Assembly: GCA_963701025.1 (NCBI GenBank)
Contig: OY969557.1
Coordinates: 640,090 to 704,089 of the forward strand
Length of the DNA: 64,000 bases
Source of the DNA: an uncultured bacterium
Lineage (GTDB): Bacteria; Patescibacteriota; Minisyncoccia; Phycocordibacterales; PALSA-1337
Direction: 5' to 3'
Shown here: piece after piece, positions 1 to 64,000 of the stretch
Numbering within the stretch: the stretch's first letter is position 1
Layout of the letters: every line of letters begins with the position of its first letter
The notes under the pieces: generated by a model
Database searches by the model: none
What the model was told of the DNA's origin: nothing
The model's input: only the letters and a program-made list of their open reading frames with translations
Program-made: the position numbers and the translations under genes

Positions 1-142
1 TCTCGGCTCTGCCTGCCATAAGAGAGATCCTCAAAAATCGGCGCGGTCGCTGATCGAGAGCATGGCCCATGCGCCGTGGTATAATGTCGCCGTGCATACG
101 TCAGCTTTCTTCAAGCTATTCCCCCCGCCGAAATTCCTCCTC

Positions 143-1042
143 ATGTCCCATGCGGGGCTGGACATCTCCGATGACGCGGTCCGTTTCATCCAGTATTCTC
201 GGCGTAATGGTTCTTTCGTCATAGCGAAATACGGTCATGTCGACCTTCCTCCCGGCCTTGTCGAGAGCGGCGACGTCAAAGACGAGAAAAAGTTCGGAGA
301 CATCCTAGCCGGCATAGCCCGTGAGCACGGCATATCGTACGCCAAGATATCGATCCCAGAAGAGAAAGCCTACCTGTTCGAGACAGACGTGCCCTCCGGC
401 GACTACAAAGCAGTCAACCAGAATATAGAGTTCAAGCTCGAGGAAAATATTCCGCTCGCCGCACCCGATGCGGTCTTTGCTTTCGATCTCTTGCCTACGG
501 AAGCGGGCAAGCCCCGGCGCGCCAGCGTCTCAGCCATACCCAAAAGCTACATCGAGCGCATGATGAAGCTCTTGAATGAAGCAGGCATCATACCGCTCGC
601 CTTTGAGACGGCTCCGCGGGCCATAGCCCGGATCGTCTCGGACGGTGTTTCCGGGGCGTCTATCGTCATTCACGCCATGAGCCGCAAAACCGGCGTATAT
701 GTCGTATCAGGAAGCGCGGTAGGATTTACCTCGACCATCGCGGCAGGCGCCGGCGACGTCGACGCGGCCGCATACGTGACTGCTCTTGCCGCGGAAGTGC
801 GCCAAGTCTATACGTACTGGTTGTCTCGGGGCGATACGGCCGGTGCGCCATTGAAGAGCGTCACTGTGGTCGGCGTCTTCGCCGAGCGCACGGCTCCCGC
901 TCTGCGTGGAAAAGTGTCTGACATTCTGCCAGTCACCATAGCCGATGTCTGGCGAGAGGTCTTCCGCCTCGAAAGATACGTGCCGCCGATCACCCGGGAA
1001 GACTCGCTCGAATACGCGCCCGCCGCCGGCCTAGCCATGTGA
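143..1042 (+). CDS. pilM: Type IV pilus assembly ATPase-like protein PilM (actin/FtsA fold)
   Basis: ORF 62..1042. Internal Met followed by GLDISDDAVRFIQY resembles the PilM N-terminus LGIDIGSxSIK. Size about 300 aa. It is followed by PilN/PilO-like single-TM proteins in the same orientation. Confidence 0.65.
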   Translation: MSHAGLDISDDAVRFIQYSRRNGSFVIAKYGHVDLPPGLVESGDVKDEKKFGDILAGIAREHGISYAKISIPEEKAYLFETDVPSGDYKAVNQNIEFKLEENIPLAAPDAVFAFDLLPTEAGKPRRASVSAIPKSYIERMMKLLNEAGIIPLAFETAPRAIARIVSDGVSGASIVIHAMSRKTGVYVVSGSAVGFTSTIAAGAGDVDAAAYVTALAAEVRQVYTYWLSRGDTAGAPLKSVTVVGVFAERTAPALRGKVSDILPVTIADVWREVFRLERYVPPITREDSLEYAPAAGLAM

Positions 1043-1055
1043 CGCATCATATACC

Positions 1056-1586
1056 ATGAATTACACATTCCTTCCTGAATCCGAACGAAAGAACATCGCG
1101 CGCGATTATCACATCCGCGTGGCCATCGTCGGCTTGTTCTTCCTGTCGCTTGCCTTTCTCGTCGGCGTTGCCGCCCTCTTCCCGGCCTATGTCCATGCCA
1201 TGCTAGAGGAACGCCTTCATCTCAAGGATGTGGCCACGCTCAATCAGACGGGCGGTGCCGAAGCTCTCTCGTCGGCGGAGAACGACCTGTCCGGCAGCGC
1301 CGCGCTCATGTCCGTTCTCTCCGGATCGATCGTGCCGGCGCCATTCTCCTCGACGGTCGAGGACATCGCTTCCGAGAGAGGCGCCGTGGAAGTGAGTTCG
1401 TTCTCCCTTTCGCGGGCTGCGTCGTCAACCTCCATCGTCATAGAGGGGTCGGCACCGACGCGCGCCGCCCTGCTCGCTTTCAAGGATCGTCTGGTCGCCC
1501 TCGCTCCGGGCATATCCGTCAACCTTCCTGTATCGGAGCTAGCCCGCGACACGGATATCCAGTTCTCCATCGAGATCACCGAATAA
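1056..1586 (+). CDS. pilN: PilN-like pilus assembly protein (N-terminal single TM, periplasmic domain)
   Basis: N-terminal xFLPESERK then a hydrophobic helix (IVGLFFLSLAFLVGVAALF), as in PilN INLLP+TM. Lies in the pilM-N-O gene order. The 9-nt gap after pilM suggests an operon. Confidence 0.5.
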   Translation: MNYTFLPESERKNIARDYHIRVAIVGLFFLSLAFLVGVAALFPAYVHAMLEERLHLKDVATLNQTGGAEALSSAENDLSGSAALMSVLSGSIVPAPFSSTVEDIASERGAVEVSSFSLSRAASSTSIVIEGSAPTRAALLAFKDRLVALAPGISVNLPVSELARDTDIQFSIEITE

Positions 1587-1590
1587 GGCC

Positions 1591-2154
1591 ATGAAACATC
1601 CTCACAGCCATATCCCATTCCTCATACTCTCCATCGCCATTTCGGCGACCGTGGTCGCGCTCTATGCCTACATAGTCCATGCCACTGCGGCCTCCGTTCG
1701 CCAAGCGAATCTGGCCCGCGATATCGTGCTCGCCGAGAAATCCGATCAATCGGAATCAGCGACCCTCTCGGGGATCGCTTCTTCCACGGCGCCTTTGCGG
1801 GCTCGCCTGGCATCATTCTTCGTTCCGGCCGACGATGTCGTCGCTTTCATCACGGTGTTGGAGTCCATCGGTCCGCAGTCCGGAAGCGCGGTCTCCATCG
1901 CCTCTATAGACGCCGACTCCCTTGCCGGAAGGCCCGCCGGCACCATAGGCGCGGTCCGCGCGCATATAGACGTTCACGGCGGATGGTCCTCGGTCATGCG
2001 CGCTCTGGCTCTCGCCGAGCGCATGCCTTATGCCGTTTCCATAGATCACGTACAGCTCGATTCTTCGTCGGCCGGCCCCGCTAACGGACGCTCATGGAGC
2101 CTGTCATTCGATATACAGGCGGATATGATCGTCCGGGCGCCGGCCGCTTCTTGA
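1591..2154 (+). CDS. pilO: PilO-like pilus assembly protein
   Basis: Single N-terminal TM (FLILSIAISATVVALYAYIV), about 190 aa, position after pilN. Assigned by synteny only. Confidence 0.4.
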   Translation: MKHPHSHIPFLILSIAISATVVALYAYIVHATAASVRQANLARDIVLAEKSDQSESATLSGIASSTAPLRARLASFFVPADDVVAFITVLESIGPQSGSAVSIASIDADSLAGRPAGTIGAVRAHIDVHGGWSSVMRALALAERMPYAVSIDHVQLDSSSAGPANGRSWSLSFDIQADMIVRAPAAS

Positions 2155-2159
2155 TTCAC

Positions 2160-2459
2160 ATGAAAAGATTATTCCACTTTTGGCATATGATCGGCGACGA
2201 CCCATTCATTGATTGGTCCATCATCCTTGCGCTATCGGTTGTCGCCGCCGCTATCCTCGTAGCCGTCGGGGCCTCCGTATACGTCGATGGCGCCGCGGAG
2301 CTCGCGTCGCCGCCCCAGATCTCCCCTGCGATCAGCCAGGCCTCGCATTTCGACATCCAAAGCCTCGATCGCATCACGGGCGCATTTGACGCCCGTGCCG
2401 CCGAGAGGGTACTGTTAGACAAGGCCTATAGCGGGCCGCCGGATCCGTCCCTCCCGTAG
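2160..2459 (+). CDS. small membrane protein (pilus-cluster associated, hypothetical)
   Basis: Internal start MKRLFHFW. One TM (ILALSVVAAAILVAVGASVYV). The 3' end overlaps the start of the tRNA by about 10 nt, so the true stop may be earlier. Confidence 0.3.
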   Translation: MKRLFHFWHMIGDDPFIDWSIILALSVVAAAILVAVGASVYVDGAAELASPPQISPAISQASHFDIQSLDRITGAFDARAAERVLLDKAYSGPPDPSLP

Positions 2460-2521
2460 TTCAATGGATAGAACAGGAGACTTCTAAGCTCTTGATGGGG
2501 GTTCGATTCCCTCCGGGAGGA
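2450..2521 (+). tRNA. tRNA-Arg (anticodon TCT)
   Basis: Cloverleaf read by eye: acceptor CCTCCCG/CGGGAGG, D-arm GTTC-AATGGATA-GAAC, anticodon loop CTTCTAA, T-arm GGGGG-TTCGATT-CCCTC, discriminator A. One mismatch at the pair closing the anticodon stem. Confidence 0.7.
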
Positions 2522-2643
2522 CAAGTTATCGTTGGGGTGCCTGACGGTTGGAGGGTGTGAATTAGTCGCCATTGCGCGCCTGCGTCGCGTGCTATACTGG
2601 TGGAGGTCACTTTTCTTATCAATTAACAGCTAATTCAATAAAT

Positions 2644-2874
2644 ATGAAAGCAGTACACATGATCGCCTTCATCCTCGTCATCATCGGGGGATTGAACTGG
2701 GGCCTCATCGGCATCAACTCCGGTTGGAATGTCGTCAACCTCATCTTTGGTTCGATCGGATGGCTCGAAAGCCTGATCTACATCTTGGTCGGCCTGTCCG
2801 CCCTCTATCTCGTCTTCACGCACAAGAAGACCTGCAAGAATTGCGACAAGGGCGCCGGAGCTCCGCAGATGTAA
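2644..2874 (+). CDS. DUF378 family small membrane protein
   Basis: Two TM helices with the GGLNWGLIG motif characteristic of DUF378 (YuiB-like). Start chosen at MKAVHMIAFIL. Confidence 0.6.
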   Translation: MKAVHMIAFILVIIGGLNWGLIGINSGWNVVNLIFGSIGWLESLIYILVGLSALYLVFTHKKTCKNCDKGAGAPQM

Positions 2875-2955
2875 TCGAAGTTTGCGCCGCATCGGCCGCG
2901 ACTTTGGAAGATCGCCTCATTCGGGGCGGTTTTTCATTCCGCGGATGTGGTGCGC

Positions 2956-3291
2956 TTATTTAAACTCGTAATAGCGGCGCTTTCTCGTTCCGGCGGCTCT
3001 TGGTGCGGTCACCGCCGCTTCGGCTGACGCCTTCGCACTGGTTATGACCCCCATTTCTTCCAGGAATTTCAGTACGCGGTAAATAGTTGAAATTTTCATT
3101 TCCGGCATTGAAGACATGATGTCTTCGGCGCAGAGCGGTGTACGGCTTTGTCGGAAGAGGTCGAGGATCGCTATCCTAGGCGCGGTTATCTTTAATCCTT
3201 CCCCACGAAGGTGATATTTGCTCGGTATACGTCTCCTCGCATTTTTTCTGTCTTCTTCGCTGATGGGCATGATATTTTTTGGAGTTTTCAA
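2956..3291 (-). CDS. Fur-family transcriptional regulator, N-terminal winged-helix domain only (truncated Fur-like)
   Basis: ITAPRIAILDLF...STIYRVLKFLEEMGVI matches the Fur DNA-binding domain (LPRLKILE...TVYRVL..F...G.I). At 111 aa it is too short to include the metal-binding and dimerisation domain. Confidence 0.5.
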   Translation of the reverse strand: MKTPKNIMPISEEDRKNARRRIPSKYHLRGEGLKITAPRIAILDLFRQSRTPLCAEDIMSSMPEMKISTIYRVLKFLEEMGVITSAKASAEAAVTAPRAAGTRKRRYYEFK

Positions 3292-3470
3292 GTATAGCGG
3301 TTTGGTGGGGGTTGGGGGTGTCTCTTTTACATGCCTTTTTCTAATTGGGAATTAAGGTTATTTTTTCAACGAGAATAAGCCGCATTATTAAAGCAGAAGA
3401 GTCTTAATTCCCATTTAGAGAAACATACCTTTCCGAGTATCCCATGCCCCTCCAGAAAAGGCTCAAACCT

Positions 3471-3546
3471 GGTGCGCGCTCAAGGATTCGAACCTTGGAC
3501 CTGCCCGATGTAAACGGGATGCTCTACCAACTGAGCTAAGCGCGCG
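3471..3546 (-). tRNA. tRNA-Val (anticodon TAC), CCA encoded
   Basis: Reverse complement is GCGCGCT TA GCTC AGTTGGTA GAGC A TCCCG TTTACAT CGGGC AGGTC CAAGG TTCGAAT CCTTG AGCGCGC A CCA. All arms are canonical; there is one 27:43 mismatch. Confidence 0.85.
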
Positions 3547-3586
3547 CGTTTTTGCGCTTGTCCATAGACTAGCGTATATTCAAGGC

Positions 3587-4402
3587 ATGAGCAATGAAAT
3601 AAATATCCTCTATGAAGACGCCGACATCGTCGCTATCGACAAGCCGTCGGGGCTCATGGTGCATCCGGATGGCAGGTCAAAAGGGCCATTCCTGACGGAT
3701 TGGATCGCGCGAAGATTTCCCGAGGCGGCTACCGTCGGCGAGTCGTCGCGTGCGCCTGACGGCACGGAGATAGTCCGTCCCGGCATCGTCCATCGCCTCG
3801 ACAGGGAAACTTCGGGCGTCCTCCTCGTCGCAAAAACTTCAGCAGGCCATACCTGCCTGAAACAGCAGTTCAAAGACCGCACCATAAAGAAAAAATACGT
3901 TGCTTTCGTCTGGGGTGATCTCGAAGAAGAGTTCGGCACCATAGACCGGCCCATCGGCCGGAGTACGAATGACTTCCGCAAATGGTCCGCCCAGCGCGGC
4001 GCCCGCGGCGACCTGCGCGACGCCGAGACCTATTGGACTAAACTCGGTTACGCTACCATCGGAGAAGCCCGCGACCAGCAGTCCTTCACCTTCATGGAAG
4101 CCGAGCCCAAGACCGGCCGCACCCACCAGATCCGCGTGCATTTCGCCGCGATCCAGCATCCCGTCGTGGGCGACACCCTCTATGGGCCCAATCGCCCGAA
4201 AGCTCTCGGCTTTGAGCGCACCGCCCTCCACGCGCGTTCCATCGAGTTTGACACTGTGGCAGGGAAGCGGATCCGTGTCGAAGCGCCCTTGCCGGAGGAT
4301 TTTGTGAAGGCGTGTGCGATCACTGGAGTTAAAATGGGGCGTGACCTCTCGCCAGTGTTCACTGATACAAAGAAGGAGGATGATTACCTGGGAAAATTGT
4401 AG
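3587..4402 (+). CDS. RluA-family 23S rRNA/tRNA pseudouridine synthase (no S4 domain)
   Basis: VAIDKPSGLMVHP and the catalytic HRLDRETSGVLLVAK motif, plus the C-terminal HQIRVHFA...P..GD.LYG region typical of the RluA/RluD family. Confidence 0.85.
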   Translation: MSNEINILYEDADIVAIDKPSGLMVHPDGRSKGPFLTDWIARRFPEAATVGESSRAPDGTEIVRPGIVHRLDRETSGVLLVAKTSAGHTCLKQQFKDRTIKKKYVAFVWGDLEEEFGTIDRPIGRSTNDFRKWSAQRGARGDLRDAETYWTKLGYATIGEARDQQSFTFMEAEPKTGRTHQIRVHFAAIQHPVVGDTLYGPNRPKALGFERTALHARSIEFDTVAGKRIRVEAPLPEDFVKACAITGVKMGRDLSPVFTDTKKEDDYLGKL

Positions 4403-4410
4403 TTTTTGAT

Positions 4411-4995
4411 TTGATTCAAGAGTATAATCCCTTCCGTATGCTTATGGAAGGAAAAGTAAGACCAGTAGAGATTCCCGACGCGCATTTTCAGAAGGTCAAG
4501 GATTCTGTTGAGAAGCTCTACAAAGAAACTGTATCTGTCGAGTGTCCATATCTCAAAGATACGGTTAATTTCAACGCGCGTGGGCTGGATCATATCAAGT
4601 TCAAAGCTTGGAATAAGCCTCGTTTTAAGTTCGACCAATATATGAGGCTAAAACTATTTCATCTGGTGCCGGAGATACTCCGTCGATCTCATACGGTACA
4701 AGGAGTTTGGGAGCGGAAGGAGTGGGTACGCCAAAAGAAGCATGGCAAATGGGAAAAGATCCCTAAAGATGTCGCGTATTACGAATTCATAGCCGTCATC
4801 AGCCATGCCCGCATCAAGATAGTGATCAAAGAAATCGAAGGCGGACAAAGATTCTTCTGGAGCATCATTCCGTTCTGGAAGATGAATGAGATTACCAGAG
4901 AAAGGAAACTGTACGACGAAGAATTGGAGCACGATGGCAATATCGTCAGTGATTTGGATGTCCTGGATATAAAGCAAAAATCACCAGTTGCCTGA
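4411..4995 (+). CDS. hypothetical protein in low-GC islet
   Basis: 194 aa ORF with a clear GC drop relative to its flanks and no recognisable motif. A strong palindromic structure follows the stop (4996-5060). Confidence 0.45.
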   Translation: MIQEYNPFRMLMEGKVRPVEIPDAHFQKVKDSVEKLYKETVSVECPYLKDTVNFNARGLDHIKFKAWNKPRFKFDQYMRLKLFHLVPEILRRSHTVQGVWERKEWVRQKKHGKWEKIPKDVAYYEFIAVISHARIKIVIKEIEGGQRFFWSIIPFWKMNEITRERKLYDEELEHDGNIVSDLDVLDIKQKSPVA

Positions 4996-5259
4996 TGACT
5001 TTTGTGAGCACTTGGCTGCGGCTTGATTGGCCGCGGGAGAGCCGAAGCCCTCACAAGTGCCACGGGGAAGTGTAGCAGGTTGAGAAAGGATTTCAATACT
5101 TGACATTTTATATTATAAATGCTATAAACAAAGCATAAGATTTAGCATAAAGCTTCATCTGGCCATTAGTGGATATTCTCTATCCACACCGTAGAGCGTC
5201 GAATGTTTCGGCATCGCGGTCCATACAGGTAATGGGGAATCTCTTGAAAGGAGATAAAC

Positions 5260-5718
5260 ATGAGAACAAGAAACCGAGACGAACTGCACCTTCTCAACTT
5301 GGCCAATAATTCTATGGGGAAAATGGGCCTGACCTACGAACGGATGGTCGAGCTCAGGCACCCATCCGACTTGTATCGTTATCTCGATGCACAATCGTCT
5401 GGCATCAATGAAATAATTGACGAGATGAATTATGGCACCCTTGCTCGAATCATTGTTTGTGCTATTAGCCGGTGTGAACAGACGGAATACAGGGGCTGTC
5501 CAATATCGTCTGTTTGTAGCCGTGACATATATTCAGAAACCAATCAGGGTTGGTATATCCTTAAGGAATATGCAAAACGTGTTTTGGTCGCTACCATGGC
5601 AGACATCCTTGTTACGGAAAGTATTCTAAGGCTTGGGCCGGAGAAATCCCCCTGGGGAGGTGGTGGAGCGCCTCGACAAAAGATGATCGAATTCGTAAGG
5701 AGAAATAGAATCAAGTAG
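5260..5718 (+). CDS. hypothetical protein in low-GC islet
   Basis: 152 aa ORF with an RBS-like GGAGATAAAC ahead of the ATG. No recognisable family. Ends in a Gly-rich tail. Confidence 0.4.
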   Translation: MRTRNRDELHLLNLANNSMGKMGLTYERMVELRHPSDLYRYLDAQSSGINEIIDEMNYGTLARIIVCAISRCEQTEYRGCPISSVCSRDIYSETNQGWYILKEYAKRVLVATMADILVTESILRLGPEKSPWGGGGAPRQKMIEFVRRNRIK

Positions 5719-5850
5719 CCTTAACTTTATAGGCTAGCCCGACACAATCTAAGTGTTGGGCTTTTTCTTTACATCCCGCCCAAAGAATGCTTAAATAAAC
5801 CCCCTACGACGCGGCATCAGCCAGCTGGCGGATGCCGCGCCTAACCATTC

Positions 5851-7677
5851 ATGGACAAGCAACAGATACGCAACATAGCCATCATCGCTCACGTTGACCA
5901 TGGCAAGACCACCTTGACGGACGCCATCATGGCCCAGTGCGGCCACGGGGACGAGGGCTCAATGGACTCGAACGCGCTAGAACAAGAGCGCGGCATCACC
6001 ATTTACGCCAAGAATACTTCGGTCAATTACAAGGGCACGAAGATCAACATAGTGGATACGCCGGGCCACGCGGATTTCGGCTCGGAGGTGGAGCGCGTCC
6101 TGCGTTCTATCGACACCGTCCTCCTCGTCGTGGACGCCCAGGAAGGCCCGATGCCGCAGACGCGCTTCGTATTGAAAAAGTCCCTCGAACTCGGCCTGAA
6201 CCCGATCGTCATCATCAACAAGATAGACAAACCCGCGGCGAACCCGATGCGCGTGCACGATGAGATACTGGAGCTATTCATCGAGCTCGGCGCACATGAC
6301 AAACAAATAGATTTTCCGACCGTCTACGCCATCGGTCGTCAGGGTATAGCAAAGATGAAGCTCACTGATGATTCCAAAGATTTGACCCCGCTTCTCGATA
6401 CTATATTGAGCCATGTGCCACCGGCCAATACGCCGGAACAGTCGAAACTGCCTCTGGCCGCCCAGGTTTTCAACCTTGGTTATGACAATTTTCTCGGTCG
6501 TCTGGCCGCGTGCCGCATATACGACGGCGTCATCCGTGACGGACAAGAAGTATTCGTCAAACAGATCGGCAGCGCCACGACCAAAGGCAAGCTGACCAAG
6601 CTTTTCACCTATGAGGGCAAGAAGCGAGTCGAGATCCCGGAAGCCTTCGCCGGCGACATCGTCATGGTCGCTGGCCTACCCGACATATATATCGGAGAGA
6701 CTATCACCGACAATGAGGTCTCGCCGGCATTGCCCGCCATCAAAATCGACGAGCCGACCATCAGCCTCGATTTCCTGGTCAACAATTCTCCCTTTGCCGG
6801 CAGGGAAGGCAGGTTCGTCACCGGCCGTCAGATCCGCGAGCGCTTGGAAAAGGAGCTCGAGGTCAACGTCGGCCTCAAGGTCGATTTTTCCGCCAGTGAA
6901 TTCTTCAAAGTCTATGGCCGCGGCGAGCTCCACGTGGCCATTCTCCTCGAGAACATGCGCCGCGAAGGGTATGAGCTCCAGGTCTCCCAGCCGCAGGTCA
7001 TTTTTAAGAAGGAGAAAGGAGAAGGGAGTGTGGAGAATGGAAAGGAAAAAATTCTCGAGCCGTTCGAAGAGCTGACCATCGACATTCCCGAAGCGTATTC
7101 CGGCGCCGTCATCGAGAAGCTCGGCAAGCGCAAAGCCATCATGACCGACATGAAGACCAAGGACGGCCATTCGCGCATGCTCTTCGAGATCCCGACCCGC
7201 GGATTACTCGGCTACCGCAACGCATTCACCATCGACACCAAAGGCGAGGGCATATTGGCCAGTCGTTTCACCGAATTCAAGCCTTACGCAGGCGAGATAG
7301 AAAAGCGCGAGACGGGCTCCATGACTTCCATGGCTTCCGGAAAGACTCTTGGCTTCTCGCTCTGGAATCTCCAGGATCGCGGCCGCCTGTTCGTCAGACC
7401 GGCCGTGGAAGTCTATGAGGGCATGGTCATAGGCGACACCGCCAAAGGCGATGATCTAGACGTCAACCCCACCAAGGGCAAACAGCTGTCCAATATGCGC
7501 TCGTCCGGCAAGGATGAGGCTCTCATGCTCGTGCCGCCGTACGAATTGACCATCGAGCGCGGCCTCGAGCTCATGCGTGAAGATGAGTACTTGGAAATCA
7601 CGCCAAAGAGCGTGCGCTTGCGCAAGAAGTTTTTGACCGAATTGGACAGGGCCAAGTCAAAGAGGAAGGATTTGTAA
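5851..7677 (+). CDS. typA: Translational GTPase TypA/BipA
   Basis: G1 AHVDHGKTTL, G3 DTPGHADF, G4 NKID, and collinear EF-G-like domains II/III/V across 608 aa. Diagnostic for TypA/BipA. Confidence 0.92.
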   Translation: MDKQQIRNIAIIAHVDHGKTTLTDAIMAQCGHGDEGSMDSNALEQERGITIYAKNTSVNYKGTKINIVDTPGHADFGSEVERVLRSIDTVLLVVDAQEGPMPQTRFVLKKSLELGLNPIVIINKIDKPAANPMRVHDEILELFIELGAHDKQIDFPTVYAIGRQGIAKMKLTDDSKDLTPLLDTILSHVPPANTPEQSKLPLAAQVFNLGYDNFLGRLAACRIYDGVIRDGQEVFVKQIGSATTKGKLTKLFTYEGKKRVEIPEAFAGDIVMVAGLPDIYIGETITDNEVSPALPAIKIDEPTISLDFLVNNSPFAGREGRFVTGRQIRERLEKELEVNVGLKVDFSASEFFKVYGRGELHVAILLENMRREGYELQVSQPQVIFKKEKGEGSVENGKEKILEPFEELTIDIPEAYSGAVIEKLGKRKAIMTDMKTKDGHSRMLFEIPTRGLLGYRNAFTIDTKGEGILASRFTEFKPYAGEIEKRETGSMTSMASGKTLGFSLWNLQDRGRLFVRPAVEVYEGMVIGDTAKGDDLDVNPTKGKQLSNMRSSGKDEALMLVPPYELTIERGLELMREDEYLEITPKSVRLRKKFLTELDRAKSKRKDL

Positions 7678-8078
7678 TTCAGTTGCGGGTCAAATGGTGG
7701 AAATGGGCCACGAAGTTTGGTTGGTTTGAAGTTCGGCACTTTAGTCAACTAAAGTGGAATAAAAAAGCCCCGCGCGCGAGCGAGAGGTCTCGGAACACAC
7801 CAAGGCTATTCAGAATGGCGCGACACCCACAATATCGGGCCTATTCGGTTTACATGATATTGCCTGTATCCATAGAGGCCGCCGCCGATGATGATCACTG
7901 CCACCAGTATTATGATTGCTTTCATAAACCAAATTTTTTTGTTCTCTCTACCGATTGCTGGCAGAGTCGCCTTTTCAAAGGGCATTGTTTACCGCATGTT
8001 TGCTGTTTAAAAACAGACTAGCATAAAAAGGAGACTTGTCAAGTACCATTCACAAGTATTAGCTGATACAATTCGCTC

Positions 8079-8327
8079 ATGATTCAAGACTTTCTTACAT
8101 CGAACCTCAACAAGGCTGTCTATGAGATGATAGACGGCGATAAGCGGTTTTACGGAGAGATAAAGAGTTTGCGCGGCGTATGGGCTGTCGGTAAAACCCT
8201 TGAAGAATGCCGTCTCAATCTTATGACTGCAATAGAAAGCTGGCTTGTGTTTCGTCTGAAAAGGAATCTGGCGATACCTAATTTCAAAATCCGTGGCAAA
8301 CAACTGCCAGTGAGTAAATATGCCTAG
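8079..8327 (+). CDS. hicB: HicB-family (UPF0150) antitoxin-like protein
   Basis: FYGEIKSLRGVWAVGKTLEECRLNLMTAIESWL matches the HicB N-terminal RNase H-like fold signature (F.A.IPELPGC...G.TLEEA..N..EAI..WL). No C-terminal DNA-binding domain. Confidence 0.6.
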   Translation: MIQDFLTSNLNKAVYEMIDGDKRFYGEIKSLRGVWAVGKTLEECRLNLMTAIESWLVFRLKRNLAIPNFKIRGKQLPVSKYA

Positions 8328-8541
8328 ATTGTACGCAGTTTCTTGGGGAACTTTTGTCAAGAAGATGAGATTTTTGGGTTGGAGCGGTCCAAGTCAGGAA
8401 GGTAGGCATCCAGTGATGGCGAGGGGTGATGTGTCGGTGATAATACCCAACCCTCATCGAAAAGATATCGGTATAGATTTGCTAGTTAGGATATTAAGAC
8501 GGGCGGGAATATCTAGAGGTGAGTGGTTGGGGGGAAAATAG
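8320..8541 (+). CDS. hicA: HicA-family mRNA interferase toxin-like protein
   Basis: KKMRFLGWSGP...GRHPVMARGD.SVIIPNPHRKDIGIDLLVRILRRAGIS follows the HicA dsRBD-like pattern (L...GW.....GSHH.F.HP......VP.H..KDL..G.L..IL.QAGL). Overlaps hicB by 8 nt, so the two are translationally coupled. Confidence 0.55.
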   Translation: MPRLYAVSWGTFVKKMRFLGWSGPSQEGRHPVMARGDVSVIIPNPHRKDIGIDLLVRILRRAGISRGEWLGGK

Positions 8542-8570
8542 ATCAGATGCGATAGTATTTCCTTCCTCGC

Positions 8571-9545
8571 TTATTTCCAATGCGTCTTTATGTATTCCTG
8601 CGCCTCGCTCATGGAGAAAGGCTGGGTCGAATTGCCGACGCGGACGAAGAATTCCTCTTTATTATCGGGGCCTTGAAGATACGCCGGTTTATGGCTCTCA
8701 CGGACATTCACCATGCATATGTCTCGCCCTTCTATGGATTCGAACGCGATGCTGACGTATTTGGCGAATGAGAGCCCGATGAGAGTCTTTATGAGCATGT
8801 TCACGTGATTTTCAAAGCCGTCGCGGTTCTTCTTTGGCAGGGCGTTATAATCTTTTTCCAGCCCGGCGATCGTGCTATTGTCCCCGACTCCTATCAATAG
8901 AGTTCCGCCGTCGGCATTCAGAAAACCGACGATGGTCTTCAGGACCATGCGTTCCATTTCCTTGCTGACCTCGCCCTTACGGATGTCATAACGCAAAGTC
9001 TCCTTGAATTCCAGGAATAGGCCTTCGCCCCGCTCGATCAGGGCTTTTGCGTCATGAGTGACCAATCTTCCTGAAGCCGCTTGCACCGACTGCTTGACGA
9101 TGTGCAGGTATTCCTCGAAATTACCGATATTCTTGAGCTTGGTAGTCCGGCCGTTCGCGTGCTCGAGTATGATGGTGCCGTGATACATCATGCGTGACAG
9201 TGGCGATTGATAGAGCTCGACAGAGGTCACGTCGGAAAGGCTTACCGCCTTGCGCCTCCGGAAGAAAAGACCGGATTTTCGAATGATCTCTTTTTCATAT
9301 ATTTCGTAATGAGAGAAGTACCAGTCGAGGAAGAGTAGGAGGATATAGACCAGTTGGAAGAGCGAAAAAGATAGTACCAGGAACACGTGGAAAGTGATAT
9401 ACATGTGTATCGGCCAGGAATTATAAAGAGCCTCGTAGTTTTCGGCGAATTTCGCGAGATAGATGAAGGCTGCCGCCAGAAATTCCATCACCAGGACGTT
9501 TCGGATGAAGACCAGCGGTCCCTCTTTTACGACGATGCGGCGCAT
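8571..9545 (-). CDS. membrane-anchored bPH_2 (DUF304/YdbT-like) domain protein fused to an AlbA_2 / Schlafen-like putative DNA-binding domain
   Basis: N-terminus has 3 TM helices then KSGLFFRRRKAVSLSDVTSVELYQSPLSRMMYHGTIILE (bPH_2 signature). C-terminus has EGLFLEFKETL...KTIVGFLNADGGTLLIGVGDNSTIAGL, which is the AlbA_2 / Schlafen-type divergent AAA core. Confidence 0.55.
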   Translation of the reverse strand: MRRIVVKEGPLVFIRNVLVMEFLAAAFIYLAKFAENYEALYNSWPIHMYITFHVFLVLSFSLFQLVYILLLFLDWYFSHYEIYEKEIIRKSGLFFRRRKAVSLSDVTSVELYQSPLSRMMYHGTIILEHANGRTTKLKNIGNFEEYLHIVKQSVQAASGRLVTHDAKALIERGEGLFLEFKETLRYDIRKGEVSKEMERMVLKTIVGFLNADGGTLLIGVGDNSTIAGLEKDYNALPKKNRDGFENHVNMLIKTLIGLSFAKYVSIAFESIEGRDICMVNVRESHKPAYLQGPDNKEEFFVRVGNSTQPFSMSEAQEYIKTHWK

Positions 9546-9873
9546 GCTCTTATAGTATCACGGCCTTCGACTTTCCGGCGCGTCCTTTTCCTTGACTGCG
9601 CCGTCGTTTTCGCCTACCATCAAGCCAGTTTCGGTTCCTCACCCGTGTTGCGGCCTGAAGGAGGAAATACTTGGACTACCTACTTGTGAAGTCTTTTTCC
9701 CCAAGATAAGCACTTCAAAAAAGGTCGTACACAAACAAGGCCGCAGCACTTCAATTTCGAGTCCGATCTCAAATCAAAGGCGCTCCCAGTCGAGCGCCTT
9801 TTCTCATGGCGCGTTCCAGCGGCACGCATAAATCTTGATTATTCATCGGCTCCGTGATAAGCTCACCCTCACC

Positions 9874-10359
9874 ATGGCAACCAAAGTCGTCTCTCCCGTC
9901 AACGTCGAACACCGCGCCGCGCTGGACATCCGTCCCGGCGATACGGTCCGCGTCTGGCAAAAAGTCCAGGAAGACAAGGGCAAATTCCGCCTGCAGGCCT
10001 TCGAGGGCCTAGTCCTCGCCAGGAAGCACGGCCGCGAAGCCGGCGGCACTTTCACCGTGCGCAAAGTCATCGACGGCATCGGCGTCGAGCGCATCTTCCC
10101 CCTGTATTCGCCCATGATCGACGAGGTCGAGATGGTGCGCCGTTCCAAGGTCCGCCGGGCCAAGCTTTATTTCGTCCGCCGCAAAGCCGCCAAGGAGATC
10201 CGGCACCAGATGCGCCGCATCATGGCGGCAAAGTACGAAGAGGAGGCTCCGCCAGCTGGCGGACCAGCGGTCGCGAGTGTTGTTCCTACTGCCGCTCCGG
10301 CTGACGCTTCCGCCGCGGTCATTGCGGAGGCGCCCAAAGCCGAGACTACGAAAAAATAA
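9874..10359 (+). CDS. rplS: 50S ribosomal protein L19 with Ala/Pro-rich C-terminal extension
   Basis: [26 protein letters not shown]....FTVRK...[27 protein letters not shown] is the L19 signature. Start set at MATKVV; the ORF track starts 39 nt earlier. Confidence 0.85.
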
Positions 10360-10398
10360 CGATATCTGCTATAGTTCACGAGTACTTTGCGAATGAAC

Positions 10399-10482
10399 GC
10401 GCGGGTGGCGAAACTGGTAGACGTTTACGCTTGAGGTGCGTAAGCCCTTACGGGCGTGGAGGTTCGATTCCTCTCCCGCGCA
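10399..10482 (+). tRNA. tRNA-Leu (anticodon GAG), long variable arm
   Basis: Acceptor GCGCGGG/CCCGCGC, D-arm TGGCGAAACTGGTAGACG, anticodon stem TACGC/GCGTA with loop TTGAGGT, extra arm, T-arm GGAGG-TTCGATT-CCTCT. Confidence 0.8.
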
Positions 10483-10575
10483 CATGTGATTCTGGCTCCC
10501 ATACTCCGCTTCGCTCCGTTTGGGAGCTTCGCTCGGACTGAAAGTCCAAACGAGCTTGTCCTTTCATCCTCGCTC

Positions 10576-10646
10576 GCTCCCATAGTTTAATGGATAGAAC
10601 GCGAGCCTCCGAAGTTCGCGGTCCAGGTTCGATTCCTGGTGGGAGC
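10576..10646 (+). tRNA. tRNA-Arg (anticodon CCG), copy 1
   Basis: GCTCCCA TA GTTT AATGGATA GAAC G CGAGC CTCCGAA GTTCG CGGTC CAGG TTCGATT CCTGG TGGGAGC A. Confidence 0.8.
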
Positions 10647-10758
10647 ACATGTGATTCTGGCTCCCATACTCCGCTTCGCTCCCATACTCCGCTTCGCTCC
10701 GTTTGGGAGCTTCGCTCGGACTGAAAGTCCAAACGAGCTTGTCCTTTCATCCTCGCTC

Positions 10759-10830
10759 GCTCCCATAGTTTAATGGATAGAACACGAGCCTCCGAAGTTC
10801 GCGGTCCAGGTTCGATTCCTGGTGGGAGCA
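10759..10830 (+). tRNA. tRNA-Arg (anticodon CCG), copy 2 (one substitution in D-arm/position 26)
   Basis: Same cloverleaf as copy 1 with GAACACGAGCC in place of GAACGCGAGCC. Preceded by a duplicated spacer. Confidence 0.8.
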
Positions 10831-11100
10831 CAAATTCGCGAAAAACTCGGAATCGCCCGAAAAAGGCGAAAGCACATCACAATGCGGAGGGCGGGGCGGC
10901 ATTCCTCCCCAGACCCCTCCTGCCGCCCCGCCCGCTTCATTGTTGGCGTTTTTGGGGATTTCGGACACGAAGGCGAAGGGTGCACGAGGCGAAAAAACGA
11001 GGGCGCGGTCGCGGAGGAGTGGGTTCGAACCGACCTTTTGGAAAAATTCCCGAATTTTCATCTGATCATCGCTCCTCGCCAAAATACCGGCTTGTTTACA
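10831..11100. repeat. GC-rich structured repeat, module P1, copy A (abuts 3' end of tRNA-Arg)
   Basis: About 95% identical to the reverse complement of 13893-14100. Contains a long imperfect hairpin GCGGAGGGCGGGGCGGCA-loop-TGCCGCCCCGCCCGC. The 10773..11117 and 10822..11109 ORFs inside it are treated as spurious. Confidence 0.6.
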
Positions 11101-11171
11101 GTCGTTTAGGAAGTTGACTACCGGTTCGAACCGACTCGACGAGACGCGTCCGAAAGCTACCAATTTGTCTT

Positions 11172-12387
11172 TCAAAATCTGCTTTTCGGTAGACGAGCTT
11201 GTTTTTGGTAGTCTTGATATTCTTCCAGCGTCAAAGCGTTCTCAAGATAAGCGGTCATAAGTTTGTCGAGCTTGGCATCAACAGCCGTGACTTCAGCATT
11301 CACTTTTTGAATTTGGTCTTTTGAGGAATTGTTGTCTTCAGCTTTCTCTTTCTCAACCTCGGCAATGAGCCAATCGGCCACAGCATCAGACAACGATACT
11401 TTCTCCAGTTCCGTTTTGATCATATCGGTCATAGCCTCCTCGCGGACATACTTTTGCGAGCATGGTCCCTTCCTTTTGGTACATCGCAAGTAGTTATGGC
11501 CTTTCTGCGTCTCGGCGGTGATGGAACAGCCGCATTCGCCGCACTTGAATAGTCCGCGATATACATACGGTTTCAAACCACCACCGTGCTGAGGTTTGCT
11601 TTTTCTGCGTCATCATCTCCTGGCAAGTGTCAAAAAGCTTCTTCGTGATGATAGGCTCATGCTTACCTTCGTAAAACTCGCCGCCCACGTACATGAGTCC
11701 ATGGTACAGGGTATTTTTGAGAAGAGATTGATAGTTGGAAATGGAAAGCTCTTTTCCCGTATGGCTTCTTAAGCCAAGAGTGCCCATGACCTTCTTCAAT
11801 CCAGAGAGGGTGTAGTTGCCGGAGCCGTATGCTTCAAACATTTTCCTAATAAGCGGAGCTCTATCAGGATCGACAATGATCGATTTGCTTTTCTTGTCCC
11901 ACAGATATCCCATCGGAGCTTTATGCGGCCAGATGCCATTCTTCAATTTCTGACGATAACTGCGTTTGATATTCTCCGAGAGGTTGTCGACAAAATATTT
12001 ACTCTGGCCGAAGGCAATGGAGAGCATGAATTTGCCCTGCGGAGTTGCATCAAACCAGAATGTCGGGAACTTGAGATCCGTAATCATGCCGGTATCCACG
12101 AGATATATCACCTTACCTCCATCAACCGAGTTGCGAGCTAAACGATCTGGATGCCATGCGAGGATACCAGAAGCCTCACCGGCCTCTATACGCTCCAACA
12201 TCTCCGCGAATACAGGCCTGCCCGGTACTTTCGCCGTTTGTTTCTCGACGAAAATATCAACGACCTCCAGTTGCTCTTTTTTGGCGAGCTCGCGCAGCTC
12301 GGAGAGCTGGTCGGCAAGCGATCTCACTTGCCGATCCTCGGTGTCGGTAGACTTTCTGGTATAAATAAAATATTTTTTCTCACTCAT
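11172..12387 (-). pseudogene. large serine recombinase (resolvase catalytic domain, recombinase domain, zinc ribbon, coiled-coil), interrupted by a frameshift
   Basis: ORF 11494..12387 has the N-terminal YTRKSTD..Q..SL..Q resolvase motif with catalytic Ser plus a recombinase domain. ORF 11172..11576 has the zinc ribbon (KPYVYRGLFKCGECGCS...YLRC) and a coiled-coil. The frames switch at an A5 run (cagaaaaagc, about 11590-11600). Confidence 0.75.
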
Positions 12388-12481
12388 GGATACATTTTAC
12401 CATTTTTCAGTGAAGTCAAGAAAAGTTCATAAGAAGGGGATAGAAATACATTCATACGAATTTTCGTTGACTACTTGACAC

Positions 12482-13000
12482 ATGACCATATTTGATATAG
12501 TTTCTAAATCAGAAAGGATTAGAATTATGAAAAATCGAATTGTAGTGACTGTTCTTCACGACATGGCTGGCAGTTTGTATGAGCAGGGTTGGCGGAATGG
12601 CCTATTTAGGCCGATCGCTCATATGTCGCTTGGGTATGGCTCGGATGGATGCAAAGACACGGAGGTGGATTTCGCCGAATCAATCACATTCCTTGTGGAA
12701 GCTGTCAACGATGAAAAATCGCGAGTATTGGTTCTTGGAACCTGTCCGCGGACCATTACATCATCATGGATCAAAGCTGCTGAATTGGTTATCAAGGGGA
12801 GCGACGTCAAAACAGTCGTTATACCCATTGCCAAGCTTCTTAACAGGGACATGAGCAACCCGATGATTGACGGCTCGATCATCTTTGTTGATAAGTCAGG
12901 CATTTTCAGGATCGAAAAGCCCGGCCATATGTTAGCAAATGATTTTGTCGAGGTATTCTCTCAGAGTGCCAGACTCTTCAATCAACAAGTGTCTGGATAA
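12482..13000 (+). CDS. hypothetical protein (moderately low GC)
   Basis: 172 aa ORF with no recognisable motifs. Followed by an intrinsic terminator. Confidence 0.4.
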   Translation: MTIFDIVSKSERIRIMKNRIVVTVLHDMAGSLYEQGWRNGLFRPIAHMSLGYGSDGCKDTEVDFAESITFLVEAVNDEKSRVLVLGTCPRTITSSWIKAAELVIKGSDVKTVVIPIAKLLNRDMSNPMIDGSIIFVDKSGIFRIEKPGHMLANDFVEVFSQSARLFNQQVSG

Positions 13001-13020
13001 TACACTTTCTCAAATCACAA

Positions 13021-13049
13021 AGGTCCGGTCATCATACCCGGCCTTTTTT
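13021..13049 (+). terminator. Rho-independent terminator after 12482..13000
   Basis: GGTCCGG tcatcatac CCGGCC followed by TTTTTT. Confidence 0.5.
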
Positions 13050-13051
13050 AA

Positions 13052-13635
13052 TTCCAAGGAAACCCCGCATGAGGAAGACGCATGGCTTCCGAAATGCGGG
13101 GATGAATTGGTCCATCTGCGTATCGCCTCCGGAGGAGGCGACATGGTACGCTAAAGGTTCCATGAGGACCCGAAGCTTAAACCACTCGGTATATCAGACT
13201 CAATATCACATTGTCTGGGGCACGAAGTATCGCAGGAAGTACCTGAAGGACTATGTAAACACCGAATTCAGGCTGGCCTGCTGGGAAGTAGTGAAGAAAT
13301 ATCCCACGCTCTTCATACATACGGTAAACACGGACAACGATCATATCCACCTCCAGATCGAGATACCACCGAATATGTCTGTGGCTGCCGTCGTCAAGGC
13401 ACTTAAGATCGAATCGAGCGTGAGGCTCAAGAAACGATTCAAATTCATCAGGGAGATGTACATCGACGGCAGCATCTGGAGCGTGGGGTATTTTGTCTCC
13501 ACCATCGGCCTAAACGAAACTCAAATCAAGAATTACATACAATACCAAGGCAAGAAGGACCTCGGCCACACCCTCCGCATACGCTTCGGGTCCTCGTGAC
13601 CCTAAAAGGAAACCCCGCATGAAATGCGGGGAGGA
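13052..13635 (+). mobile_element. IS200/IS605-family insertion sequence (tnpA only), with subterminal hairpins
   Basis: Left end AAGGAAACCCCGCATG...CATGCGGGG is a compound hairpin (13063-13101). Right end AAGGAAACCCCGCATGAAATGCGGGG is a perfect 8-bp hairpin (13613-13631). Both ends share the AAGGAAACCCCGCATG sequence and bracket a Y1 transposase gene. Confidence 0.65.
13162..13599 (+). CDS. tnpA: IS200/IS605-family transposase TnpA (HUH Y1 transposase)
   Basis: YHIVWGTKYRRKYL, the HUH motif DHIHLQIEIPP, and the SIWSVGYFVSTIG region with catalytic Tyr. About 145 aa, typical TnpA size. Confidence 0.8.
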   Translation: MRTRSLNHSVYQTQYHIVWGTKYRRKYLKDYVNTEFRLACWEVVKKYPTLFIHTVNTDNDHIHLQIEIPPNMSVAAVVKALKIESSVRLKKRFKFIREMYIDGSIWSVGYFVSTIGLNETQIKNYIQYQGKKDLGHTLRIRFGSS

Positions 13636-13649
13636 GGTCATTATACTTA

Positions 13650-14300
13650 AAATTATTTCATAACACACGTACCGCCGAGAAGCGGTCGACTTCCGCTTCT
13701 CCTCACGGACTTTTGTTCGCGCCCGGCGGATGTCGGTGCGGCGGAGCACCCCACGGTCGCCCAAAAGCGACGGTGGAAGGTGCGAGAGCCGTACGGACAG
13801 ACGCTCCGGGCGCGCCACAGGCTCTGTGGAAGCGGAAGTGGGCCGCTTCGAGCCACTGCGATGATTGCGATCTGCGTTTGCGATGAAAGATAAATAAGCC
13901 GGTGAGAATCCGACTCCTCCGCGACCGCGCCCTCGTTTTTTCGCCTCGTGCACCCTTCGCCTTCGTTCCGGAAATCCCCAAAAACGCCAACAAGGATGCG
14001 GGCGGGGCGGCAGGAGGGGTCTGGGGAGGAATGCCGCCCCGCCCTCCGCATTGTGATTTGCTTTCGTCTTTTTCGGGCGATTCCGAGTTTTTCGCGAATT
14101 TGTGCCGATTCCTGAACAAAGTTCGAACCTTTTTCGCCGAAAATCCGACATGAATGGTTGCGCCTTCGCTCTGCTCGGCGCGGTGAAAGGGCGGACGGAG
14201 GACTGGGGGTGTGGGGGAAGGACTCCGTCCGCCCTTCCTCTTCGTTTTCGCGCGCCGCCGTGCCGGTTTTTTCGGGCGGGGGCGCTGAAATCTTATCCAC
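13650..14300. repeat. composite GC-rich structured repeat, copy B (modules H + P1 + P2)
   Basis: H module at 13677-13852 is bounded by hairpins GAGAAGCGG-TCGACTT-CCGCTTCTC and GAAGCGG-AAGTGGG-CCGCTTC. P1 at 13893-14100 matches the reverse complement of 10831-11060. P2 at 14100-14290 contains the perfect 12-bp hairpin GGGCGGACGGAG...CTCCGTCCGCCC and matches the reverse complement of 23171-23395. Three overlapping minus-strand ORFs in all three frames are taken as GC artefacts. Confidence 0.6.
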
Positions 14301-14383
14301 ATATAAGGAAATTGACATTTAGATAAGGATACGCTACCCTTACTAATATGGTATGTATTTACATACAGAATTAATTTATCACT

Positions 14384-14602
14384 ATGAATCAAGATCAAAA
14401 AAGAGAACGATTTAAACGCTTAGGAGTACAGCGTACGAACGCTGTTTTACAGAAGCTAAAAGTGCTTGGCAATTGTTCGAATAGAAGCGCTTATAACTAT
14501 ACCGAGGAAGAAATCAATAAAATCTTTTTAGAGGTTGAACGCCGGGTTCGTGAGACCAAAGCAAAATTCCACTTTCCTAAGAATAAAGAATTTAAACTAT
14601 GA
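14384..14602 (+). CDS. small basic protein, translationally coupled to downstream GHKL ATPase
   Basis: 72 aa and Lys/Arg-rich. Its stop overlaps the next ATG (ATGA). Begins a sharply low-GC islet immediately after the GC-rich repeat. Confidence 0.45.
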   Translation: MNQDQKRERFKRLGVQRTNAVLQKLKVLGNCSNRSAYNYTEEEINKIFLEVERRVRETKAKFHFPKNKEFKL

Positions 14603-16965
14603 AAAATGAGGATATTAAGAATCTTGCTCTTGCATTAGTTAAGGCAGATACAGAGAAAGAGGTTGTTAAAGTCTTAAAAGATTTTTATCTTTGGGATGAC
14701 CAAAAATCTTGGAAGGAAGTTGATCAAAGCGCAGGAAACTGGTCAACAATCGGGAACCAACAAAGTGCGCCCGACACTGCACTTGTCGAGAAGATAATTA
14801 ATTCGGTCGATGCAGTATTAACACGGGAATGTCTAAGGGAAGGCATAGACCCCAAAAGTGACGCGGCACCTAAAAGTATCGTAGAAGCTCAAAAAAGATA
14901 TTTTGGAATCCATAACGGAAAACTTTCTAGTATTGATGCCAATATGAGAGCGAGTATCGCGGAGAATATTTTTCTTGTCGCTACTGGCGATAAGACAAAT
15001 CCCTCCTACTCAATAATTGACTTAGGAGAAGGTCAATCACCGGAGTCTTTTTCTGATACCTTTCTGTCTCTGAATAGAGGAAATAAAAGTAATGTTCAAT
15101 TTGTACAAGGAAAGTTCGGAATGGGCGGTACGGGAGTTTTCAGATTTGGCAGTCCGGAACATAACCTTCAATTAATAATTTCTAAAAAAGATCCCTCTAT
15201 TAAGTTTGGTAAGAAAAGCGAACAATGGGGGATGACCGTCATTAGACGTATTCCTCCGACTGGACAAATGCGAAGTTCAATTTTTACATATCTTGCTCCA
15301 AATAACAGCGTTCTCTCTTTTACTGCACAATCCCTACCTCTTTTGCCGGGAAAACACCCCAATGCTTACTCGAATCAGCTTTCGTGGGGGTCATTTATAA
15401 AGATCTATGAGTATGATCTCGTCGGCCTTAAAAGTAACGTACGATTTGATTTGTTTTATCGTCTATCATTGCTTTTGCCAAATATAGCTTTACCAATAAC
15501 TCTTTGTGAGCGAAGAGATTATAACGACAAAGATGGTAAAACGAGGGATATGAAGATTACCATGTCTGGATTAAGTGTTCGTCTTGACGAAGACAAAAGA
15601 GATAATCTTGAAGAGGATTTTCCCAGCACAGGTGAATTAAGTGTAAAAGGTCAGAGAATGGATTATTCAATATATGCTTTTAAAAAAGATCGCAGGAGGA
15701 CTTATTCAGGAAATGAAGGCGTTGTGTTTACTGTAAATGGTCAGGCTCATGGCTTTTTACCAAAAACATTTTTTGAACGCAAGGCAGTTGGCATGTCGTA
15801 TCTTTCCGATAGCATCCTTATTCTCATTGACTGTTCGAAGATTGACAGAAGAAGACAGGAAGATTTATTTATGAACAGCCGTGATCGTCTTAGCGGCGGA
15901 CCACTTCAAAGTGAAATTGAACAGCAATTAGAGGAAATCATTAAAAATCACCAAGGCCTCCGGGCATTAAGAGAGAAGAGACGCAGAGAAGATATTGAGA
16001 ATAAATTACAAGATTCAAGACCGTTGGCGGAAGTTCTCGAAAACATAATAAAGAAATCTCCATCTCTATCAAGTCTATTTACGCAAGGAGTAAGGATAAA
16101 AAATCCTTTCAATCTTGCCGGTGCAACGGAAAATGGGAAGTTTAAGAGTAAAAAATTCCCGACTTATTTTGAGCTGACGAAGAAATATCCAGCTGAAAAA
16201 CCAAAATCATGCCCTATTAACAACAGGAAGTTTCGTATTCAATTTGAGACTGATGCGGAGAATGATTATTTCAATCGAGATAAAGAGCCGGGTGGTATAA
16301 CTGTTAAGATAAACGGGGGCACTATTGAAGACTATTCGCTTAATCTATGGAATGGATTGGCAACTCTGAATATTGAGATTCCCAATACGGTAAAAATTGG
16401 GGATATTCTCTGTTTTTCAACAGAAGTAATAGATCATACACGAGTAGAGCCATTTTCTAACGAATTTTGTATAAAAATTGAAGAATCTCAAAAAGACGGG
16501 GAAGGAAAAAATGGTGATAGGAAAAAATCTTCAGGAAAGAAATCTGGCGAGGGAAGGAAAAAGCCCACATATCTTGATATTCCGAATGCTTGGGAAGTAC
16601 GTAGAAATGAATGGGACAAGCACAGCTTTGATGACAAGAGTGCTTTGAAGGTTGTAGATGCGGGGGAAGAGTCCGGGTACGATTTTTATATCAACATGGA
16701 TAATGTCTACCTCCAGATGGAAATCAAGGAGAATATAAAGGTTGACCCCAAGCTTCTGGAAGCAAGATTTAAGTATGGAATGGTTTTGCTAGGTATCTCG
16801 CTACTTGATTTTGAAGAGAAGAATAAGAAAACAGAAAGTCAATCCTCAAGAGAAAATGATAACATGTCAATCTTTGATAAAATTTTACTTTTTTCGAGAG
16901 CAATTTCCCCGACACTGCTCCCGATGATTGCCTCACTTGGAGATTTACAGCTAGGAACAGAGTAG
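14599..16965 (+). CDS. large GHKL/Bergerat-fold ATPase (Hsp90/MORC/sacsin-like HATPase) with long uncharacterised C-terminal region
   Basis: N-box VEKIINSVDAVL (E..N..DA), G1 box IIDLGEGQS (D.G.G), G2 box GKFGMGGTGVF. 788 aa with a Lys-rich low-complexity segment near residue 640. Low-GC islet. Confidence 0.6.
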   Translation: MKNEDIKNLALALVKADTEKEVVKVLKDFYLWDDQKSWKEVDQSAGNWSTIGNQQSAPDTALVEKIINSVDAVLTRECLREGIDPKSDAAPKSIVEAQKRYFGIHNGKLSSIDANMRASIAENIFLVATGDKTNPSYSIIDLGEGQSPESFSDTFLSLNRGNKSNVQFVQGKFGMGGTGVFRFGSPEHNLQLIISKKDPSIKFGKKSEQWGMTVIRRIPPTGQMRSSIFTYLAPNNSVLSFTAQSLPLLPGKHPNAYSNQLSWGSFIKIYEYDLVGLKSNVRFDLFYRLSLLLPNIALPITLCERRDYNDKDGKTRDMKITMSGLSVRLDEDKRDNLEEDFPSTGELSVKGQRMDYSIYAFKKDRRRTYSGNEGVVFTVNGQAHGFLPKTFFERKAVGMSYLSDSILILIDCSKIDRRRQEDLFMNSRDRLSGGPLQSEIEQQLEEIIKNHQGLRALREKRRREDIENKLQDSRPLAEVLENIIKKSPSLSSLFTQGVRIKNPFNLAGATENGKFKSKKFPTYFELTKKYPAEKPKSCPINNRKFRIQFETDAENDYFNRDKEPGGITVKINGGTIEDYSLNLWNGLATLNIEIPNTVKIGDILCFSTEVIDHTRVEPFSNEFCIKIEESQKDGEGKNGDRKKSSGKKSGEGRKKPTYLDIPNAWEVRRNEWDKHSFDDKSALKVVDAGEESGYDFYINMDNVYLQMEIKENIKVDPKLLEARFKYGMVLLGISLLDFEEKNKKTESQSSRENDNMSIFDKILLFSRAISPTLLPMIASLGDLQLGTE

Positions 16966-17029
16966 CCAGAAATGTTGATAAAAGAAAACAGAACAGGTTT
17001 GATATGATAAAATTACACTCTGTCGAATT

Positions 17030-17791
17030 ATGCAAAAACTTTTCATCAAAAACCGTAAGGACCAGAAAATCGCCGTCGTCATAGATCAGCCCGCCAAAGC
17101 GCGTGGTATGGCTTTCGTGACCCACGGTCTGGGCGGATTCAAGGAACAGGCCCACATCCGAACCATGGCGCAAGCTTTTCTCGATAACGGCTATACCGTG
17201 GTGACATTCGATACCACGAATACATTCGGCGAAAGCGACGGAAGCTATGACGATGCCACCGTAACCAATTATTCTGAAGATCTCGAGGATGTCGTAGCTT
17301 GGTCAAAAAGCCAACCGTGGTACATGGAACCATTCTGTCTGGCCGGACACAGCCTGGGTGCCATTTCTGTCGCCCTGTATGCCCAGAAATATCCGAAGCT
17401 CGTCAAAGGCCTGGCTCCAATCTCCACGGTAGTATCAGGCAAATTAAGCATGGACAGGGAGAAAGATTTCGATGGTTGGAAGAAAAAGGGGTATCAAGAA
17501 AAGATCAGTAACTCAAAGCCTGGTCTTGTCGGCAAGCTCAAGTGGTCGCATATGGAAGATCGGCTCAAATATGATCTCTTGCCAAAAGCAAATCTCCTGA
17601 CCATGCCGGTCTTGATGATAGTCGGCTCAGAAGATGTGCCTACGCCAGTGCGTCATCAGCAAATACTCTACGACGCATTGCCTGGCAGGAAAGAGATGTA
17701 TGTCATAGAAGGATCGCCGCATACATTCAGAGATGAGAAGCATCTGAAGCAGGTGTACCAACATTTTGATAAGTGGATTAAGACTTTATAA
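17030..17791 (+). CDS. alpha/beta-fold hydrolase (dienelactone hydrolase / S9-like)
   Basis: HGLGG oxyanion region, nucleophile elbow GHSLG, late acidic residue (GSEDVP) and His (SPHTF) in canonical order. Confidence 0.75.
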   Translation: MQKLFIKNRKDQKIAVVIDQPAKARGMAFVTHGLGGFKEQAHIRTMAQAFLDNGYTVVTFDTTNTFGESDGSYDDATVTNYSEDLEDVVAWSKSQPWYMEPFCLAGHSLGAISVALYAQKYPKLVKGLAPISTVVSGKLSMDREKDFDGWKKKGYQEKISNSKPGLVGKLKWSHMEDRLKYDLLPKANLLTMPVLMIVGSEDVPTPVRHQQILYDALPGRKEMYVIEGSPHTFRDEKHLKQVYQHFDKWIKTL

Positions 17792-17800
17792 TTTAACCAT

Positions 17801-18337
17801 ATGTCCATCACTCTTATTTTTGAAGCTCACGGCACTACATTCGATAACGAAGCACATTTGTCTTCGGGCTGGAATGATGTGGCGTTGTCGCCGCTTGGAG
17901 AGAAGCAGTCAAAAGAGATGGGCGAACGCTACAAGGAAGATCATTTCGATGCTATTTTCTGCTCTGACCTACAGCGCGCCTATCACTCAGCCGAGATCGC
18001 TTTTGGTGATAAGTTTCCAATCATACAAGATAAGCGCTTACGTGAATGCGACTATGGCGACTTTACACAAAAGCCGAGTGAAATCGTAGATGCGGAAAAA
18101 CCAAAGCACATCACGGTGCCATTTCCTCGCGGTGAAAGTTATATACGGACTACACACCGAATGGGGTTATTTATCGATCACTTGAAGAAAAATTATGACG
18201 GTAAACGCGTCATGGTCATCGGCCATCGCGCTACACAGTATGGCATTGAAAACATCGTAAACGGCGTGCCGCTCGAACAGCTTGTTACCACGCATTTCAA
18301 GTGGCAGCCGGGGTGGAAATATGAGCTAAACAAATAA
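17801..18337 (+). CDS. histidine phosphatase (phosphoglycerate mutase-like) family protein
   Basis: N-terminal AHGTT..N (RHG-like motif with Arg replaced by Ala), ..G..D..LS..G..Q, DAIFCSDLQRAYHSAEI, and a later VMVIGHRATQ. Overall PGM-fold architecture. Confidence 0.55.
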   Translation: MSITLIFEAHGTTFDNEAHLSSGWNDVALSPLGEKQSKEMGERYKEDHFDAIFCSDLQRAYHSAEIAFGDKFPIIQDKRLRECDYGDFTQKPSEIVDAEKPKHITVPFPRGESYIRTTHRMGLFIDHLKKNYDGKRVMVIGHRATQYGIENIVNGVPLEQLVTTHFKWQPGWKYELNK

Positions 18338-18339
18338 TT

Positions 18340-18777
18340 ATGAAAAATTGTGTATATTGCACATTGCCGGAAATACAAGCCAGAAGAGTTACAGAGAACA
18401 AACTCGCTGTAGCTTTTCCGACTAATATTCCGATAACTCCTGGACACATGCTTATCATTCCGAAAAGATGCGTTGCACGCTATGAAGATTTAACAAGCGA
18501 TGAGAAAAATGCAATCGAGGAACTCCGAATGAAGATCGTTGGTGCTCTGAAGAAGGTATTTGGCGCGGAGGGTTTTAATTTTGCATGGAATGATGGCAAA
18601 CTTGCAGGTCAATCCATTCCGCATTTTCATTTACATATAATCCAGAGAAAACACGGTGATACAGGTATTCTTGAATATGAGCCAAGGAAGTTTATCTACA
18701 GACCAGGTGAACGAGAGACTTCTCCAGAGGAGGAACTGCTTGCGATAAGTGAGCTAGTCAAAAAGGAGATAAAGTAA
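18340..18777 (+). CDS. HIT (histidine triad) family protein
   Basis: Histidine triad HFHLHII plus the upstream P..PGH.L.IPKR motif. Confidence 0.85.
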   Translation: MKNCVYCTLPEIQARRVTENKLAVAFPTNIPITPGHMLIIPKRCVARYEDLTSDEKNAIEELRMKIVGALKKVFGAEGFNFAWNDGKLAGQSIPHFHLHIIQRKHGDTGILEYEPRKFIYRPGERETSPEEELLAISELVKKEIK

Positions 18778-18791
18778 AAATCTTAAAATAT

Positions 18792-19505
18792 ATGCAAATC
18801 GAATCAAAACAACAAATTCTCGCTCGACGGAAAGAGCTTGAGCAAGAGATCGTGGAGATGCTCGAAGAAACCGAGAGCAATTTCGAGCTTGCCGACGTGC
18901 TCGATGCCATATACGAGGAAGAGGAGAACGACGATATGACGAAGATCATAGCCATGTTCGACAATGGCGACATGAGCCAATTGAGCAATGTCCTTGAACT
19001 GGTTACCGATGCCTGGAATTATTTCCCCCATAAAGCTCTGGGCGGGATATCCCCGTCGGAGAAATCATTGGAATACGCAGAGAAGCATCCGACGAAGACA
19101 AAAAGCAAGAAAGGAGTGGATACCATGCCTCGCGTTTGCGTCGGCAACAGGGAGATGTCATGGGACGAGCATCAAGCCATGCTCAAGGAAATGGCAAGGG
19201 CTCAGGAACCATTCAAGAAGTGGATTTCTGGTGTGCTCGCGGATTACCGGTCGTTCTTGAAGCAGGAGAGATTGTCAGCCAAGATGGTTGATAAGCATTA
19301 CTTCATCGCCGAGACATTTTTCGACAGGGTTCTGTGGCTGGGCTGGGTGAATTTCGGAAGCATCAGAAAGGAATTCACTAGCGATGAGTTTCCAAAGTGG
19401 TGGAAGACGCATGTAGTCGCTTCTGGGATTGATGATTCGAAAGAAGTTAAAAATTCCGTGCGTAAACTGGTTGATTTTATAGAGGCTAAATATGTTGTTA
19501 AGTAG
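18792..19505 (+). CDS. hypothetical protein (acidic N-terminal coiled region)
   Basis: 237 aa ORF with good coding periodicity and no recognisable motif. Confidence 0.45.
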   Translation: MQIESKQQILARRKELEQEIVEMLEETESNFELADVLDAIYEEEENDDMTKIIAMFDNGDMSQLSNVLELVTDAWNYFPHKALGGISPSEKSLEYAEKHPTKTKSKKGVDTMPRVCVGNREMSWDEHQAMLKEMARAQEPFKKWISGVLADYRSFLKQERLSAKMVDKHYFIAETFFDRVLWLGWVNFGSIRKEFTSDEFPKWWKTHVVASGIDDSKEVKNSVRKLVDFIEAKYVVK

Positions 19506-19538
19506 CCGAAGTTGCCATAACTATCGTATAATAAATTT

Positions 19539-20183
19539 ATGAGCACCAACATCGATTATTGGGAAAAAGTCTTGGAAAATCCGACGCCTGACTTCAAGGC
19601 TCTTTTCGACGCGGAATTGACTTACATTCGGTCGCGCGTTCCGGGGAATTCCAAAGTTCTCGAGATCGGTTGCGGTAATGGCAGGAATATCAGGTCTATC
19701 GCCGAATTCACGAAGGACATCATCGGAATCGACAACGATCCGAAAGCGGTCGAAGACGCACAGAAGAACCTCGCCGGATTTTCAGGCGTAAAGATAATGC
19801 TGGCCGACGTTCTCGATCTGCCGTTCCCAGATAAATCTTTTGACGTCATGATATTCTTGGATACTCTGGTCAACATGAAAGAAAACAAAGTCCAAGCATT
19901 GAAGGAGATGAGCAGGGTGTTGACGGATGACGGCAAAATAATCATCAGCGTATATTCCGAGGACGCTTTCGATGCGCGCATGGACATTTACAAGATAGTG
20001 AATGCTCCCATAAACAAGACCGAAGGCACGAAAGTCACGTTCGACGAAAGTCTTGCGGCGAATGTATCGGAGCAGTTTAGCAAAGAAGATATAGAAGGTT
20101 TGGCCGATCAGTCTGGATTGAATCTTGTCGATTGTAAAAAAGTGCCAGGAATCGCGTATATTTGTACGCTAGCCAAAAAATAA
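19539..20183 (+). CDS. class I SAM-dependent methyltransferase
   Basis: Motif I VLEIGCGNGRN, motif II acidic IDNDP, motif post-I/III FDVMIF. 214 aa. Confidence 0.8.
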   Translation: MSTNIDYWEKVLENPTPDFKALFDAELTYIRSRVPGNSKVLEIGCGNGRNIRSIAEFTKDIIGIDNDPKAVEDAQKNLAGFSGVKIMLADVLDLPFPDKSFDVMIFLDTLVNMKENKVQALKEMSRVLTDDGKIIISVYSEDAFDARMDIYKIVNAPINKTEGTKVTFDESLAANVSEQFSKEDIEGLADQSGLNLVDCKKVPGIAYICTLAKK

Positions 20184-20246
20184 AACCCGCCTACGGTTAG
20201 AACGTAGTGCGGGTCGTGAATTTGCGTATTACTTCTGGGAACATGA

Positions 20247-20537
20247 TTATCCCCCAAGCTCACTTGCGGTCGGAATGCGCACCGGGAAGGCACATCCGCC
20301 CGGATTATCGCAGACCTTCTCGAAGTTATCGAAGGCAGCCTGCGATTTCGGACCAAGTTTGGTTCGTGCTGGTTTATTGAGTTTTTCGAGATCAGCGCCG
20401 AATTCCTCGATGATCGCCTTTCGCACCTGCTTGAAGCTTTCATTCAGGGCTGTTCGGCGTTCGGCCGTGTAGCCGAACATCATGCTCGAATATTGCTCCT
20501 GGTTTAATTTGATGCAGACGTCGCCTAAGGTAGACAT
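20247..20537 (-). CDS. hypothetical small protein, downstream of membrane transporter gene in same orientation
   Basis: 96 aa ORF, 28 nt after the stop of 20566..20973 on the same strand. Confidence 0.35.
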   Translation of the reverse strand: MSTLGDVCIKLNQEQYSSMMFGYTAERRTALNESFKQVRKAIIEEFGADLEKLNKPARTKLGPKSQAAFDNFEKVCDNPGGCAFPVRIPTASELGG

Positions 20538-20565
20538 AATTTTCTTTTTGTTTTTGGTTGCTTGT

Positions 20566-20973
20566 TTACCGTGTCAGTAATATCGCCGCGGTGAAAGCCA
20601 TGACGAAACCGATGATTTTTGAAGGACTCATACCTCCATTCATGATGGCATAATTCATCGCCGGTATAGTCGTCTGAACGACGATCATAATAACGAACAA
20701 CATGCCAACATTTTCTTTGGTAGCTTTCGCAAGCATACCATTGAAGAACAAAACACCAATAGCTCCAGCAATCCCGGCAGCCGCGACCATTTTCCAATTG
20801 ATTCCATCCATGCTTTTCAATCCGCCAAGAGCGAAAGGAAGGACACAGACAAAGACGATTAGAGAAAAAAAGGCCGATGATACATTTCCCGTCATTTTGC
20901 TCCGATTCATGAAGAGCGGCCATAGTCCAAAGAACACTCCGGCTAGGGCAGCTTTAATTTGCAAACTATTCAT
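20566..20973 (-). CDS. EamA-like / DMT-superfamily half-transporter (4 TM)
   Basis: 135 aa with four hydrophobic helices, Gly-rich TM segments, and DMT/EamA-like spacing. Confidence 0.55.
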   Translation of the reverse strand: MNSLQIKAALAGVFFGLWPLFMNRSKMTGNVSSAFFSLIVFVCVLPFALGGLKSMDGINWKMVAAAGIAGAIGVLFFNGMLAKATKENVGMLFVIMIVVQTTIPAMNYAIMNGGMSPSKIIGFVMAFTAAILLTR

Positions 20974-21010
20974 ATTATTTCCTTGGTTAAGGGTTTGTTG
21001 TCAAAGTTCA

Positions 21011-21076
21011 AACTCTCAGGATTCGCGACATCAGTGTCGTAAACCCAGTTAAGTGGGGAATATTGCTATTCCCCAT
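21011..21076 (-). promoter_or_regulatory. conserved structured 5' leader element, copy 1 (upstream of 20566..20973)
   Basis: Minus-strand transcript: hairpin GGGGAAUAGCAAUAUUCCCC, then CUUAACUGGGUUUACGACACUGAUGUCGCGAAUCCUGAGAGUU. Shares the core with copy 2 at 21577-21650. Confidence 0.45.
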
Positions 21077-21120
21077 GAGCGGTGTTTTGGTAGCCACTTC
21101 ACTACCGCCGGCAGTCAAGA

Positions 21121-21537
21121 CTAACCGGACTTATTCATGATGTAACTCTCGTCAGCCGCCGCATTGAGCTCGTAGGGAGTGTCGAAGAAGAAATCTCCTA
21201 GCTTCTGTCCCTTGACCCAGATTTGGCGTTGCCACGGTTGCTTCTGCACCAAGGCCTTCTCCTGTTCGATGATTCCTTCGTCGAGCGTTGTTTCCTGGTG
21301 ACCGACGATGCGGACGAACCGGAACAGCTTCTTCTCCTTGCCCCAAGGGTCCGGTATTCCGGCTTCCTCGGGAGCGATAATGTAGATGAAGTATTTGGCG
21401 CTCGGCTCGGTGGGTTTGTTTTCCCACCAAGGAACGTCTTGTTCTCCGGCTACACGGATCAGGAGTTGTTTGTTCTGGGCAGTTTGTTGCTTGTCCATTC
21501 CGCGACCATGCGCTCTGATGATTGGCAATCGATTCAT
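21121..21537 (-). CDS. hypothetical protein
   Basis: 138 aa ORF, same strand as and immediately upstream of the EamA-like gene. Each has its own copy of the conserved leader. Confidence 0.45.
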   Translation of the reverse strand: MNRLPIIRAHGRGMDKQQTAQNKQLLIRVAGEQDVPWWENKPTEPSAKYFIYIIAPEEAGIPDPWGKEKKLFRFVRIVGHQETTLDEGIIEQEKALVQKQPWQRQIWVKGQKLGDFFFDTPYELNAAADESYIMNKSG

Positions 21538-21576
21538 TGGTATCTCCTATGGTTGAATTGTTGACTCAAAGAACTG

Positions 21577-21650
21577 AACTCTCAGGATTCGCGACTGAAG
21601 TGTCGTAAATCCAGTTGAGTCGGGAAACGCTGTTTTGAGGCGTTTCCCGA
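21577..21650 (-). promoter_or_regulatory. conserved structured 5' leader element, copy 2 (upstream of 21121..21537)
   Basis: Minus-strand transcript: hairpin UCGGGAAACGC-CUCAAAACA-GCGUUUCCCGA, then CUCAACUGGAUUUACGACACUUCAGUCGCGAAUCCUGAGAGUU. The inner stem CGAC/GUCG has compensatory loop changes relative to copy 1. Confidence 0.45.
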
Positions 21651-21671
21651 TTGAAGCTTACACATCAGCGA

Positions 21672-22067
21672 TCACTTCCGGATGGCGAGTATCGCCCGAT
21701 CATTGTATTCCGATTGGCCGACGGTGGTGGTCGAGTTGGCATGCCATGCTTGGACAAGCCTGACCATCGTGCCGTTGGTTATCGTGTTGTCCGTCGTCAC
21801 CGCGTAGCGAGCATAGCTGTTCGCGTCGGTGGCTTTCGGCGACATGACCCGGACGAGGCTCACACCCTTGCTGTTGGTGATGACCAATGTCACCATCCAA
21901 TCGCCTTCGTCTTTGATGCTCGCGCTCATGGATGCAATATTGTCTTCGGATGTGAATCCGGCCGGTAACGGCGTTCTCGCGCCGACGACTACCGCATAGA
22001 TGACGGCACCGATGACGATATTGATAAGGACGAGCACTACTGCGACTCTAATCATTTCACGTTTCAT
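21672..22067 (-). CDS. hypothetical exported/signal-anchored protein
   Basis: N-terminal hydrophobic helix (IRVAVVLVLINIVIGAVIYAVVV), 131 aa. Confidence 0.45.
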   Translation of the reverse strand: MKREMIRVAVVLVLINIVIGAVIYAVVVGARTPLPAGFTSEDNIASMSASIKDEGDWMVTLVITNSKGVSLVRVMSPKATDANSYARYAVTTDNTITNGTMVRLVQAWHANSTTTVGQSEYNDRAILAIRK

Positions 22068-22373
22068 AGTTTTTCTCCATTTGATTGTTTACTGCAGTTG
22101 CGATTCCCTAAGTTAAATTGTTTGCCTAAATGGGGAACCGATTTCTACAGTAAACAGAAGTGATTACCTTTTAAAGAGCTTACCTGTTAAGTATAGCATA
22201 CCACAACATAAAAGTCAATAGCTGTCCAATTTTCTAGTGGCTCTACCAAGCCATGGAAATAGACCGAATCTAAGCCAAATTAAAGAGTTTGTGGCTCACC
22301 GGAATCAGTCTGTGGCTCAATCCAACCGTTTGAGGCACAAGGATTTAAACGCTGACAGTGATAGAATGACTAA

Positions 22374-22964
22374 ATGGACGATGAAAACACTCAAAATGTG
22401 CCAGCTCCAGAACCGTCTACGCCTGGGCCTGAACCTGCTCCGGAGGAGTCTGTTGCAGCAATAATTCCTGAACCAGTGACACCTTCAGAGCAATCAGCGG
22501 CTGAAAGTACTTCTGTTGACCCGGTGGCGCAGGCGGAGCCTGTGACTGAACCAGTGCCAATCACTGAACCAACATCTGATCAAGAATCAACTCCTGTGTC
22601 CGCGCCGGCGGCACAAACGCCGACGGAGCCGTGGACGCAATCGCCGGCGCAATCGCCACAAGCTCCGATATCTGCGCCGTCAACGCCAGTAGTACCTCAA
22701 ACTCCACCAACTTTCACTCAATCAACTCAATTTCGTGACATCCAAGCTCATGGACGCATTAAAATCCAAGAGCACAGACAGAATAAGTTAGAAAAGATCA
22801 TCGAATATGCGCAGAAGAAGCAAACCATCACCAACGACGAAGTCCAGAAGCTCGTGCGCGTCTCCGACGCTACAGCCACCAGATATTTGGTCGATTTAGT
22901 AAAGCAAGGTCGTCTGGTCCGTGAAGGATCCCCGCGACATGCGATATATCGATTTGTGCGCTGA
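22374..22964 (+). CDS. Pro/Thr/Glu-rich low-complexity protein with C-terminal winged-helix DNA-binding domain
   Basis: First 120 aa are PEPxP/T-rich. The last 60 aa (ITNDEVQKLVRVSDATATRYLVDLVKQGRLVREG) resemble a wHTH. Flanked on both sides by GTGGCTCAATCCAACCG-ATTGAGCCAC hairpin motifs. Confidence 0.5.
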   Translation: MDDENTQNVPAPEPSTPGPEPAPEESVAAIIPEPVTPSEQSAAESTSVDPVAQAEPVTEPVPITEPTSDQESTPVSAPAAQTPTEPWTQSPAQSPQAPISAPSTPVVPQTPPTFTQSTQFRDIQAHGRIKIQEHRQNKLEKIIEYAQKKQTITNDEVQKLVRVSDATATRYLVDLVKQGRLVREGSPRHAIYRFVR

Positions 22965-23009
22965 TTAGGTCTTGTGGCTCAATCCAACCGATTGAGCCAC
23001 AGTGATCTT

Positions 23010-23400
23010 GAGAAGCGGTCGACTTCCGCTTCTTCCGTCAATCGTTATTCGCGTCCGGCGGAACGTCGGTGCGGCGGAATGCAATGAAGCCGCACGGACT
23101 GACGCAAGGACGCGCCACAGAACTCTCTGAAGCGGAAGTGGGCCGCTTCGACTATGTGACGATTGTGATTATGCTATGATTTCCATATCGAACCCGCCCC
23201 CGCCCGAAAAAACCGGCACGGCGGCGCGCGAAAACGAAGAGGAAGGGCGGACGGAGTCCTTCCCCCACACCCCCAGTCCTCCGTCCGCCCTTTCACCGCG
23301 CCGAGCAGAGCGAAGGCGCAACCATTCATGTCGGATTTTCGGCGAAAAAGGTTCGAACTTTGTTCAGGAATCGGCACAAGTATTTGTGAGCTATAATCAG
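23010..23400. repeat. composite GC-rich structured repeat, copy C (modules H + inverted P2)
   Basis: H module at 23010-23151 has the same terminal hairpins and conserved core CGCGYCCGGCGGA..GTCGGTGCGGCGGA as copy B. Region 23171-23395 is the reverse complement of P2 (14100-14290) at about 98% identity. It overlaps the 5' part of ORF 23176..23658 as annotated. Confidence 0.6.
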
Positions 23401-23403
23401 GCC

Positions 23404-23962
23404 ATGCTCTATACCCGCAAAGGCGACTCCGGCACGACCAAGGATTTTAAATCCGGTCCTGGCGTGCGCAAATCGAAAAGCTCCTGTCAGACGGAAGCTC
23501 TTGGCGCACTGGACGAGCTCAATTCTTTTTTAGGCTTGGTGAAAGTAAAGTGCGCGGAAATTCCCCGGACTATAAGCGGTAAAAAGTTCAGCGATATCGT
23601 CTTTCTGGGCGCAAAATTGCCTCTTCTCCATTCAGGCGGAGATAGCCGGAGCCGATAAGAGGGTGGGGCAGGCGAAAGTCACGGAAATGGAAGGTTGGAT
23701 CGACGCGGCGGAAAAGGAACTGCCACCGATCAAGACATTCTTCATATCAGGCGGCACTGAATTGGCAGCGCTCTTCGATATCTCCCGCACCTTGGCCCGC
23801 GCGGCCGAGCGCCGCGTCGTGGCCGGCACCGACAGCGGCGAGCTTTCGGTCGACCCCGCCACTCTCGCGTTCATGAACCGCCTATCTTCGCTGTTCTACG
23901 CCCTGGCTCGACTAACTAACCACAAATCTGGTATAACTGAACAGCCGCCGACGTATCAGTAG
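23404..23962 (+). pseudogene. PduO-type ATP:cob(I)alamin adenosyltransferase, apparent +1 frameshift
   Basis: N-terminal YTRKGDSGTT...EALGALDELNSFLGL (PduO/MMAB signature) is in frame 1, from 23404. C-terminal MEGWIDAAEKELPPIKTFFISGG...LARAAERRVV...NRLSSLFYALAR is in frame 2 (23663..23962). The switch lies near 23580-23600, next to an A5 run. Confidence 0.7.
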
Positions 23963-23981
23963 ATCACGGCGGCTACAATAT

Positions 23982-24053
23982 GGTGACTATAGTTTAGTGG
24001 CAAAACTCCTCTCTGTGGCAGAGGCGTCGCGAGTCCGATTCTCGCTAGTCACC
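23982..24053 (+). tRNA. tRNA-His (anticodon GTG) with encoded G-1
   Basis: G-1 then GTGACTA TA GTTT AGTGGCA AAAC T CCTCT CTGTGGC AGAGG ... GCGAG TCCGATT CTCGC TAGTCAC C. Extra 5' G and C73 are the His identity elements. Confidence 0.85.
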
Positions 24054-24175
24054 CAATTCTCGAGTTTAAAATATTCAAATAAAAACGTTAAAAAGAAGCA
24101 TTTTATGCCGTATCTTCACGATTATCCTTGTAAAACAGTGAAAATTGAGCTTTTTATAGCTTATTTCACTGATAT

Positions 24176-24204
24176 TTGACAATAAGTGGTGAAAAGACTA
24201 TAAT
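24176..24204 (+). promoter_or_regulatory. sigma70-type promoter for fic gene (consensus -35 and -10)
   Basis: TTGACA (24176-24181), 17-nt spacer, TATAAT (24199-24204), 25 nt upstream of the ATG, in an AT-rich intergenic stretch. Confidence 0.55.
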
Positions 24205-24228
24205 GGCCAGTAAGTTTTAATATAAAAC

Positions 24229-25131
24229 ATGGCTACCACTAAACCAATCAAAGAGAGGCTCCAAGACCTCAAGAAGGAATATGACACTCTTCGCCAAGGC
24301 AAGGAGTCGCTTTTAGTGCTTGTTGATGAGGCTGAAGTAGCAGAGGCGGTCTATAACTCGAATGCGATCGAAAACTCAACCCTTACCCTTAAGGAAACGG
24401 AGAAGATTCTCTTGGAGATGGAAGTTGCTCGAGATGTGTCGGTCCGGGAAGTATTCGAAGCAAAGAATCTTGCGCGTGTTGTTGCTTACATCAGGACTAA
24501 AGCACAAGAGTCTGAAATAAATAAAGAGACGATTTTACTTCTCCATAAAATGCTTATCGGTGGCATCGATGACGGCATTGCCGGACGCTTTAGAAAAATT
24601 GGTGAATACGTAAGAGTGGGGACTCATGTTGCTCCTGCGCCAGAACACGTCGAAAGAATGATCGAGGCGGCACTTCTTGAATACACTGCACACCTCGGTG
24701 ATTATTTCGTAGACAAGATTTCAAAGTTTCATCTCGAGTTTGAAACAATCCATCCATTCAACGATGGCAACGGTCGTATTGGTCGTGTCTTGATTAGCTA
24801 CCAATTCCAGCGTCTTGGCTTTCCCGGAATCATAATTCGTGACAAAGAAAAGAAGGATTACTACAGTACCTTTGCCGAATACCGTGACAAGAAGACAGCA
24901 AAAAAGATGGAGAAGATTCTCGCGCTCTCACTTATGGAGTCTCTACACAAGCGAATGACATACCTCAAGGGTGAGAAGATCATTCCTCTTTCGGATTATG
25001 TAAAACAGAATTATAAATCCGGTCCAGCTCTTGCTAACGCGGCACGTCGGCAGAAGATTCCTGCCTTCAGGGAGAAGGGGGTATGGAAGATTGCGGAGAA
25101 TTTTATATATGAAGGCGCAACGCAAAAATAA
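24229..25131 (+). CDS. Fic family protein (AMPylation/adenylyltransferase-type Fic domain)
   Basis: Fic motif HPFNDGNGRIGR (HPFx[DE]GNGRxxR), about 300 aa. Confidence 0.85.
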   Translation: MATTKPIKERLQDLKKEYDTLRQGKESLLVLVDEAEVAEAVYNSNAIENSTLTLKETEKILLEMEVARDVSVREVFEAKNLARVVAYIRTKAQESEINKETILLLHKMLIGGIDDGIAGRFRKIGEYVRVGTHVAPAPEHVERMIEAALLEYTAHLGDYFVDKISKFHLEFETIHPFNDGNGRIGRVLISYQFQRLGFPGIIIRDKEKKDYYSTFAEYRDKKTAKKMEKILALSLMESLHKRMTYLKGEKIIPLSDYVKQNYKSGPALANAARRQKIPAFREKGVWKIAENFIYEGATQK

Positions 25132-25938
25132 ACCTATGGATAAAGACTATTCGCAATTCTCAAAAGAGGAGCTTCTCCCGTCCGAAATAAAAAATGCGCA
25201 TTGTTTTTACAGTGCGCACATCGGCAAGACGAACTTCGCTGGATCTATGTCGCCTTTTTGACCAAATCGAGGTTTTCAAGATTCCAGTAGGGATAGCTCG
25301 ACTTGCCCTTGTGCTTGCCCGTTCTGTTTCTTACGGCGACAGCGACGCAGCAACTATGTGAGGGTAGAAGTTCACCATTACGCCCCCTGACAATGCCGAA
25401 CATGCCAGAAATACGATTGCGAACCTCCATACCAGGTTTCAATTTACCTTTTCTTACCATAATCATCCTTTGGTTAGAACTATTCGCACCTAATAATACC
25501 ATGTAAGAGAAGCATTTTGAGCTCAAACCTGATATACTTCAGGCATGATAAAAAGCAAAAGACAATTGGAGTTGGCCCTTAGTTTTTGGATAGGGATCGG
25601 CTTGATGAGCATAATAAATATTTGGAAGATCGATTACGATCAGCACGCGTCTTCATATTCTTGGATCATGTTCTGGGTTTCTGTTATTTTCATGATTGTA
25701 TGCGTGATCTTGATAAAATTTAAAAAATATCATGCAGAATAAAAGGCCTCTGTACGTATATGTGATCGCGGTAGCCGTCGTATGGGCGATCATACTCGGC
25801 ACCATGTGGGCATTGGGCCACACCGACACTTTCTACTCGGCTGTCTCGGTATGCGGAGGCTTTGCCCTCGGGATGCTGGCCATGTACATAGCCGTGCATA
25901 TCTACCGGTGGAAATAGGGTGGATCGTCTTGCGACCTC

Positions 25939-26088
25939 TTATAGGACCTTCTGCCCCCTGATGAGCCGCACTAGGATCATGATGATAGCCACGACCAGCA
26001 GGATGTGAATAAACCCACCCAAGGTATAAGAGGTGACGACACCTATGAGCCAGAGAACGATGAGGATGACCGCGATGGTTGTGAGCAT
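25939..26088 (-). CDS. DUF3309-like (lmo0937-family) 49-aa membrane peptide, not in ORF track (<60 aa)
   Basis: Reverse-complement translation MLTTIAVILIVLWLIGVVTSYTLGGFIHILLVVAIIMILVRLIRGQKVL. Two TM hairpins typical of this small-protein family. Confidence 0.45.
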   Translation of the reverse strand: MLTTIAVILIVLWLIGVVTSYTLGGFIHILLVVAIIMILVRLIRGQKVL

Positions 26089-26102
26089 GTGCGTATTGGT
26101 TA

Positions 26103-26513
26103 ATGGGTAATGGGGTAATTATACTACAAGACGGCGCGGGAATGATCGTATTACAGATTCGGTGGTATACTAGCCCCATGATCGCGCTTGGACAGGAACA
26201 GCATTTGGGTAGGAGGACATTCATGCTTTTGCTGTCGCGCAAGGCCGCGACGGGCATAGTCCTCTTGGCGGCGGCGCTTTTCCTGCTGGTCTTGCAGAGC
26301 TCGCTCGCTCTGGGCATCGCCGGTGCCATGTCCTTAGGCGGGCCCATCAGCCGTTCCTTGGCTGATAACATATCAGGCGGCATCTCCTATATTGGCCTCC
26401 TGGTATTTCTCGTCGGCATCATCGCTTTTCTCATAGGCTTCATAGTGACCTTGCTCGAGTATCGCAATTACACTTTTACCCTGTCCTTGATGATTGCAAT
26501 CGGGCCAGAATAA
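26103..26513 (+). CDS. hypothetical membrane protein (likely starts at internal Met about 26223)
   Basis: Three or four TM helices. Last GC-rich gene before the AT-rich region begins at about 26515. Confidence 0.4.
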   Translation: MGNGVIILQDGAGMIVLQIRWYTSPMIALGQEQHLGRRTFMLLLSRKAATGIVLLAAALFLLVLQSSLALGIAGAMSLGGPISRSLADNISGGISYIGLLVFLVGIIAFLIGFIVTLLEYRNYTFTLSLMIAIGPE

Positions 26514-26930
26514 ATCTCCCTTACGAAATTCATCGTAATTAAAAAGTAATGAAGGATCACGGACGGGGGTATTATCGGCGTCCAAAAATAAAACTTCTTC
26601 AAACGACGAATGAAGAATTGCGAAAGCTGATTTTCCATAATCCGTTGAGGGTTCTATGGCGATGCTTCTTTCTGACTTCATAAGAATCGATAAATTCTAC
26701 ATCTAAATCACGACAAATTTCTATGAAAAGAGCATCATATTCCTTCTCTCCGAGATAGAAACATTGGATAGGCAATTTACAGCCGTGAAATCGTAATTGT
26801 TTGAATAAAACGTACGAGACTTGGGAACCATTTTAGACCTCCTCCGCTGGTTACAATTCCTCTACCTTTGTAAGTATCTGGATAGTCTGAGATGGAATTC
26901 ACGAACTCTTTAAGATTGGGAGGTGTCATA
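26373..26930 (-). pseudogene. GT-A fold glycosyltransferase (DxD, mannosyl/galactosyl-transferase-like), split between frames
   Basis: Reverse-complement frames give an N-terminal GRGIVTSGGGLKWFPSLVRFIQTIRFHGCKLPI (about 26600-26930) and a DxD segment VLFLDADNTPVRDPSLLFNYDEFRKGDLFWPD (ORF 26373..26681). Confidence 0.4.
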
Positions 26931-26941
26931 ACTTAAATGAG

Positions 26942-27611
26942 TTATTTTAATAGAACATTATGCCTTCCAAGATTGCAATTTCTGTTATTTGGACACTCTT
27001 CGACGATAATTTTCTTGCCTAATCCGTATGCAATCGCAAGAGGACAAGATTGATTTCCCACGAATATATCAGCGGCCTGTATGACTCTGGCAACTTCGAA
27101 AAGGTTTGGTGTCTCATAAAAATCCACTTTCCCAAATTTTTTCTCGAATGCAACATGCTCATCTTTCTGTCCGATTAACACAGCCTGCTCTCGATAATTT
27201 GACCAATTTAACATACCAGGATAACGAACTGATTTATGCAATATGATTCGACTTACGAATTTAGGCTCTATGTTAGAAAGCCAAGGGAGATGAAATATTT
27301 GTGGCCCTAATTTTTGTTCGGTTGCTTGGGCTAATGCGAGAGAAATGTTAATGTTTCTGTAATGTTGCCTCCAATGATCGCCGTCAATACAAGAAATCGA
27401 TGGATCATAAGGCAACACATCTGCGATGTACGGTTGTAATTTCAAGAGTGGAATTATCTTGGCGGCGTGTTCCGCATTAAAACGACATCGCGTATCAGAT
27501 CGTTCTTTATGATAAAAAATCGTTTGCTCGTCGAACGTATCATACCAATATTTGAGGATGGGTAGGGCGTAAATCGTATCACCGAAAGTCCCCGCCGTGA
27601 CTAAAATGTTT
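26942..27611 (-). CDS. glycosyltransferase family 9 (heptosyltransferase)-like protein, no canonical start codon in frame
   Basis: In-frame N-terminus ILVTAGTFGDTIYALPILKYW resembles the GT9 ILVIR.SALGD..L..P motif, but the only ATG (27612-27614) is out of frame by 1 nt. Annotated ORF 26942..27445 starts at a TTG. Confidence 0.4.
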
Positions 27612-27662
27612 CATCGGAACTCTCCTATTGATTAGTGGTAGAATATCTGCAATAATATAGAT

Positions 27663-28151
27663 ATGAAAAAAATAAAATTAACACAGGGTCAATTTGCACT
27701 CGTAGACGATGAAGATTTTGCATATCTTAACCAATGGAAATGGCACGCTATTCTCAAGAAAACTACTGGAAACTATTATGCTTGCAGGTCAGAAAAAGGA
27801 AAGCGTCTATGGATGCATAGAATCATCATAAATCCAAAAAACAATCAAGTTACTGATCATATCAATCATGATGGATGTGACAACAGACGTAATAACTTAC
27901 GACCTTGCTCTCCTGCCGAAAATAGCCGCAATAAGATGCAAGGGAAACGTAAAAATGGTGGTAAATATAAAGGTGTATATAGGCGGACAAAAAACGGCAA
28001 ACCTTTAGCAACTTGGCGAGCACAAATCAGGTATGAAAAAAGATTATATAATCTCGGTAGTTTTAATTCAGATATTGAAGCAGCAATAGCCTATGATATT
28101 GCTTCTCAAGTATTTTTTGGGAAATTTGCAAAACCTAATTTTAATTTATGA
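27663..28151 (+). CDS. HNH homing endonuclease with AP2 DNA-binding domain
   Basis: HNH motif TDHINHDGCDNRRNNLR, then the AP2 domain YKGVYRR..NGKPLATWRAQIRYEKRLYNLGSFNSDIEAAIAYDIASQVFFGKFAKPNF. Confidence 0.85.
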   Translation: MKKIKLTQGQFALVDDEDFAYLNQWKWHAILKKTTGNYYACRSEKGKRLWMHRIIINPKNNQVTDHINHDGCDNRRNNLRPCSPAENSRNKMQGKRKNGGKYKGVYRRTKNGKPLATWRAQIRYEKRLYNLGSFNSDIEAAIAYDIASQVFFGKFAKPNFNL

Positions 28152-28695
28152 GAATTTCTGTTTCAACTTTAACGCTCGACAACTGGCATAAGTTACGGGC
28201 AGTTAATCAAGGAAGATTTTTTGATTATTGCAAAAATTTCAATTATACTTCTTCTTATCATTTTGATAAATGGCCACTAATCTTGCATTAGGGTATTCAA
28301 AAATTGTGTCTTTTCGCAGGCTAATTGACGACCATGACTATATGTTATGGGTGGATGGTGATACAATTTTTGCTCATTTTGTGGCCCTTGAATCTTATAT
28401 TGCAAGAAATGTTGACGCAGACCTATTCGTAGCGAAAGATTTAAACGGGATTAATGCTGGTGTAATGATGTTCAAATGTAGTGAAAAAGTAAATAAATTT
28501 CTTGACGCTATTTGGGAGTATCCTATCGGACATAAGCATATGTGGGCAAAACAAAAGCGATAATGGATTTCACATCGCAAGAAGATTGCCCGCTAAAAGT
28601 CGAGTATCTTACTCAGAAGCAATGGAATCAATATCCAGAACTAGGGGAACCAGATTTTATCTTACATGTTCCAAAATCGTCCGCTAGAAACTAGG
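28149..28695 (+). pseudogene. GT-A fold glycosyltransferase (DxD motif), in three frames
   Basis: Piece 1 MRISVSTLTLDNWHKLRA (28149-28292). Piece 2 ORF 28270..28563 with LWVDGDTIF (DxD) and LFVAKDLNGINAGVMMF. Piece 3 28564-28695 QWNQYPELGEPDFILHVP. Start overlaps the HNH stop. Confidence 0.5.
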
Positions 28696-28711
28696 ATTGA
28701 GCAATTGAAAA

Positions 28712-29683
28712 AATATGTTTAATCCAATCCAGAAGGGTTATTCATATACCAATCGACCGTATCTTCAAGTCCTTTTTCCCAAGTAAAACGATACGTGAAT
28801 CCCATTCCTAAAAGTTTATCGGGAGAAATTGCATACCTCTTATCGTGGCCGGACGAGATGAATGGGCATCGACCAGTTTGTATTTCAAATCCTTTCCCAT
28901 AACTTCGGCAATCTTTAACGCAACTGAAAGATTATCGATTTCTTTATAGCCAGCGATATTTAATCTATCCCCATTGTTGAGATGATTTAAGGCAAAATGG
29001 GTCGCTCGACAGACATCGTTCGCATGAATCCAGTATCGACTACCGGCCTTCTTACAGGTAGAATCAGCATGGATTGTAACTTCTTCTTCATTTAATATCT
29101 TTTTTATTACCAAAGGGATAAACTTATTTGATTTTTGTTCCGGCCCATAAACATTCATACTGAATGTTGAAATAGTTGGAAGCCTATAGGTAATCCAATA
29201 TGCGTGTGCAAATTCTGCTGCCCCTGATTTACCCGCCGCGTATGGATTAGAAGGTTTAAAACAATCCCATTCATCAAATATCTCATCTCCTGGGGCGGGA
29301 CCAAAACATTCATCGGTGCTAAAATTCAGAAATTTAATCAAACCTTCTTGCTTATTCGCCCAATCAAGAAGATGTACTGTTCCTAGAACATTATCGTAAA
29401 CCATTTCAACGGGGTGGTGAATAGAATAATCCACATCACTACACGCCGCTAGGTGTGCCACATAATCAACCTGTCCAATTTTTTTAGAAATTGCCTCGTG
29501 AATCGGGGAACGTAGATCGTGGTGAACCATCTTAACCCGTTTATTATGTGGTAGTTTTTCAAGATCACCCACCGTAGAACAACGCACAAGAGCCACAATC
29601 TCATAATCTGTATTATTAAAAAAATAGTTTACAAGGTGACTACCAATAAACCCTGCGGAACCTGAAATAAGAATTCTTGTCAT
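28712..29683 (-). CDS. dTDP-glucose 4,6-dehydratase-like NAD-dependent epimerase/dehydratase (RmlB-like), frameshift near 3' end
   Basis: Rossmann GSAGFIGSHL, catalytic YAAGKSGAAEF (YxxxK). The conserved C-terminus SGHDKRYAISPDKLLGMGFTYRFTWEKGLEDTVDWYMNN is readable only after a -1 shift within about 30 nt of the ORF end. ORF track 28808..29683. Confidence 0.75.
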
Positions 29684-29779
29684 ATTCTAATGGAGAATAT
29701 CCAATAAAAAACCCTCTCAAATCCAACAAGGAAATGAGAGGGTAAATGGGTGCATTGGTGTGCAGGCCAACGCTATCTA

Positions 29780-30100
29780 TTAGAGTGTGACATAGGGTAA
29801 TTCGTACAAATGAGTGTGCAAATATCTTCCTGGAGATTCTGCGTGAATGAAATCTTCATAGGCATGGAGGCTAGTATCCTCGTACATAATTGTTGATCCG
29901 CTCAGGAATTTTACCACAATTCCTTTTGATCCATTGTTATAGGCGTAACCTACCGATTCTATCCATGACGATGAAACCCCTGTTAAATCGTATAACATCG
30001 TGAAGCCCCCATCTGCGGACCCCCGATCGTGAGAAGATTTTCTCTCCACTCCCTCAAATAACTCTTTGTACCAGTCTGGTTCAGATTCGTCAAACGCCAT
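29780..30100 (-). CDS. KTSC domain-containing protein
   Basis: SSWIESVGYAYNNGSKGIVVKFLSGSTIMYEDTSLHAYEDFIHAESPGRYLHTHL matches the KTSC domain (S..I.SVGYD.....L.V.F.SG..Y.Y..VP...Y..F..A.S.G.YFN..I). Confidence 0.7.
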   Translation of the reverse strand: MAFDESEPDWYKELFEGVERKSSHDRGSADGGFTMLYDLTGVSSSWIESVGYAYNNGSKGIVVKFLSGSTIMYEDTSLHAYEDFIHAESPGRYLHTHLYELPYVTL

Positions 30101-30629
30101 AACTTATGTATAGCATTTAGACCCACGCTGTTCAAGCGGATTACTCAACTTTAGATAATCTCAAAATCGCCCAAACAATAAAAGTACATACCACCAAAAC
30201 TCCTAATGTAACATTTAATTGGCTTTGATGTATGAATTCGATTTGAGAGTTGTTTGACAACCATCCACCATCTCGGGCAATTTCCCCTTTAGTTTGTTGT
30301 GCAAAGAATGTATACATGCCGTAAAATTGTAAAGCAATAATCGGCAACCAATCAATTTTGTAAAATTTCATCGCTGATTTCTCCTAGTTTGGAAAGGCAG
30401 AATTAGTAAAACTAATATCCAGAGAAATAATCCGACCGCGAACTCCAAATACTTCATAAATCCTTTTTATTTTGGCAATATATCAGAACTAACAATGCAA
30501 TTATTATGATTAGAAGTAGGTGCATGGATCATCCTGTAATTTTGAAAGATATATTCCCTATCGCATCGACTACAAACAAATTTGGCGACACAATTAATGG
30601 CATCGTACATGGTCGTCATCAATCGATGA

Positions 30630-30866
30630 TTATACGCTGGACAATTTTTTGGTAGGAAACTTTGATTTAAAGCCATCATATTCACATATCTTGTATCGTA
30701 AGAGGTAACGGACATATTCACTCAGACTATCATATCCTTGAGATTTCGCAATCTTTTTAAGTCGTTCAATTTCGGCTTTCTCCATCCAAGTTACCAGCCC
30801 TCTTGTTGATTCTTTATGCATGTATTTCCTTTCTTTTTTCGACAAATTGTATGATGCAACCACCAT
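30630..30866 (-). CDS. possible ribbon-helix-helix (CopG/Arc-like) small protein
   Basis: EIERLKKIAKSQGYDSLSEYVRYLL resembles the RHH pattern. Overlaps a neighbouring small ORF, so uncertain. Confidence 0.3.
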   Translation of the reverse strand: MVVASYNLSKKERKYMHKESTRGLVTWMEKAEIERLKKIAKSQGYDSLSEYVRYLLRYKICEYDGFKSKFPTKKLSSV

Positions 30867-31040
30867 CGATTCTTGTAAATTTTATTAGCATATCTCGACG
30901 ATAGGCTGCTGTTCTGCGTTGCCCTAAATTGGGAGGTGCTGGATTTATAGTCAATTCCTTTGAGCAGTTTCCAACAGCTTCCATTGGCCCAATCATTCCA
31001 AGGATATTTTTTGGTAGATCGAACTTCAAAATCCACCTGC

Positions 31041-31826
31041 TTAATTATTTCCGCCATTTTCTTCTCCGCTCATTATTTGTTTGATTTCTTGTAATTGCTT
31101 ACGAAGATTTTTCTTGCCTCTTACTTTATGGGCTGCCCGAAGTTTATCTCTCAGATAACACCCGCAAGATTTAGTTTCACCACACACTAGTCTCGCTCCT
31201 TCCACAACTTTTACTGTCCCACAGTCGCATAGACATTTCCAGAATGTCGTGTTATGCTTATTTTTATGGGAGAAATCTATTACAACATATCGATTATATC
31301 TTTGCCCAATCTCTATCCTCGGGTTTAAGCAACCGCAAGATTTTTGCCCATTCGTAAGATGCGATCCTCTCACCGTTTTATAGCTCCCACAATCGCATAA
31401 GCACAGCCAAAAACAATTGCTCCTATTATCTTTATGGGAGAAACTTATTACAACCAGCATCTCGAATCTTTGCCCAACCAAATCAGATCGACGAATAGAA
31501 TGCTTTCTATTTAATTTTTTACATTCTTTACTCCCACAGGTTTTGGTGTAACTTCTTTTTGATTTCGGGTGTAGAGCATTTTGAAGTGCCTCAGTTCTGA
31601 CCTCCACAAGTTTTCCGCAATCACAAAGACACCAATGCCAAGATTTTTTCTTGCCGCGATGATCTATCATAATAAATCGCCCAAGAATTTCCAACGCCCC
31701 AATCTTCTGGCCTGTTAAGTATACACTCATGCCACCTTCTTCAGCACTCAAATCGGGATTTTCTATTTTAGATTTGATATTTTTTGTGATTTCCCCAAAC
31801 AACTCATCGATCAGTTCGGTGTTCAT
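31041..31826 (-). CDS. phage-associated protein with three tandem zinc-ribbon modules (W.C.CDCG...V.....L..G...SCGC)
   Basis: Three repeats: WHWCLCDCGKLVEV, FWLCLCDCGSYKTV, FWKCLCDCGTVKVV, each followed by SCGC/KSCGC. Same module as in 50298..50789. Confidence 0.55.
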   Translation of the reverse strand: MNTELIDELFGEITKNIKSKIENPDLSAEEGGMSVYLTGQKIGALEILGRFIMIDHRGKKKSWHWCLCDCGKLVEVRTEALQNALHPKSKRSYTKTCGSKECKKLNRKHSIRRSDLVGQRFEMLVVISFSHKDNRSNCFWLCLCDCGSYKTVRGSHLTNGQKSCGCLNPRIEIGQRYNRYVVIDFSHKNKHNTTFWKCLCDCGTVKVVEGARLVCGETKSCGCYLRDKLRAAHKVRGKKNLRKQLQEIKQIMSGEENGGNN

Positions 31827-32125
31827 TCTTCTAATTCCTTTAGTTGTTTCTTTAACATCTTTTTCTTGAACAAGTTGTAAGTTTTACTTTTTTCTACATC
31901 TTCTTTTACGAGTTTGAGCCACTCTTCCCTATTCCGTACTTCACAAACATTCCTAATCGCCCGTTCAATTTGTCCTTTTGTCGCTGGCCCGAAAATCTGC
32001 GTTAATTGTTGGACGCTCCTACCAGCCAAAAATTGAGCAGCAATTACGCTGTCTTGTGACCAAACTTGTTCAGCGGTCATTATGCCTCTCCTTCGCATTG
32101 ACGTTCTAGGAACCGATGTCGCCAT
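31823..32125 (-). CDS. hypothetical protein (phage early region)
   Basis: 100 aa ORF overlapping the next gene by 4 nt, so coupled. Confidence 0.4.
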   Translation of the reverse strand: MATSVPRTSMRRRGIMTAEQVWSQDSVIAAQFLAGRSVQQLTQIFGPATKGQIERAIRNVCEVRNREEWLKLVKEDVEKSKTYNLFKKKMLKKQLKELEE

Positions 32126-32410
32126 CTCTACTTGCCAATTTCATTTGGCTCCTCTTTCACATAATTCAACATTATAACCTTCCACTTGAATTGCCTTAAT
32201 TCCCATCGGGCTTAATCTTTGAGAAATTTCACCATCTATCCACTCGCAAGTCGATATAAAAAGATCGCACTCTTTTTTACTTTTAAACATCACGACCTTG
32301 CTTTCTTCAAAGATTACTAATCCTCTGGTCGGATGAAAAACAACCCACGGGTGGTGGAGCATTTGACAATAATCATCCCAGTCTGCGTCATTCATTTTAC
32401 TTAACATAAC

Positions 32411-32786
32411 TCACTCTCCAATAAAATCAAGATAAAATCGGCCATTATTTGGATTAAAACTGATTCGCACCATCCTACCCTCAACTTCAACGTCAGCCCA
32501 CACACTGCCGAAGCCACCGATCAGAAATGTTGGCACCTCTAACGCTATTGGTATCGAGGCTGTCCCTGCTCCACGCACTTCACGCTTCGGCGATGCCACG
32601 CGAGCGGCCCGAAAAATCTTGATCGTTTCGTCCTTATGATCGCCCCAAAAATCCAAATCGTTTTCATGAATATTGACTAATGGCGGATCATTTTCATCTA
32701 CTCCCGCTTCAATGCAAGCCCTTACGGCCCGTAATGCGGCTTTAACTTGCTTTTCCAACTTAAACGCGATTTCTGAGGTAATGAAC
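32411..32786 (-). CDS. hypothetical protein; start moved to Met after promoter/leader
   Basis: The conserved leader GAAACG x4 ...CUCAAACCGGAGAAGCC precedes ATG (cat at 32784-32786). The N-terminal 37 aa of ORF 32411..32899 cover promoter and leader sequence, so they are discounted. Confidence 0.45.
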
Positions 32787-32835
32787 ATGGCTTCTCCGGT
32801 TTGAGTTTCGTTTCCGTTTCCGTTTCCGTTTCTAC

Positions 32836-32864
32836 ATTGTAGCATAGGGGAATACCCTTGTCTA
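32836..32864 (-). promoter_or_regulatory. minus-strand sigma70-like promoter with extended -10 (TGCTACAAT) and upstream CCACCCGAAATGGG element
   Basis: Reverse complement reads TAGACA, 17 nt spacer, TGCTACAAT. Upstream is ACCACCCGAAATGGGGATAG. Closely similar units occur at 33353-33400, 44409-44438 and 44897-44925. Confidence 0.5.
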
Positions 32865-34758
32865 TCCCCATTTCGGGTGGTTTCCAAAGATTTTTCCAAA
32901 TGGCCCTTCCGTGGGCCATGATTCGATCCGTCGCATTCCTCTACTTCTTTAGGCCAAGTTCATACTTCCCAACGACCGCAGGCAACTCATCCCAGCGATC
33001 CCAAGCGTCGGCTACTAGGTCTAGCAACTCATGGATTTTTCGTTTGCCATTTTCGGTCGTATCTCCATAAGTTGCGATCATCTTCGCCAATTCTAAAACA
33101 TGGCGACGATAATAAGTAGCCACACAATCCGTCATGTTCTTCAAGCCACGCGGACAACGCCGGATCACTCTGCAACGTCCTAGAAAATTTCTCGTCGTAC
33201 ATACCACATCTCCAAATTGTGAAAGAACTGAACGAACGGAAATGGGTGATCCCCAAATCCTCTATTACATAGTACGCAGGAATTTCCGTTTGTATAGGCG
33301 AAATCTCGAAAGATTTCGGAAATTTCTTTCCCGGTATTCCCCACGACTTCTTATATCATAGCATAAGGTGATCACCATGTATATACCCATTTCGGGTGGT
33401 GCGTAAAGATTTTTTAGAAAGGGTGATCCCTGATATTGAGACTCAGTATCAATAAGAAATAATGTTGACTAAGTTGATAATCTTACTAATGATTAAAGAA
33501 AATTTTCAGGGCCACCTGAAAGATGGATAGACATAGGTGTTCCCTTGTGTTAAAATAAAAGAAGAAAATTTATGGCCCTATATTTTTTATTTTTAAGGAT
33601 TTTGAAATGGCCAAGTCTAAAATTTGTTGCTGGTGTAAAAAGCCTATTATTGATGATAATTTTATTAAAGCGACTCACAATTACCATCTAAAATGCCGAG
33701 AAACTCAACAACGCAGAGCGGCAATGGGCCATAAAAAATGCCCAACAATAAATCGATCGATTCCAGGCGGGGAAGGTAGGAGAGTGCTTCATTCAAATAA
33801 ATCTATTCAATGATCAAGGTAATGGTTGATCGTGAGGCCATTCTTCTGTACATAACGCCGCGATCTTCGACCTGAGTTTTTCGACCATCATTATACGCCC
33901 AGCTTCAGTCAAATTTTTGTACGACGGATCAATTTGCTCGGAGAGTATCACAATTGATGTGGCTAATAGGGTGCCAAGCACATCGCAGATAAATAGTGGC
34001 CCTGTTTTCTTGTCCCCCAAATCGTGCTCTATGAGTGGGAAAATCGCATCGGATAAAGCGATCCTTCTTTTCTCCCAATTCTCTGGGGATATGCTCATTC
34101 CGATTGAATCTCTATTTCGAGCGTGAGTTCATCGAGGAGCAGACCTAATTCCTTCGCAGAAATATCGAGTTCCCGACAAATCGCGGATTTCTTTATCCTT
34201 CCTTTCGCGGTACAAGCGACTCCTGGCTCCATATAGATAAAATCTAGGAGCCGAGAATATTTACCATCGTGGAGCAAATGTAAATACTTAATTAAATCAT
34301 TGTTTATTGTTTGCGAGAGAAAATTAGTGGCCATAACTTAATTTAGTTATAACGACATTTATTTCTTCAATCCCAGAAATCCTTTTTCAATTCCATTACT
34401 TGGGGTTTATCATCGGTAAAATAATCAGGAAGACTAATGTCATAAAACACATCGTCCAATTGACAAAACCAACAAATCTCTCCATCCGTTTGATGTCCGA
34501 TTTCGTCGGTACATCGTTCACAAAATCTAATATTCATTCGTCACCTCATCCATATAATTTAATCTGAATTCCAAAACTTTAATATAAGACAAAACGGAAG
34601 AACACAATTCCATCCATTCATCGTCATCTCGATTACAAGAAATTTTCTTAAAAGCGTCCTCGGATCGCAATCTAAAATCCTCGTTCGCCGCGTCCAACAA
34701 ATCTTTAACCGGAATCAATTCCAATAACTCGTCTACGTGTTTAATTATCTCACTCATT

Positions 34759-36042
34759 TTATTCTCCTAAAAATTGTTTGTAATCTTCGTACCCGTCTTC
34801 TTTCCATATATCTTTGGAGGTATGTACCTCCATTGAAATTCTCATCCCCTCTCTGCCTAATATTTCTCGACTCGCAACCAGCATCTTCTCTTTGATCATT
34901 TCCTTTATTTTATCGATATTCGTTTCGTCACACAAGACATAGATTGCATCATGCAAAGGAAATATTATCTCTATTTTTTCCTTATGGATTAAATTTACCG
35001 CCTTCCGTAACATATCTTGAGCGGTTCCCTGAATTGGAAAATTTTGATAAGTATTAAGTTTTTTATCAGGCCAAAAAGCCCAACCCGATTTCAATAAAAT
35101 ACAATCGCCATTTTCATATTTTTCTTTGAGACGATTCCTGAAATCCCAATAATTAGTATAAAGTTCATGATGACAATTTCTCAATTCCGTAACTTGTTCT
35201 GAATCAATTCCAAGATTAATCGCCGCTTTTTCTACACCCATACCATAACCAACTCCAAGTATAAATGCCTTACTTATTTTTCTTGGAATTTTTAACCCTG
35301 TCTGTTTTGTAAAAGCCTCATACACATCTCCCGTTAAATATGCCTCGATCATATTATCATCTTTTGACATACAAGCAGCAACAAAAAATTCTTGCGTAGA
35401 ATAATCTGCTGAAATAATAGCCTTCCCTGGTTCAGCCCTAATTAACGCTCTTAACCATTTACTTTGGGCTGGAATGAAAGTTTTTGTTGGTGGAGCATTT
35501 CTGGATGTGAGTGTCCCAAATGCATTAAAATAACAACGAATTCTATCGTCTTTCCCTACTGCTTTATCGAATTCTTTTTTAGACGCCGGGCTATAGGCGG
35601 CCATTTCTCTTTTTAGTTTCTTTGTTGTTCTAAAAAGCTCAATTTCCCGTAGATTTTCATAATCTTTTAATACTTTATCTTCTGTTGAATATTTTCCTCC
35701 TTTTGTAAGTGGCCAAGTATCTTGTAAATTCTTACTACAAACAAATTGATTAAATAAGTAATCCTTTTTCTGATACTCTGGTTGGATTCCTAATTCTTTT
35801 TCTACTTTTGTTTGTTTTTTCAATTCATAAAATTTATAAACTTTGTTGCATTCTTCTATTGAATGTCTTGTCACTCTCTCAAAATTATTTGATAGATTCT
35901 GGATTGCTTTTCGATCAATCGGAATTCCTACCGACTCAATCTTCGCTAAATCTACACACCATTGTCCACGATTATGCTGAAATTGTTTTATGTTGCGAGG
36001 ATTTTCTGGACGATATAGGAGTTCTTCGAGAGCATTTGTCAT
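34759..36042 (-). CDS. family A DNA polymerase, polymerase (palm/fingers) domain
   Basis: Motif A ISADYSTQEF (DYSQIELR-like), motif B RKISKAFILGVGYGMG (R...K...F...YG), motif C PLHDAIYV (HDE-like). Confidence 0.8.
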   Translation of the reverse strand: MTNALEELLYRPENPRNIKQFQHNRGQWCVDLAKIESVGIPIDRKAIQNLSNNFERVTRHSIEECNKVYKFYELKKQTKVEKELGIQPEYQKKDYLFNQFVCSKNLQDTWPLTKGGKYSTEDKVLKDYENLREIELFRTTKKLKREMAAYSPASKKEFDKAVGKDDRIRCYFNAFGTLTSRNAPPTKTFIPAQSKWLRALIRAEPGKAIISADYSTQEFFVAACMSKDDNMIEAYLTGDVYEAFTKQTGLKIPRKISKAFILGVGYGMGVEKAAINLGIDSEQVTELRNCHHELYTNYWDFRNRLKEKYENGDCILLKSGWAFWPDKKLNTYQNFPIQGTAQDMLRKAVNLIHKEKIEIIFPLHDAIYVLCDETNIDKIKEMIKEKMLVASREILGREGMRISMEVHTSKDIWKEDGYEDYKQFLGE

Positions 36043-36108
36043 TTCTGATACAAAGCGGGAAGGTAATGAATATCAGACATACAATATTTTATAATGTCTA
36101 CTTGCTCT

Positions 36109-36537
36109 TTATCTGTATATTCTTTTTTTGTCCTGTAATATCAAAGCACGCATCTCGTCTTTTAGGTGGGGATCAGAGTCAACGCCAAGGAACTTCAATT
36201 TTGCATTGATGAGCTTGCATTGCGTTCTACCATAATCTACTTTTATTAATGTATCATCCTCTAATGAAACATATTCAGGTTCATCATATTTGGAATAATA
36301 TTTTTTCTTCCATTTTTCTGTTTTTTTATCTTGATGCCATTGCCAGCCATATTTCCAATCAGTTTCATTCACCAATTGTCTGAATTCAGCGTGAAGGTCA
36401 ATCCATTCATATTTATCTGGGTCAATTCCTAACGAAAGAAAGCATCTGATTTCCGCAATTACTGCATAGCCTACACAGGTTTCTCCCTCTAATGCTTGCA
36501 TTCGTTTTTTGAATGCATCTAGGGATTGATCTAACAA
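36109..36537 (-). CDS. putative N-terminal segment of the family A DNA polymerase (same frame, separated by two stops)
   Basis: 142 aa ORF in the same reading frame as 34759..36042. Separated from it by TAA at 36109-36111 and TGA at 36073-36075, which are 12 codons apart. Confidence 0.35.
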   Translation of the reverse strand: MLDQSLDAFKKRMQALEGETCVGYAVIAEIRCFLSLGIDPDKYEWIDLHAEFRQLVNETDWKYGWQWHQDKKTEKWKKKYYSKYDEPEYVSLEDDTLIKVDYGRTQCKLINAKLKFLGVDSDPHLKDEMRALILQDKKRIYR

Positions 36538-37236
36538 CCAATAATTTTCTATTGGTTGATCTTCAACCTAAGGGAGCAACAAAATACCCTTTGTTGCCGT
36601 TCATTGCTTTGGGTAAATTCAAAGTCGAGGTAAATCATATTGTGAAATTATTATCCTTAATGTTGAGGTTGGATAGTGCCATGATTCGTGAGTAACTTTC
36701 CACTTCCATTTAAATTCTTCACATAATGTTTCAATCTCTATTAAATTCTTCTTCTGTAATATGATAAGGTTCAGTAACAAAATGTTGAACTCCATCTTGG
36801 GTAATGTGACCACAATGATCCATCCATTGACGATTACCACCCCTAAAAAGTTTTTTATATTTACTCTCAAACCATTTAGGAGTTTTATATTTGGTTTGTA
36901 GTTTCTTTTTTCTTTAACGGTTATCGGGCTTTATTGACTTCCTGATTCTCGTATCTTACAAGAAATTTATCCCCCGGTTTCCCACATACTGGTTCCCATT
37001 TACCACCAATATCTTTTTGCTTACCTTCTAAAATTTCTCTAACTTCTTTTGATAATGATTCTATCATTTAATTCTCCAGTGTTTCAAAATTACTTTTTTG
37101 GATTGCTTTTTTACAAATCAAATAAACTCCACCATCACTGTCACATAATTTTTTCTCCTTTAATTTGTCATGGAAATTAGAAATATTTAAGTAGATATTT
37201 TTCATACCCATTGTTCACACACCATTTCATATTTTT

Positions 37237-38110
37237 TTAGATTTTATTAACATCACTGGCTGCTTGCTGCCTGCCATAATTTTCATAACCAATCCATAAT
37301 TCAAAAGTCCCTTTGGCTCTATACCCTTCTTGAATTTCCTCTTTTGTTTCCCATAAAGGATGATCTACCGTCATTGGCACATTATCCTCTTGATTGATAG
37401 ATTGCCATAAATCAAGAAAAGGGAAATCATAAATTTCACGAGTTAAATACTTTGTACTTACCGCCCCAATCATCTCATATTCCCACATTCTGCGTTGCCC
37501 TGTTTGATCTGGGGCAATAACATAAATGTGTTGGTTGCTAGTGAAGAGCAAAAGAGAAAATTTTAGGAATCCTTTGGTATTGTTGCGTGAAAAATACACG
37601 ATTTGCAAATTCTCTACATTGCGTAATATTTTTGAATTGGTTCATTTGGGCACCATTCAAACTTGCTTGCTCTTTGCCACCCGGTTCGCTGATAATCAAA
37701 ACATAATTGGTAGAACCAAAAACAAAAAATTGATCTTTGAACATATCTTCAAAATTCATTTCAGCCGTATAGCCATAGAGTGGCCCTTCTATCTCACATT
37801 TATCGTAATAGTGAGGGCCGCCGCGTGTCAGTAAAGAGGCAATTGTATCTTTGCCAGTTCCTTGCGATCCTTTGAAATTGATAAACATATCATAAAAAGT
37901 TGGCAATTGATAAACAGATTTTTTTGTATTCGTCATCCAATGTTGCAAAATGATTTTATTAATCTCGCTTGGTTCAATGTGAGCCAACTCAAAAAAATTA
38001 TGAGATAAATCATCAAACTTATACTTTTTATTATACTGTAATTTTTCCTGCAATTCGTTGAGTTTTTCAAATTTGTTATCCAAACATACAGCCTCAAACA
38101 TATCCACCAA
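37237..38110 (-). pseudogene. P-loop NTPase, D5/SF3-helicase-like (putative primase-helicase), split between two frames
   Basis: ORF 37538..38110 has Walker A FKGSQGTGKDT and a Walker-B-like YVLIISEPGG. ORF 37237..37608 continues in another frame, overlapping 37538-37608. Confidence 0.45.
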
Positions 38111-38234
38111 ATATCTTCTTTCTTTTGCAAGGGGTAAGCCCGTTGTCCATCAATGATAGGAATGTTGTTATTGTATTCCATAACCCCCTCTTTAAGACGG
38201 ATTATTGCATCTGCCCGATTACAAGGAATATTCC

Positions 38235-38612
38235 CTATCTTGAATTTGCTGTGTTCAAACTAGATATTTTTTTGAGTAATAATTTCTTTGCATAAATCTT
38301 TGTACCTTGCCTCTGTTGTCCAACTAAAAGTAATGTATGGTGTCGTTCATCCTTTTCTTTTAGAAATTTTTTAAGATTCTCTATAAACTGATCAAGGCTG
38401 ATTGCTTGTTCTGAGTGTTTTTGGGAATATTCCAAAAACATTTGAGGTAATTGATCTCTACCTGAGTGGCTATTCGCATTATGATGTAGCCATTTACCCC
38501 CAACAAATTTATACTTCTCTAAAATTTCATCAAATTCATCTTGTTTCATACATCTCCAATAAAAAAAGCCGTTGGTAGTCATTTGTTTTGCGAACAATAG
38601 AACTACTACCAA
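38235..38612 (-). CDS. hypothetical protein (replication module)
   Basis: 125 aa ORF upstream of the D5-like NTPase on the same strand. Likely internal start at MKQDEFDEIL. Confidence 0.3.
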   Translation of the reverse strand: MVVVLLFAKQMTTNGFFYWRCMKQDEFDEILEKYKFVGGKWLHHNANSHSGRDQLPQMFLEYSQKHSEQAISLDQFIENLKKFLKEKDERHHTLLLVGQQRQGTKIYAKKLLLKKISSLNTANSR

Positions 38613-40699
38613 CAGCGATTACGATTTAGTTGTCACGTTGGCAAAACAAAGATTAACATAAATCAAAAGTGGAAGCAAGAGAAATATAGAAAAATAATGA
38701 AAAATATTTTTGAGGTGTACAACTAAAAAGTTATTAACTGAATTTTTAGAGGGTAAAAAAAGGGCCTTTTTTTTGCTTTAACTCTTTATGTGGAAATACT
38801 TTATATCAAAAAATAAGGCAAAAATCCCATTTCTTAGTATATACTTTATGATCTAGGACTACACTAGTTAGTAGTTGATTTGACTCCAAGGTTGGTCTAT
38901 AGAATTCTAAAAAAGGAAGAGCGATATTTGTAATCTGCCCATCTTAACATTTTGACTATAATATAAATTATTCTGCATTTTACCAGAATTTTTTGATATA
39001 ACCTTCGATTATACAAGTTAAGTCAATTTTGACTTCCTAACTTTTTTACTAAGGACTTTTATTTATGGCTAGTTTAGAGTATGAAGCGTTAAATCTCGAA
39101 GAATGCGTGGTGCCAAAGAGGGCTATCCTATAGCAAAAACGAAGATCGACCAGAAATTTATGTTAAATTGCCCCCGAACGGCGGTTATGCGCCGGCAACG
39201 TCTAAAATTTAACCCTAAAGTTCCGAACACCTCGTTCTATGCTTGGACGCGATTGCATTATTTGAGCAGTGGCGATAAGCAATTTGCGGTACATTGCCCT
39301 AAAGACAGACCTGATGCCCGTACAGGAGCATTGGCAGTTGGTGATTGGAGAATCCTGATAATATTACAATAAGTTGTGGCAGGACAGCCTGAAAGTCGAA
39401 GGTAAGGCTCGGGACGATATACAAGGTTTGGCAAGACGATTAAAACCTGATCCAGCGAATATTATTACAACACGAAGGTCATTGAATCCTACGACTAGAA
39501 ACAAGGTAAACTAGAGGTTCCCCAAAACGCTCTGATTTTATCCGTAGGCCTGCAATTGCATAGTAAAATCCAACTTAATATCTCGGGGACGCAGACTCTG
39601 GATTTGAGGGATTTGGAGACATTACTAATTTGGAATCCGGTCGTAATTTCAAGATTATCAAAAGATGGTCAAGGGAAACGGAAAGCAGTTTCCGAATTAC
39701 GATCAGTCTGTTTTCCTCGAACCGTCCCCTTGCGAAGATTGCGTGCCGTACCTCGAAACGCGGCACGATCTTACCACGATTAGAGCTTTGAAATCCGAGG
39801 ACGATCTTGAACTGGCATTAAAACGTCATTTGGGTCTACTCACCGATGATTCGGAATTCGATTTTCTACAAAACTAAAAAATTGGATCAGGTTCTTTCCA
39901 ATTTTAAACCCCTATTGGCTCCTTAGATTGTTTCTATTGAGCCACAGGGTTTATATTATTTTATATTTAAACAATACCATTTATTAGGATTTAATCATGT
40001 CAGAAGAAATTAGTCTCAAGAGTCAATGGGGAGAAACAAATTATACTGTCCATTGCAAATTTATAACTCCATGTTTGGGCACGTCGCCCGAAAACCAAGC
40101 GATCTGGAGGAACTATGTTGCGACCAAGTGGAGCAAAGAACTGAAGAAGGAGGGTCTTTCCGAAGAGGAAATATCCGCAAAACTGGACGCGGAGCAGTTG
40201 GAGGTCGCGGATTACACCGACGATGCCACAGGTAAGACGGTATTCCTCAAGGACGATATAGGATATTATATTAAAGCGTATATGGTTCGCGGGTTCCTAC
40301 GAAATTGGCCGCTACTATGAAGCAATTTGGGGCGATGAACCAACTGAAATCGGTCGTAAGTAAGTATTTGTTTGTGTATGGGGTTGAGGACTCCACAAAA
40401 ATTTATCTCGCTGGAGCAGATGCGAAATTGGAGATTTGTGAACGTCCGTTACGAGCGTCCACACCTCAAGGGGAACGAACCTCAATTTCTCACGGAAGAA
40501 ATCCCTCCAGAGACCAAATTTTCATTTAAAATTAAGACTCTCCACTATCAAATCCCAACGAATACGATTGTTAAGTTGTTGCAATACGGAGAATTAGTAG
40601 GATTAGGGTGTTGGAGAAATTCCGGGAGATGGTAGGTTCGTCGTAACGAAATTGATTAAGGAAGATTAAGTGAATGTGTCCCCATGACACGCAACGTAG

Positions 40700-41123
40700 A
40701 GTCGAATAAAGTTTAGTGTATGAACCGTTTAGTTATGTATACGTAAGGCATGGTAGAGTATTGTACAAGTAAAGTTGCGTGTAGTGAAGGTAAAGTAAGG
40801 TATAGTCTAGTTAAGTAAAGTGGTACTGTTATGCCGAGAAAGATTTGGTAAAGGCACTGTTATGTGATTAGAAGTAATGTGGAGGTATGGTTCTGCATCG
40901 TCATGTTAAGGTCTAGGTATGTAAGGTGGTGTATAGTGAAAGTAAAGTATGGTGTGGAAGTGTATAGTAGTGGGTATGTAAGGTGATGTATACTTAATTT
41001 TGGTGAAGGTAAAGTTAGGTTGAGTGCCGTTCGTCAGGGCATGGTCTGTCATGTAAGGGATTGTAGTATTAGGTTGGGCCAAGCTGGAGTATAGTGAGGT
41101 AATGTGGTGTGAATGGATAATCC
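40700..41123 (+). repeat. C-depleted G+T-rich degenerate repeat tract (GTAAGGTG / GGTAAAGT / GTATAGT units)
   Basis: About 420 nt with about 5% cytosine on the + strand. Built from reiterated GTAAGGT, GTGAAGGTAAAGT, TATGTAAGGTG and GGTATAGT units. Has no ORF and ends at an intrinsic terminator. Confidence 0.6.
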
Positions 41124-41165
41124 CGTAGATTAAAGTTTTATTCCTTAATCTACGGGATTTTTTAT
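41122..41165 (+). terminator. Rho-independent terminator (plus strand)
   Basis: CCCGTAGATTAAAG-loop-CTTAATCTACGGG followed by ATTTTTTATT. Confidence 0.6.
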
Positions 41166-41600
41166 TGTATTTAATTTACGCAAACTTTCCAAAAAATTCA
41201 GCGGCTTTGAGATTAAATTGTTCTGCCTCTTCTTCAGAATCATAGTAGCCGAGAAAATATTGCTTATAGCCACAAGTAATTTTATAAACCATCTTTTATT
41301 GTCTTTATCCCAACTTACTCCTTTGTATTGAGATGATGTAGGCTTACCATTTCTCCAACTATTCTTTATTTTCATTGTGGTGGTTTTCTTGATGATTACA
41401 AATGCTCGAATTTTCTCGTTTATTATCTAAAGCGTTATGATTAATGTGATCAACAGCTTCTTCTTTTTTGCATTCATGATAAATCTAGCCATATAAACTT
41501 TCTTACTTTCCATGTTGGTTACGGCGTAGAGGAATATCCATTCCATTTTAAATACCAATTAAAAGGTAATACTTTTCATATTTTTCATCATCTCAAATAT
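41145..41600 (-). pseudogene. degraded HNH-AP2 homing endonuclease
   Basis: Reverse-complement frames give AVDHINHNALDNKRENS (HNH motif) at about 41430-41480, then in another frame the AP2-like YKGVSWDKDNKRWFIK (ORF 41145..41375). Confidence 0.45.
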
Positions 41601-41699
41601 TGGTTTGTCTTTTGTTGGTATTTCTTTCATAACTATATTATACTATGCTTTTCTAATTGGAATAAGAAGATTTATTGTTGCTCGCTAAATACGAACCGC

Positions 41700-42830
41700 A
41701 CTCATTAATAAATTTATCGATACTCCTTATCTTAATTTTTCTCCTCGACCAGATTCAGTCCCAGAATGGGATCAAGAATTAGAGTGTTTCAGTTGTGCAG
41801 CGAGCAGACAGCGTTTATCAATAATAAAGATTTAGGAATTTCAGTTGTACTTGGGGGTAATGGTAGCGGTAAAGATTTTACCGGGTATTATAAGATGGTA
41901 AAATAATTACTGACGTCACCTCCAGTTGATCTTGCTAAATTTTGGGTAGTTAATGAATCCATGTCGGTGGTAGGAGCCTCTTGGCAGGAACATGGAAGAA
42001 TGTTTTTTCATGATCAATTAATAGAGCATATTGAGTGGTATAAACGGTCAAGTTTATATCCTAAAGCAATTATTTTAAAGCCACACCCAGCGAACGGTAA
42101 TCGATATAAAATAGAGTTTCATCGTATCAGCAATCAGTGGGGGCTTTCGTTGGTGTATCTCACACCGTTGGAATGTGGCTAAAGGAATATGTCAATATGT
42201 TTTTGGTTAAAGAAAGTATGAGAGGTAGAGAAATTTAAAACTCAATTCCTGGGTAAGTATTATAACTTTGACACCAGATTAGCTCAACCCAGAACTTAAG
42301 GAAATTTTAACAATCAACAAGCCCATCCAACTTTTAAGTTTTACCTATAATACAGAAAAGAATACTGCTATTAAAAATTTGGAATGGATTAATTCGATTT
42401 CGATTGATCGTAGAGCATCTCGATTATATGGATTTTTTTCTCACCCAGAAGGAAGAATATTTAAGGAATTCGATTGAAAAAAACATATTATTCCGAGGCG
42501 ATCTTTAAATCTGCCCAAGATCTATTATCTTGGTGTTGACTTTGGATCGACTTCAGCCCACAACACGGCTGCAATTGGGTTGCGGAAGAGAATCCAAAAT
42601 ATATTGTTTATGACGAATCTATGATTAGCCGAGAATTTATCGCAGATAAAAGTTAATCATATTAAAGAAAGAACAGCCAACCTTGAACCGCAAACATTGG
42701 GCATAGGACACTATTCGGGGATTCAGCAGCGAATCAAGAACGAATGGAATTAAGTAAATCGTGTTTTACCCCTGACATCATGGAGAAAAGAACCAGTTGT
42801 GGTAGCAGACACATTGCGTGAGAACTCTAT
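41700..42830 (+). pseudogene. terminase large subunit remnant (ATPase Walker A and nuclease-domain fragments, multiple stops)
   Basis: Fragments across frames include ISVVLGGNGSGKDFTGYYKMVK* (Walker A, about 41850-41920), ORF 41961..42182, YYLGVDFGSTSAHNTAAIGLRKR (about 42520-42590) and ENLSQIKVNHIKERTANLEPQTLGIGHYSGIQQRIKNEWN. TAA, TAG and TGA stops all occur between the pieces. Confidence 0.45.
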
Positions 42831-43330
42831 TCCTTCAAAATAAAATTAGTTCATTATGGATCTTTGATCTAAACATTTCATAAGTTAAATCAAGGTAATA
42901 ACCAATTGAGGGACCACAAATGAGATTAACCGAAAAAGAGAGAACCATGAACTTTGGTGGACAGTCTCTAAGGTGTCTTATATCTCCATAAAATTGAACC
43001 ATAAAATTAATCATAAACAAATCGGGAAACCAATAACATTTCCGAGAGCATTTGGATGGGAGAGATACTATATTAATCTCCAACGTCAAGCAATAATGAT
43101 CATATAACACTAACGTCAAGCAGGAGCCTATGAATACGACAACAAAATGGAAAAGAACTGAGATCGAGAGCTCATCAAGCCGCTCAAAGTCCCGAAGCGG
43201 GGGGAGACGCTTGGAAAGAGCGGCTGTCCAAGCAAGGGACGAAGCCCCCCCACCCCCCGAGAGGAAGGAAAAATAGATTGCTCCGGCCGGGGTGGTAAGG
43301 CCAAAGCCCGTGAAGGTAAATAAAAGTGCA

Positions 43331-43555
43331 CTATTCTGGTCGAGATGGGGGATTTTTATTATATTCGAGTCGTTCTGCAAAGCCCCCCACTTCCATGTTT
43401 TCACCACCGCCAAATACTGCTGTGACAATCCCCGTAATCACCCACCTTTGGTTGGGCAAGGGCGTGGCGGATACACATCCGCCATTTTGCAGTTCTCGCA
43501 TCCCGTGGCCTTCGCAGCAATCACAAAGTTGTGGCATCTTGCTCGGTTTCATCAC
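43331..43555 (-). CDS. small Cys-rich protein (CDCCEGHG)
   Basis: 74 aa ORF preceded by the conserved leader AAACCCAAAGGUGAAGUG-ATG. Confidence 0.45.
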   Translation of the reverse strand: MMKPSKMPQLCDCCEGHGMRELQNGGCVSATPLPNQRWVITGIVTAVFGGGENMEVGGFAERLEYNKNPPSRPE

Positions 43556-43841
43556 TTCACCTTTGGGTTTTGCATTGTGTCATTGTTAGTAGTCCCATCA
43601 CAGGAGAGATTCGCCAGCCAATCGGAGCGGATGCGTCTGACGCCTGCTCCCTTGACATCCGCTCTGGCTTCCGACGCTGTATCAACGGCTTTGCTTCGTC
43701 AAGGCGGCGAAGGGAACCTGGATTCCCCCCGCTTTATCTAATACACATCCCATCGCCACCAACATTTTATACGCATCAGCCGAACGAGCTTGCGAATTTT
43801 TGCACTCGTACATTACATCACCTTTGGGTTTGAGTTCGTAT

Positions 43842-44113
43842 TCAGTCATCGGAGTCCTCCGCCAAATCCCAAGCCGATTGGTATAGGTCGTCGTCGGCGT
43901 GGACTACTTCGCTTGCCCGATAGTTGCCCGCTCGGATGAAGCTCTCCATTTCGCTGGCTGGCATATCATATACGGCTTTCGCCTGTGGATACTCGGCTTC
44001 GCATAGTTCGATCATTGTTGCCAGTGCCGTTTCCTGATCGGCTTCGCTTTCGGGGCCATCGAAAAAATAATCTGTATCAACCAATACGATGTGTTTTTCG
44101 GTTTCGCTTTTCA
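43842..44113 (-). CDS. small acidic protein; start moved to MKSETEKH after conserved RBS
   Basis: GAAAGGUGAAGCG-AUG leader. ORF track 43842..44180 would begin inside the upstream leader. Confidence 0.45.
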
Positions 44114-44130
44114 TCGCTTCACCTTTCTTT

Positions 44131-44370
44131 CTATTTGTTGGTTTTTTGATTTCCGCTCTCGTTTTCCTCTCTGCTTCCACAACCGCCGCCCCCCTTTGGG
44201 CAAGTGTGCATCACATACCACTTTTCGCCGCAACGCTCGCAAGTGGTGTAGTCGCTCGGCTTCAATTCAGGGGGCTTTGTTGATCGTGGCCCAGCACAAT
44301 CATCACACAAAAGCCCCATACCACTTTTACGATACGCTCCCGACGATCCACAATTAGAACAAGTTGCCAT
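44131..44370 (-). CDS. small zinc-ribbon protein (CSNCG...CDDC...CERCG...HTC); start moved to MATCSNCG
   Basis: Promoter TTGCAA, 17 nt, TGGTACAAT and leader GAAACGGAAACGAAACUCAAACCCAAAGGUGAAGCG lie just upstream of ATG (cat at 44368-44370). The upstream part of ORF 44131..44544 translates that promoter and leader. Confidence 0.5.
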   Translation of the reverse strand: MATCSNCGSSGAYRKSGMGLLCDDCAGPRSTKPPELKPSDYTTCERCGEKWYVMHTCPKGGGGCGSREENESGNQKTNK

Positions 44371-45052
44371 CGCTTCACCTTTGGGTTTGAGTTTCGTTTC
44401 CGTTTCATCATTGTACCATAGGGGAACACCCATTGCAAGCGAATTCCGAAAAGATTTCAGAAAAAAATTTCCCCCACCTTTTGAGGGGTGGAAGAGAGCT
44501 TCGGTTGATGCTTGTAAAAGATACTTCAAAGGATCAGCGATCATAGCCTCGTAGCCAAGATAGGTTCGTCACCCGTCTTTCCAACATAACGGGGAACTCA
44601 TTTCTGCCGAATTGGTTGCCCCCTGCTAATCCCACATACCGACTGACCACAAACCGCCCATCCAGATAGCCAACACTAGATTCTCCGCGCTTGCGACATT
44701 TTCGCAGACTTTTTTCGAGGCGATTTCGACCGCGTACCAGCATCGTGCTGTTTCCAGGTCCATCATCTTTGCCTCAATCAAGTCGGCCAAACTAGAAATC
44801 CTTCTACGATCCGAGGACGCTTGCCATAAATTTCACGGCTTGTCATTTTTCGTTCCCTTGTTCGATCGGGTCGGCGAAGTGCCTTCCCACGCTTACATTA
44901 TAGCATAGGGAACACACCTGTCCAGCAAAATCAGGGAAATTCCGAGAAATTTCCAAGAAGATAATCGTGCAAAATGCCCTAGACCTTTGTACCAATGACC
45001 TCTTCTTTCGCCCTGGAAAGGCTAATTTTTTACGATATATAAGGGTCAGGGA

Positions 45053-45986
45053 TTGGGGAAGCGAGATTCGCCTCGGCTTGTAAGTTTTATGCTAAAAAAT
45101 AGTAAACAAAAAAGAATGGAAAATCAACTTATTCGACAGGCGTTGAATAATGGCTGGGATGTTCCGCCAAAGATAAAGAAAAAGGCCGTTAAGATGATGG
45201 AGAAAATCCTCGATGCACCTGACAAATATTCAGGCAAAGTTGTAGTGCAGGCTGCAAATACTCTCGTCAAAATGAATCCACCTACGATTACATCGCATGT
45301 ACAAGTCGATCAGACGAGCGAGGATTTATCAGAAATATCTCGTGATCCAGAAAAATATATGGCTTTGATGCAAGAAAAACTAAAAGAAATAAAGTCATTT
45401 AACTCCGATAATGGTGTAGAGCAAGTGGCTAAAGATGGAACATTTTATGAAGCAATCAGGAAAGCCGAATTTCGAGGGGAAGCCGAATTTCGAGGAGATG
45501 ATCTTGAGCCTGACTCAGAGGGTTGAAGCCCTTGAACGGAGCGTAAATCAGCCCTCCAATCGAGATAGATTATTCAATAAAATAAAAGAAGAGGAGAACG
45601 ATGGAAAACGAGTTCGACGAATTGAAAAGAAAATAAACAAGATGGAGGAGAGATTGAACAAAGTGGACGGGAAGCCGAAGGCTTGTAAGATAAATAAATC
45701 TATTATTGCAAATCCTTCGGATTCCCCGATCCCTCCACGATTGACCTTAGAATCAGTCAGTCATAAAGTGGAAGAAATTGAGAGATTACTCGATACCTCT
45801 CACGATCATATTCACGAGATGACGAAAAATTCGGAATACGAATTACAAAATAAAATAAGTAATCTTCAAGATCGGGTCGATCATGTTTCGTGGCGATGTG
45901 GAGGAAATACTTTTTTTAATTTATTCTTATTGGGTTGTGCAATATTTTGGGTTGTTGAACATTATCATTTATTTGGAGTAAAGTGA
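45053..45986 (+). CDS. coiled-coil protein with C-terminal TM helix; frames switch at an 18-nt tandem duplication
   Basis: ORFs 45053..45526 and 45435..45986 overlap in different frames across the tandem repeat gaagccgaatttcgaggg/gaagccgaatttcgagga (45467-45503). The C-terminal hydrophobic segment is FFNLFLLGCAIFWVV. Confidence 0.4.
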
Positions 45987-48034
45987 TGCCCTGGCATGTT
46001 CGTAAAAAAGGAAATAAATATCAAATTGTAAAAACCAGCACTGGTAAAGTGGTGGGCACTTCGGATTCAAAAGCGAAAGCAGAGGCATCAATCAGAGCGA
46101 GGGAAGCGGGGGAAGCCAACGGCTTGTGAGATAAATAAACCTATTTTTGTAAATCCTTCGGATTTCGGCGGGAGCAAATGAAAAATAAATGGATAATCGA
46201 AAAATTAAAGCCGACCGAAGATATGATATGGGCGACTGAATATTGGAAAAGATGCAATATTATTGCTCATAATGTGCGGATGGGAACAGCAACAATAACG
46301 GTAAATAATAGTGGGGTAACAATCTCGATAAATAATAACGGAATTCGACTAAAAAGAAAATAATGATAGTACAAGTATTCAACTCTGTAAGCGGGAAGTG
46401 GGAGGAACAGATAAGGTTCCAAGGGCGATCGGTTTTGTCGCATTTCGACCCGAATCCTGAGCCGATGTCGAGTGATGTGAGGATGCCCGATTTGATGGTG
46501 GGAGAACATAAAGTTGTATATGATCCGAAACTTGATCGGTAAATCCGAAGGAAATAGCAGGGGTTTGATATAACCTCCATTGAAGGTCTACATTTCTTCC
46601 TAAGAACTATGAAAAGAAATGATTAATATAAAGGAAAAGCATACAGCAACTTGGAAATGGAAATGGAACTGCAACCGTATAATCCGCAAGAGCCTGGAAG
46701 TTTATTTTTTTGTCCCTCATGCCTTTGGTAATAAATGGCATCAATACATTAAAAATAAAGGAATAACTCAATGTAATGGAATATTGTGGAATGATTGGCG
46801 TGATTTTTTGAAAACAGACAATTGTGTAAATGAACAAAATATGGAAGATTATTTGCTTAAAATTTATGGAGAGGCGTTGTGATTATACTTTAAGTGACTA
46901 TAAGGAACTCAATGACCATCGATAAAAATATACTTTATGTTTTGGCTGGAATCTTAGCTCTTGTTCTCGGCTGGAAATTCTATTTGGAGCCTGAAATTGA
47001 AGCCAATATTTTAGATAAAATAAGTCAAAGACAGGAACTTTATACGCCATACAAGCCAAAACCTCATTGGCGAGATAATGACCTTGATAATATGAGTCAA
47101 GATGAAGATGGTGCGAATGATGCAGTCGATCCAAACATAAAGAAAAAAGTAATACCTTCTCCAAGATTTCAGCAAGCCCCTTTTCAAAACGGTCAAAATT
47201 GTCCGAATTGCCGTCCGAACTCGCCGTATTAAGGAAGATATGTACAGAATTGTATTAAAATCTGGAGTTAAAATAGAAGTTGATTCAGTGGACGAGTTGA
47301 AATCGCTTGTCAATCTTCTTGATAATCAAAAAGAAAATCATAATGTTCCGCCAGCAATTGAAGAGGCTATGCGTAGGGACTTGCAAGATAATTTCGGGGA
47401 TCGGCTTGCAAGTCCCACCGAACAAGCATTAACTAAAAATGGTTCAAGAATTCCTCAAGGCGATATGTTAAGAAAAATCTTTCAAGATAAGAATGGGGAT
47501 CGAAGTGGGTAAGTAATCGGAAAGGCAAATCCGAAGGATTTCCGACTCACATATTCTTTAATACCCAATCATAATGTTCAGGGGCGAATTTTCTCAACCA
47601 ATGGGTAAACCAGATTCCATTTCTATGGGCTGAATAACGACCGAATACATGGCAAGAAGGGCATAGGCTAATTCCGTTAATCAACAATAAACTGAATTCT
47701 TTATATTGTTTTTTATCAAGAGATGATGAGCATTCAGGTGCGTTGTCTTCCCGCATACGAGACACTTCCCATCTCGCTCTCGGATTGCTTTAGACCATTC
47801 TCTAAGGGTCATCAACAATCCTTTCTTTTATTTTACCTGTGGCCCAATAGTTCGGGAGCATTTCCCTCAATTCTTTTTCTAATCTTTCTGAATTCGCAAT
47901 ACGATTCCCATGTATATCAATAAAATATCCTTCCCCAGTGGTCAATGAACTTCTCCAACTAACTTGCCGTCTTCAAATTGATATATTTTATCGAATTGTC
48001 TAACATAACTGATAATATCTTTCATTATATTCCT

Positions 48035-48594
48035 TTAATCTTTCTTTCCAATAAAACTGATTTGGCAGATTGCATTCTTCATGGTTTGATCTTCAATTCC
48101 TTTATTATAATCAAAATTAAGTATTTCGGGTGTTACAATCATTGAATTAAGTCCATAGGCTGCAAAGTATCCAGAGAGAATGCTGGCGTCCCAATGATTA
48201 TCCCTCCCAACTTGTTTTCGAGACAGCCAATAAGAAAAGAATGTTTGTGATCCAAGTTGAATTTCGGAGGCCAAGTGCATTTCTCGTAATAAATGTATTC
48301 AGGAACCACGATGTACATCCACCCACCGACTTTTAGTATGCGACACCAATTCTTTATAGTTTCAGGAATGTCCCTCATATGTTCAAGGCAATGAGAAGAA
48401 TAAACATAATCATAAGTTTCATCGGGGATATTTGACATTAATTGAGCATCCCCATGTCCTAATTCCCGATCAAAAGGTTCTGCTCCTTCGAGACAATCTG
48501 GCCCGCAACCAATGTCAATTCCTCTACCTTGAAAGTAGCGATCAAAATGGCCCCAAGATTTGCGAATATTTTGTAATTTTTTAGTTTCGTTCAT
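48035..48594 (-). CDS. class I SAM-dependent methyltransferase (Methyltransf_11-like), frameshift near 48280
   Basis: ORF 48139..48594 has motif I GIDIGCGPD, DYVYSSHCLEHM, and KVGGWMYIVVP. It continues in ORF 48035..48280. Confidence 0.6.
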
Positions 48595-49610
48595 ACAATC
48601 CTCGAATTGCCTTTGGAGGCGTAAATGAATTTACGATATGTTCAAAGCCTTCTTGCCAATGATCTCGCCTGTGTTGTGATTGCCAAGACCATTCGGATGC
48701 AACAAAATCCCTCATATTTAGAGGAACTTCAAGGGCTGCTCCGATCGCTGCTTCCCAATTATCATGCCAAGCGATATACCCCGTCACCCCATCTTGGATT
48801 ACTTGATTATATGGATATGCATCCGATGCCACTACCGTCAGTCCGAGTGCCCACATTTCTTGAACTCTAAGAATCGACTTACAAACATTAAATTCATCAT
48901 TATGGAGGGGAGCAAGTCCGACACTACATTGAGTTGCAATATAATTAATACTTTCGTGATATACGGGAAAGTTCACCATCGGATAATAAAAAAACATTCT
49001 CTCCGATTGGATCAGTATGCACGTTTATTCCTTTTGCGGATATTCTTGTATTCTGCCTTGGAGTCAGTCCGAGAAAATGGAATTCAGTATTTGGCATCTT
49101 AGTGGTTATGTCACCGAGATGATCCAGATCAGCAAGATGCGTAGGACTTCCGCTCCATAGGCAACCTTTTTTAGTTCTTTGAGGTGCCTCGTACTCATCC
49201 ACATCAATAAGATTTGGAAGGATGTCAGCATTCTTTAATATTTTTGCGAGAGGCTCGGTGGTAGTCCAACGAAAATCTGCGGTATCGAGGCATTGACGAA
49301 GTCCGTATAAATCCATCTTACCTATGTGGCGAGTACAAGGATTGTCAGGGTGAATACTAAAAAAATTGTCGTCATTGGTCCAACAGAGTCGGGTGAATCT
49401 TGCCAGTTCCAAGATACCAGGAACGCTCGCAGGTTCGGGACAATTAGCAAAACAATAACACTGGCAATTTTCAGTTGTTTTTATTATTTTTTGCTCTAAA
49501 GAAATGCCCTTCTTCATTAGCGGTTCTCGAAGCCACCTTATCGGCAACTCGGCTCGTAAAAAATTTAATGTGAGACTTCCTAGAGGAAAGTTCATTATTA
49601 TTCTTTTCAT
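48581..49610 (-). CDS. glycosyltransferase group 1 (GT-B)-like, split in two frames
   Basis: ORF 48581..48997 has a GT1-like C-terminal region (SVGLAPLHNDEF...LRVQEMWALGLTVVASDAYPYNQVIQDGVTGYIAWHDNWEAAIGAAL). ORF 48945..49610 is the N-terminal part. Confidence 0.45.
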
Positions 49611-50297
49611 ATTTTAAGGGAGTAATTATATCTCCAACCTTTTCCCATCATCGCCAGAAAGACTTACCATATTTTTATTAATACTAGCCATTTTTGTTAT
49701 GCGTTTACCCAAGTTCCTTTCTCGGTTCCACATGCATTGGGATGCGTAATTTTTAAACTTACTAACATCAATTTTTTTAATCTTAGGGGCCTCTGACTCG
49801 GGCACATTTTCTTTAATTATCGTTTCTAACTCATTTTCTTCTTCAAGCCCAAATTTACTTTTTCTAGCCCCGTGATGTTTTCTATTTTTCCAATCAGTTT
49901 CAAGTTGATTTATTTTTATCAGGGTTGATCCACTCGTATATCTTTTTGCGATCTCAAATGAATTTTCAAGGTGTAGGAATCGCTTGTAATAACATGCCGC
50001 TGAATACATGTCAATCAAAATTTCTTGAGTGATGTCATCAAAACTATCTTTTATTGTTTGAGAATTACCTCTCACCAACTTATGGGAAATAAAATAAGCC
50101 AATTTAGCATACTGATTATGGAGATCGACATACTGTTCTTCTGACAACTTGTATTTGATGAATATAAAATTAGTGCTAGACATACTGATTGATCCTTTTT
50201 GGAGTCGTTAGAATTCTTTCAATAGTCCAGCCACGCTTAATGCGGGTATTGAAGGCCTGAATGCTAATTCCTATTTCTTTTGCCCATTCTCGTCTAG

Positions 50298-50789
50298 TTA
50301 AACTTTTTTTATTGAAAGTAATTTTAGATCGGCGTTTATTATTTTGTTGCTGGAAATTATTCGCCCATCTACAATTGTTTTTACAATATCCTTTATCGTT
50401 ATCAACTCTATCAAGGGATAATCCTTTTGCTTATCGCCCATATCGTTATAGAAAACATTAAAGTCCAGCCATTCCTCGCAGATTTTTATTCCTCTACCTC
50501 CATAATCTTTATAGCCAGTATGGTTTTGGTTAAGGCACCTTTGTTTCATTCCACACCAAATGCTATAGACATCATCATACGCTTTACCGTGTTTGGTTGC
50601 AACTTTTATACGTTGGCATCCGCAAGAATATTGGTGTCTTTGGATAAGATTGCTTCCAAATATTTCTTTTTCTTTTCCGCAATAATTGCATCTGCACATC
50701 CAGAACCATCTTTTACTTTTATCTTGACGGGTAGGATAAAGAGCAGTTAGTCCACCGAAAGTTTGATTTGTTATATCTTTACGTGGCAT
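50298..50789 (-). CDS. phage homing-endonuclease-like protein: zinc-ribbon module plus YGGRGI/HNH_3-like region
   Basis: FGGLTALYP...WFWMCRCNYCGKEKEI...SCGC module, then YSIWCGMKQRCLNQNHTGYKDYGGRGIKICEEWLDFNVFYNDMG. Paralogous to 55230..55754. Confidence 0.55.
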   Translation of the reverse strand: MPRKDITNQTFGGLTALYPTRQDKSKRWFWMCRCNYCGKEKEIFGSNLIQRHQYSCGCQRIKVATKHGKAYDDVYSIWCGMKQRCLNQNHTGYKDYGGRGIKICEEWLDFNVFYNDMGDKQKDYPLIELITIKDIVKTIVDGRIISSNKIINADLKLLSIKKV

Positions 50790-50816
50790 AAGTAAGATTA
50801 TACACTAAATAAACAT

Positions 50817-52244
50817 ATGACTCAAGAAAATAATGGTAAAAGTAATGGGAAAAGCAGAGTATCTCTTCACGGTTTATTCGACCGCACTCGTGAGAATCTT
50901 CCTCATCGCTTAACGCCTGCCTCAAAGATTGATTACGAATCGGGTTTCGTATCGCTTGTCAATCCTTCAGGAGGTAAGGATCAATACGGTAATATTTACT
51001 ATGCCTCGGACATAAGTTTACAAGGCCCAAATCAGGCGAATACATATCGAATGATCTATGACCTTTCTATTTTGGCCCCGCTATTTGAGGTTTTTTATGC
51101 GTTGTGTTCTCTTCCTTATTCCGTATTACCTTATGATATAAAAGATTCCAGGCAGAAGTATGCGGCGGACAGTATTAAAGGTATTCTGGATGAATGGCCA
51201 GAATTCCAATCATTTATGATGAACCTTGCCTGGGCGATCTATTACGGGCGACAAGGAGCAGTTATTGATTATGATTGGGATTTCAGTTACGGACCTCGAA
51301 AGATGATCCCAAAAGGCTGGTTCCCAGTACACGGAGATACTTTACTTTTTGATTCATACGGGTTTGCGGGAATTCTTACTGGCCCTTGGAATGCAGACAT
51401 CGAAAAAGAAAGATATTTCAGTTGCGTAGAAGGATGGGGAGTAAGAGTGCCTCCTCAAGAGAAAGAGGCTTGGGTAGTCCATAGCAATCTTAAACTCCCA
51501 GGTGAGTGGCGGGATTATAGAACTGGCGGCAGGGTGTGGGGACAAGGACTCAGAGATTTTCTCTATCCAACATACATCGCTAAAAACGCTCTTTGGGATA
51601 ATATTTACCAATTTTGCGATTCGTTTGGCAACCTTGGAAGAATAATTTATTATTATGAATTTGGCTCTGATCCTTCGTATCAGACGATGGCGGATGCAGC
51701 CCAGAAAGCGATGACAAGTTATACCCTCTTACTTCCCCGTCAAGCGGGACAGAAAGATGCGGCAGAAGGGGTCGAAGTTGTGCAACCTCCAAGTGGCCTT
51801 ATGGACCTCGTTAGAATGATTGAAAAATTTGAGAGTTGGAATAGGTTGGCGATCTGCGGACAGGAACTAACCGCGGAATCCCACAACACAGGCTTAGGTT
51901 CTAAGACTGCCCATACTCATCAGTCTACTTTTGCACGATTGATTAACTTTCACGCTCGCCAACTTCAAGGCACAATTACTCAGCAAATGGTGCGAGTCCT
52001 TCAGAAATATAACGGGTTTAGTGATGTCCCTCCTCTTCGATTTGAATTTAGTTTAGATTTGCGAGACTCCCAAGAGAAGATCGAGTCTGCATTAAAACTT
52101 CATCAAATGGGCGTTGTTATTGACCAGAATGAGCTTTTACAGGCCGCTGGCTTCGAGATTCCAACCGAACTCGGACTTGATACTGGGAAAGAAGATGTCA
52201 CCGATGTAGAGAATGATATTGGTGCGTCAACTGGGGTAGATTAA
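50817..52244 (+). CDS. phage portal protein (DUF935/Mu gp29-like)
   Basis: 475 aa, first gene of the structural block after the terminase remnant. Acidic C-terminus. Length and position fit a portal; the family call is tentative. Confidence 0.6.
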   Translation: MTQENNGKSNGKSRVSLHGLFDRTRENLPHRLTPASKIDYESGFVSLVNPSGGKDQYGNIYYASDISLQGPNQANTYRMIYDLSILAPLFEVFYALCSLPYSVLPYDIKDSRQKYAADSIKGILDEWPEFQSFMMNLAWAIYYGRQGAVIDYDWDFSYGPRKMIPKGWFPVHGDTLLFDSYGFAGILTGPWNADIEKERYFSCVEGWGVRVPPQEKEAWVVHSNLKLPGEWRDYRTGGRVWGQGLRDFLYPTYIAKNALWDNIYQFCDSFGNLGRIIYYYEFGSDPSYQTMADAAQKAMTSYTLLLPRQAGQKDAAEGVEVVQPPSGLMDLVRMIEKFESWNRLAICGQELTAESHNTGLGSKTAHTHQSTFARLINFHARQLQGTITQQMVRVLQKYNGFSDVPPLRFEFSLDLRDSQEKIESALKLHQMGVVIDQNELLQAAGFEIPTELGLDTGKEDVTDVENDIGASTGVD

Positions 52245-52327
52245 AAATTTCTATGTGAACAATTAGATATACATAGTATAACCCTGCAAGATCACGAAAA
52301 GAATAGGAAATTTGGAACATAAAAAAC

Positions 52328-53422
52328 ATGTTTAAGACTTACGAAAACGTACCGCTTTTTCACGAACTTACAGATGTAGATTCTAATGGGAACATTATCG
52401 ATTTCAATAAAGAAAAATTGGAGCAACTAGTAAAAAATACTAACAATGCAATCGAGGATGGAGAGTTTCCTTCAATAATTGTTGAGGGACCGAAAGGAGA
52501 TCAACATGGCGGTCCACGACCTTCAATCGGACACATTGACCATATGTGGCTGGGGAAACGTAAAAATAAACATACCGTATTTGGAAGGTTACAAGTGCCT
52601 GAAGATAAAACATACCTTCTCGATTCTTTCCCAAAACGCTCTGCGGAGATTAAACCAACTAAAAATATTCTGACAAGCCTTGTTGTGCTTGGCTCAAATC
52701 CTGCATTAAGTTTAGGTAATTTGTATTCTCATGGAATGCAAACTATGACATATTCAGGCGGAAAAGTAATGGCGACCACAATACATAAAAATAAGGACAA
52801 TATGGAAGACGGAAAAATTTTATCTGACGAACTTAAAGAGGCCATCATGGGCCTGATTGAAGAATCTGACATGTTCAAATTCTATCACGACCTTATGAGC
52901 AAAGAAGTCGAAATCTGTGAAGAGGAATCCAAGACAGATGCAAAAGAAGATGCTGAGATGAAAATGGATATGGCAAAGGACGCCGAAGGCCGAGACCCAG
53001 AAGAGGAAAAATCTGATAAAGTTGAAGATGAAGAGGAAGAAGGGACTGCCCCCAACGGGAAAATGGAACACCCTGAAAAAGTTGAAGAAGAGGAACATGA
53101 GCCTGAGATGAAAAAGAAAAGGGAAGAAGAAGCCGCTAAGTATTCAGCCGTGGAAATGGAACTTCGCCAAGCACGGGCTGACTTGCGATTGCTGAAAAGG
53201 AAGGACGCCCTTCAGCATCTTTCTACCGAGGGTTATACCTTCAATCTCGATGAAGAATTGAATGGGAGCATTGATCTCGATGACGACAACTTCGGAAAGC
53301 ATGTTGTGGAAAAAATCAAGAAATATTCTGGTCGTGCCCCGATTGGAGTTAAAGTCTCAGATGAATTGAGTCGTGCCCCGATCGATAAAACTGGACCTAC
53401 CCAAAAGAATTGGGTGAGTTGA
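52328..53422 (+). CDS. putative scaffolding protein (acidic Glu/Lys-rich coiled-coil), possibly fused to head-maturation protease-like N-terminal region
   Basis: Central 120 aa are extremely E/K/D-rich (EEEEHEPEMKKKREEEAAK). Lies between portal and capsid genes. Confidence 0.5.
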   Translation: MFKTYENVPLFHELTDVDSNGNIIDFNKEKLEQLVKNTNNAIEDGEFPSIIVEGPKGDQHGGPRPSIGHIDHMWLGKRKNKHTVFGRLQVPEDKTYLLDSFPKRSAEIKPTKNILTSLVVLGSNPALSLGNLYSHGMQTMTYSGGKVMATTIHKNKDNMEDGKILSDELKEAIMGLIEESDMFKFYHDLMSKEVEICEEESKTDAKEDAEMKMDMAKDAEGRDPEEEKSDKVEDEEEEGTAPNGKMEHPEKVEEEEHEPEMKKKREEEAAKYSAVEMELRQARADLRLLKRKDALQHLSTEGYTFNLDEELNGSIDLDDDNFGKHVVEKIKKYSGRAPIGVKVSDELSRAPIDKTGPTQKNWVS

Positions 53423-53520
53423 CGAACTATTGCCTTGCGAATGGTTTAGATTTTCGACAAGAATATTTCAAGAAATGGAATTAATATAATAAATAAAATT
53501 AGAGTTTAAAAGTAAAACAA

Positions 53521-53594
53521 TTTAACGAAGGCGAGAGCCTGAGATAAAAATAAAAAAAGGAATTTAACGAGCCTCACGGCTCAACGGAAGTAAA
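53521..53594 (+). promoter_or_regulatory. duplicated about 75-nt leader, copy 1 (upstream of DUF2190 gene)
   Basis: TTTAACGAAGGCGAGAGCCTGAGATAAAAATAAAAAAAGGAATTTAACGAGCCTCACGGCTCAACGGAAGTAAA-ATG. About 93% identical to 54015-54091. The GAGCC-loop-GGCTC hairpin lies just 5' of the RBS. Confidence 0.5.
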
Positions 53595-53984
53595 ATGAGT
53601 TTTCAAGCCCCAAATAGAACATACACCGCAGGTGGCACAATTAATCAGGGAACTTTCGTGACTCTGTCCGAAGATTTTATTGTTGTGCAAAGTACCACTG
53701 GTGATTCTCCGATTGGTGTGACGGACCTCGGTGCGGTGGATTTTCAGTCAACCCATCTTGCCGTAAGCGGCCAGCAAGTTTCTGTTTTTGGTACTGCACA
53801 AGAATGCTGGTTGACTCTTGGGAGCGGTGGATGCAATCCTAATGTTCCACTGAAATCGGACACGAGTGGAAATGCGATTGCAGCAAGTTCGACAAACAAG
53901 ATTGGTGCTTGGAGTTTGGAAGGTGGATCGGCGGGGACTTTAATTCACGCTCGCGTTGCTGCAACAGGGGAATTCACTCCGTAA
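53595..53984 (+). CDS. DUF2190-family phage head protein (decoration/cement-like)
   Basis: 129 aa with Gly/Thr/Val-rich beta-rich composition (TAGGTINQGTFVTLSEDFIVVQSTTGDSPIGVTDLGAV). Sits immediately upstream of the major capsid gene. Confidence 0.55.
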   Translation: MSFQAPNRTYTAGGTINQGTFVTLSEDFIVVQSTTGDSPIGVTDLGAVDFQSTHLAVSGQQVSVFGTAQECWLTLGSGGCNPNVPLKSDTSGNAIAASSTNKIGAWSLEGGSAGTLIHARVAATGEFTP

Positions 53985-54014
53985 TAAATATTAGTTTACG
54001 TTTAATAAGGAAAG

Positions 54015-54091
54015 TTTTAACGAAGGCGAGAGCCTGAGATAAAAAATAAAAAAAAGGAATTTAACGAGCCTTACGGCTCAACGGAAGTAAG
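54015..54091 (+). promoter_or_regulatory. duplicated about 75-nt leader, copy 2 (upstream of major capsid gene)
   Basis: Near-identical to 53521-53594, including hairpin GAGCCTTACGGCTC and RBS GGAAGTAAG-ATG. Confidence 0.5.
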
Positions 54092-55206
54092 ATGCCAGTT
54101 TTTAATCCAGTCAATTATCCGAGTCAGGGTACTGTATACGTTCCAGCTGCAGACCAAAATCTGCGGAGCAACTATTCCAGAAACCCGAACAGCTACGCTG
54201 TGAATCGCGTTGCGACAATTAACAATGTTGCTAAAGAGCAATTTAAGTATCTTGCTTTCGATCCGGGTGCTGCATCTCGAATTCCTTTGTCGAGTGATTC
54301 TCATCTGGATAGCCGTCTTTACGCTTGGAATGCCAATGCTGATCCGGTTAAAAACTTCTCCAAGAAACAATCTTTCCAGCCAGCAATGACTCAACGCTAC
54401 GGTGTTGAATTTATTATTGATCAGTTGACGATTGATCAAGCAGAGTGGCCGATCATCGCCGATCATGCGACAGACGGTGCAAACGTGCTGATGACAAATC
54501 GTACCCTTAATGCTTATACCACGCTTGGTAATTCCGCCAACTGGGTTGATTTCGGTAATAACAGTATTAATAACGCAACTGCAACCAGCCTCGGTGGGGG
54601 TTATTTCTCTGCTGGTACTAACACTAACCCGTACTTGCAACTTGGTTTGTCGGCTGCTGTGCGTTCGATTGAACGAGGCACTAACGCGGTTGGCAATGCA
54701 AATATTATCGTCGCCTTAATGTCCCCCACCGTAGCGATGGGTATTGCCCCCTCCGCAGAGTATAGAGGGTATTTGGCCAACAGTGTTTACGCTTTGCCTT
54801 ATCTTAATGAGGCACTCAAGTCTGATGCTCTTGGGATGAATAATTTAACGAATCAGGCATTTCGTTACGGTTTGGGACCAAATGTACGGCATCGACGTGG
54901 TTGTGGACCCAACAGTGGTTAATTTAAGCTTCTGAAGGACAACCAAATGATTTTGTTTATCTTTGGGATGCGGTTGCTCCGAATAGCATGGTTTTAATGT
55001 CTCGTCCAGGCACACTTGAAGCACCTCTCAACACGATGAGTTGCTTGACGAACGGACTTTATGCCGACTTGACAACCGTGATTGAAGCAAAACCTTTGTA
55101 TCAGAGAACGAATGGCGTGATCTCTGACAACTATGTATACATCCTACGTCCCCAGTTGGGTTATCTCATCACCTCCGTATTAAGCTCGTTTAATCCGGCT
55201 AACTAA
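54092..55206 (+). CDS. major capsid protein (lambda gpE-like family suspected), interrupted by frame changes near 54900-54990
   Basis: ORF 54092..54922 (276 aa) plus ORF 54988..55206 (72 aa) in a different frame. An intermediate frame reads YGIDVVVDPTVV. Position after scaffold and DUF2190 genes. Confidence 0.55.
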
Positions 55207-55229
55207 GTTTCCTTTTAAGAAGTGCTTTC

Positions 55230-55754
55230 TTAAAGATCAAGCCTCTTTGAATGAAGAGGCTTTTTTATTGCTTCTTCAAAAGAATAACCATAAACAAAAA
55301 TACGATTACGAAGAGTGGTATATTTAATACCTAATCTTTTGGAAATCTCATATAGAGTTAATTCTTCTCCTTGAAAAGGATAAAGAATAATATTTCCTTT
55401 ATTCGTATTTTGAATTGAATATGAGGACCATCGTATATTTCCAGGAACATAATCTTCATTTGAATTTATTCGATCAAGAGTAGTTCCCTCGGGTTTCTGG
55501 CCAAGATTTTCTAAAATCCATTTTTCAAATTCTTTGAAATCGTTTATCCAATCCTCGAATACTTTTATTCCTTTCCCGCCATAGTAAGAATAAACTGAAT
55601 GATTAGGATTTAGACATCTCTGTTTCATTCCTATCCATGTGTTGTACAGCGGGGATTTCTTATTTCCGCCGTTTCTCCGTACTCTACCCTCAGTTCTACG
55701 AAGATATGCTTCGTGATGACTTAATTTATCTTTTTCTTTATCTTTGTATGGCAT
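55230..55754 (-). CDS. homing-endonuclease-like protein (YGGRGI motif plus HNH_3-like TLDRINSNEDYVPGNIRW)
   Basis: LYNTWIGMKQRCLNPNHSVYSYYGGKGIKVFEDW then GTTLDRINSNEDYVPGNIRWSS, which matches the SLDRIDNNGNYEPGNCRW signature. Starts MPYKDKEK. Confidence 0.55.
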   Translation of the reverse strand: MPYKDKEKDKLSHHEAYLRRTEGRVRRNGGNKKSPLYNTWIGMKQRCLNPNHSVYSYYGGKGIKVFEDWINDFKEFEKWILENLGQKPEGTTLDRINSNEDYVPGNIRWSSYSIQNTNKGNIILYPFQGEELTLYEISKRLGIKYTTLRNRIFVYGYSFEEAIKKPLHSKRLDL

Positions 55755-56188
55755 TTTGGTTTACCTTCTTCATTAAGTTCGATCTTTTCAAAATCATAAC
55801 ATAAAAGATCGCCCGCTTCTACCGACCTATGACAGATCGCACATAGAACGGTGCATTTGTTCAATTCTTGTATCAAATCTTTTCGAGAACGAAATCCAGA
55901 TGAGGCGAGAGCGAACGACTTTGCCATTGGATTAATATGATGACAATCCAGATGGTAGGGTTTCAATTCACCGCAATTACAATTAGGGTTCAAGCAACCA
56001 TATGATTCTTTTATAGATGCAATCCATGCTCTGGTCTTTTTCGCCCTTATTGATGACCGATTACTACGTTTTCTTCTAACTTCTGGGTTTTTACCGTATT
56101 CTTTCTGAAAAACCTTAATTTTTATTTTATGTTTCTCATAATATCGTTTGTTTGCGGGTTTTCTATCTTCTTTGTTTTTATAAGGCAT
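55721..56188 (-). CDS. HNH endonuclease
   Basis: CNCGELKPYHLDCHHINP...NKCTVLCAICH is the classic HNH Cys/His pattern. Starts MPYKNKED. Confidence 0.8.
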   Translation of the reverse strand: MPYKNKEDRKPANKRYYEKHKIKIKVFQKEYGKNPEVRRKRSNRSSIRAKKTRAWIASIKESYGCLNPNCNCGELKPYHLDCHHINPMAKSFALASSGFRSRKDLIQELNKCTVLCAICHRSVEAGDLLCYDFEKIELNEEGKPKCHTKIKKKIN

Positions 56189-56388
56189 TCATTAGTGGAG
56201 TTAAGTCTGAATAGTTATTTTCCATTCTCCATCATAAAAAATCCTCTTTGACATTGTTCATCTTCTCTAGAAGACTTTGTGAAATGAAATCCCCTATAAT
56301 GATCTTTTATCTGGTAAAGACCTTTATATTCTGGAGTGTTTGTATCGTGAAAAAACATCATTCCTTTAGGTTTAATGACTCGTATGTG

Positions 56389-56766
56389 TTAATCAATAGA
56401 ATCTGTAAAATGATCTGCATCAGATATAAGGAAATCATATTGATAATCTCGGCAATGGGATAAGAAATTTTTTTCGTTTGAAGCTATTACTGATACACCT
56501 TCATTTTTTAATGTTTCTGCCCAATTAGGTTCACGCCCGCTGTAATCCCACCAATTATCTACACAAGTTAATTTACCGATCTTATTGTACTCAATACAAT
56601 GGATTGCAACGAATGTACAATATCCTGTACCTACGCCAAGTTCTAGGATATTCATTGGCTTATAAGACAATAATGTACCAGCAAGAAGGACACCGTGAGC
56701 AAGATCAACAGCGGTATTTCCATTCGGAGATACTTTTAGATAATCGAATAAATCATTCAATGGCAT
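56389..56766 (-). CDS. class I SAM-dependent methyltransferase (O-MTase family 3-like, small)
   Basis: Motif I ILELGVGTGYCT, acidic CVDNWWD. 125 aa. Sits between two HNH genes. Confidence 0.65.
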   Translation of the reverse strand: MPLNDLFDYLKVSPNGNTAVDLAHGVLLAGTLLSYKPMNILELGVGTGYCTFVAIHCIEYNKIGKLTCVDNWWDYSGREPNWAETLKNEGVSVIASNEKNFLSHCRDYQYDFLISDADHFTDSID

Positions 56767-57290
56767 ATTTTATGTATTGGGGAGCCATTTTGATCGAGGT
56801 TGCAGCGTTGTAATAAAGAACAATCTAAATCTTTATAAGTCGCCATTCTATGACAAAAACAACAAAGTATGCAGCATTTGTTTATTTCTCTTATTAGAAT
56901 TTCAATTTTTCGTGTCGAAACCTTTGATAGATTAAATTCTTTTTCTTTAGGGTTGATGTGATGAAAATCCAAACAATAATCTAAAACCTTTTCTTTGAAT
57001 TCACAATTTGGATTTTGACATCCATAATGAAGTTTAATAATTGAAAGGAATTCTTTTTGTTTCACCCTATTTCTTTTGCCTCTTCTACGCCCAACTTCTG
57101 GAGTTTTTGCGTGACACTTGCGATTTGCTTCTCGACATTTTTCGGCATTATCCTCTCGCCATTTTTTAAAATATCCCAGTCGTTGACGTTTATCATTGTA
57201 TTGTTTATCTCTTGCCCTATATTTCTCTATATTATGTTCTCTGTATCGCCTTTGGCATTCTCTACGTTTTTTGGGGTCTTTGTAAGGCAT
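56757..57290 (-). CDS. HNH endonuclease
   Basis: YGCQNPNCEF...LDFHHINP...NKCCILCCFCH. Starts MPYKDPKK, paralogous to 55721..56188. Confidence 0.8.
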   Translation of the reverse strand: MPYKDPKKRRECQRRYREHNIEKYRARDKQYNDKRQRLGYFKKWREDNAEKCREANRKCHAKTPEVGRRRGKRNRVKQKEFLSIIKLHYGCQNPNCEFKEKVLDYCLDFHHINPKEKEFNLSKVSTRKIEILIREINKCCILCCFCHRMATYKDLDCSLLQRCNLDQNGSPIHKICH

Positions 57291-58655
57291 TCTTCCATTT
57301 TACCCGAAGAATGATGTATAAGCAATACATAAGTTATGCCAAGTTATGCAACACCTGCGGATATGTTGAATTTCTACGATGTCAATACTGTTGGCCGATT
57401 GGTGAACAACACGGGCACGCCAGAATTCTCTCAACTACTCACAGACCCCAATCTGGCAGCGATTTATCTTCTTCCTCTGGCACAGTTCTTTCTTATTGTT
57501 TACGAGGAGGAATATATTCCGACGCTCAATTGCAAGCATTGACTGATATAAGTCAAGAATGGTTGAAACAATTAGTTTGCGATATTGCTATCTGGAGGTG
57601 CGTGTTACGTCGCGGGTTGCCCATCAGTGAGTATCCACAATGCCAACTTGCTCTACAATCTCTCGCTGCTCTTGCCGCAGGTCAGCAATTGTTTAATGTT
57701 GCAACGGTAATAGAAGCAGGAAATATGGTCATGATCCAGTTGTTACAATTGGGCAAATATTGAGCCAAAATTATACCAGGAATCGTATTTACTTTCTTCC
57801 TCAGCAAACTGGTGCCCAACAGCAATGGGGCGGAGCCACAAATACAGGTGCGGGAAACTAAATATAACAGAAAATCAAAACAAGGAAATAAATGAGTCTT
57901 TACGAACAATCCAGCGTGGCTACGATAGTTAATGGCACAGCCCTCTTAATGGTTGCTCAAACGCAATTAGGTGGTGGCTACCCAGGAGATTTTGCGAGTG
58001 GTTCTCCAACTGGTGATACTTATACGATTCTTGGAGTAACTTCTGCGGACGGAGTAAAACTCCATCGCATGACACATCTCAAGACCAATTTTTACGGATC
58101 CTCGTGGCCCTGCGGTCGAAGATCAACGAATTAATTTGGGAGTCGATGGATTTCTTGAGTTTGATTTATTTCAGTATGACCAAGATACTTTATGGACCTA
58201 CATCGAACAAGGTGCCGCATCTCTGGACTCAGCCGGTAATCCAACAGGTTTTGGTGTGAATATCGGAAATTTAATGTACGATAATTACAATCTTCAAAAT
58301 GCGTCCAATCTAACCAGTTGCCTGTGGGTAGGTGCCCCTAAAAATCTATATGATCGTGGACGACTTTCCTTTATTTTCCCGAGGACATTCGTAGAAAACG
58401 ATCAGAACATAGGCTCTCCATTGGGGATAATTTGTCAGTGCATATGCGAATTCATTTCAATCCCGATGCTAGTGGCTTCGCTTACTATAGATTCCCAATT
58501 AATGAGTTTAACGCTCCAACAATTAACACAGAAATTACTGTGAATATTGATACGTTTGCGTATAGTACCGACCCATCGTAGAAAATTATTACTCTATTAA
58601 TTCATGGCTGAATTCTTTGAATATGAGGTAGAGGGCATTTAGAAAAGTTGACGCG

Positions 58656-59246
58656 GTGCGTCTCCTCCTTGATTGGCAAAACTCTTGCGATGCAAAAGTC
58701 CAATCTGGGCTTTTGAAATTGATGGACAACCCCCGACTTGGTGATCTTATTGCTCCAAAAGAAAATGAAACCGAAGAGGAAACGATCGCCCGCAATGCCG
58801 CAAATGATTTGACTTTAAAATTTAATGATCAGATTATTAAAGGGCAATTGTCCGCGATAGATGCTCTGAAAGGATTGTTTCGTAAGATTCTCGACATTCC
58901 ACCATATGAATTTAGAGATGGTGTAGATTTTGGCATGACGGATACAAAACTCGAAGAACTCATCGCTCGATGGTGGGTTGAAATGGCAACTGAAAAAAAA
59001 AATACCGAGTTAGAGCCATCCTCGCCACATTCTACAAAACTACCCAGACGATCAAAAAGAAGAAAGTTAGGATATTTTTTAAATCTCGAAACTGCACTCG
59101 CATGGCAATCCCGACCAATTATCGAAGGGATTGCCATTTCTCTTGGGGGAATCAGCAAAGAATGGTTGTCCTCTTTTATCGACTCCCCAGAACTTCTTGA
59201 CCAAACTTATAAGTCAATTCAATCGAGAGTAAAGAACCCTAAATAG
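58656..59246 (+). CDS. hypothetical protein (possible tail assembly chaperone by position)
   Basis: 196 aa ORF immediately upstream of the tape-measure-like gene. Confidence 0.35.
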   Translation: MRLLLDWQNSCDAKVQSGLLKLMDNPRLGDLIAPKENETEEETIARNAANDLTLKFNDQIIKGQLSAIDALKGLFRKILDIPPYEFRDGVDFGMTDTKLEELIARWWVEMATEKKNTELEPSSPHSTKLPRRSKRRKLGYFLNLETALAWQSRPIIEGIAISLGGISKEWLSSFIDSPELLDQTYKSIQSRVKNPK

Positions 59247-59321
59247 GTAGATAAGGAGAATCCCATTAGCGACGACATCTTTCAAAGCATATATCAAGAG
59301 CAAGTAAAACACAATGAGTTA

Positions 59322-60803
59322 TTGAATAACTTATTGCAGAGGATCAGCCCGACATCGAGCGGAACGGCTGGTGTCAAAGGTGGCTCTACTCAAAATCCTA
59401 TAAGTCTTGTTACGGACTTCGCCAACAAATTTGGTGGCCCGATCACTAAAACATTTGCCAAAATCATTACAGATTTACAACGAACATTCGAGGGCATTGC
59501 CAAAAATTTTGTTCCAAATATGACAAAAGGGGCGAGCAATAGTTTTGCTAAAAATCTTGTTGCCGATCTTACAGGTGGAGCGATAATGGCAAAAGTAATA
59601 AAAGGTAGAGAAGGTGGTCGAAAAGGGAGTTTAAAAGATATTTATAGTGAAATTTTTAAAGCAAAAGATTCATCAAAAGGAACAAAAGATTATTTATCTA
59701 ATCTTTTTAAAGCAAAAGAGCGGCCCAAGACTTATGCAGATGCTTTACAAAAAAGTATTTTTGATAGGCACACAGAGTTGACGTACAAAAGAATGCATAA
59801 ATTTGATTACCTAAGAAATAATGTTGGCAAGATTGGTAAATTCGCCTCAATGGGATTTGATCGAGCAAAGGATTTTTTACGTCCAGGTTTTGGAGCGGCT
59901 AATTCACTACTCGGGAAAGCGGGGTATGGATTGAAGGAGTTTGGGAAATTCTTTTATCAAGGACTTGAGCCAATCCCAGAAGAATCAAAAAATTTATTTC
60001 AACATTTTCGTAAACAAATTGGCCCTGTATGGAAATTTGGACAGCAAGGATTGAATGTCGCAAAAGGTTCAGTATCTCGAATGTTTGGCGGGGGCGGAGG
60101 TAGTGAGGCAGCGACAGAAGTAGCAGGCGGAGCAGGAGGAGGAATTGGAAGCGGAATTGGAGCGGCCGCAGGGGCAGGAGGAGGTGGAATTGGGGGTGGA
60201 GGTGGAGCCGCCGCAGGGGCAGGTGGAGGTGGAATCTTTGGGTTTGTCACTGCCCATCCAGTTGCAACGGCTACAGTGGCTGTTATTGCCACCTTTGCGG
60301 GACTTGTTAAAGTTGGACAAATGCTTATCGAGAGTCAAAGAAAAATTGCTGGGCTAAACGGGCAAACTGCTGCGGCTTTTGCTCAATATGACATACGAAC
60401 ATTACAAAGAAATATAATTTCGGCTGGGGCAACCTCTTCGACTACATCGGGCTTATTGGATGCAATGACCGATCTTCAAGATGAATTAAGACCTATTAAA
60501 GATGGAATAAATAATGTGGTAAATGTCTTGGAGATTGGTGTATTGAAATTACTAGAAGGAATTTTGAAAGGTATTAATTTCTTGACTTTGGGTAGTATCA
60601 GTGAGGAAGACCGCACTAGAAAGGTAGATTGGCTTAATAATCCTTTTGAAAGACCGTTTAAATTTTATGATCCTCGATCCAGTGGATTACAATGGCAGAC
60701 TACACCTCAAGGTACTGGATTTAGTGGATATAGAAGTAATGGCATAGGACCTCATGGCCCTCTTGGAGGATTTTTATTAATCTCATCTGGATTAAGAGTA
60801 TAG
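59322..60803 (+). CDS. tail tape-measure-like protein (Gly-rich segment plus hydrophobic helix)
   Basis: GGGGSEAATEVAGGAGGGIGSGIGAAAGAGGGGIGGGGGAAAGAGGGG followed by FGFVTAHPVATATVAVIATFAGL. Position fits, but at 493 aa it is shorter than usual. Confidence 0.5.
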   Translation: MNNLLQRISPTSSGTAGVKGGSTQNPISLVTDFANKFGGPITKTFAKIITDLQRTFEGIAKNFVPNMTKGASNSFAKNLVADLTGGAIMAKVIKGREGGRKGSLKDIYSEIFKAKDSSKGTKDYLSNLFKAKERPKTYADALQKSIFDRHTELTYKRMHKFDYLRNNVGKIGKFASMGFDRAKDFLRPGFGAANSLLGKAGYGLKEFGKFFYQGLEPIPEESKNLFQHFRKQIGPVWKFGQQGLNVAKGSVSRMFGGGGGSEAATEVAGGAGGGIGSGIGAAAGAGGGGIGGGGGAAAGAGGGGIFGFVTAHPVATATVAVIATFAGLVKVGQMLIESQRKIAGLNGQTAAAFAQYDIRTLQRNIISAGATSSTTSGLLDAMTDLQDELRPIKDGINNVVNVLEIGVLKLLEGILKGINFLTLGSISEEDRTRKVDWLNNPFERPFKFYDPRSSGLQWQTTPQGTGFSGYRSNGIGPHGPLGGFLLISSGLRV

Positions 60804-62764
60804 ATAGTATTATGGCATACCCAAGACAAAATTCAAACCAATATTATCCTTTTACCATTTACTATGGTGGAATCCAAATCCCTTATAATCAAAGTAATTT
60901 TTCTATGAACCAGTTTATGATGAGAATAATATAGATTTTGGACACAATCATATTACCATCACAGCGAATTGCATAATTAATCCAGAATTATTCTATACTC
61001 TTAATCCAGATGCTCTCTGGGGTAAACCAATGCAAGTGGGGCAGAATGATGGGACTTATGGTTGAGTAGTTCAAATCCATTAAATAATGCACAATATTTA
61101 CAAATTATAAACGATCTACTTAATCTTCCTAGACAAAGATTAATTTATACCGATGCAAAAGGTTTCCCAATTATCGATACTGGGGCAACCGATGAAAACA
61201 ATAGAAACCGATTGCAGAAATGGGCCGCTCGTAAAAGCTAATGCTTTTGAATTAGATGGATTAACAATAATTGCAAACATAAAAATTGAATGTTGGTTAA
61301 TCAAATGTTTATGCGGGTCTGATTATTCCGATGAAACTACAGAAACATCTCCTTCATTACTTTTGTCTAATCGTTGGTCTATGAAGCAAGATATTGACCA
61401 AGAAGGATTGAGTACCTATACGACAACTGGCTATATGATTTTTAGGACTGACATACAAAATATTTTTGGGTCTGATAATAAATTTCTCAATCCAATAGCA
61501 GGACAGGTCAGTTTAAATCCGGCTTTATTCAGAGGGCTGCCATCCCCTATAACATGGATTTACCCTAATTGTAACCGAATAGCCCAAAATTTTTCTGGAA
61601 GTCCTCAGAACGATGTTCCGATGCGACTGGCAAATTGTCGATAAAGAATTTTATCGTCCAGGAGTTAATGGTTTAACTACTTGGGACGGAACATGGGAAC
61701 AAAGTTGCAAGATAGTTGATGACGGGGGGAATGCTTCTGGTAGGGTCATAGGAGTATTCAGTGCCACAGGTAAAGGATCAACTGCAACATCTAAGCAAGA
61801 AATTTTTTCGACATTAATGACTTGCAGCCTTTTCTAGGATTACCCCCCAAGATATTTTAATGAATTGGAATGTTGTGGAAGGATTGAGAGACAATACAAT
61901 TCAAATTAAACTTCAAGTTCTGATGGTCCAAAGAACAGCAACCCCCGCATCGACATCTTCTTCTGCCAACGGGGCAACGGCGGGGGTAAATGCTGGGGCT
62001 GGTGGCTCAGTGATCACTGCCATCCAACAGCAATTTAAACCTGGACAAACTGCATTGTTTGATAATTTTAGATTAAGAATAATGGGACTTACTTCCTGAG
62101 ATGCTGGCAATCCACAAAATGCTTACGGGATTGGTGGTCAAGTATATCCTTTTGATTTGTCTCCACAATCAACTAATATTTCTTCCAACCCTACTCCTCA
62201 AAATAATTTGACAGTTGTTGGGCCATATAATAACCCGCATTATCGTTATACTAATATCCAAACAGTCAACAATATTCAAAATTTACCCCCTTTTGAAAGT
62301 AATGTACCCTTACTTTCTGTATTATTTGCTAATTACATCAATACTTCTCTAGCAAATAATTATTGTACTTCTAGTTCACAACAACCTGGGGCATCTCCAA
62401 TCAAATAAATACAAAAAATGGGGGAATTCAAGCCAATGCAGCCGCTATTCAAAATGCTTATCAGGCAACTTCCAATCAATATCCTGCTTACAATGTAGAT
62501 TCAGGAAGTGGGAGTAGTTCTACTAATTCTTCGCCTACAGGGAATGGGGGTGGTGCCCCAGTAGCACCTATTAATGTGGCAGGAATTATGCAATCAACTG
62601 CCCAAGCGATAGAAATAACATTTATCAAACTGGATTAGGGATAGCATCTGTAGCAATTGGTGTGTTCAACGCTATAAAGCAATTATTACCTATCGTAAGC
62701 ACTGATCTTTAGCCTCCAAGGTACACCGCGCACGATGTATGTGCATTACAAATTAGAATAGGAA

Positions 62765-63346
62765 ATGGTGGAGGACCACGGAATTCTTCAACTTCCTTTG
62801 ATGACAGATACTAATGGGGTTACTTGTGATTTTGTACAAGTAAGACAACCTGTAAGTAGAGTAAGAGTTTATTGGGAAGCGGCCCGAATGAATTATCCGC
62901 CCCAAGTTCCTGCCCCAGGAATTCCTCAAACCGCATATACCCAACTTGGAGGAAGAATCTTAATGCAGAATATAGAATTTATGCCTGATGGGCAAAATCG
63001 GGTGTTCTATATGAGTGGAGAATGGATATACGGAGTGAATTGCTATTTAAACCTCGGAAATAATCCTTTACAATTTCCGATGACTCCGTTAGATATTAAA
63101 GGTCTTAATGCTCCAAATAATAACACTAAAACAAGTCAAGCCCCAGGGGATAGTGCTCAAGGTGCTTTTATTGGTGAACTTTCCTGGTACAAATTTGTGG
63201 CAACCTTCAATTTGCACCCCGAATACAGGGACTGGTGGGCAATATGGGGGGAATTCGTCTTATGGATTAGGAAATGCGACATTAGCGGCTTTGTGGCCGA
63301 GCGGACCAATCACTTCAAATATTACCGCTGCACAAGCAAATCCTGA
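62765..63346 (+). CDS. hypothetical tail/baseplate-region protein
   Basis: 193 aa ORF in a region where neighbouring tail ORFs are fragmented (61153-62408). Confidence 0.3.
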   Translation: MVEDHGILQLPLMTDTNGVTCDFVQVRQPVSRVRVYWEAARMNYPPQVPAPGIPQTAYTQLGGRILMQNIEFMPDGQNRVFYMSGEWIYGVNCYLNLGNNPLQFPMTPLDIKGLNAPNNNTKTSQAPGDSAQGAFIGELSWYKFVATFNLHPEYRDWWAIWGEFVLWIRKCDISGFVAERTNHFKYYRCTSKS

Positions 63347-64000
63347 ATAAAAATATAAATGTTTTGGGGGTAAATCAAGGAAATGTGGTGGTTGCCCCAT
63401 CAGGTGTTGCCCAACAAAACGCAAATGGAACATTTACTTATACTCAAATACCATCCTTTGACGATTGATACATATAGTAAGGAAATAAATGATTAATTTT
63501 ACAAATTTATTCACAGGTTTAGGGCGTGTAGGATTTATGTTCAATTCCCAGAACGCCTACGCGGCTACCACTATTCCCACAAATACTGCAGCAATATTTT
63601 CTGATTTGTCTGGATACATTGCCCAACTTGGTACTCTTCAACAAGATTCAATCGCTTTACAAGGTTTTTCAAGATCATTCAATTCAAACGATATTCAACA
63701 AATTACCCAAAATGTGATCATACAGGTCGTGAATGCTGATGTCCCCCAAATCAATACGAGTTTATTTCCTGCTCTGGTAGAACTTATATCGCAAATGTCG
63801 GGAGATAGTCAAAGTATTCCATCAAATACGGTTTCTGCTTCTTATACCGCGAACGCAAACAACATTGGAACAGGACAAGTTGTAATCAGTTATAAAAATC
63901 AATTAGGTCAAGTTTATCAGATGCCATATGACGAGACGCTAACTCTCACCTGCACTTCTGATTCATATACTGGCGGTCAAACGGAGGGCAATGAATTATT

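Follow-up and report, generated by a model that had tools for sequence, protein, structure and literature searches.

A predicted membrane-anchored Schlafen ribonuclease conserved in Patescibacteria, with an occasional hicBA cassette as neighbour

The locus described here lies in a window of 64,000 nucleotides, the whole stretch of DNA that was analysed, and comprises a hicB-hicA pair and a gene for a 324-aa protein, next to bipA:

5851-7677, + strand: bipA, convergent with the Schlafen gene
7678-8570, no strand assigned: variable junction between bipA and the Schlafen gene, here holding hicBA and an unconserved 59-aa TM ORF
7806-7985, - strand: the 59-aa TM ORF (orf7806), a junction ORF, unconserved
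8079-8327, + strand: hicB-like antitoxin gene, 82 aa; Pfam UPF0150 (PF21748), E 3.8e-24
8320-8541, + strand: hicA-like toxin gene, 73 aa; Pfam HicA_toxin (PF07927), 33.4 bits, cutoff 27
8571-9545, - strand: 2TM-bPH-Schlafen gene, 324 aa; a conserved Patescibacteria family
8577-9050, - strand: single-lobe Schlafen/AlbA_2 nuclease domain, residues 166-323
9003-9026, - strand: predicted catalytic motif E174-x4-E179-x-K181 (EGLFLEFK), from the translation
9072-9311, - strand: YdbS-like bPH_2 domain, residues 79-158; beta-sandwich with a helix at its C-terminus
9315-9518, - strand: N-terminal membrane hairpin, residues 10-77; from hydropathy, AF2 helices and the translation

We confirmed the earlier note's identification of the first two genes as hicB and hicA, both through the Pfam matches listed above and through the match of the HicB product to TTHA0281 (PDB 2dsy, E 6e-15), and the ORF coordinates likewise bore out an overlap of 8 nt (8320-8327) with the antitoxin first. 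The UPF0150 domain spans residues 5-67 of HicB, giving it the short TTHA0281-like fold, and an RHH or HTH DNA-binding extension for autoregulation is absent from the 82 residues, for which Pfam returned nothing beyond UPF0150. The GSH histidine of HicA3 (4p78) has its counterpart in His30 of HicA, the pairwise alignment being weak (E 0.44), and HicA was also aligned to 1whz, again with a weak E-value. In its HicA_toxin histidine, its UPF0150/HicB-fold partner and its overlapping bicistron the pair resembles HicA3B3 of Yersinia pestis (4p78) and the TTHA0281/TTHA1913-type systems of Thermus, from which it differs in the antitoxin-first order, in the minimal HicB without RHH or HTH and in being a bystander to a Schlafen gene.

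The 324-aa protein is encoded on the opposite strand, as the earlier note had it, although the hicA stop is separated from position 8571 by 29 nt, not thirty. Three TM helices had been claimed for its N-terminus; hydropathy and AF2 give two instead, TM1 at residues 10-31 and TM2 at residues 52-77, joined by a short acidic outside loop, and an N-in and C-in topology is predicted from the positive-inside rule. The bacterial PH domain proposed to follow them was recovered by Pfam (bPH_2, residues 75-145, E 5.5e-11), the PF03703 match exceeding its gathering score and the TM hairpin standing ahead of bPH_2 in a YdbS-like layout. Pfam also recovered the proposed C-terminal AlbA_2/Schlafen domain (SLFN_AlbA_2, residues 174-310, E 7e-17), in which the quoted motifs are present, FLEFKETL included; PF04326 scores 62.4 bits against a gathering threshold of 25.3, and the matched residues cover profile positions 1-117 of 118. 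The predicted fold of this domain resembles a Schlafen C-lobe and matches SLFN11/12/13/5 and SAMD9, in an AF2 model that is alignment-based (pLDDT 84) and whose inter-domain arrangement is uncertain (pTM 0.54). The region is indeed of intermediate GC, but this is uninformative: the Schlafen gene (50% GC) has a GC3 of 0.66, near that of bipA and rplS (0.74), whereas hicB and hicA, at 0.48 and 0.43, are unlike both of their neighbours. A scan for promoters and terminators gave chance-level signal only, and the Rfam matches in the window are all tRNAs.

The predicted active site is well preserved. Across 58 diverse full-length members down to 28% identity (alignment A1), neither E174 nor K181 varies and E179 reaches at least 90% conservation, and D222, D232 and D242 are among several invariant aspartates; the catalytic motif is invariant or near-invariant also in 80 relatives of other architecture. 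A recent survey of prokaryotic Schlafens (Perez Taboada et al., Nat Microbiol 2026, PMC13056530; RefSeq complete genomes only) defined this motif as Ex4(E/D)xK and showed that it is essential. By extrapolation from other Schlafens (PMC13056530, PMC13462974), the protein may be an RNase acting on tRNA.

Relatives are numerous: 685 proteins match at E<=1e-3, the best 120 of which are 305-337 aa long and at least 63% identical, and a family profile finds 654 proteins at E<=1e-20. Some 70 representatives of 50%-identity clusters match over their full length down to 28% identity. Metagenome contigs contributed 421 relatives in a search seeded with alignment A2, which is closer than A1, and a scan of genome contigs with the single protein gave 11 loci. 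We refer to a Patescibacteria family, the divergent members of which carry almost no taxonomy in the cluster listings. Length is constant at about 325 aa, and the N-terminal half diverges faster than the nuclease (about 24% vs 43% identity in A1). A subfamily of 243-263 aa has the same TM hairpin and Schlafen domain without bPH, given which membrane anchoring looks like a conserved theme.

Synteny was counted over 72 distinct related loci, in which the neighbours are housekeeping genes such as truB, hisS, bipA, rplS, ddl and uvrABC. bipA lies at most four genes away in 26 of the 72 and, by tblastn, downstream in 27, convergent in every case; hisS occurs in 18 loci, truB in 17, an RNase-H-like exonuclease in 15, and ddl and a response regulator in 8 each. 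In 14 of 62 loci the gene immediately upstream, in the same orientation, is truB, the gap being -4 to 82 nt (245 nt at one locus). The housekeeping synteny holds from 83% down to 39% identity, and a clade at 39-40% identity has the order uvrB-uvrA-uvrC-ddl-Schlafen, followed by the response regulator where the contig extends. Several loci also have genes of type IV pilus/competence type (pilB/T2SSE, pilM) no more than a few kb away.

The Schlafen gene also diverges together with these neighbours. Its Mantel correlation with BipA is 0.50, a value reached in none of 2000 permutations, and with HisRS, TruB and the exonuclease it is 0.62-0.74; mean identity is 63% for the Schlafen protein, 67% for HisRS, 53% for TruB, 71% for the exonuclease and 79% for BipA. 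An initial description of the family as diverging only slightly faster than BipA was dropped once truB, hisS and the exonuclease had been compared across the same pairs of genomes. A fast-diverging island, suggested by one pair of loci (L020/L022) in which BipA is 99.5% and the Schlafen protein 83% identical, was dropped as well, as truB, hisS and the exonuclease diverge similarly in the same pairs; no divergence island at the Schlafen gene was found in the locus pairs compared, its nucleotide identity being like that of the non-bipA neighbours. The gene evolves like an average housekeeping gene and, judging by these comparisons, behaves like a vertically inherited, lineage-conserved, core-gene-like locus and not like a mobile phage-defence gene.

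What varies is the stretch between bipA and the Schlafen gene. In close relatives the two stop codons abut and the junction is empty; at other loci it is likewise empty or contains genes for a PemK/MazF-like toxin or HTH proteins, or ORFs of unknown kind, and orf7806 was found only in the source genome when 17 loci were compared. Homologous HicAB occurs at 3 of the 72 loci, always in this junction. The association of HicAB with the Schlafen gene that the earlier note implied is thus not borne out by co-occurrence across loci, the cargo of the junction changing from locus to locus, and HicAB is occasional cargo and a bystander to the Schlafen gene. A recent insertion of HicAB is too simple an account, as HicB tracks bipA between loci L007 and L063 (both 90% identical); the cassette is therefore of greater age, or travels together with the bipA flank.

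With moderate confidence we favour an explanation, taken as a whole, in which two unrelated units share the locus: a stray hicBA cassette, constituting a small type II toxin-antitoxin system and sitting in a permissive, recombination-prone gap between bipA and the Schlafen gene, and a vertically inherited membrane-anchored Schlafen RNase with an intact Ex4ExK motif. It is very improbable that HicAB and the Schlafen gene instead form one three-gene module, for example one in which HicAB controls the membrane RNase or acts as its backup. Their adjacency in the window is tight, HicA and the Schlafen protein both belong to RNase families, and L063 repeats the placement, with HicA 19 nt from a Schlafen match that is only 63% identical. 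Yet the genes are convergent and therefore not co-transcribed, truB intervenes between them in L007, and between L007 and L063 the Schlafen protein is only 66% identical, against 90% for both HicB and BipA. The presence of HicAB at so few loci, the MazF-like or other cargo of the same junction elsewhere and the deviating GC3 of hicBA argue against a module as well. A different role for the C-terminal domain, as a non-catalytic AlbA-like nucleic-acid binder that would hold DNA or RNA at the membrane, for example during DNA uptake or to anchor the nucleoid, seems to us improbable too. In NCBI, members go by 'putative DNA binding' or 'RNA-binding domain-containing protein', the AlbA_2 domains of SAMD9 and of DIP2311-type proteins bind nucleic acid, and pilus genes lie close by at several loci. 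The strict or near-strict triad down to 28% identity and the invariant aspartates are, however, hard to account for unless the domain is catalytic; moreover, the predicted topology places the domain in the cytoplasm, away from the uptake face.

The putative RNase may act in fixed immunity or, alternatively, in the control of stress or of translation. A defence context was implied by the earlier note, but PADLOC gave no match for HicB, HicA or the Schlafen protein, the neighbours are housekeeping genes, and no enrichment of defence genes was seen among them, PADLOC on 146 neighbour-cluster representatives returning two methyltransferases and low-count matches of uncertain meaning. Among 2.9 million viral contigs there was one partial match, the family being essentially absent from them. 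The same note had taken homologues that never lie near toxin-antitoxin or defence genes as evidence against its reading; they lie rarely near the former and essentially never near the latter, so most of that evidence is now at hand. The gene might nevertheless be a single-gene abortive-infection system, in which the TM-bPH module would sense phage membrane perturbation or DNA injection, free the Schlafen tRNase and halt translation, and which would by now be a fixed part of small CPR genomes that carry little other defence. We hold this to be unlikely, though by no means negligible. Bacterial Schlafen fusions are shown anti-phage tRNases that combine a sensor with a nuclease effector, and for 30% of pSlfn genes the location is not in a known defence island, as reported in PMC13056530; Cash, as presented in the main text of PMC13462974, is a type III CRISPR effector. 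Elsewhere, the nearest Schlafen domains (40-50% identity) have as fusion partners TIR, STAND NTPases, GmrSD_N/DUF262 and BrxL/Lon, the typical sensors or partners of immune proteins, and also SBP_bac_3 and CBS; the domain lineage is therefore largely one of conflict-system effectors. The intact catalytic motif fits the abortive-infection reading, as does an N-terminal module that outpaces the nuclease in divergence, as defence sensor modules do. Against it stand the silence of PADLOC, the synteny kept from 83% to 39% identity, a divergence rate and co-divergence like those of hisS and truB, the lack of a divergence island in the compared pairs, the constant length and neighbours outside defence, although the housekeeping synteny would be equally expected from a fixed, vertically inherited immune gene. 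Only tentatively, and with a little less doubt, we suggest a non-immune role instead: proteins of the 2TM-(bPH)-Schlafen family would serve Patescibacteria as a core tRNase tethered to the membrane and often co-transcribed with truB, and may couple the condition of the cell envelope, or host or pilus contact, to tRNA cleavage and the control of translation in these episymbionts with reduced genomes.

On the favoured reading of a membrane-anchored Schlafen RNase, the 324-aa protein is probably a cytoplasm-facing, membrane-tethered tRNase/RNase gated by oligomerisation. The two-helix hairpin (N-in) would anchor a cytoplasmic YdbS-like bPH domain and the single-lobe Schlafen ribonuclease domain, and hairpin and bPH together may keep the protein at the inner membrane face and set its oligomeric state. 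Since Schlafen domains must form pairs or oligomers before they can clamp and cut tRNA, a membrane change would switch on cleavage of tRNA or other RNA and so throttle translation. Envelope stress, a collapse of the membrane potential, pilus or host contact and phage entry are candidate signals.

Prokaryotic Schlafens (pSlfn1-55, among them the Ig-like-Slfn RorSlfn5 and the DUF262-Slfn EcoSlfn7; PMC13056530) and Cash (PMC13462974) likewise carry, as their main texts describe, a single-lobe PF04326 domain with Ex4(E/D)xK and join the nuclease to a distinct non-catalytic module in one polypeptide. Here, unlike in those proteins, the partner is a two-TM hairpin with bPH_2, which makes the nuclease a predicted membrane-anchored one, and unlike the pSlfn systems the gene stands outside defence islands, in housekeeping synteny and co-diverging with its neighbours. 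The main text of neither paper mentions a membrane or PH fusion, nor does the word Patescibacteria occur there; judged against these main texts, 2TM-bPH-Slfn is an undescribed Patescibacteria gene and a new prokaryotic Schlafen architecture. With YdbS/YdbT bPH_2 proteins (DUF304, COG3402) it shares, in the N-terminal 160 residues, a layout in which a single cytoplasmic bPH_2 comes after a TM hairpin, and JGI labels family members 'membrane protein YdbS with pleckstrin-like domain'; YdbS/YdbT-like proteins, which have been tied to bacteriocin export or immunity (PMC8657885), lack an enzymatic domain, whereas the 324-aa protein carries a nuclease. Soluble bacterial PH domains of the related PF08000 form oligomeric rings (PMC2817789).

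In RNase Y of Firmicutes and membrane-associated RNase E, too, a cytoplasmic endoribonuclease is anchored to the membrane through its N-terminus, and the distribution is core-gene-like. The likeness is a functional analogy only; the catalytic folds (HD/KH or S1/DNase I-like vs Schlafen) are unrelated.

In summary, the HicAB part of this locus is ordinary: adjacency in a single genome suggested a system, and comparative data dissolved the link. Bacterial Schlafens have lately been shown to be phage-triggered tRNases in which the fused domain sets specificity, as set out in the main text of PMC13056530. A YdbS-like membrane-anchored Schlafen extends this picture, with housekeeping-like conservation across a large Patescibacteria clade and a position often directly after truB. 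It could therefore be either an innate immune gene that has been fixed in tiny genomes otherwise poor in defences or evidence for non-immune roles of Schlafen tRNases as well, the latter hinted at by the share of pSlfn genes outside defence islands. The family also provides a concrete test case for the function of bacterial PH domains and, should the non-immune reading prove true, it would be the first case of a prokaryotic Schlafen nuclease with a housekeeping role.

We confirmed the three open reading frames that an earlier note had described, including the 8-nt overlap of hicB and hicA and the 324-aa gene on the opposite strand (the Slfn gene; residue numbers refer to its product). The bPH_2 and AlbA_2/Schlafen assignment of that product also held, with Pfam matches and fold searches in agreement.

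8079-8327, plus strand: hicB-like ORF, 82 aa; Pfam UPF0150 (HicB fold), E = 3.8e-24
8320-8541, plus strand: hicA-like ORF, 73 aa; HicA_toxin, 33.4 bits against a gathering score of 27
8571-9545, minus strand: Slfn gene, 324 aa, convergent with hicA, 29 nt past the hicA stop
9003-9026, minus strand: Ex4(E/D)xK motif E174-x4-E179-x-K181 (EGLFLEFK in translation)
7806-7985, minus strand: 59-aa ORF with one hydrophobic helix, between bipA and hicB

The HicAB pair is itself ordinary: the hicB product matches Thermus TTHA0281 (PDB 2dsy; E = 6e-15), and His30 of HicA aligns with the GSH histidine of HicA3 (4p78) in a weak pairwise match. The 59-aa ORF is of doubtful coding status, since among 17 loci compared it was seen in the window genome only.

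In the Slfn protein, bPH_2 covers residues 75-145 (E = 5.5e-11) and SLFN_AlbA_2 residues 174-310 (E = 7e-17). Three transmembrane helices had been claimed; hydropathy and AlphaFold, run on an alignment (mean pLDDT 84.4), give two, at residues 10-31 and 52-77. In the model a PH beta-sandwich plus helix (79-158) comes next, joined by a short linker of low confidence to the Schlafen domain (166-323). Basic residues precede the first helix (R2, R3, K7) and follow the second (an RRRK cluster), with an acidic loop at 32-51 between the two. Under the positive-inside rule this charge pattern predicts an N-in, loop-out, C-in topology, so that both the PH domain and the nuclease would face the cytoplasm.

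The fusion is not confined to this window. Among 5.8 billion proteins searched, 685 matched; the best 120 are all 305-337 aa long, share at least 63% identity and have both Pfam domains. Named sources were Patescibacteria, Paceibacterota or Taylorbacteria MAGs, and database labels read 'membrane protein YdbS with pleckstrin-like domain' or 'RNA-binding domain-containing protein'. Scanned exhaustively with HMMER, 1.84 billion 50%-identity cluster representatives yielded about 70 more full-length members, down to 28% identity. The catalytic motif is intact and under purifying selection. Across 58 aligned sequences the invariant positions fall almost entirely within the nuclease domain (E174, K181, N210, G214, G219, D222, G228, D232, D242, G257, G304, N305 and Y318), E179 is conserved in at least 90%, and family identity is about 24% in the N-terminal half vs 43% in the nuclease. 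The Ex4(E/D)xK motif is essential for tRNA cleavage by human SLFN11 and bacterial RorSlfn5 (PMC13056530). A sister subfamily of 243-263 aa (P0163, P0170, P0186, P0192, P0196) joins a homologous two-helix hairpin straight to the Schlafen domain without bPH. These proteins keep the hairpin and drop the PH domain; what stays constant in the family appears to be membrane anchoring, not the PH module. A 32%-identical member, P0329 (locus L100, 7300-11890), probably from outside Patescibacteria, lies amid small membrane-protein genes (DUF1269, DUF308, Phage_holin_4_2-like); its precomputed Pfam matches comprise the Slfn domain only.

The Slfn gene is inherited in the manner of a core gene. Across 72 distinct loci from genomes and metagenomes (55-83% identity), in which neighbours were clustered, the genes that recur beside it are of housekeeping type. 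In 26 loci bipA/typA is no more than four genes away, and downstream bipA, located by tblastn in 27 loci, is convergent in every case; hisS recurs in 18 loci, truB in 17, an RNase-H-like exonuclease gene in 15, ddl and a two-receiver response regulator in 8 each, pilB in 7 and uvrC in 5. In 14 of 62 loci truB, the tRNA pseudouridine-55 synthase gene, stands directly upstream on the same strand, separated by -4 to 82 nt except in one locus, where the gap is 245 nt. This arrangement suggests that a predicted tRNase shares an operon with an enzyme that modifies the tRNA T-loop. The 64-kb window contains no truB.

L004/L005, 7206-8975: truB-Slfn; also in L020, L022, L032, L042 and others
L007, 6001-7791: truB directly downstream of the Slfn gene, 15-nt gap

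A clade at 39-40% identity shows the order uvrB-uvrA-uvrC-ddl-[Slfn], then the response regulator where the contig goes on, an order shared by part of the main clade; two members at 31-32% identity lie amid membrane and surface proteins. The Slfn gene diverges together with its neighbours: pairwise Slfn identity tracks BipA identity (Mantel r = 0.50; 0/2000 permutations) and the identities of HisRS, TruB and the exonuclease (r = 0.62-0.74; HisRS vs TruB, 0.57). Mean identities over the same genome pairs were 53% for TruB, 63% for Slfn, 67% for HisRS, 71% for the exonuclease and 79% for BipA, and nucleotide comparisons revealed no divergence island at the Slfn gene.

The link between HicAB and the Slfn gene implied by the earlier note was not borne out across the related loci, as homologues of the pair adjoin the gene in just 3 of 72 (the window, L007 and L063), always between it and bipA. 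In nine loci this Slfn|bipA junction is shorter than 100 nt, which brings the stop codons of both genes almost into contact; elsewhere it carries an HTH_31 protein, a DnaA_C-HTH protein, IS1595-like ORFs, unknown small ORFs or the following.

L036, 9116-9643: PemK/MazF-like toxin (L080: an ORF from that cluster)
L015, 7028-10414: 3.4-kb insert with IS1595-type transposase-like and DnaJ-domain-like ORFs, judged by eye

GC3 is 0.43-0.48 in hicBA, 0.66 in the Slfn gene and 0.74 in bipA and rplS. Comparison of L007 (5481-10654) with the window (5851-10359) and L063 showed L007 to be a mosaic, closest to the window on the Slfn and rplS side (83% and 87%) and to L063 on the BipA and HicB side (90% and 90%); its Slfn is only 66% identical to that of L063. 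This implies that the HicAB cassette moves with the bipA flank and that recombination has broken the locus at the junction. hicBA and the Slfn gene are convergent, and in L007 truB stands between them. We conclude that HicAB is independent cargo at a permissive intergenic site.

Past rplS, at a cluster of tRNA genes, the window holds several apparent relics of mobile DNA.

10399-10832: tRNA-Leu(GAG), then two tRNA-Arg(CCG) copies (10576-10648, 10759-10831)
10879-10943 and 13990-14054: two GC-rich hairpin pairs, nearly identical (ACAATGCGGAGGGCGGGGCGGCA and its complement), 3.1 kb apart
11175-12387, minus strand: large serine recombinase, two overlapping ORFs in different frames
11497-12387, minus strand: Resolvase and Recombinase domains
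11175-11576, minus strand: Zn_ribbon_recom
13069-13596: IS200-type Y1 transposase gene
14599-16962, plus strand: 788-aa ORF with no Pfam match, in a stretch of 37-42% GC

Each tRNA-Arg copy sits within one unit of a tandem repeat (155 nt, 99% identical, period 183 nt; 10495-10649, 10678-10832). The recombinase is frameshifted and was probably left behind by an element that had inserted at the tRNA cluster. The hairpin pairs, which bracket both it and the transposase gene, may represent either REP-like elements or ends of the IS200/IS605 type. Core genes flanking the 788-aa ORF have 55-62% GC, and the whole window ranges from 34% to 62%. None of these features recurs in the related loci.

The earlier note had also implied a defence context. 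Neither PADLOC nor NCBIfam has a model for the Slfn protein; when 146 neighbour-cluster representatives were run through PADLOC, the matches that could be recognised came from two DNA methyltransferases, the remainder (PsyrT, DpdF, PbeA, mad and PDC-S07 models) having 2 or 3 members each and uncertain meaning. For the neighbours Pfam returned RNA polymerase, tRNA synthetases, CTP synthase and similar proteins, and in 2.9 million viral contigs a pattern scan gave one partial match vs 421 in metagenomes. In these searches the Slfn gene showed none of the marks of a defence gene. The role may be stress and translation control or fixed innate immunity. Synteny, evolutionary rate and truB linkage speak for a resident physiological role; immunity is kept alive as an alternative by the nearest Slfn domains elsewhere, which are joined to TIR, STAND, GmrSD_N and BrxL/Lon, and also to SBP_bac_3 and CBS.

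By sequence, fold and motif the protein belongs both to the Schlafen nucleases and to the bPH_2/YdbS-like proteins, but unlike described prokaryotic Schlafen defence (pSlfn) systems it does not lie in a defence island. The main texts of PMC13056530 and PMC13462974 mention no membrane or PH fusions, and in the literature searched no paper joins 'Schlafen' and 'Patescibacteria'; we rate the membrane-anchored bPH-Schlafen protein as a probably new architectural variant among the Schlafen nucleases. SLFN11 dimers, RorSlfn5 oligomers and the filaments of CRISPR-associated Cash provide precedents for pairing or oligomerisation (PMC13056530, PMC13462974), and bacterial PH domains form rings (PMC2817789). 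We infer that the protein is an active endoribonuclease, its substrate most likely tRNA as for other Schlafens, whose single-lobe domain would have to pair or oligomerise to act. Because the transmembrane hairpin and PH domain would fix that oligomeric state at the membrane, RNA cleavage may be gated by some membrane-level signal.

Follow-up and report, generated by a model that had tools for sequence, protein, structure and literature searches.

What brought two tandem tRNA-Arg genes, a repeat, a broken large serine recombinase (LSR) gene and an IS200/IS605 element side by side in the window (the whole 64,000-nucleotide stretch of DNA analysed here)? An initial annotation had read the locus as an integration hot-spot, the scar of one or more integration or recombination events at tRNA-Arg, and as the possible boundary of an element that includes a low-GC GHKL islet farther downstream. 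All of the annotated features were confirmed at or close to their given positions. The features at the left end of the locus, together with the gene beyond its right end, are:

10399-10483, plus strand: tRNA-Leu(GAG), called by ARAGORN and Rfam
10484-10648, plus strand: spacer and tRNA-Arg(CCG) copy 1 (tRNA 10576-10647/8; ARAGORN; Rfam 66.5 bits)
10649-10831, plus strand: spacer and tRNA-Arg(CCG) copy 2 (tRNA 10759-10830/1; ARAGORN; Rfam 66.8 bits)
10828-10833, plus strand: attL core GCACAA (last acceptor bases, discriminator A and CAA)
10828-11023, plus strand: P1 arm (P' arm of the att site and outer copy of inverted repeat I1)
23406-23965, plus strand: cobA (PduO-type cob(I)alamin adenosyltransferase), which originally adjoined tRNA-Arg on the right

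Comparison with relatives, which the initial annotation had proposed for finding an empty site and attL/attR, supported an integration at tRNA-Arg. Four related metagenome contigs (L087-L090), whose flanks are 71-85% identical to the window at the nucleotide level, carry an empty site in which rplS, tRNA-Leu, a single tRNA-Arg(CCG) and ~20-25 nt are followed by cobA and, in L090, tRNA-His; the 12.5 kb between 10834 and 23379 in the window is therefore an insertion at the tRNA-Arg 3' end. The core GCACAA, native to the empty sites of L088-L090, stands at both ends of the insertion (the far copy, attR, at 23374-23379), and the target tRNA-Arg is regenerated, with a full gene called by both ARAGORN and Rfam. 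An Rfam search of 9-25 kb detected nothing other than the tRNAs. The GHKL islet lies inside the insertion, as had been suspected, but neither a hot-spot nor a series of integrations is needed, because one island and one later insertion of IS200 and an adjoining ORF suffice. We conclude that 10834-23379 is very probably a single LSR-integrated tRNA-Arg island, a dead copy of a Patescibacteria family that carries a second, inverted attP.

The repeat module reported directly after the second tRNA-Arg is real, and it has an inverted copy within the island. The remaining island features are:

13676-13909, minus strand: Q module, conserved, with three hairpins, between the inner repeat arm and the LSR promoter
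13910-14284: internal inverted complete attP (P1rc 13910-14105, core TTGTGC 14100-14105, P2 14100-14284)
14285-22964, plus strand: cargo segment, GC 44%
22965-23194, minus strand: Q' module, a diverged second Q copy beside the far arm
23195-23379, minus strand: P2rc arm (P arm), ending in the attR core GCACAA

P1 and P1rc match over 196 nt at 96% identity, and P2rc is a 100% identical inverted copy of 14100-14284. The island thus runs tRNA-Arg/P1, recombinase segment, P1rc/P2, cargo, P2rc/cobA, and a single 6-bp core is common to the three junctions, which read as attL, an internal inverted complete attP, and attR. In the Q module 94% of cells are paired, with compensatory changes in 13 of 43 pairs. 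P1, P2 and Q always occur together with the LSR in other genomes; we rejected the idea that they are genome-wide REP/MITE-type repeats, as no further copies were found in the 64 kb. The inverted partners of the repeats, which the initial annotation lacked, are to us the most interesting part of the locus.

The arms have the geometry of serine integrase sites. The distance from TTCGAA to the core is 16 nt in the P arm versus 11 nt in the tRNA arm (27 loci and the window), matching the 5-bp inward shift of the zinc-ribbon motif in attB relative to attP that has been described for serine integrases (PMC3783163). The P2rc tip, GGTTCGAAC...GCA, looks like a tRNA 3' end, and the tRNA-Leu 3' end (GGTTCGATTCC-N8-GCACA) is similar to an attB half-site. 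Two observations count against the integration reading: the P' arm consensus and the P arm share only weak symmetry, and no conserved motif was found in the B' half of attB. We infer that the LSR recombined an island attP (P2rc arm, core GCACAA, P1 arm) with an attB made of the tRNA-Arg(CCG) 3' end, copy 2 contributing the left half, and the sequence 5' of cobA, a reaction that would have produced attL (tRNA-Arg/P1, at 10828) and attR (P2rc/cobA, at 23379). The internal attP divides the island into an LSR segment (P1-P1rc) and a cargo segment (P2-P2rc), so the predicted circular form would consist of the inverted repeat, the LSR segment, the reverse-complemented repeat and the cargo segment.

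A tandem duplication of the spacer and tRNA-Arg (10483-10830) had also been described, and it is present as a direct repeat of 155 nt at 99% identity with a spacing of 183 nt; the second spacer (10649 onwards) contains an additional 18-bp tandem repeat (10665-10682 and 10683-10700). Metagenome assemblies are error-prone at repeats and inverted repeats, and the duplication could be a repeat error and the recombinase frameshifts base-calling errors in an intact gene, an explanation that we consider highly improbable. Window 7296-10509 is matched at 100% identity, 3.2 kb without a difference, by an independent short-read assembly (Logan ERR11718638, L001) whose contig stops exactly at the graph branch predicted at k=31 for the junction between the first tRNA-Arg and the following spacer, which supports the duplication as real. 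It is not a classical att duplication, since both copies are complete and relatives have only one; copy 1 retains the ancestral G26. In our best explanation the duplication would have arisen separately and within this lineage, with its junction on the same GCACA motif, and we prefer a microhomology-mediated origin. Two LSR-based origins fit poorly: despite the GCACA junction, an attB x attB exchange is no LSR reaction, and recombination between the internal attP and tRNA-Leu would give an inversion, not a duplication.

The artefact explanation bears equally on the recombinase, which, as initially reported, is encoded in the opposite orientation and broken. The features involved are:

10747-12387, minus strand: LSR pseudogene, 546 codons when repaired
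12394-12419, minus strand: LSR promoter (TTGACT, 17 nt, TGGTAAAAT), conserved in relatives by alignment consensus
12424-13675, plus strand: secondary insertion of ORF172 and an IS200/IS605 element, 1.25 kb, missing from related LSR cassettes
12482-13000, plus strand: ORF172, with no family match
~13050-13640, plus strand: IS200/IS605 element, tnpA at 13165-13599

Resolvase (PF00239, 4e-19) and Recombinase (PF07508, 1e-11) domains were found in the ORF at 11494-12387 and a Zn_ribbon_recom domain (PF13408, 7e-10) in the ORF at 11172-11576. The repaired protein aligns with homologues of 520-545 aa, with coverage of 98-100% and identities reaching 91%. Nucleotide alignment with intact genes (L085 and L002) revealed three 1-nt insertions, at ~11606, ~11211 and ~11192, rather than the single frameshift at an A5 run that had been annotated; the A5 run is conserved in the intact homologues, and the extra base sits 2 nt away (CGC[A]GAAAAA). 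Homopolymer sequencing error was thus rejected as the cause of the frameshifts. Sequencing error in general might appear to gain from the 297-aa LSR fragment, which an exact-product look-up did not find on record as a called gene, and from the nearby cobA, in which a single base is inserted compared with four intact relatives. However, none of the LSR insertions is a homopolymer-length change and two of the three have an adjoining substitution, 98% of the housekeeping flank (1-10.4 kb) lies in stop-free runs of at least 150 codons, and dozens of independent assemblies show the same architecture, among them the complete chromosome L027 (OY969413.1). Judged by its sequence, the window LSR is a pseudogene and not an intact, expressible gene.

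The ORF172 and IS200 block sits just 5' of the LSR promoter. The annotated IS200-like element with subterminal hairpins (13052-13635) held up: its TnpA matches Pfam at 3e-30 and the NCBIfam equivalog NF033573 at 114.7 bits against a cutoff of 55, and the hairpins CCCCGCAT...ATGCGGGG lie at 13063-13101 and 13613-13631. It resembles IS200/IS605 elements in its Y1 HUH transposase, hairpins at both ends and lack of terminal inverted repeats, and differs in having no tnpB; ORF172, which adjoins it, may be no part of the IS. A promoter and terminator consensus scan of 10350-14700 gave no excess over shuffles. The three frameshifts and the insertion by the promoter amount to decay and leave the window copy immobilised.

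Between P1 and the recombinase a 70-bp gap had been annotated, but there is none: the minus strand of P1 encodes the LSR C-terminal tail, and the repaired frame crosses P1 into antisense tRNA-Arg. Homologues share the P1-encoded tail and diverge exactly past ...ANLC, which is the core, continuing into antisense tRNA (P0001), P2 (P0002) or other sequence. The P2-type tail of P0002 is ambiguous, though compatible with a circular form carrying attP.

LSR homologues occupy at least 552 loci in genome representatives (genome contigs), nearly all of them Patescibacteria, and 84 loci were fetched for architecture. An inverted-repeat match of 23-212 bp flanks the LSR in 74 of the 84, and in ~44 both arms are complete (120-212 bp, mostly 95-100% identical). 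Sixty-six loci have a convergent tRNA at the LSR 3' end; it overlaps the repeat tip in 40 of these, by 3-12 nt in 37. The targets are the 3' ends of tRNA-Ser, tRNA-Gln, tRNA-Arg and other tRNAs. A second inverted-repeat pair surrounds 1.2-9 kb of cargo in 14 of 24 loci tested, each locus with its own shared core. To the left of the inner repeat the sequence is conserved from genome to genome, indicating that this flank is part of the element. In 42 of 42 loci no stop interrupts the LSR frame anywhere in the right repeat, against 24 and 32 stops in the other two frames. The layout of the island is no local accident: a very large family in Patescibacteria is built this way as standard. IMG/VR yielded a single relative, LSRs of annotated phage and plasmid collections are at most 27% identical to this one, and our literature search on serine recombinases, Patescibacteria/CPR, inverted attP and attachment-site recognition found no description of this LSR family.

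Two long, near-perfect inverted-repeat pairs around a recombinase and a gene cassette could also belong to a phase-variation system that flips the P1/P1rc segment, the P2/P2rc segment or both, with the position at tRNA-Arg incidental. The LSR 3' end lies within the repeat, so the ORF would stay intact in either orientation, and the P2-type tail of P0002 is what a flipped cassette, or a free attP, would give. We nevertheless regard DNA inversion as very unlikely indeed: the LSR 3' end points towards the tRNA in all 66 loci that have one and the position of the first cargo gene is constant in 6 of 6 comparable elements, relatives lack all of the 12.5 kb, and its junctions act as attL and attR. 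The enzyme is also of the large serine integrase type; the small size, C-terminal HTH and dual orientation of Hin/Gin-type invertases are absent from a family with LSR architecture and one orientation.

Alternatively, the island could consist of two adjacent elements, an IS-like LSR cassette (P1...P1rc, normally ~1.6-2.1 kb) that transposes via a palindromic circle joint and mobilises a non-autonomous cargo element (P2...P2rc) in trans. Each unit separately has long terminal inverted repeats, many homologue contigs are just ~2 kb, as expected of a repeated cassette, LSR units are paired with differing P2 types and cargo, and in L054 and L074 the LSR cassette stands alone between two convergent tRNA-Ser genes. 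Several observations make this arrangement unlikely. The left flank of the cassette is a conserved P2-type arm in the ~44 loci whose two repeat tips are both resolved, never arbitrary host DNA; the motif at the P2 tip is spaced as in attP (16 nt) and not as in attB (11 nt), so a T/P2 target would be a hybrid of the attL kind, and serine integrases do not use such a site as a partner for attP; a palindromic joint predicts either orientation, yet orientation is fixed; and both units are missing together from the window's empty site. We also considered a palindromic central dinucleotide that would let each unit form its own circle. The cores GCACAA and CCGC are compatible with it, that of L039 (CCAC) is not, and the random orientation it would entail was not seen.

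The single-island reading leaves the internal attP to be explained. Our preferred guesses are that it serves as an operator or insulator of the LSR gene, as a live second attP capturing other tRNA sites, or both. More broadly, the internal inverted attP and the crossover-spanning ORF may be functional design features of a widespread family of integrative elements in Patescibacteria, a reading we hold only tentatively. If they are functional, a live second attP acting at other tRNAs could produce chromosomal inversions and the cassettes between convergent tRNAs of L054 and L074, a 2-micron-like circular form would be possible, and the tail-swap could alter recombinase activity after integration, providing control of directionality without a separate directionality factor. 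Two identical inverted attPs predict both orientations and one is seen; either the two are used unequally, or the internal copy arises or acts in some other way.

The window's cargo encodes p72, a 788-aa protein, an alpha/beta hydrolase, a histidine phosphatase, a HIT protein, a 237-aa protein, a SAM methyltransferase, an EamA-like protein and a winged-HTH protein. The 788-aa protein has a weakly GHKL-like N-terminus; searches of PDB and Pfam with the protein returned only a sub-threshold HATPase_c_3 match. PADLOC gave weak or generic matches only on the cargo, and no replication gene was found in it. Stop-codon recoding, considered as a reason for short ORFs in 24-64 kb, gave no clear signal. 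Across the family, cargo includes restriction-modification and other accessory genes, and elements whose LSR units are 85-92% identical carry unrelated cargo.

Little is known about the mobile elements of the Candidate Phyla Radiation. One survey of horizontal transfer in Patescibacteria predicts islands and mentions no recombinases, integrases or tRNAs. The number of loci and their accessory cargo suggest that this LSR family may be one of the principal ways in which tiny Patescibacteria genomes acquire genes. A serine integrase with a retained extra attP in inverted orientation, a reading frame that continues across its own crossover site and recognition of the universal tRNA T-arm makes questions of directionality and site choice directly testable, and the family's enzymes and sites could serve genome engineering. 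The window itself is more ordinary, a dead island copy struck by IS200.

The family shares features with several known systems. Phage-type LSRs (A118/LI, phiC31, Bxb1, SPbeta SprA/YokA) have the same resolvase, recombinase, zinc ribbon and coiled-coil domains, a short common core and an arm motif 5 bp farther out in attP; in contrast to them, the Patescibacteria family targets tRNA 3' ends, has an ORF that spans the crossover, and carries a second inverted attP with flanking perfect repeats of 120-290 bp. SCC elements (CcrA/CcrB/CcrC) and the XisF fdxN element are likewise LSR-moved chromosomal cassettes with a specific site at a gene 3' end, and by profile no named LSR families come closer than CcrB (96 bits) and XisF (84 bits), both far short of the family cutoffs of 900 and 375 bits; the internal att sites of SCC arrays are direct, not inverted, and the target is no tRNA. 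The IS607 model scores 25 bits against a cutoff of 110, which the window LSR fails, and IS607 has a MerR-like HTH N-terminal to the catalytic domain. Tn4451 and Tn5397 use many targets and lack long inverted repeats, whereas the present family has tRNA 3' ends as targets and long inverted repeats.

Tycheposons of Prochlorococcus and Islander-type tDNA islands resemble the window island: they are small, sit at tRNA 3' ends in small genomes, leave the tRNA regenerated and carry variable cargo beside a site-specific recombinase. They belong to another phylum, are overwhelmingly based on tyrosine recombinases (27 of 937 elements have an LSR in the tycheposon preprint) and are bounded by direct partial-tRNA repeats; an internal inverted att site is not reported for them. 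SSV1-type archaeal integrases also have the crossover inside the recombinase ORF, so that integration alters the gene product, but these are tyrosine recombinases whose gene is split mid-way, and here only codons past the core are exchanged. The predicted circle has the topology of the yeast 2-micron plasmid (FLP/FRT), with two inverted repeats, a central site in each and the recombinase in one segment. FLP, however, is a tyrosine recombinase, the window cargo lacks a recognised replication gene, and 2-micron flips its segments, whereas the orientation of the Patescibacteria element appears fixed.

A large serine recombinase (LSR) gene lies on the minus strand between two inverted repeats, P1 (10828-11023) and P1rc (13910-14105; 96% identity). 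Adjoining the inner P1 copy is a second repeat, P2 (14100-14284), whose inverted copy, P2rc (23195-23379), is 100% identical and lies directly upstream of cobA and tRNA-His. All features listed in the initial annotation were found in the window; the main ones, together with two hairpin modules of the island, are as follows.

Features of the tRNA-Arg island and its left border (window coordinates)
10399-10483, tRNA-Leu(GAG) (ARAGORN, Rfam)
10576-10648, tRNA-Arg(CCG) copy 1 (ARAGORN, Rfam)
10759-10831, tRNA-Arg(CCG) copy 2 (ARAGORN, Rfam)
11494-12387 and 11172-11576, minus strand, ORFs with Resolvase, Recombinase and Zn_ribbon_recom domains
13069-13599, ORF, IS200 Y1 transposase
13676-13860, hairpin module Q
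23005-23160, Q', a diverged copy of Q

The hexamer GCACAA is common to all three junctions of the island.

Junctions sharing GCACAA, with their proposed att roles
Junction 1 (attL): tRNA-Arg, GCACAA, P1
Junction 2 (internal attP): P2rc, GCACAA, P1, at 14100-14105, reverse strand
Junction 3 (attR): P2rc, GCACAA, cobA leader

From this pattern, an empty site with cobA immediately after tRNA-Arg would be expected. The initial annotation had proposed a scar of integration at tRNA-Arg, to be checked against relatives lacking the insertion. When metagenome contigs were searched with a degenerate pattern, four such sites (L087-L090) were recovered. Each reads rplS, tRNA-Leu, one tRNA-Arg(CCG), ~20-25 nt with a TATAAT box and the ATG of cobA, with 71-85% identity to the window flanks; tRNA-His is additionally present in L090, and a native GCACAA follows the acceptor stem in three of the four. 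Because these relatives carry the empty site, 10834-23379 represents inserted DNA, 12,546 bp in length; the same sites place the low-GC, GHKL-containing islet, previously suggested to belong to an integrated element, within its cargo.

The tandem [spacer + tRNA-Arg] units are 99% identical and spaced by 183 nt, with an extra 18-bp repeat inside the second spacer. L001, a Logan short-read assembly (run ERR11718638), matches window 7296-10509 with zero differences and ends at the point at which an Arg#1-to-spacer junction, if present, forces a k=31 graph to branch. Since it stops exactly at this predicted branch, we take the duplication, for which read support had been sought, as real; the single-copy state is ancestral, as the empty-site relatives have one tRNA-Arg(CCG). 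At the duplication junction (GAGCACA/TGTGATT), the Arg 3' end is joined to the sequence following tRNA-Leu, and the GCACA common to both is also the att core motif; from its sequence, tRNA-Leu looks like a secondary attB. The LSR was considered as the direct maker of the duplication but is disfavoured, as no allowed LSR reaction yields such a product directly. We favour a microhomology-mediated event. Farther into the native flank, just upstream of rplS, 8571-9545 encodes a protein that combines bacterial PH and Schlafen/AlbA_2 domains, possibly a defence-type gene.

The position of a TTCGAA motif bears on the identity of the attachment sites. In 27 loci of the tRNA-Ser-associated (Ser) clade, the distance from the end of TTCGAA to the core is 16 nt in the element P arm and 11 nt in the tRNA T-loop, and the window has the same spacing. 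In serine integrase sites, the zinc-ribbon motif lies 5 bp further inward in attB than in attP (PMC3783163). Because the difference between the two spacings matches this shift, it supports reading the P2rc-P1 joint as attP and the tRNA end as an attB half-site. Alternatively, the LSR cassette (the segment between P1 and P1rc) could be an IS inserted beside a separate cargo transposon. The TTCGAA spacing argues against this, as the target would then be an attL-like hybrid, and so does the fixed orientation of the cassette.

With the P2rc-P1 joint read as attP, the crossover falls within the recombinase gene. In 42 of 42 loci, no stop interrupts the LSR frame along the whole length of the right repeat, tip included, versus 24 and 32 stops in the remaining two frames, and the ORF ends 9-157 nt past the crossover; integration therefore swaps the last recombinase codons. 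Homologue C-termini have the P1-encoded tail in common and diverge exactly after ...ANLC, which corresponds to the core: beyond it, homologue P0001 continues into the antisense of another tRNA-Arg and P0002 into P2 sequence, the attP configuration. A P2rc-P1 joint would read identically in a circular form and in the internal attP.

Once repaired, the window LSR comprises 546 codons, and its reading frame crosses P1 and reaches into antisense tRNA-Arg. A protein search with it returned thousands of homologues of 520-545 aa, with 98-100% coverage and up to 91% identity, and those that were named carry labels of Patescibacteria or member lineages. The gene is indeed broken, but not by the single slip at an A5 run first suggested: aligning it at the nucleotide level with the two most similar intact genes revealed three 1-nt insertions, at ~11606, ~11211 and ~11192. 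These do not alter the length of a homopolymer, and two of the three adjoin a substitution; for these reasons we infer that the decay is genuine. Close homologues in other assemblies (P0070, 333 aa; P0077, 297 aa; P0055, P0061 and P0065) are truncated at other positions, so post-integration decay seems common in this family.

Upstream of the conserved LSR promoter, and 4 nt from it, lies a 1.25-kb block (12424-13675) comprising ORF172 and IS200 that related cassettes lack. The IS200 transposase ORF is flanked by hairpins CCCCGCAT...ATGCGGGG at 13063-13101 and 13613-13631. ORF172 (12482-13000) has its own promoter-like sequence and terminator, and had no match in Pfam, NCBIfam, PADLOC or any fetched locus; it arrived together with IS200 or next to it. 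In the window's clade, Q is a conserved ~180-nt three-hairpin element situated between the inner repeat arm and the promoter of the LSR, with Q' at the far arm and homologues in nine loci (L085, L002, L008, L011, L014, L023, L044, L012 and L010). Covariation is evident in the central hairpin of Q: paired cells make up 94%, and double changes occur in 13 of 43 pairs, compared with 6.2 +/- 1.5 in shuffles and no more than 4 in slid controls. Adjoining attR, cobA (PduO-type cob(I)alamin adenosyltransferase; 23406-23965) has one extra base at ~23600-23620 relative to four intact relatives, reflecting either a pseudogene or a base error.

Beyond tRNA-His, window 24055-64000 has 39% GC, versus 53% upstream of the island, and only six ORFs of at least 280 aa in 40 kb, with a Fic gene at 24229-25131; L090 has nothing in common with the window beyond tRNA-His. 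There was no clear sign of stop-codon recoding in this stretch, possibly a further sizeable accessory region that begins at tRNA-His. Four direct-repeat pairs (50-63 nt, 76-89% identical, 440-570 nt apart) were found.

Direct-repeat pairs
21011-21060 and 21577-21626, pair 1, within the cargo
32833-32895 and 33352-33414, pair 2
45669-45723 and 46110-46164, pair 3
53541-53597 and 54038-54094, pair 4

The copies in the cargo lie upstream of small, unrelated minus-strand ORFs, and shared terminators or regulatory elements are a possible explanation for the pairs.

Scanning a single genome for each species identified at least 552 loci of the LSR family, most with record titles of Patescibacteria lineages (Taylorbacteria, Paceibacterota, Kaiserbacteria, Uhrbacteria, Nomurabacteria and Minisyncoccia). 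Of 84 LSR loci inspected, 74 have an inverted-repeat match flanking the LSR (23-212 bp), and in ~44 both arms are complete (120-212 bp, mostly 95-100% identical). A convergent tRNA lies at the LSR 3' end in 66; in 40 of these the final tRNA bases extend over the repeat tip, with an overlap of 3-12 nt in 37. The target varies by clade among tRNA-Ser, -Gln, -Arg, -Ile, -Lys and -Ala. Sequence outside the inner arm is conserved from genome to genome and thus belongs to the element, and in 14 of 24 loci tested it has a perfect inverted copy 1.2-5 kb farther off, with cargo in between. Each locus has its own core, common to its three junctions. Cargo, which includes restriction-modification genes and XRE regulators, is unrelated among elements whose LSR units are 85-92% and P2 arms 93-98% identical. 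Because family loci have the same architecture, the window island is a typical, though damaged, member. Seven cassettes 60-66% identical to the window's, beside tRNA-Ser (L022, L028, L034, L037, L050, L059 and L067), come from MAGs labelled Longimicrobiaceae, Actinomycetota, Gammaproteobacteria, Bdellovibrionales or Verrucomicrobiota, and are probably misbinned Patescibacteria contigs.

What the internal, inverted attP does can be framed in several ways. A 2-micron-like flip as a steady state is unlikely, since each of the two segments has one and the same orientation from genome to genome. The site could plausibly act as an operator or insulator of the recombinase gene, because the Ser-clade LSR start codon lies ~21 nt beyond the inner repeat. 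The site may also still be active and rearrange chromosomes: at L054 (5763-7567) and L074 (5765-7569), two full-length tRNA-Ser genes that converge and differ in anticodon bracket the cassette, and the P2 arm is missing, the layout expected if the internal attP recombined with a second tRNA gene, of which it may be the footprint. If so, a stretch of chromosome would have been inverted. L063 (5760-7419) has the same left-hand tRNA-Ser before the contig ends. The position of the first cargo gene, which adjoins the internal attP and points away from the LSR, is conserved; in the window (14384-14602) it encodes a 72-aa protein, of which L018 (5064-5273) has a homologue at 56% identity, and in the Ser clade (L027, L028, L030, L042, L043 and L051) an XRE-type HTH protein of 65-70 aa. 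This first gene is a candidate for a regulator or a directionality factor.

By domain content, the window enzyme is a large serine integrase. It shares at most 27% identity with LSRs of annotated phages or plasmids, scores far under the CcrB and XisF model cutoffs, and has one relative in IMG/VR. An internal inverted attP, long perfect repeats and an ORF-spanning crossover were not found in the literature searched. Functionally, the window island is like the tycheposons, which are tRNA-targeting cargo islands.

Follow-up and report, generated by a model that had tools for sequence, protein, structure and literature searches.

Within a 64-kb stretch of DNA from an uncultured patescibacterium (64,000 nucleotides, hereafter the window), three loci share GC-rich, hairpin-dense sequence modules and lie near tRNA genes, a serine recombinase gene and an IS200 tnpA. 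The earlier note that described them placed the region at 10831-23400 and compared the modules both with large structured RNAs of the GOLLD/ROOL kind and with a MITE/att-like element. We asked what kind of element the three copies belong to. The interval coincides with what is, in our judgement, very probably a 12.5-kb integrative island (10834-23379), mobilized by a large serine recombinase (LSR), situated at the end of a tRNA-Arg gene and belonging to a Patescibacteria-wide family. Judged by their sequence, the repeats termed P1 and P2 are attP arms, each present twice, and not parts of one large RNA.

Repeat modules and their junctions

A repeat search of the 64-kb window confirmed that the modules are real. 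P1 forms an inverted repeat (I1) of 196 nt at 96% identity and P2 an inverted repeat (I2) of 185 nt at 100% identity, which is far beyond chance for repeats of such length within 64 kb; the third module, H, is present in two copies in direct orientation. The hairpins and the T-loop-like motif reported earlier were all found in the modules to which they had been assigned: stem GGGCGGGGCGGCA/TGCCGCCCCGCCC in P1 (10889-10933 and 14000-14044), stem GGGCGGACGGAG/CTCCGTCCGCCC in P2, and GGTTCGAAC within P2. Copy A, described as fused to the 3' end of a tRNA-Arg gene, indeed adjoins tRNA-Arg(CCG), and in copy C the P2 module follows H in the opposite orientation, as had been proposed. Copy B had been read as H, reversed P1 and forward P2; P1 is reversed, but P2 is likewise reverse-complemented relative to copy C, and on the reverse strand copy B is a contiguous P2•P1, with both modules reverse-complemented relative to copies A and C. 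Alignment of the three junctions, termed sites A, B and C, showed that site A is the same as the reverse strand of site B from GCACAA rightwards, and that the reverse strand of site B is the same as site C as far as GCACAA. This hexanucleotide is the sole sequence common to all three sites. The positions of all features are listed in Table 1.

The inner third of P1 is the C-terminal coding sequence of the LSR on the minus strand; it encodes ...VGSNPLLRDRALVFSPRAPFAF and is conserved at the protein level in relatives. The outer part contains a small terminator-like hairpin and the GC hairpin, whose loop TTCCTCCCCAGACCCCTCC is conserved while its stems covary. A reading of P2 as a decayed tRNA 3' half was rejected, as its stems do not pair on inspection of the sequence, and P2 was treated as an attP-type half-site. 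A paralogous relationship between P2 and P1 was weakly supported (alignment score 54, against 29±5 and a maximum of 50 for shuffled sequences).

The proposal of a single large structured non-coding RNA in the manner of GOLLD or ROOL, made up of H + P1 + P2 (~650 nt) and present as three partial copies, draws on the GC-rich, hairpin-dense character of the region and on compensatory stem changes in the H and P hairpins. It is contradicted by the order and orientation of H, P1 and P2, which vary among copies (P1 also stands apart from H, and the P2 after H is oppositely oriented), by the coding function of the inner part of P1, by the precise end of the arms at the short core where the tRNA gene terminates, and by the absence of H from most family members. 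Nor did Rfam return anything beyond tRNAs at the gathering score, or anything credible at E<5 over 10300-14400 and 22200-24100, in agreement with the earlier failure to place the modules in a known RNA family. We consider that this proposal has almost no chance of being correct.

Table 1. Features of the island, with positions in the window; attachment-site types are predictions.
Feature	Position	Strand	Evidence
tRNA-Arg(CCG), second tandem copy; junction adjoins P1	10759..10831	+	ARAGORN, Rfam
attB-type half-site (tRNA-Arg T-loop-to-3'-end segment)	GGTTCGA at 10809-10815	+	sequence
Site A core GCACAA (attL type, tRNA•P1)	10828..10833	+	junction alignment
P1 arm a	10828..11023	+	repeat I1; tail translation; covarying stems; terminator-like site
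LSR gene (Resolvase + Recombinase + Zn-ribbon)	11024..12387	-	Pfam; tblastn against intact relatives; frame analysis
ORF, no Pfam match	12528..13000	+	Pfam search
IS200-type insertion, passenger; Y1 transposase tnpA 13069-13599	13041..13645	+	Pfam Y1_Tnp (PF01797), E=3e-30
H copy b, 175-nt rod hairpin, divergent from LSR gene, 58 nt before arm b	13677..13851	+	folding, pair counts, covariance model
P1 arm b: inverted duplicate of LSR 3' end + hairpin + core	13910..14105	-	repeat I1, 96%; alignment
Site B core (intact attP-type P2•P1, inverted)	14100..14105	-	junction alignment
P2 arm b: attP-type half-site GGTTCGAAC...GGCACAA; hairpin 14181-14242	14100..14284	-	repeat I2, 100%; 5-nt offset
Cargo arc	14285..23194	.	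Pfam
Winged-HTH (wHTH) protein, 196 aa	22374..22964	+	Pfam; tblastn
H copy c, short form, apical stem missing, 43 nt before P2	23010..23151	+	alignment, covariance model
P2 arm of site C (attR type, P2•unique flank); core 23374-23379, hairpin 23237-23298	23195..23379	+	repeat I2; junction alignment

The recombinase, the passenger insertion and the cargo

The nearby serine recombinase proved to be a large serine recombinase by its Pfam domains (PF00239, PF07508 and PF13408). The residues R11-K12-S13-T14, which include the catalytic serine, are invariant in 13 relatives, and a protein search returned thousands of relatives. The copy in the window contains at least 3 frameshifts, located at homopolymers, and its reading frame runs on into P1; the frameshifts may mean a dead gene or may be homopolymer errors of the assembly. 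Public gene calls for LSRs of this family overrun by ~100 codons, through the att arm and into the antisense tRNA. An exact-sequence look-up of two window proteins returned no record.

The identification of an IS200 tnpA was upheld by the Y1 transposase together with subterminal hairpins at about 13060 and 13608, which place the insertion in the IS200/IS605 group. The insertion is a passenger outside the att system and is absent from relatives. Together with the ORF that precedes it, it fills ~1.2 kb missing from the closest relative, locus L012, in which 75 nt separate the LSR start from H. The cargo arc encodes a 72-aa ORF, a 788-aa ORF, an alpha/beta hydrolase, a histidine phosphatase, a HIT protein, a methyltransferase, small minus-strand ORFs and the wHTH protein. 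The wHTH gene is flanked by hairpins at 22310-22341 and 22971-23002 (repeats D16/I3), and tblastn located wHTH homologues preceding H in 7 other loci.

A common plan in Patescibacteria

The arrangement is also found outside the window. About 60 related loci in Patescibacteria (CPR), with LSRs 49-99% identical, share the plan tRNA•P1> <LSR <P1•<P2 cargo P2>•flank. Inverted arms, mostly 96-100% identical and 85-207 nt long in nearly all loci, flank the LSR in 64 of the 70 loci with enough flanking sequence. The outer flank downstream of the LSR is a tRNA 3' end, and the one upstream resembles P2. The 3' arm adjoins an intact tRNA gene in 42 of 58 loci (Ser 28, Gln 9, Asn 3, Asp 1, Arg 1), in every case antisense to the LSR. 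In 29 loci a cargo of 0.9-9 kb is closed by a second, inverted P2 copy, and elements with LSR genes 90-94% identical carry unrelated cargo. Wherever the junctions could be read (21 loci), only 4-9 nt were common to all three. The core, 4-7 nt in length, is GCACAA in the window and mostly CCGC(CA) elsewhere, and lies at the tRNA 3' end.

P1, P2 and H kept a constant placement with respect to the LSR, the tRNA and the wHTH gene, and were found nowhere else. With these fixed contexts, and no duplications at the ends of H, the MITE part of the earlier comparison falls, for H as for the other modules, and the att-like part holds for P1 and P2.

Taken by itself, P1> <LSR <P1 could be viewed as an IS-like transposon that moves on its own, is bounded by long terminal inverted repeats and uses the LSR as transposase; its target would be a palindrome in which the tRNA 3' end faces P2. 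The near-perfect inverted repeats around the LSR gene in ~60 loci would suit such a transposon, as would the recombinase frame that ends inside one repeat, as in many IS elements. However, the 5' flank of the LSR is P2 in every readable locus except L019, unlike a varying transposon target, a second copy of P2 closes the far end of the cargo, and the spacings of the two flanks differ, one being attB-type and the other attP-type. A transposon of this kind is very unlikely.

Searches for mobile forms and for phage relatives gave little. Neither an empty attB nor a circular contig or circle junction was present among 104 loci, and blastn of 10400-14350 against a phage collection matched only a tRNA. 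In viral contigs the H motif was absent, and close LSR relatives numbered only 3, each truncated by a contig end.

Attachment-site types and a model of integration

The motif GTTCGAA lies 18 nt from the arm boundary in the tRNA and 23 nt in P2; in 34 of 38 loci its distance from the core is greater in P2 than in the tRNA by exactly 5 nt. In serine integrases, the recognition (ZD) motif is likewise placed 5 bp farther out in attP than in attB half-sites (PMC3783163). The offset matches this rule, with P2 as the attP-type and the tRNA as the attB-type half-site. The right-hand half-sites (P1 start and chromosomal flank) show little symmetry with the left-hand ones.

The sequences display arm-swap geometry, a short common core, the motif offset, a family-wide plan and variable cargo, and to these we add the recombination chemistry of known serine integrases. 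One LSR dimer would bind attP, composed of the end of P2, the short core and the start of P1, and a second dimer would bind attB, the T-loop-to-3'-end segment of the tRNA gene. Both duplexes would be cut in the core and the halves exchanged to give tRNA•P1 (site A, attL) and P2•chromosome (site C, attR), leaving the tRNA gene intact. Each arm is present twice because the element carries a second complete attP (site B), inverted, between the LSR gene and the cargo, just upstream of the LSR gene. The excised circle, an intermediate that we infer, would hold two inverted attP, each in a ~380-bp inverted repeat, separating an LSR arc from a cargo arc. Mobility of the island is suggested by this comparative structure rather than by direct observation. 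Our best guess is that site B is a live attP belonging to the mobile form and kept identical to its partner by gene conversion. Two facts are not accounted for by the model: among loci with a readable 5' flank, all but one have recombined at the attP of the LSR 3' end, and an intact attP is always retained. As far as could be found, a universally retained inverted attP has not been described before.

In the exceptional locus, L019, the LSR has a tRNA on each side and both junctions are of the attL type, as would be expected had site B recombined too. An invertible switch of the Hin type, in which the LSR flips its own gene or the cargo for phase-variable expression, would also have its recombinase gene flanked by the presumed site in two inverted copies, and inverted arms bracket the cargo as well. 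Orientation is nevertheless fixed: no locus has a flipped LSR arc, with P2 on the 3' side and the tRNA on the 5' side, and L019 is a double junction, not the flipped form. In every case ~270 nt separate site B from the small ORF at the cargo start (seen in 11 of 21 complete cargos), whose reading direction leads away from the site. Finally, sites A, B and C are of three types, and serine integrases do not recombine such pairings (PMC3783163). We regard such a switch as very unlikely.

Alternatively, a single strand of the element, whether DNA or RNA, might fold through its inverted arms into a single duplex attP stem of the sort known from CTX phage and integron attC, site B being the unrecombined strand of that stem. 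Such folding would account for the universal site B and the strict polarity, and for two H hairpins on one strand, just 5' of each arm. We find it highly improbable, given that the arm mismatches lack a wobble bias (130 transversions; transitions 51 versus 41 by strand), that the cargo showed no replication or HUH genes, and that double-strand cutting of a hairpin would, reasoning from the known mechanism, cap chromosome ends with hairpins. A mobile form that uses both attP is unlikely. In it, either the paired inverted sites would act together, for example in a cassette-exchange-like double recombination with tRNA genes, as hinted by L019, or the arms would fold while the intermediate is single-stranded and H would prime or guide in a strand-specific manner. 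If true, either variant would add a hitherto undescribed mode of mobility for serine recombinases.

Module H

The variable middle described earlier for H was borne out. Copies b and c are identical over the first 24 nt and the last 23 nt, with 77% column identity overall, and the middle of the second copy is shorter and diverged. H is a rod hairpin of 142-176 nt restricted to one clade, its ends invariant and its interior marked by compensatory changes; its first 24 nt are matched exactly in 13 stretches of other CPR genome assemblies. Copy b folds with a minimum free energy of -119 kcal/mol (z = -10), and the covariance model scores copies b and c at 168 and 131 bits. In the alignment 97.7% of cells are paired and 11 pairs are changed on both sides, which was reached by 0 of 500 shuffles. 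Folding was better on one strand in 15 of 15 copies, and both window copies sit just 5' of an att arm. The compensatory changes and the strand-biased folding support H, alone among the modules, as a structured single-stranded element, most likely acting either single-stranded, as RNA or DNA, or as a palindrome bound by protein. No promoter is conserved among the copies, which leaves an RNA role unproven. H is dispensable for the family as a whole, and a bridge-RNA-like guide was set aside informally, as most members lack H.

Significance and comparison with known systems

These results turn an unexplained repeat family into a defined, very common class of patescibacterial mobile islands with quick cargo exchange, of which we found no description in the literature, general serine-integrase papers aside. 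They supply natural attP/attB pairs for dozens of diverse serine integrases directed to tRNA 3' ends, which could serve as orthogonal integration tools, and an independent comparative confirmation of the 5-bp attP/attB rule. Three oddities are testable: the always-retained inverted attP, the 19-nt mirror-repeat loop and the H rod.

The closest parallels are the phage-type large serine integrases (A118/LI, Bxb1, phiC31), which have the same three-domain enzyme, a short shared core, hybrid attL/attR products and the same 5-bp motif shift between attP and attB (PMC3783163). Unlike these, the island targets the extreme 3' end of several kinds of tRNA genes, shows a recognizable motif in left half-sites only, keeps a second intact attP, inverted, beside the recombinase gene, has arms conserved over 85-226 nt, far past a 50-bp site, and carries no phage genes.

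The SCC elements of staphylococci are moved by the ccr large serine recombinases and lie at the 3' end of rlmH. They resemble the island as small LSR-moved cargo islands at the 3' end of one conserved gene, with tandem arrays of live and decayed elements and highly variable cargo. The island differs in its tRNA targets, single recombinase, long perfect inverted arms, internal attP and host phylum.

Islands of tyrosine integrases usually share longer segments of tRNA identity, compared with 4-9 nt in the LSR islands. The tRNA-targeting islands that include the tycheposons likewise place cargo at tRNA 3' ends, regenerate the tRNA and exchange modular cargo fast, but use tyrosine integrases in 910 of 937 cases (10.1101/2020.12.28.424599). 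Hin/Gin-type segments, too, have a recombinase gene between inverted site copies; the island differs from them in its non-equivalent sites, in the single orientation seen and in its large rather than small serine recombinase.

Probable recombination sites of the island

The earlier note described three repeat modules, P1 and P2 (repeat arms) and H (a rod-hairpin module), at three copies, and these proved to be real. A repeat search recovered two long inverted repeats, I1 and I2, and two copies of H were found in direct orientation (see the table); the hairpins named in that note are also present in the sequence. Alignment of the three copies, hereafter sites A, B and C, placed the junctions. 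At site A, tRNA-Arg is followed by P1 (...GGTTCGATTCCTGGTGGGAGCACAA|ATTCGCG...). At site B, read on the reverse strand, P2 is followed by P1 (...GGTTCGAACTTTGTTCAGGAATCGGCACAA|ATTCGCG...). At site C, P2 is followed by unique DNA (...GGTTCGAACTTTGTTCAGGAATCGGCACAA|GTATTTGTGAGC...), which is followed by the gene for a PduO-type adenosyltransferase and by tRNA-His. Nothing but GCACAA is common to all three sites. Judged from the sequence, a single shared core with swapped arms is the signature of site-specific recombination, and A, C and B would be of the attL, attR and attP types, respectively. The core, the swapped arms and the gene for a large serine recombinase (LSR) between A and B uphold the earlier suggestion of an att-like element, and the interval 10831-23400 is the island. 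The make-up proposed for copy B (H, reverse-complemented P1, and P2) holds except that P2 is reverse-complemented as well, so that the other strand reads as contiguous P2•P1. The empty attB would read tRNA-Arg ...GGGAGCACAA joined straight to GTATTTGTGAGC.

Features of the window and of L019, a related locus in the survey
Feature	Position	Remarks
tRNA-Leu	10399-10483	tRNA cluster
tRNA-Arg(CCG), first copy	10576-10648	tRNA cluster
tRNA-Arg(CCG), second copy	10759-10831	GC-rich block starts directly 3'
I1, P1 inverted repeat	10828-11023 vs 13910-14105	196 nt, 96%; repeat search
I2, P2 inverted repeat	14100-14284 vs 23195-23379	185 nt, 100%; repeat search
H	13677-13851 and 23010-23151	direct orientation
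Cargo	14285-23194	72-aa ORF, 788-aa ORF, hydrolase, histidine phosphatase, HIT protein, methyltransferase, small ORFs, winged-HTH
L019 tRNA-Ser(GCT)	33-123 (+)	L019:1-2000
L019 tRNA-Ser(TGA)	1851-1940 (-)	L019:1-2000

A tandem 183-bp duplication (99%; 10495-10832), comprising a spacer and tRNA-Arg(CCG), lies exactly at the insertion point. The tRNA-Leu and the first tRNA-Arg have a downstream spacer and a GCACA 3' end in common, and for this reason look like two further potential targets. G+C content is ~55-60% in positions 1-14000 and 33-45% over most of 24000-64000, which looks like a compositional mosaic reaching far past the island. Short direct repeats 440-570 nt apart (D5-D12; 21011-21626, 32818-33414, 43539-44918, 45669-46164 and 53521-54094) resemble conserved signals lying upstream or downstream of small paralogous genes in tandem.

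The LSR gene and the P1 arm

The LSR, encoded on the minus strand, has Resolvase, Recombinase and Zn_ribbon_recom domains (Pfam). In the window its gene carries at least three frameshifts, at homopolymer (A/T) runs, within 11172-12387, and pduO likewise falls into two ORFs (23404-23658 and 23663-23962). Since several related assemblies are long-read MAGs, these frame breaks may be sequencing errors, with homopolymer miscalls in long reads perhaps a likelier cause than decay. Among related loci, L003, L007 and L024 have an intact LSR. The LSR frame runs on into P1 (...VGSNPLLRDRALVFSPRAPFAF... in minus-strand translation), where the tail shows protein-level conservation among relatives as distant as 68% identity. 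This makes the inner third of P1 coding, and the right-hand P1 copy is an inverted duplicate of the LSR 3' end plus its downstream sequence. With this part of P1 coding and with P1 and P2 being recombination-site arms, a single large structured RNA of the GOLLD/ROOL kind, as considered in the earlier note, is rejected.

Public LSR gene calls, of ~520-540 aa, read through the GC hairpin (AGGAEGG..GGIPPRPP in translation) and then through the antisense tRNA. Because GC-rich sequence is poor in stops, the overlong tail is most likely an artefact, and the ~100-aa extension is probably a systematic over-call. The ORFs P0003, P0010, P0024 and P0045 overrun the conserved C-terminus by ~100 aa, with a tail reading ...AGGAEGGFQGGIPPRPP...RDLDSNQ.... 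Between the LSR start and H, ~1.2 kb of the window (12528-13645) hold an IS200-type tnpA with end hairpins and a 157-aa ORF; the closest relative, L012, has just 75 nt at this place.

A common plan among related loci

Homologues were present elsewhere. An exact search for the first 24 nt of H returned 13 stretches in GTDB genomes, all from CPR/Patescibacteria MAGs (five within one MAG), and module and LSR mapping revealed the arrangement flank•P1> <LSR H> <P1•<P2 in seven of these loci, with tRNA-Gln as the left flank in L003 and tRNA-Ser in L006. Protein searches gave thousands of LSR relatives, nearly all of them from Patescibacteria where named. The survey covered 80 metagenome loci, with LSRs 46-93% (fetch table) or 49-87% (tblastn) identical to the query, and two long contigs.

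Inverted arms bracket the LSR gene in 64 of the 70 loci with enough flank; they measure 85-207 nt in nearly all loci and are mostly 96-100% identical. One arm starts at or just past the VGSN codons, and the second is found 24-330 nt 5' of the LSR start codon. Outside the 3' arm, 42 of 58 loci have a complete tRNA gene (Ser 28, Gln 9, Asn 3, Asp 1, Arg 1), antisense to the LSR every time, and arm identity extends into the 6-8 terminal nt of the tRNA, e.g., CCGCCA, which is acceptor end, discriminator base and CCA. Outside the 5' arm, a P2-like GGATTTTC..AAAAAGTTCGAACTTTGTCCAA.A.ACA is found in all readable loci except L019, and a second P2, inverted and mostly 95-100% identical, follows 0.9-9 kb farther on in 29 loci. 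In all loci with three readable junctions, the three have just 4-9 nt in common, usually CCGC(CA). The general plan is tRNA•P1> <LSR <P1•<P2 [cargo] P2>•flank, and the window is a typical member.

The distance from the start of GTTCGAA to the arm boundary is 18 nt in the tRNA, where it is the T-loop motif, and 23 nt in P2. Of 38 loci, 34 have a P2-minus-tRNA offset of exactly +5; in three of the four exceptions the pattern took a second TTCGAA. For serine integrases, the recognition motif of attP lies 5 bp farther from the crossover than that of attB (Rutherford et al., PMC3783163), and the offset seen here fits this rule. The right-hand half-sites (P1 start and chromosomal flank) have weak symmetry, and in some loci (L040, L041, L073 and L076) what flanks site C is a P1 arm from a different LSR clade, in a decayed state. 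Together, these observations suggest that recognition is mainly via the tRNA half and that new elements insert on the tRNA side of older ones; the sequences point to putative tandem arrays, whose newest member would adjoin the tRNA.

A hairpin with the 19-nt loop TTCCTCCCCAGACCCCTCC, a perfect polypyrimidine mirror repeat (CCTCCCC-AGA-CCCCTCC), occurs in both P1 copies of the window (10889-10933 and 14000-14044) and in 19 other loci, within P1 in the window's clade and within P2 in other clades. The loop is kept exactly in elements with LSRs just 58-81% identical to the query, and its stems vary yet remain complementary (GGGCGGGGCGGCA; GGGCAGGGCGACA; CCCGCCCGCA; AGCAAATGGAAAA). The strand complementary to the loop is very G-rich.

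In other loci, a small protein often opens the cargo, ~270 nt from site B. One cluster of this protein spans seven loci, and its L015 member coincides with a gene call having Xre-type HTH Pfam hits. Unrelated genes come after it; later cargo genes look, by their sequences, like a large DNA methyltransferase, a UvrA-like ATPase and a nucleotidyltransferase, and a Fic gene call is present on the L015 contig. Similarity between elements with LSRs 90-94% identical is limited to ~500 nt beside B and to 110-190 nt at C, with unrelated sequence elsewhere; cargo turnover is thus fast relative to LSR divergence.

The retained inverted attP

An intact inverted attP lies between LSR and cargo in every integrated element, and A × C excision would yield a circle with two inverted attP within ~380-bp inverted repeats. 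A flip-flop switch operated by LSR-mediated inversion is unlikely, as the LSR arc is flipped in no locus and the first small cargo ORF, where seen, is fixed relative to site B in both place and direction. Layout and polarity would be neatly accounted for if site B were the stem of a folded single strand, like the CTX phage attP or integron attC. However, transversions (130) prevail among the arm-to-arm mismatches, no strand bias is seen in the transitions (51 vs 41), and the known mechanism of serine recombinases implies that their action on a hairpin stem would produce hairpin-capped chromosome ends. A live attP at site B is argued for by L019, the sole locus with tRNAs on both sides of the LSR arc: two different tRNA-Ser genes both join P1 arms via CCGCCA, just what would be expected had site B, too, recombined with a tRNA. 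As a live attP, site B would belong to the mobile form, and gene conversion would keep it identical to its partner; double recombination, LSR autoregulation and insulation are candidate roles.

Module H

H folds as a single long rod, with an energy of -119 kcal/mol (z = -10) for the plus strand and of -98 kcal/mol for the minus strand. Its two window copies lie on the same strand, each with an att arm 43-58 nt to its 3' side; the alignment shows their 24 opening and 23 closing nt to be identical and the middle of the second copy to be shorter. Among 15 copies collected with an exact 24-mer bait from the 5' end, standard pairs make up 97.7% of pair cells and 11 pairs are changed on both sides; the pairing was reached by 0 of 500 shuffles, slid controls drop to 32-47% paired, and the same strand folds better in all 15. 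Both ends are a nearly invariant GAAGCGG-N7-CCGCTTC, the 5' one being the bait, and are able to pair mutually or self-fold. The internal GGCGGA...GA(A/G)GCC loop is kept even in short forms.

The comparison with Rfam proposed in the earlier note gave no match for H, and no conserved promoter was found upstream of it. Outside the window, with its two copies, the covariance model found H in just four more loci. Window and loci all belong to an LSR clade at least 73% identical (fetch table), and H always stands between the start of the LSR gene and arm b, the P1 copy at site B. The second context of H, seen in seven loci, is 3' of homologues of the 196-aa winged-HTH protein and right before a P2-type arm. 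H is an accessory of one clade and is not required by the LSR family. Because palindromic DNA too can keep "compensatory" changes, an RNA role is not proven, and we regard H as a candidate structured element. A hairpin, TGTGGCTCAATCCAACCGATTGAGCCACA, stands on both sides of the winged-HTH gene (22310-22341 and 22971-23002); in L002, L004, L008 and L009, inverted copies of it bracket H, lengthening the rod.

Comparison with known systems

No description of this LSR island family was found in the literature searched. In its enzyme and in the logic of its sites, the family corresponds to serine integrases. In lifestyle, the islands are akin to SCC elements and to tRNA islands, e.g., the tycheposons, which for the most part rely on tyrosine recombinases (10.1101/2020.12.28.424599). 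Distinctive features are the tRNA 3' end target, the long near-perfect arms and an inverted attP that is always kept.

Follow-up and report, generated by a model that had tools for sequence, protein, structure and literature searches.

What is a low-GC pair of overlapping genes, one of them encoding a large ATPase, doing at 14384-16965 of the window, by which we mean the whole 64,000-nucleotide stretch analysed here? We regard it as an even call that the two genes of this islet form an autonomous, laterally transferred defence module of a restriction-like kind that has not been described before. The earlier note had described a low-GC two-gene islet coupled through an ATGA overlap, and we reproduced both ORFs, the overlap and the drop in GC content. 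The small partner gene (14384-14602) encodes a protein of 72 aa, and the large gene (14599-16965, including the stop codon) encodes a MORC/MutL-type GHKL ATPase of 788 aa; both lie on the + strand, as do all cassette features below. The ATG of the large gene (14599-14601) overlaps the TGA of the small gene (14600-14602). GC content is 0.37-0.40 across the islet (14400-16999), compared with 0.52-0.59 at 13400-14399 and 0.45-0.50 downstream. Judged from sequence, both ORFs are real genes: the large protein has more than 2,950 homologues and the small one 758. Horizontal acquisition was also borne out: the cassette has a sharp left edge at about 14290, its right edge is the stop codon of the large gene, and its neighbours are different in every genome.

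The leader and the small protein

At its left edge the conserved cassette has an upstream half-site pair, CTTATCCAC-ATATAAGGA (14292-14309), at which nucleotide identity with another locus, L094, begins. It is followed by a predicted -35 box, TTGACA (14312-14317), a putative promoter element read from the sequence and aligned in most of the clade's leaders. An operator-like palindrome, TAAGGATA-CGC-TACCCTTA (14324-14342), covers the spacer and the predicted -10, TACCCT (14335-14340). The TTATCC of the upstream half-sites is the reverse complement of the GGATAA in this main palindrome, and several leaders keep the arrangement TTATCCAC-N3-5-TAAGG-N3-TTGACA. A scan of 1.53 Mb of loci for the palindrome, with at most 1 mismatch allowed, returned 6 matches from 5 independent loci, and every match lay 54-61 nt 5' of the small gene's start. 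Inverted repeats with 8-nt arms were present in 23 of 32 leaders compared with 40% of shuffles (binomial P=2.5e-4). There was no Rfam match to a structured RNA at 11000-17500, a range that includes the GC-rich repeat discussed below.

The small protein has two predicted helices and is basic, as had been claimed (pI 10.1; K+R = 18 against D+E = 9), and its homologues are all 72-74 aa long. Searches of Pfam, NCBIfam, PADLOC and PHROGs gave no meaningful family for either protein of the window, and PADLOC-DB v2.0.0 returned 0 families for either at E<=1. No DNA-binding domain was recognisable in the small protein, with HTH and Xre/HTH_3 among those not detected. Its DUF4145 matches were weak (13-16 bits against a 23-bit cutoff, with about 35 residues covered), and its PDB sequence and profile matches were discarded as coiled-coil noise (haemagglutinin HA2). 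We also rejected a hidden domain common to the upstream partners of the family (C0, C2, C4, C42/55, C43 and C66), for which all hhalign probabilities were below 3%. The small gene stands directly 5' of the large gene in 27 of the 80 species-level loci, among them nearly all of the window's clade, where the partner proposed in the earlier note is indeed kept and coupled to the large gene. Many other clades of the large-protein family have no such partner.

The inheritance of the two genes is informative about the role of the small one. We found that the leader and the small gene form a single inheritance block, and that recombination with the large gene falls exactly at the junction. The two proteins do not co-diverge (r=0.06); one small protein is 96% identical between loci whose paired large protein is 59% identical. 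We think it most likely that the small basic protein controls the operon, its own gene included, by binding DNA. This role is favoured because promoter, palindrome and small gene travel as a block that recombines freely with the large gene, and it is supported by the position-specific palindrome over the -10 and by the enrichment of inverted repeats in leaders. The protein would bind the palindrome over its own promoter and so set the level and timing of operon expression, in the manner of C-proteins. C-protein restriction-modification operons have a small regulator gene whose own promoter carries palindromic operators. The window's cassette is like them in that the small gene lies just 5' of, and overlaps, the "R" gene, in the operator-like palindrome at its predicted promoter, and in the convergent methyltransferase of a sister clade. 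It differs in that the small protein lacks Xre/HTH_3 and the window's clade lacks a methyltransferase.

The layout is that of a classic type II toxin-antitoxin pair, with a small 5' gene, a 4-nt ATGA overlap, a palindrome over the predicted -10 and a solitary mobile pair set among housekeeping genes. In a toxin-antitoxin or abortive infection module, the large GHKL ATPase would be a growth-arresting toxin and the small protein a labile antitoxin that both neutralises it directly and represses the promoter. The exchange of partners between lineages resembles the "mix and match" of such modules, and VapBC modules occupy the equivalent position in 5 loci. However, the absence of co-divergence and the 96% and 59% pairing make a cis-acting regulator easier to reconcile than a specific protein-protein neutraliser. 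A highly conserved, multi-domain, 788-aa "toxin" would be unusual, and the many clades without a small partner also argue against this reading. Furthermore, the small partner coexists with a methyltransferase in some loci, within 3 kb in L047, L066 and L076 and also in L060, where the C1 methyltransferase gene overlaps the 3' end of the large gene and fell outside the distance rule used for the 3-kb count. Since the two occur together in these four loci, the small partner does not substitute for a methyltransferase. We therefore consider a toxin-antitoxin pair unlikely, and we return to the restriction-like module with the large protein.

Architecture of the large protein

The GHKL assignment made in the earlier note is backed by motifs, by fold and by family matches. 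The GHKL (Bergerat) ATP-binding domain spans residues ~57-295 (14767-15483) and contains motif I, ExxxNxxD (E64/N68/D71), motif II, DxGxG (D141/G143/G145), motif III, GxxGxG in the ATP lid (G171/G176/G177/G179), and motif IV, GT (G211/T213). All three of the ATP-binding motifs quoted from the sequence were found, as E64-KIIN68-SVD71-A, D141-L-G143-E-G145-Q and G171-KFGM-G176-G177-T-G179; they are invariant in 30 homologues and kept in 77-78 of 78 members of a wider set, and for motifs I-IV together the residues are invariant in the 30 and kept in 73-78 of the 78. Foldseek searches with the model retrieved GyrB/Hsp90 at E ~1e-9, which confirms the Bergerat fold structurally. HATPase_c_3 (PF13589) matched 13 of 30 homologues (best E 1.8e-6), and some homologues carry precomputed PF13589 matches; the window's own large protein gave no PF13589 match in Pfam at E<=1, and single-sequence and profile searches of the PDB with it were empty.

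Beyond this domain, the earlier note had seen about 550 aa with no recognisable domain. That description fails for an S5-fold, transducer-like domain (residues ~296-432; 15484-15894) and for an Ig-like beta-sandwich (residues ~520-630; 16156-16488), and it stands for residues ~662-788. Structural alignments to known folds cover the N and M regions of the protein. Within the S5 domain, residue K333 is K/R in 73 of 78 members, and residues 424-431 form an invariant F-M-x-S-R-D-R-L motif. A helical segment (residues 435-495; 15901-16083) and then a disordered linker to about residue 517, both read from the model's secondary structure and pLDDT, lead to the Ig-like sandwich, which holds a conserved loop, E-T-D-A-E-N-D-Y-F-N-R-D-K-E-P-G. 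The Lys-rich disordered stretch that had been reported corresponds to residues 632-661 (16492-16581), where 10 of 30 residues are K/R and pLDDT is below 50; it is a variable region of the alignment. The terminal domain (residues 662-788; 16582-16962) consists of a small alpha/beta unit, with a YINMD motif and K710, followed by a long helical hairpin, and we propose that it is the dimerisation and/or effector end. Among 1,219 clusters, none paired the C-terminal module with another N-terminus. By sequence and model, then, the 788-aa product is a GHKL ATPase of the MORC/MutL type, active to all appearances and equipped with an S5 transducer domain.

We compared this architecture with those of characterised relatives. 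The large protein has the order that marks MORC in the sense of Iyer et al. 2008, GHKL and then an S5 fold bearing a conserved basic residue, and the MORC-specific S5 motif GhXhhpXXRhl, defined in PMC2292703, occurred in 0 of 78 members by regular expression. Unlike eukaryotic MORC/SMCHD1, members of the window's family lack CW, coiled-coil and hinge domains, and identity to these proteins is 12-13%. The likeness to MutL is confined to the N-terminal fold, with no Pfam or NCBIfam match to the MutL C-terminal dimerisation/endonuclease domain or the DNA_mis_repair transducer, and Hsp90/HtpG middle and C-terminal domains were not found. The paraMORC GHKL ATPases, which have been tied to restriction-modification (Iyer, Abhiman and Aravind 2008, PMC2292703), are closer in kind. 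In both groups the N-terminal GHKL domain keeps its motifs, an S5 domain is present and the C-terminal extension is peculiar to the family. The paraMORC proteins too are sporadic and laterally mobile in bacteria and archaea, partly methylase-linked and in some members stand-alone. However, no SF-II helicase, Vsr, HNH or RE-fold partner accompanies the window's family, and PMC2292703 describes neither the combination of an Ig-like sandwich with a novel terminal domain nor the coupled small partner.

A role for GHKL/MORC-type ATPases in prokaryotic conflict was predicted in 2008, and only the branch that joins GHKL to a Shedu nuclease has been tested so far. That branch includes VcSduA (Shedu type I-D, equal to paraMORC3), a validated anti-phage protein whose ATPase residues are needed for defence (PMC12137116). 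Like VcSduA, the window's protein is a single large chain in which a GHKL ATPase precedes a clamp-like middle domain and a C-terminal module. It differs in its extra Ig-like domain and its coupled small partner, and the DUF4263 PD-(D/E)xK nuclease that defines VcSduA is undetectable in the window's family. This comparison raises the possibility of a cryptic endonuclease of the Shedu type I-D/paraMORC3 kind, in which the terminal domain would be a divergent PD-(D/E)xK nuclease (D695, E708, K710) gated by the GHKL clamp. VcSduA shows that fusions of GHKL and nuclease can defend against phage (PMC12137116), and the methyltransferase linkage of the sister clade implies a DNA-damaging partner. Residues D695, D701, E708 and K710 are kept in 71-78 of 78 members. 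The 13-residue spacing from D to E and the h-h-E-x-K pattern presumably resemble RecB-type motifs. However, although D695...E708-x-K710 recalls the PD-(D/E)xK signature, it is modelled on a helix and the sister family lacks it, and neither profile nor structure searches found a nuclease or other effector fold or family in the large protein. We find a hidden nuclease doubtful.

For the large protein of the restriction-like module we propose the following mechanism. By analogy with GyrB, MutL, Hsp90 and MORC, its C-terminal helical domain would keep it constitutively dimeric, and ATP binding would cause the N-terminal domains to dimerise and the clamp to close. The Lys-rich linker and the Ig-like domain may contribute to substrate binding, with DNA as the most likely substrate. 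A more specific version, which we think quite unlikely, dispenses with a nuclease: the large protein would be a MORC-style, ATP-driven DNA clamp, widespread in CPR bacteria and DPANN archaea, that silences incoming or unmarked DNA through topological entrapment or compaction and is tuned by the small DNA-binding controller. If it were true, the superfamily, including the Ssp-linked sister family described below, would represent non-nucleolytic, modification-aware interference, and eukaryotic silencing by MORC/SMCHD1 would have in it a functional antecedent.

Spread of the family and links to DNA modification

The large-protein family comprises more than 2,950 clusters, scattered sporadically over bacteria and archaea. 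We counted it in at least 511 of 185,579 species genomes (~0.3%), from many bacterial phyla and from archaea, at identities of 43-80%. CPR bacteria and DPANN archaea, about whose defence systems little is known, often carry it, and the cassette represents a very large family, unnamed and unmodelled, with a new C-terminal architecture. The family is laterally mobile, and members of the window's clade carry the pair at differing sites among housekeeping genes. The claim that the cassette is a horizontally acquired defence cassette divides in two: its acquisition stands, whereas its defensive role is something that we infer, with 0 matches in PADLOC and no effector domain found. A defence-island context did not hold up in the window's clade, where the cassette is mostly among housekeeping genes and a Pfam search of the neighbours recovered only serine recombinases, NYN and AAA_21 as recurrent, in 3 loci each.

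Indirect support for the defence reading comes from the DNA-modification genes that are linked to other branches of the superfamily. Throughout a sister clade of 821-848-aa proteins, of which L073 and L078 are examples, a Type II-like N6_N4 methyltransferase gene is convergent with the large gene, mostly within ~70 nt of it and at up to 182 nt. Across the 80 loci, 16 have a methyltransferase within 3 kb of the large gene; none of these is in the window's clade, and there is no [DNS]PP[YFW] motif in the 64-kb window. A haloarchaeal homologue adjoins a site-specific DNA methyltransferase. The third link comes from a sister family with over 3,000 clusters, which aligns with the large protein at an hhalign probability of 100% (30% identity over residues 4-716, same architecture) and has SspB/C/D-like genes as direct neighbours in 7 of 9 loci. 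Searches with HMMs built from these sister-family loci detected none of SspB, SspC, SspD, DUF262 and kinase genes, either in the window or across the 80 loci. Given these three branches (N4/N6 methyltransferase, haloarchaeal methyltransferase and Ssp), the large protein of the window may be the interference ("restriction-like") component and act on DNA, as its relatives would suggest.

Ssp phosphorothioation defence combines SspABCD with SspE or SspFGH (PMC8092258). We rejected the identification of the sister-family trio as SspFGH, since the published Walker-A SspF and FtsK-like SspH do not fit and are not GHKL proteins as described (PMC8092258). By analogy, the Ssp adjacency of the sister family points to restriction tied to DNA modification as the superfamily's role. 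For approximately 84% of sspBCD clusters no restriction partner is known (SspFGH paper, PMC8092258), which makes the sister family a candidate for part of that gap.

The mobile elements and repeats that the earlier note placed beside the islet are all there, and they bear on whether the pair serves an element instead of the cell. A frameshifted large serine recombinase pseudogene lies at 10972-12402 on the - strand (Pfam Resolvase and Recombinase; three pieces by tblastn) and is 54% identical to the recombinases of L009 and L053, which are intact and flank the cassette there. An IS200-type element occupies 13056-13640 on the + strand (Y1 transposase 13069-13599; Pfam Y1_Tnp 3e-30), with hairpin-forming ends that carry identical 17-nt repeats at 13056 and 13606. 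A GC-rich multi-copy repeat (13640-14295, no strand assigned) abuts the left cassette boundary and has copies at 23195-23379 (185 nt, 100%) and 10828-11032 (206 nt, 95%); in L094 a 69-nt piece of it adjoins the cassette. We found no convincing terminal repeats or target duplications flanking the cassette. Homologous recombinases at three loci, the adjacent IS200 and repeats, and 6 loci in IMG/VR on contigs classed as viral would fit a cargo with a maintenance, exclusion or anti-defence function for a serine-recombinase-borne island. However, most loci have no recombinase nearby, the window's cassette persists despite its degraded recombinase, and there were 0 matches in 50,697 phage genomes, a count on which we also rejected a phage origin, the 6 IMG/VR loci being the only ones of that kind. 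We think such a cargo role very unlikely.

A housekeeping role like that of MutL, MORC or Hsp90, in chromosome organisation, mismatch repair or protein folding, would suit the fold and the frequent dnaX, uvrD and xseAB (replication/repair) neighbours in CPR genomes, but it is scarcely credible: the family is found patchily across domains in only about 0.3% of species genomes, the islet has atypical GC and sharp boundaries, no MutL_C or HSP90 family match appeared, and neighbourhoods are not conserved. Neither outcome that the earlier note had named as fatal to its own reading was seen, since the neighbourhoods are not housekeeping operons with any consistency and the GHKL motifs do align.

For the restriction-like module, the methyltransferase and Ssp links of the other branches yield a concrete, testable hypothesis of its role. 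Experiments are feasible because homologues occur in culturable hosts: Flagellimonas okinawensis 81s02, Proteiniphilum acetatigenes DSM 18083 and Virgibacillus xinjiangensis KCTC 13128 carry members of the window's family, and Hymenobacter and Dyadobacter carry members of the sister family.

The gene pair and its large protein

The two genes lie exactly where the earlier note had placed them on the + strand, at 14384-14602 (72 aa) and 14599-16965 (788 aa), and the small-gene stop does overlap the large-gene start in an ATGA (14599-14602). The low-GC islet was also confirmed: GC content is 0.37-0.40 across the pair versus 0.52-0.59 just upstream and 0.45-0.50 downstream. In a 90%-clustered protein collection, we found more than 2,950 homologues of the large protein and 758 of the small one. 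By this conservation, both ORFs are evidently real genes.

Neither window protein matched any Pfam, NCBIfam, PADLOC, or PHROGs model, and PDB sequence searches returned nothing. The PADLOC run, which matched no defence system model for either protein, agrees with the earlier note, where the pair could be assigned to no named system. We were able to uphold the GHKL assignment made there. Four Bergerat motifs (E64-x3-N68-x2-D71; D141-x-G143-x-G145; G171...G176-G177-x-G179; G211-x-T213) do not vary among 30 aligned homologues and are kept in 73-78 of 78 members, and HATPase_c_3 matched 13 of the 30 homologues. Foldseek with an AlphaFold model of moderate confidence, as all our structural models are (pLDDT 73.7), matched the GyrB 43-kDa fragment and Hsp90 N+M with an E value of ~1e-9. 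Therefore, residues ~57-432 comprise a GHKL domain and an S5-type transducer domain. The conserved basic residue K333 (K/R in 73/78 members) may serve as a phosphate sensor. None of the 78 members has the MORC-specific S5 motif that Iyer et al. described, which defines MORC. Thus, the protein is paraMORC-like and not a MORC proper. It is of the same kind as the paraMORC GHKL ATPases linked to R-M systems by Iyer, Abhiman, and Aravind (PMC2292703), among which VcSduA/Shedu type I-D is the one validated example (PMC12137116). However, by the defining tests for each, it is not a paraMORC3/Shedu protein (DUF4263), a MutL, or an Hsp90.

The model divides the C-terminal half into five parts: a predicted helical segment (residues 435-495), a disordered stretch, the Ig-like beta-sandwich, a Lys-rich disordered linker (632-661), and the terminal domain. 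An exhaustive profile search with residues 515-788 returned 1,219 clusters. Every one was the C-terminus of a 770-850-aa protein or a fragment, which leaves no other fusion as a guide to function. Because the signature D695...D701...E708-x-K710, kept in 71-78 of the 78 members, resembles a PD-(D/E)xK motif, we considered whether the specific effector is a cryptic Shedu-like nuclease, which would be compatible with a role in defence. However, E708 and K710 are predicted to sit on a helix, family and fold searches detected no nuclease family or fold in the large protein or its homologues, and a sister family that shares the terminal domain has lysines at the D695 and E708 positions. We consider such a Shedu-like nuclease an unlikely effector. 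Common to both families are the GHKL motifs, the F-M-x-S-R-D-R-L that ends the S5 domain, the beta-sandwich loop T-D-x-E-N-x-Y-F-x-R...E-P-G-E, YINMD, and K710.

The small protein and its leader

The small protein is conserved, apparently two-helix, and, as had been claimed, basic (computed pI 10.1). Its core reads ...RF+RLAxxRTNxVLxxLxVLGNCSNRxxYxY(T/S)EEEhxKIF..., in which we recognized no domain; matches to DUF4145 were weak (13-16 bits; cutoff, 23). Across 16 cassettes, the identities of the small and large proteins were uncorrelated (r=0.06). The cassette at locus L094, for example, encodes a small protein 96% identical to the window's and a large protein only 59% identical. At the nucleotide level, the two are 83-97% identical over ~14295-14594 (leader and small gene), ~60% identical from the large-gene start codon on, and unrelated upstream of ~14290. 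Thus, the leader and small gene are inherited together as a block, which recombines with the large gene where the two genes meet.

A -35 element, TTGACA, is predicted in the leader at 14312-14317. Downstream of it, an operator-like palindrome, TAAGGATA-CGC-TACCCTTA (14324-14342), lies over the predicted -10; both promoter and operator are predictions. The 1.53 Mb of collected loci contained six matches to this palindrome with at most one mismatch, all 54-61 nt upstream of a small-gene start. More generally, 23 of 32 clade leaders have an 8-nt-arm inverted repeat, as do 40% of shuffled sequences (P=2.5e-4). In many cases the repeat has the -35 or -10 at its centre; the repeat sequences differ. 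The uncorrelated identities, the shared inheritance block, and the palindrome at the promoter together point to a cis-acting regulatory role for the small protein.

The window's cassette is a mosaic with its breakpoint at the gene junction: its large gene is closest to that of L095 (84% aa identity), whose small gene and leader differ.

Links to DNA modification and the proposed role

Context statistics cover 80 of the at least 511 loci of the window's family and nine loci of the sister family, with genes in the fetched loci taken as crude ORF picks. Across the 80 loci, only the immediate partners recurred as neighbours. In a distance tree, nearly all members of the window's clade have the small partner and lack an adjacent methyltransferase. 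The clade of 821-848-aa proteins has a convergent Type II-like N6_N4 DNA methyltransferase (motif IV, SPPY), mostly ~70 nt or less from the stop codon (maximum, 182), and its upstream partners vary. An unrelated 340-aa partner is found in Methanoregula and some further lineages, and yet others carry a VapBC pair, an HTH_17 protein, 130-aa proteins, or no partner. We detected no homology between the differing partner types. At five loci (L013, L030, L033, L046, and L071), the coupled gene upstream encodes a PIN-domain (VapC-like) protein; an AbrB/VapB-like gene precedes it in three, and L071 also has a downstream methyltransferase. The small partner and a methyltransferase occur together within 3 kb at L047, L066, and L076, and at L060 a C1 methyltransferase gene overlaps the 3' end of the large gene with the small partner also there. 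Therefore, the small partner is no substitute for modification.

Plasmid-borne distant homologues (22-32% identity) led us to the sister family. It consists of GHKL proteins of ~815-830 aa (>3,020 clusters) that are 30% identical to the window protein, are annotated with PF13589 alone, and align with the window's family over residues 4-716 (hhalign probability, 100%). In seven of the nine loci (L081, L082, L097, and L100-L103), the sister gene directly adjoins Ssp-type phosphorothioation genes: DUF4007/SspB, a ~1,075-aa ATPase/SspC, a PAPS-reductase/SspD, and often a class-V aminotransferase (Aminotran_5). A DUF262 (GmrSD_N) gene and a Ser/Thr protein kinase are usually present too. A haloarchaeal homologue (Halogeometricum borinquense pHBOR02, 1789-5963 of locus L099; 26% identical across 92% of the query) lies next to, and is divergent from, a gene annotated as a site-specific DNA methyltransferase. 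Thus, three separate branches of the superfamily are linked through neighbouring genes to DNA modification that marks self, the signature of a restriction-type partner. There are no Ssp genes in the window or in the 80 loci of its family, and no [DNS]PP[YFW] methyltransferase motif within the 64-kb window.

It was reported that 84% of sspBCD clusters are without a known restriction partner (PMC8092258). The GHKL protein matches none of the published SspFGH proteins, which include a Walker-A SspF and an FtsK-like SspH (PMC8092258). The literature searched yielded no description of a GHKL partner of Ssp clusters or of the window's large-protein family, and the literature compared describes neither the architecture of an Ig-like plus a novel terminal domain, nor the coupled small partner and its putative operator, nor the clade structure. 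The family is of interest for being large and prevalent in CPR/DPANN genomes and for the superfamily's testable link to methylation and phosphorothioation.

The pair is a mobile, bounded two-gene unit with an intact GHKL and S5 ATPase module and a palindrome that overlaps the predicted promoter and is inherited along with the small gene, and other branches are linked to modification genes. We give an even chance to the reading that it is a restriction-like defence module, in which, from context, the large protein would be the interference component and the small protein would autoregulate the operon. By analogy with GyrB, MutL, Hsp90, and MORC, the large protein would be a dimer via its C-terminal helical domain, ATP-driven N-terminal dimerisation would close a clamp, and the Lys-rich linker and beta-sandwich would help engage DNA. 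That the two genes instead form a toxin-antitoxin or abortive-infection pair we consider doubtful.

Distribution, insertion sites, and mobile elements

In a pattern scan that took one genome for each of 185,579 species, at least 511 loci were found. They occur in bacteria (Patescibacteria, Saccharibacteria, Bacteroidota, Chloroflexota, Planctomycetota, Verrucomicrobiota, Acidobacteriota, Bacillota, and Proteobacteria) and in archaea (Methanoregula, Methanophagales, Micrarchaeota, and Nanobdellati), with large proteins 43-80% identical to the window's. This scattered range at such identities indicates lateral transfer and not vertical housekeeping inheritance; a housekeeping role is highly improbable. 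The earlier note had proposed a horizontally acquired defence cassette and had suggested checking whether the small partner and a defence-island context are conserved. In the window's clade the small partner is conserved, but the setting is mostly not one of defence genes: in CPR genomes, the pair sits between ordinary genes, at another site in each genome (dnaX/uvrD, lytB/pyrF, pif1/infB, and dnaX/xseAB). Within 6 kb, a Pfam scan of the window's clade found only large serine recombinases, NYN, and AAA_21 recurring, at three loci each. A dnaX-like (DNA polymerase III gamma/tau) gene is immediately upstream of the cassette at L089/L090 (6396-7508) and L094 (3104-4126); this position in two CPR genomes may reflect a shared insertion site or shared ancestry. 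At L095, whose large gene is the nearest relative of the window's, an AbiEii-family gene (4104-5387) lies ~400 nt upstream of the cassette.

Homology ceases at the stop codon of the large gene, and by these limits the mobile unit spans ~14290-16965; no flanking repeats were found around it. A large serine recombinase at 10972-12402 (- strand), now a frameshifted pseudogene split over three frames, shares 54% identity with intact recombinases that lie next to the cassette at L009 (3444-5012) and L053 (7783-9693), which suggests a recombinase-borne island as one vehicle. No member of the large-protein family was found in 50,697 phage genomes, and the family is rare in IMG/VR contigs (six loci). 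We think it improbable that the pair's function serves a mobile element.

An IS200-type element (13056-13640) looks intact; its Y1 transposase gene (13069-13599) is flanked by identical 17-nt AAGGAAACCCCGCATGA sequences, which form CCCCGCAT...ATGCGGGG hairpins at both ends. Between it and the cassette lies a GC-rich, hairpin-rich multi-copy repeat (13640-14295) with no Rfam match and with other window copies at 10828-11032 and 23010-23379. A 185-nt piece recurs inverted and 100% identical at 23195-23379, the recombinase pseudogene contains a 206-nt piece with 95% identity (10828-11032), and a 69-nt piece (87%) is just upstream of the cassette on an unrelated contig (L094, 4235-4303). ORFs at 12482-13000 (+ strand, 172 aa) and 18792-19505 (+ strand, 237 aa) had no Pfam or PHROGs matches, and the 172-aa ORF had no homologue in the fetched loci. 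Five kilobases upstream of the cassette, a gene at 8571-9545 (- strand) encodes a protein that joins a bacterial PH domain (bPH_2) with a Schlafen/AlbA_2 domain and is possibly another conflict-related gene.
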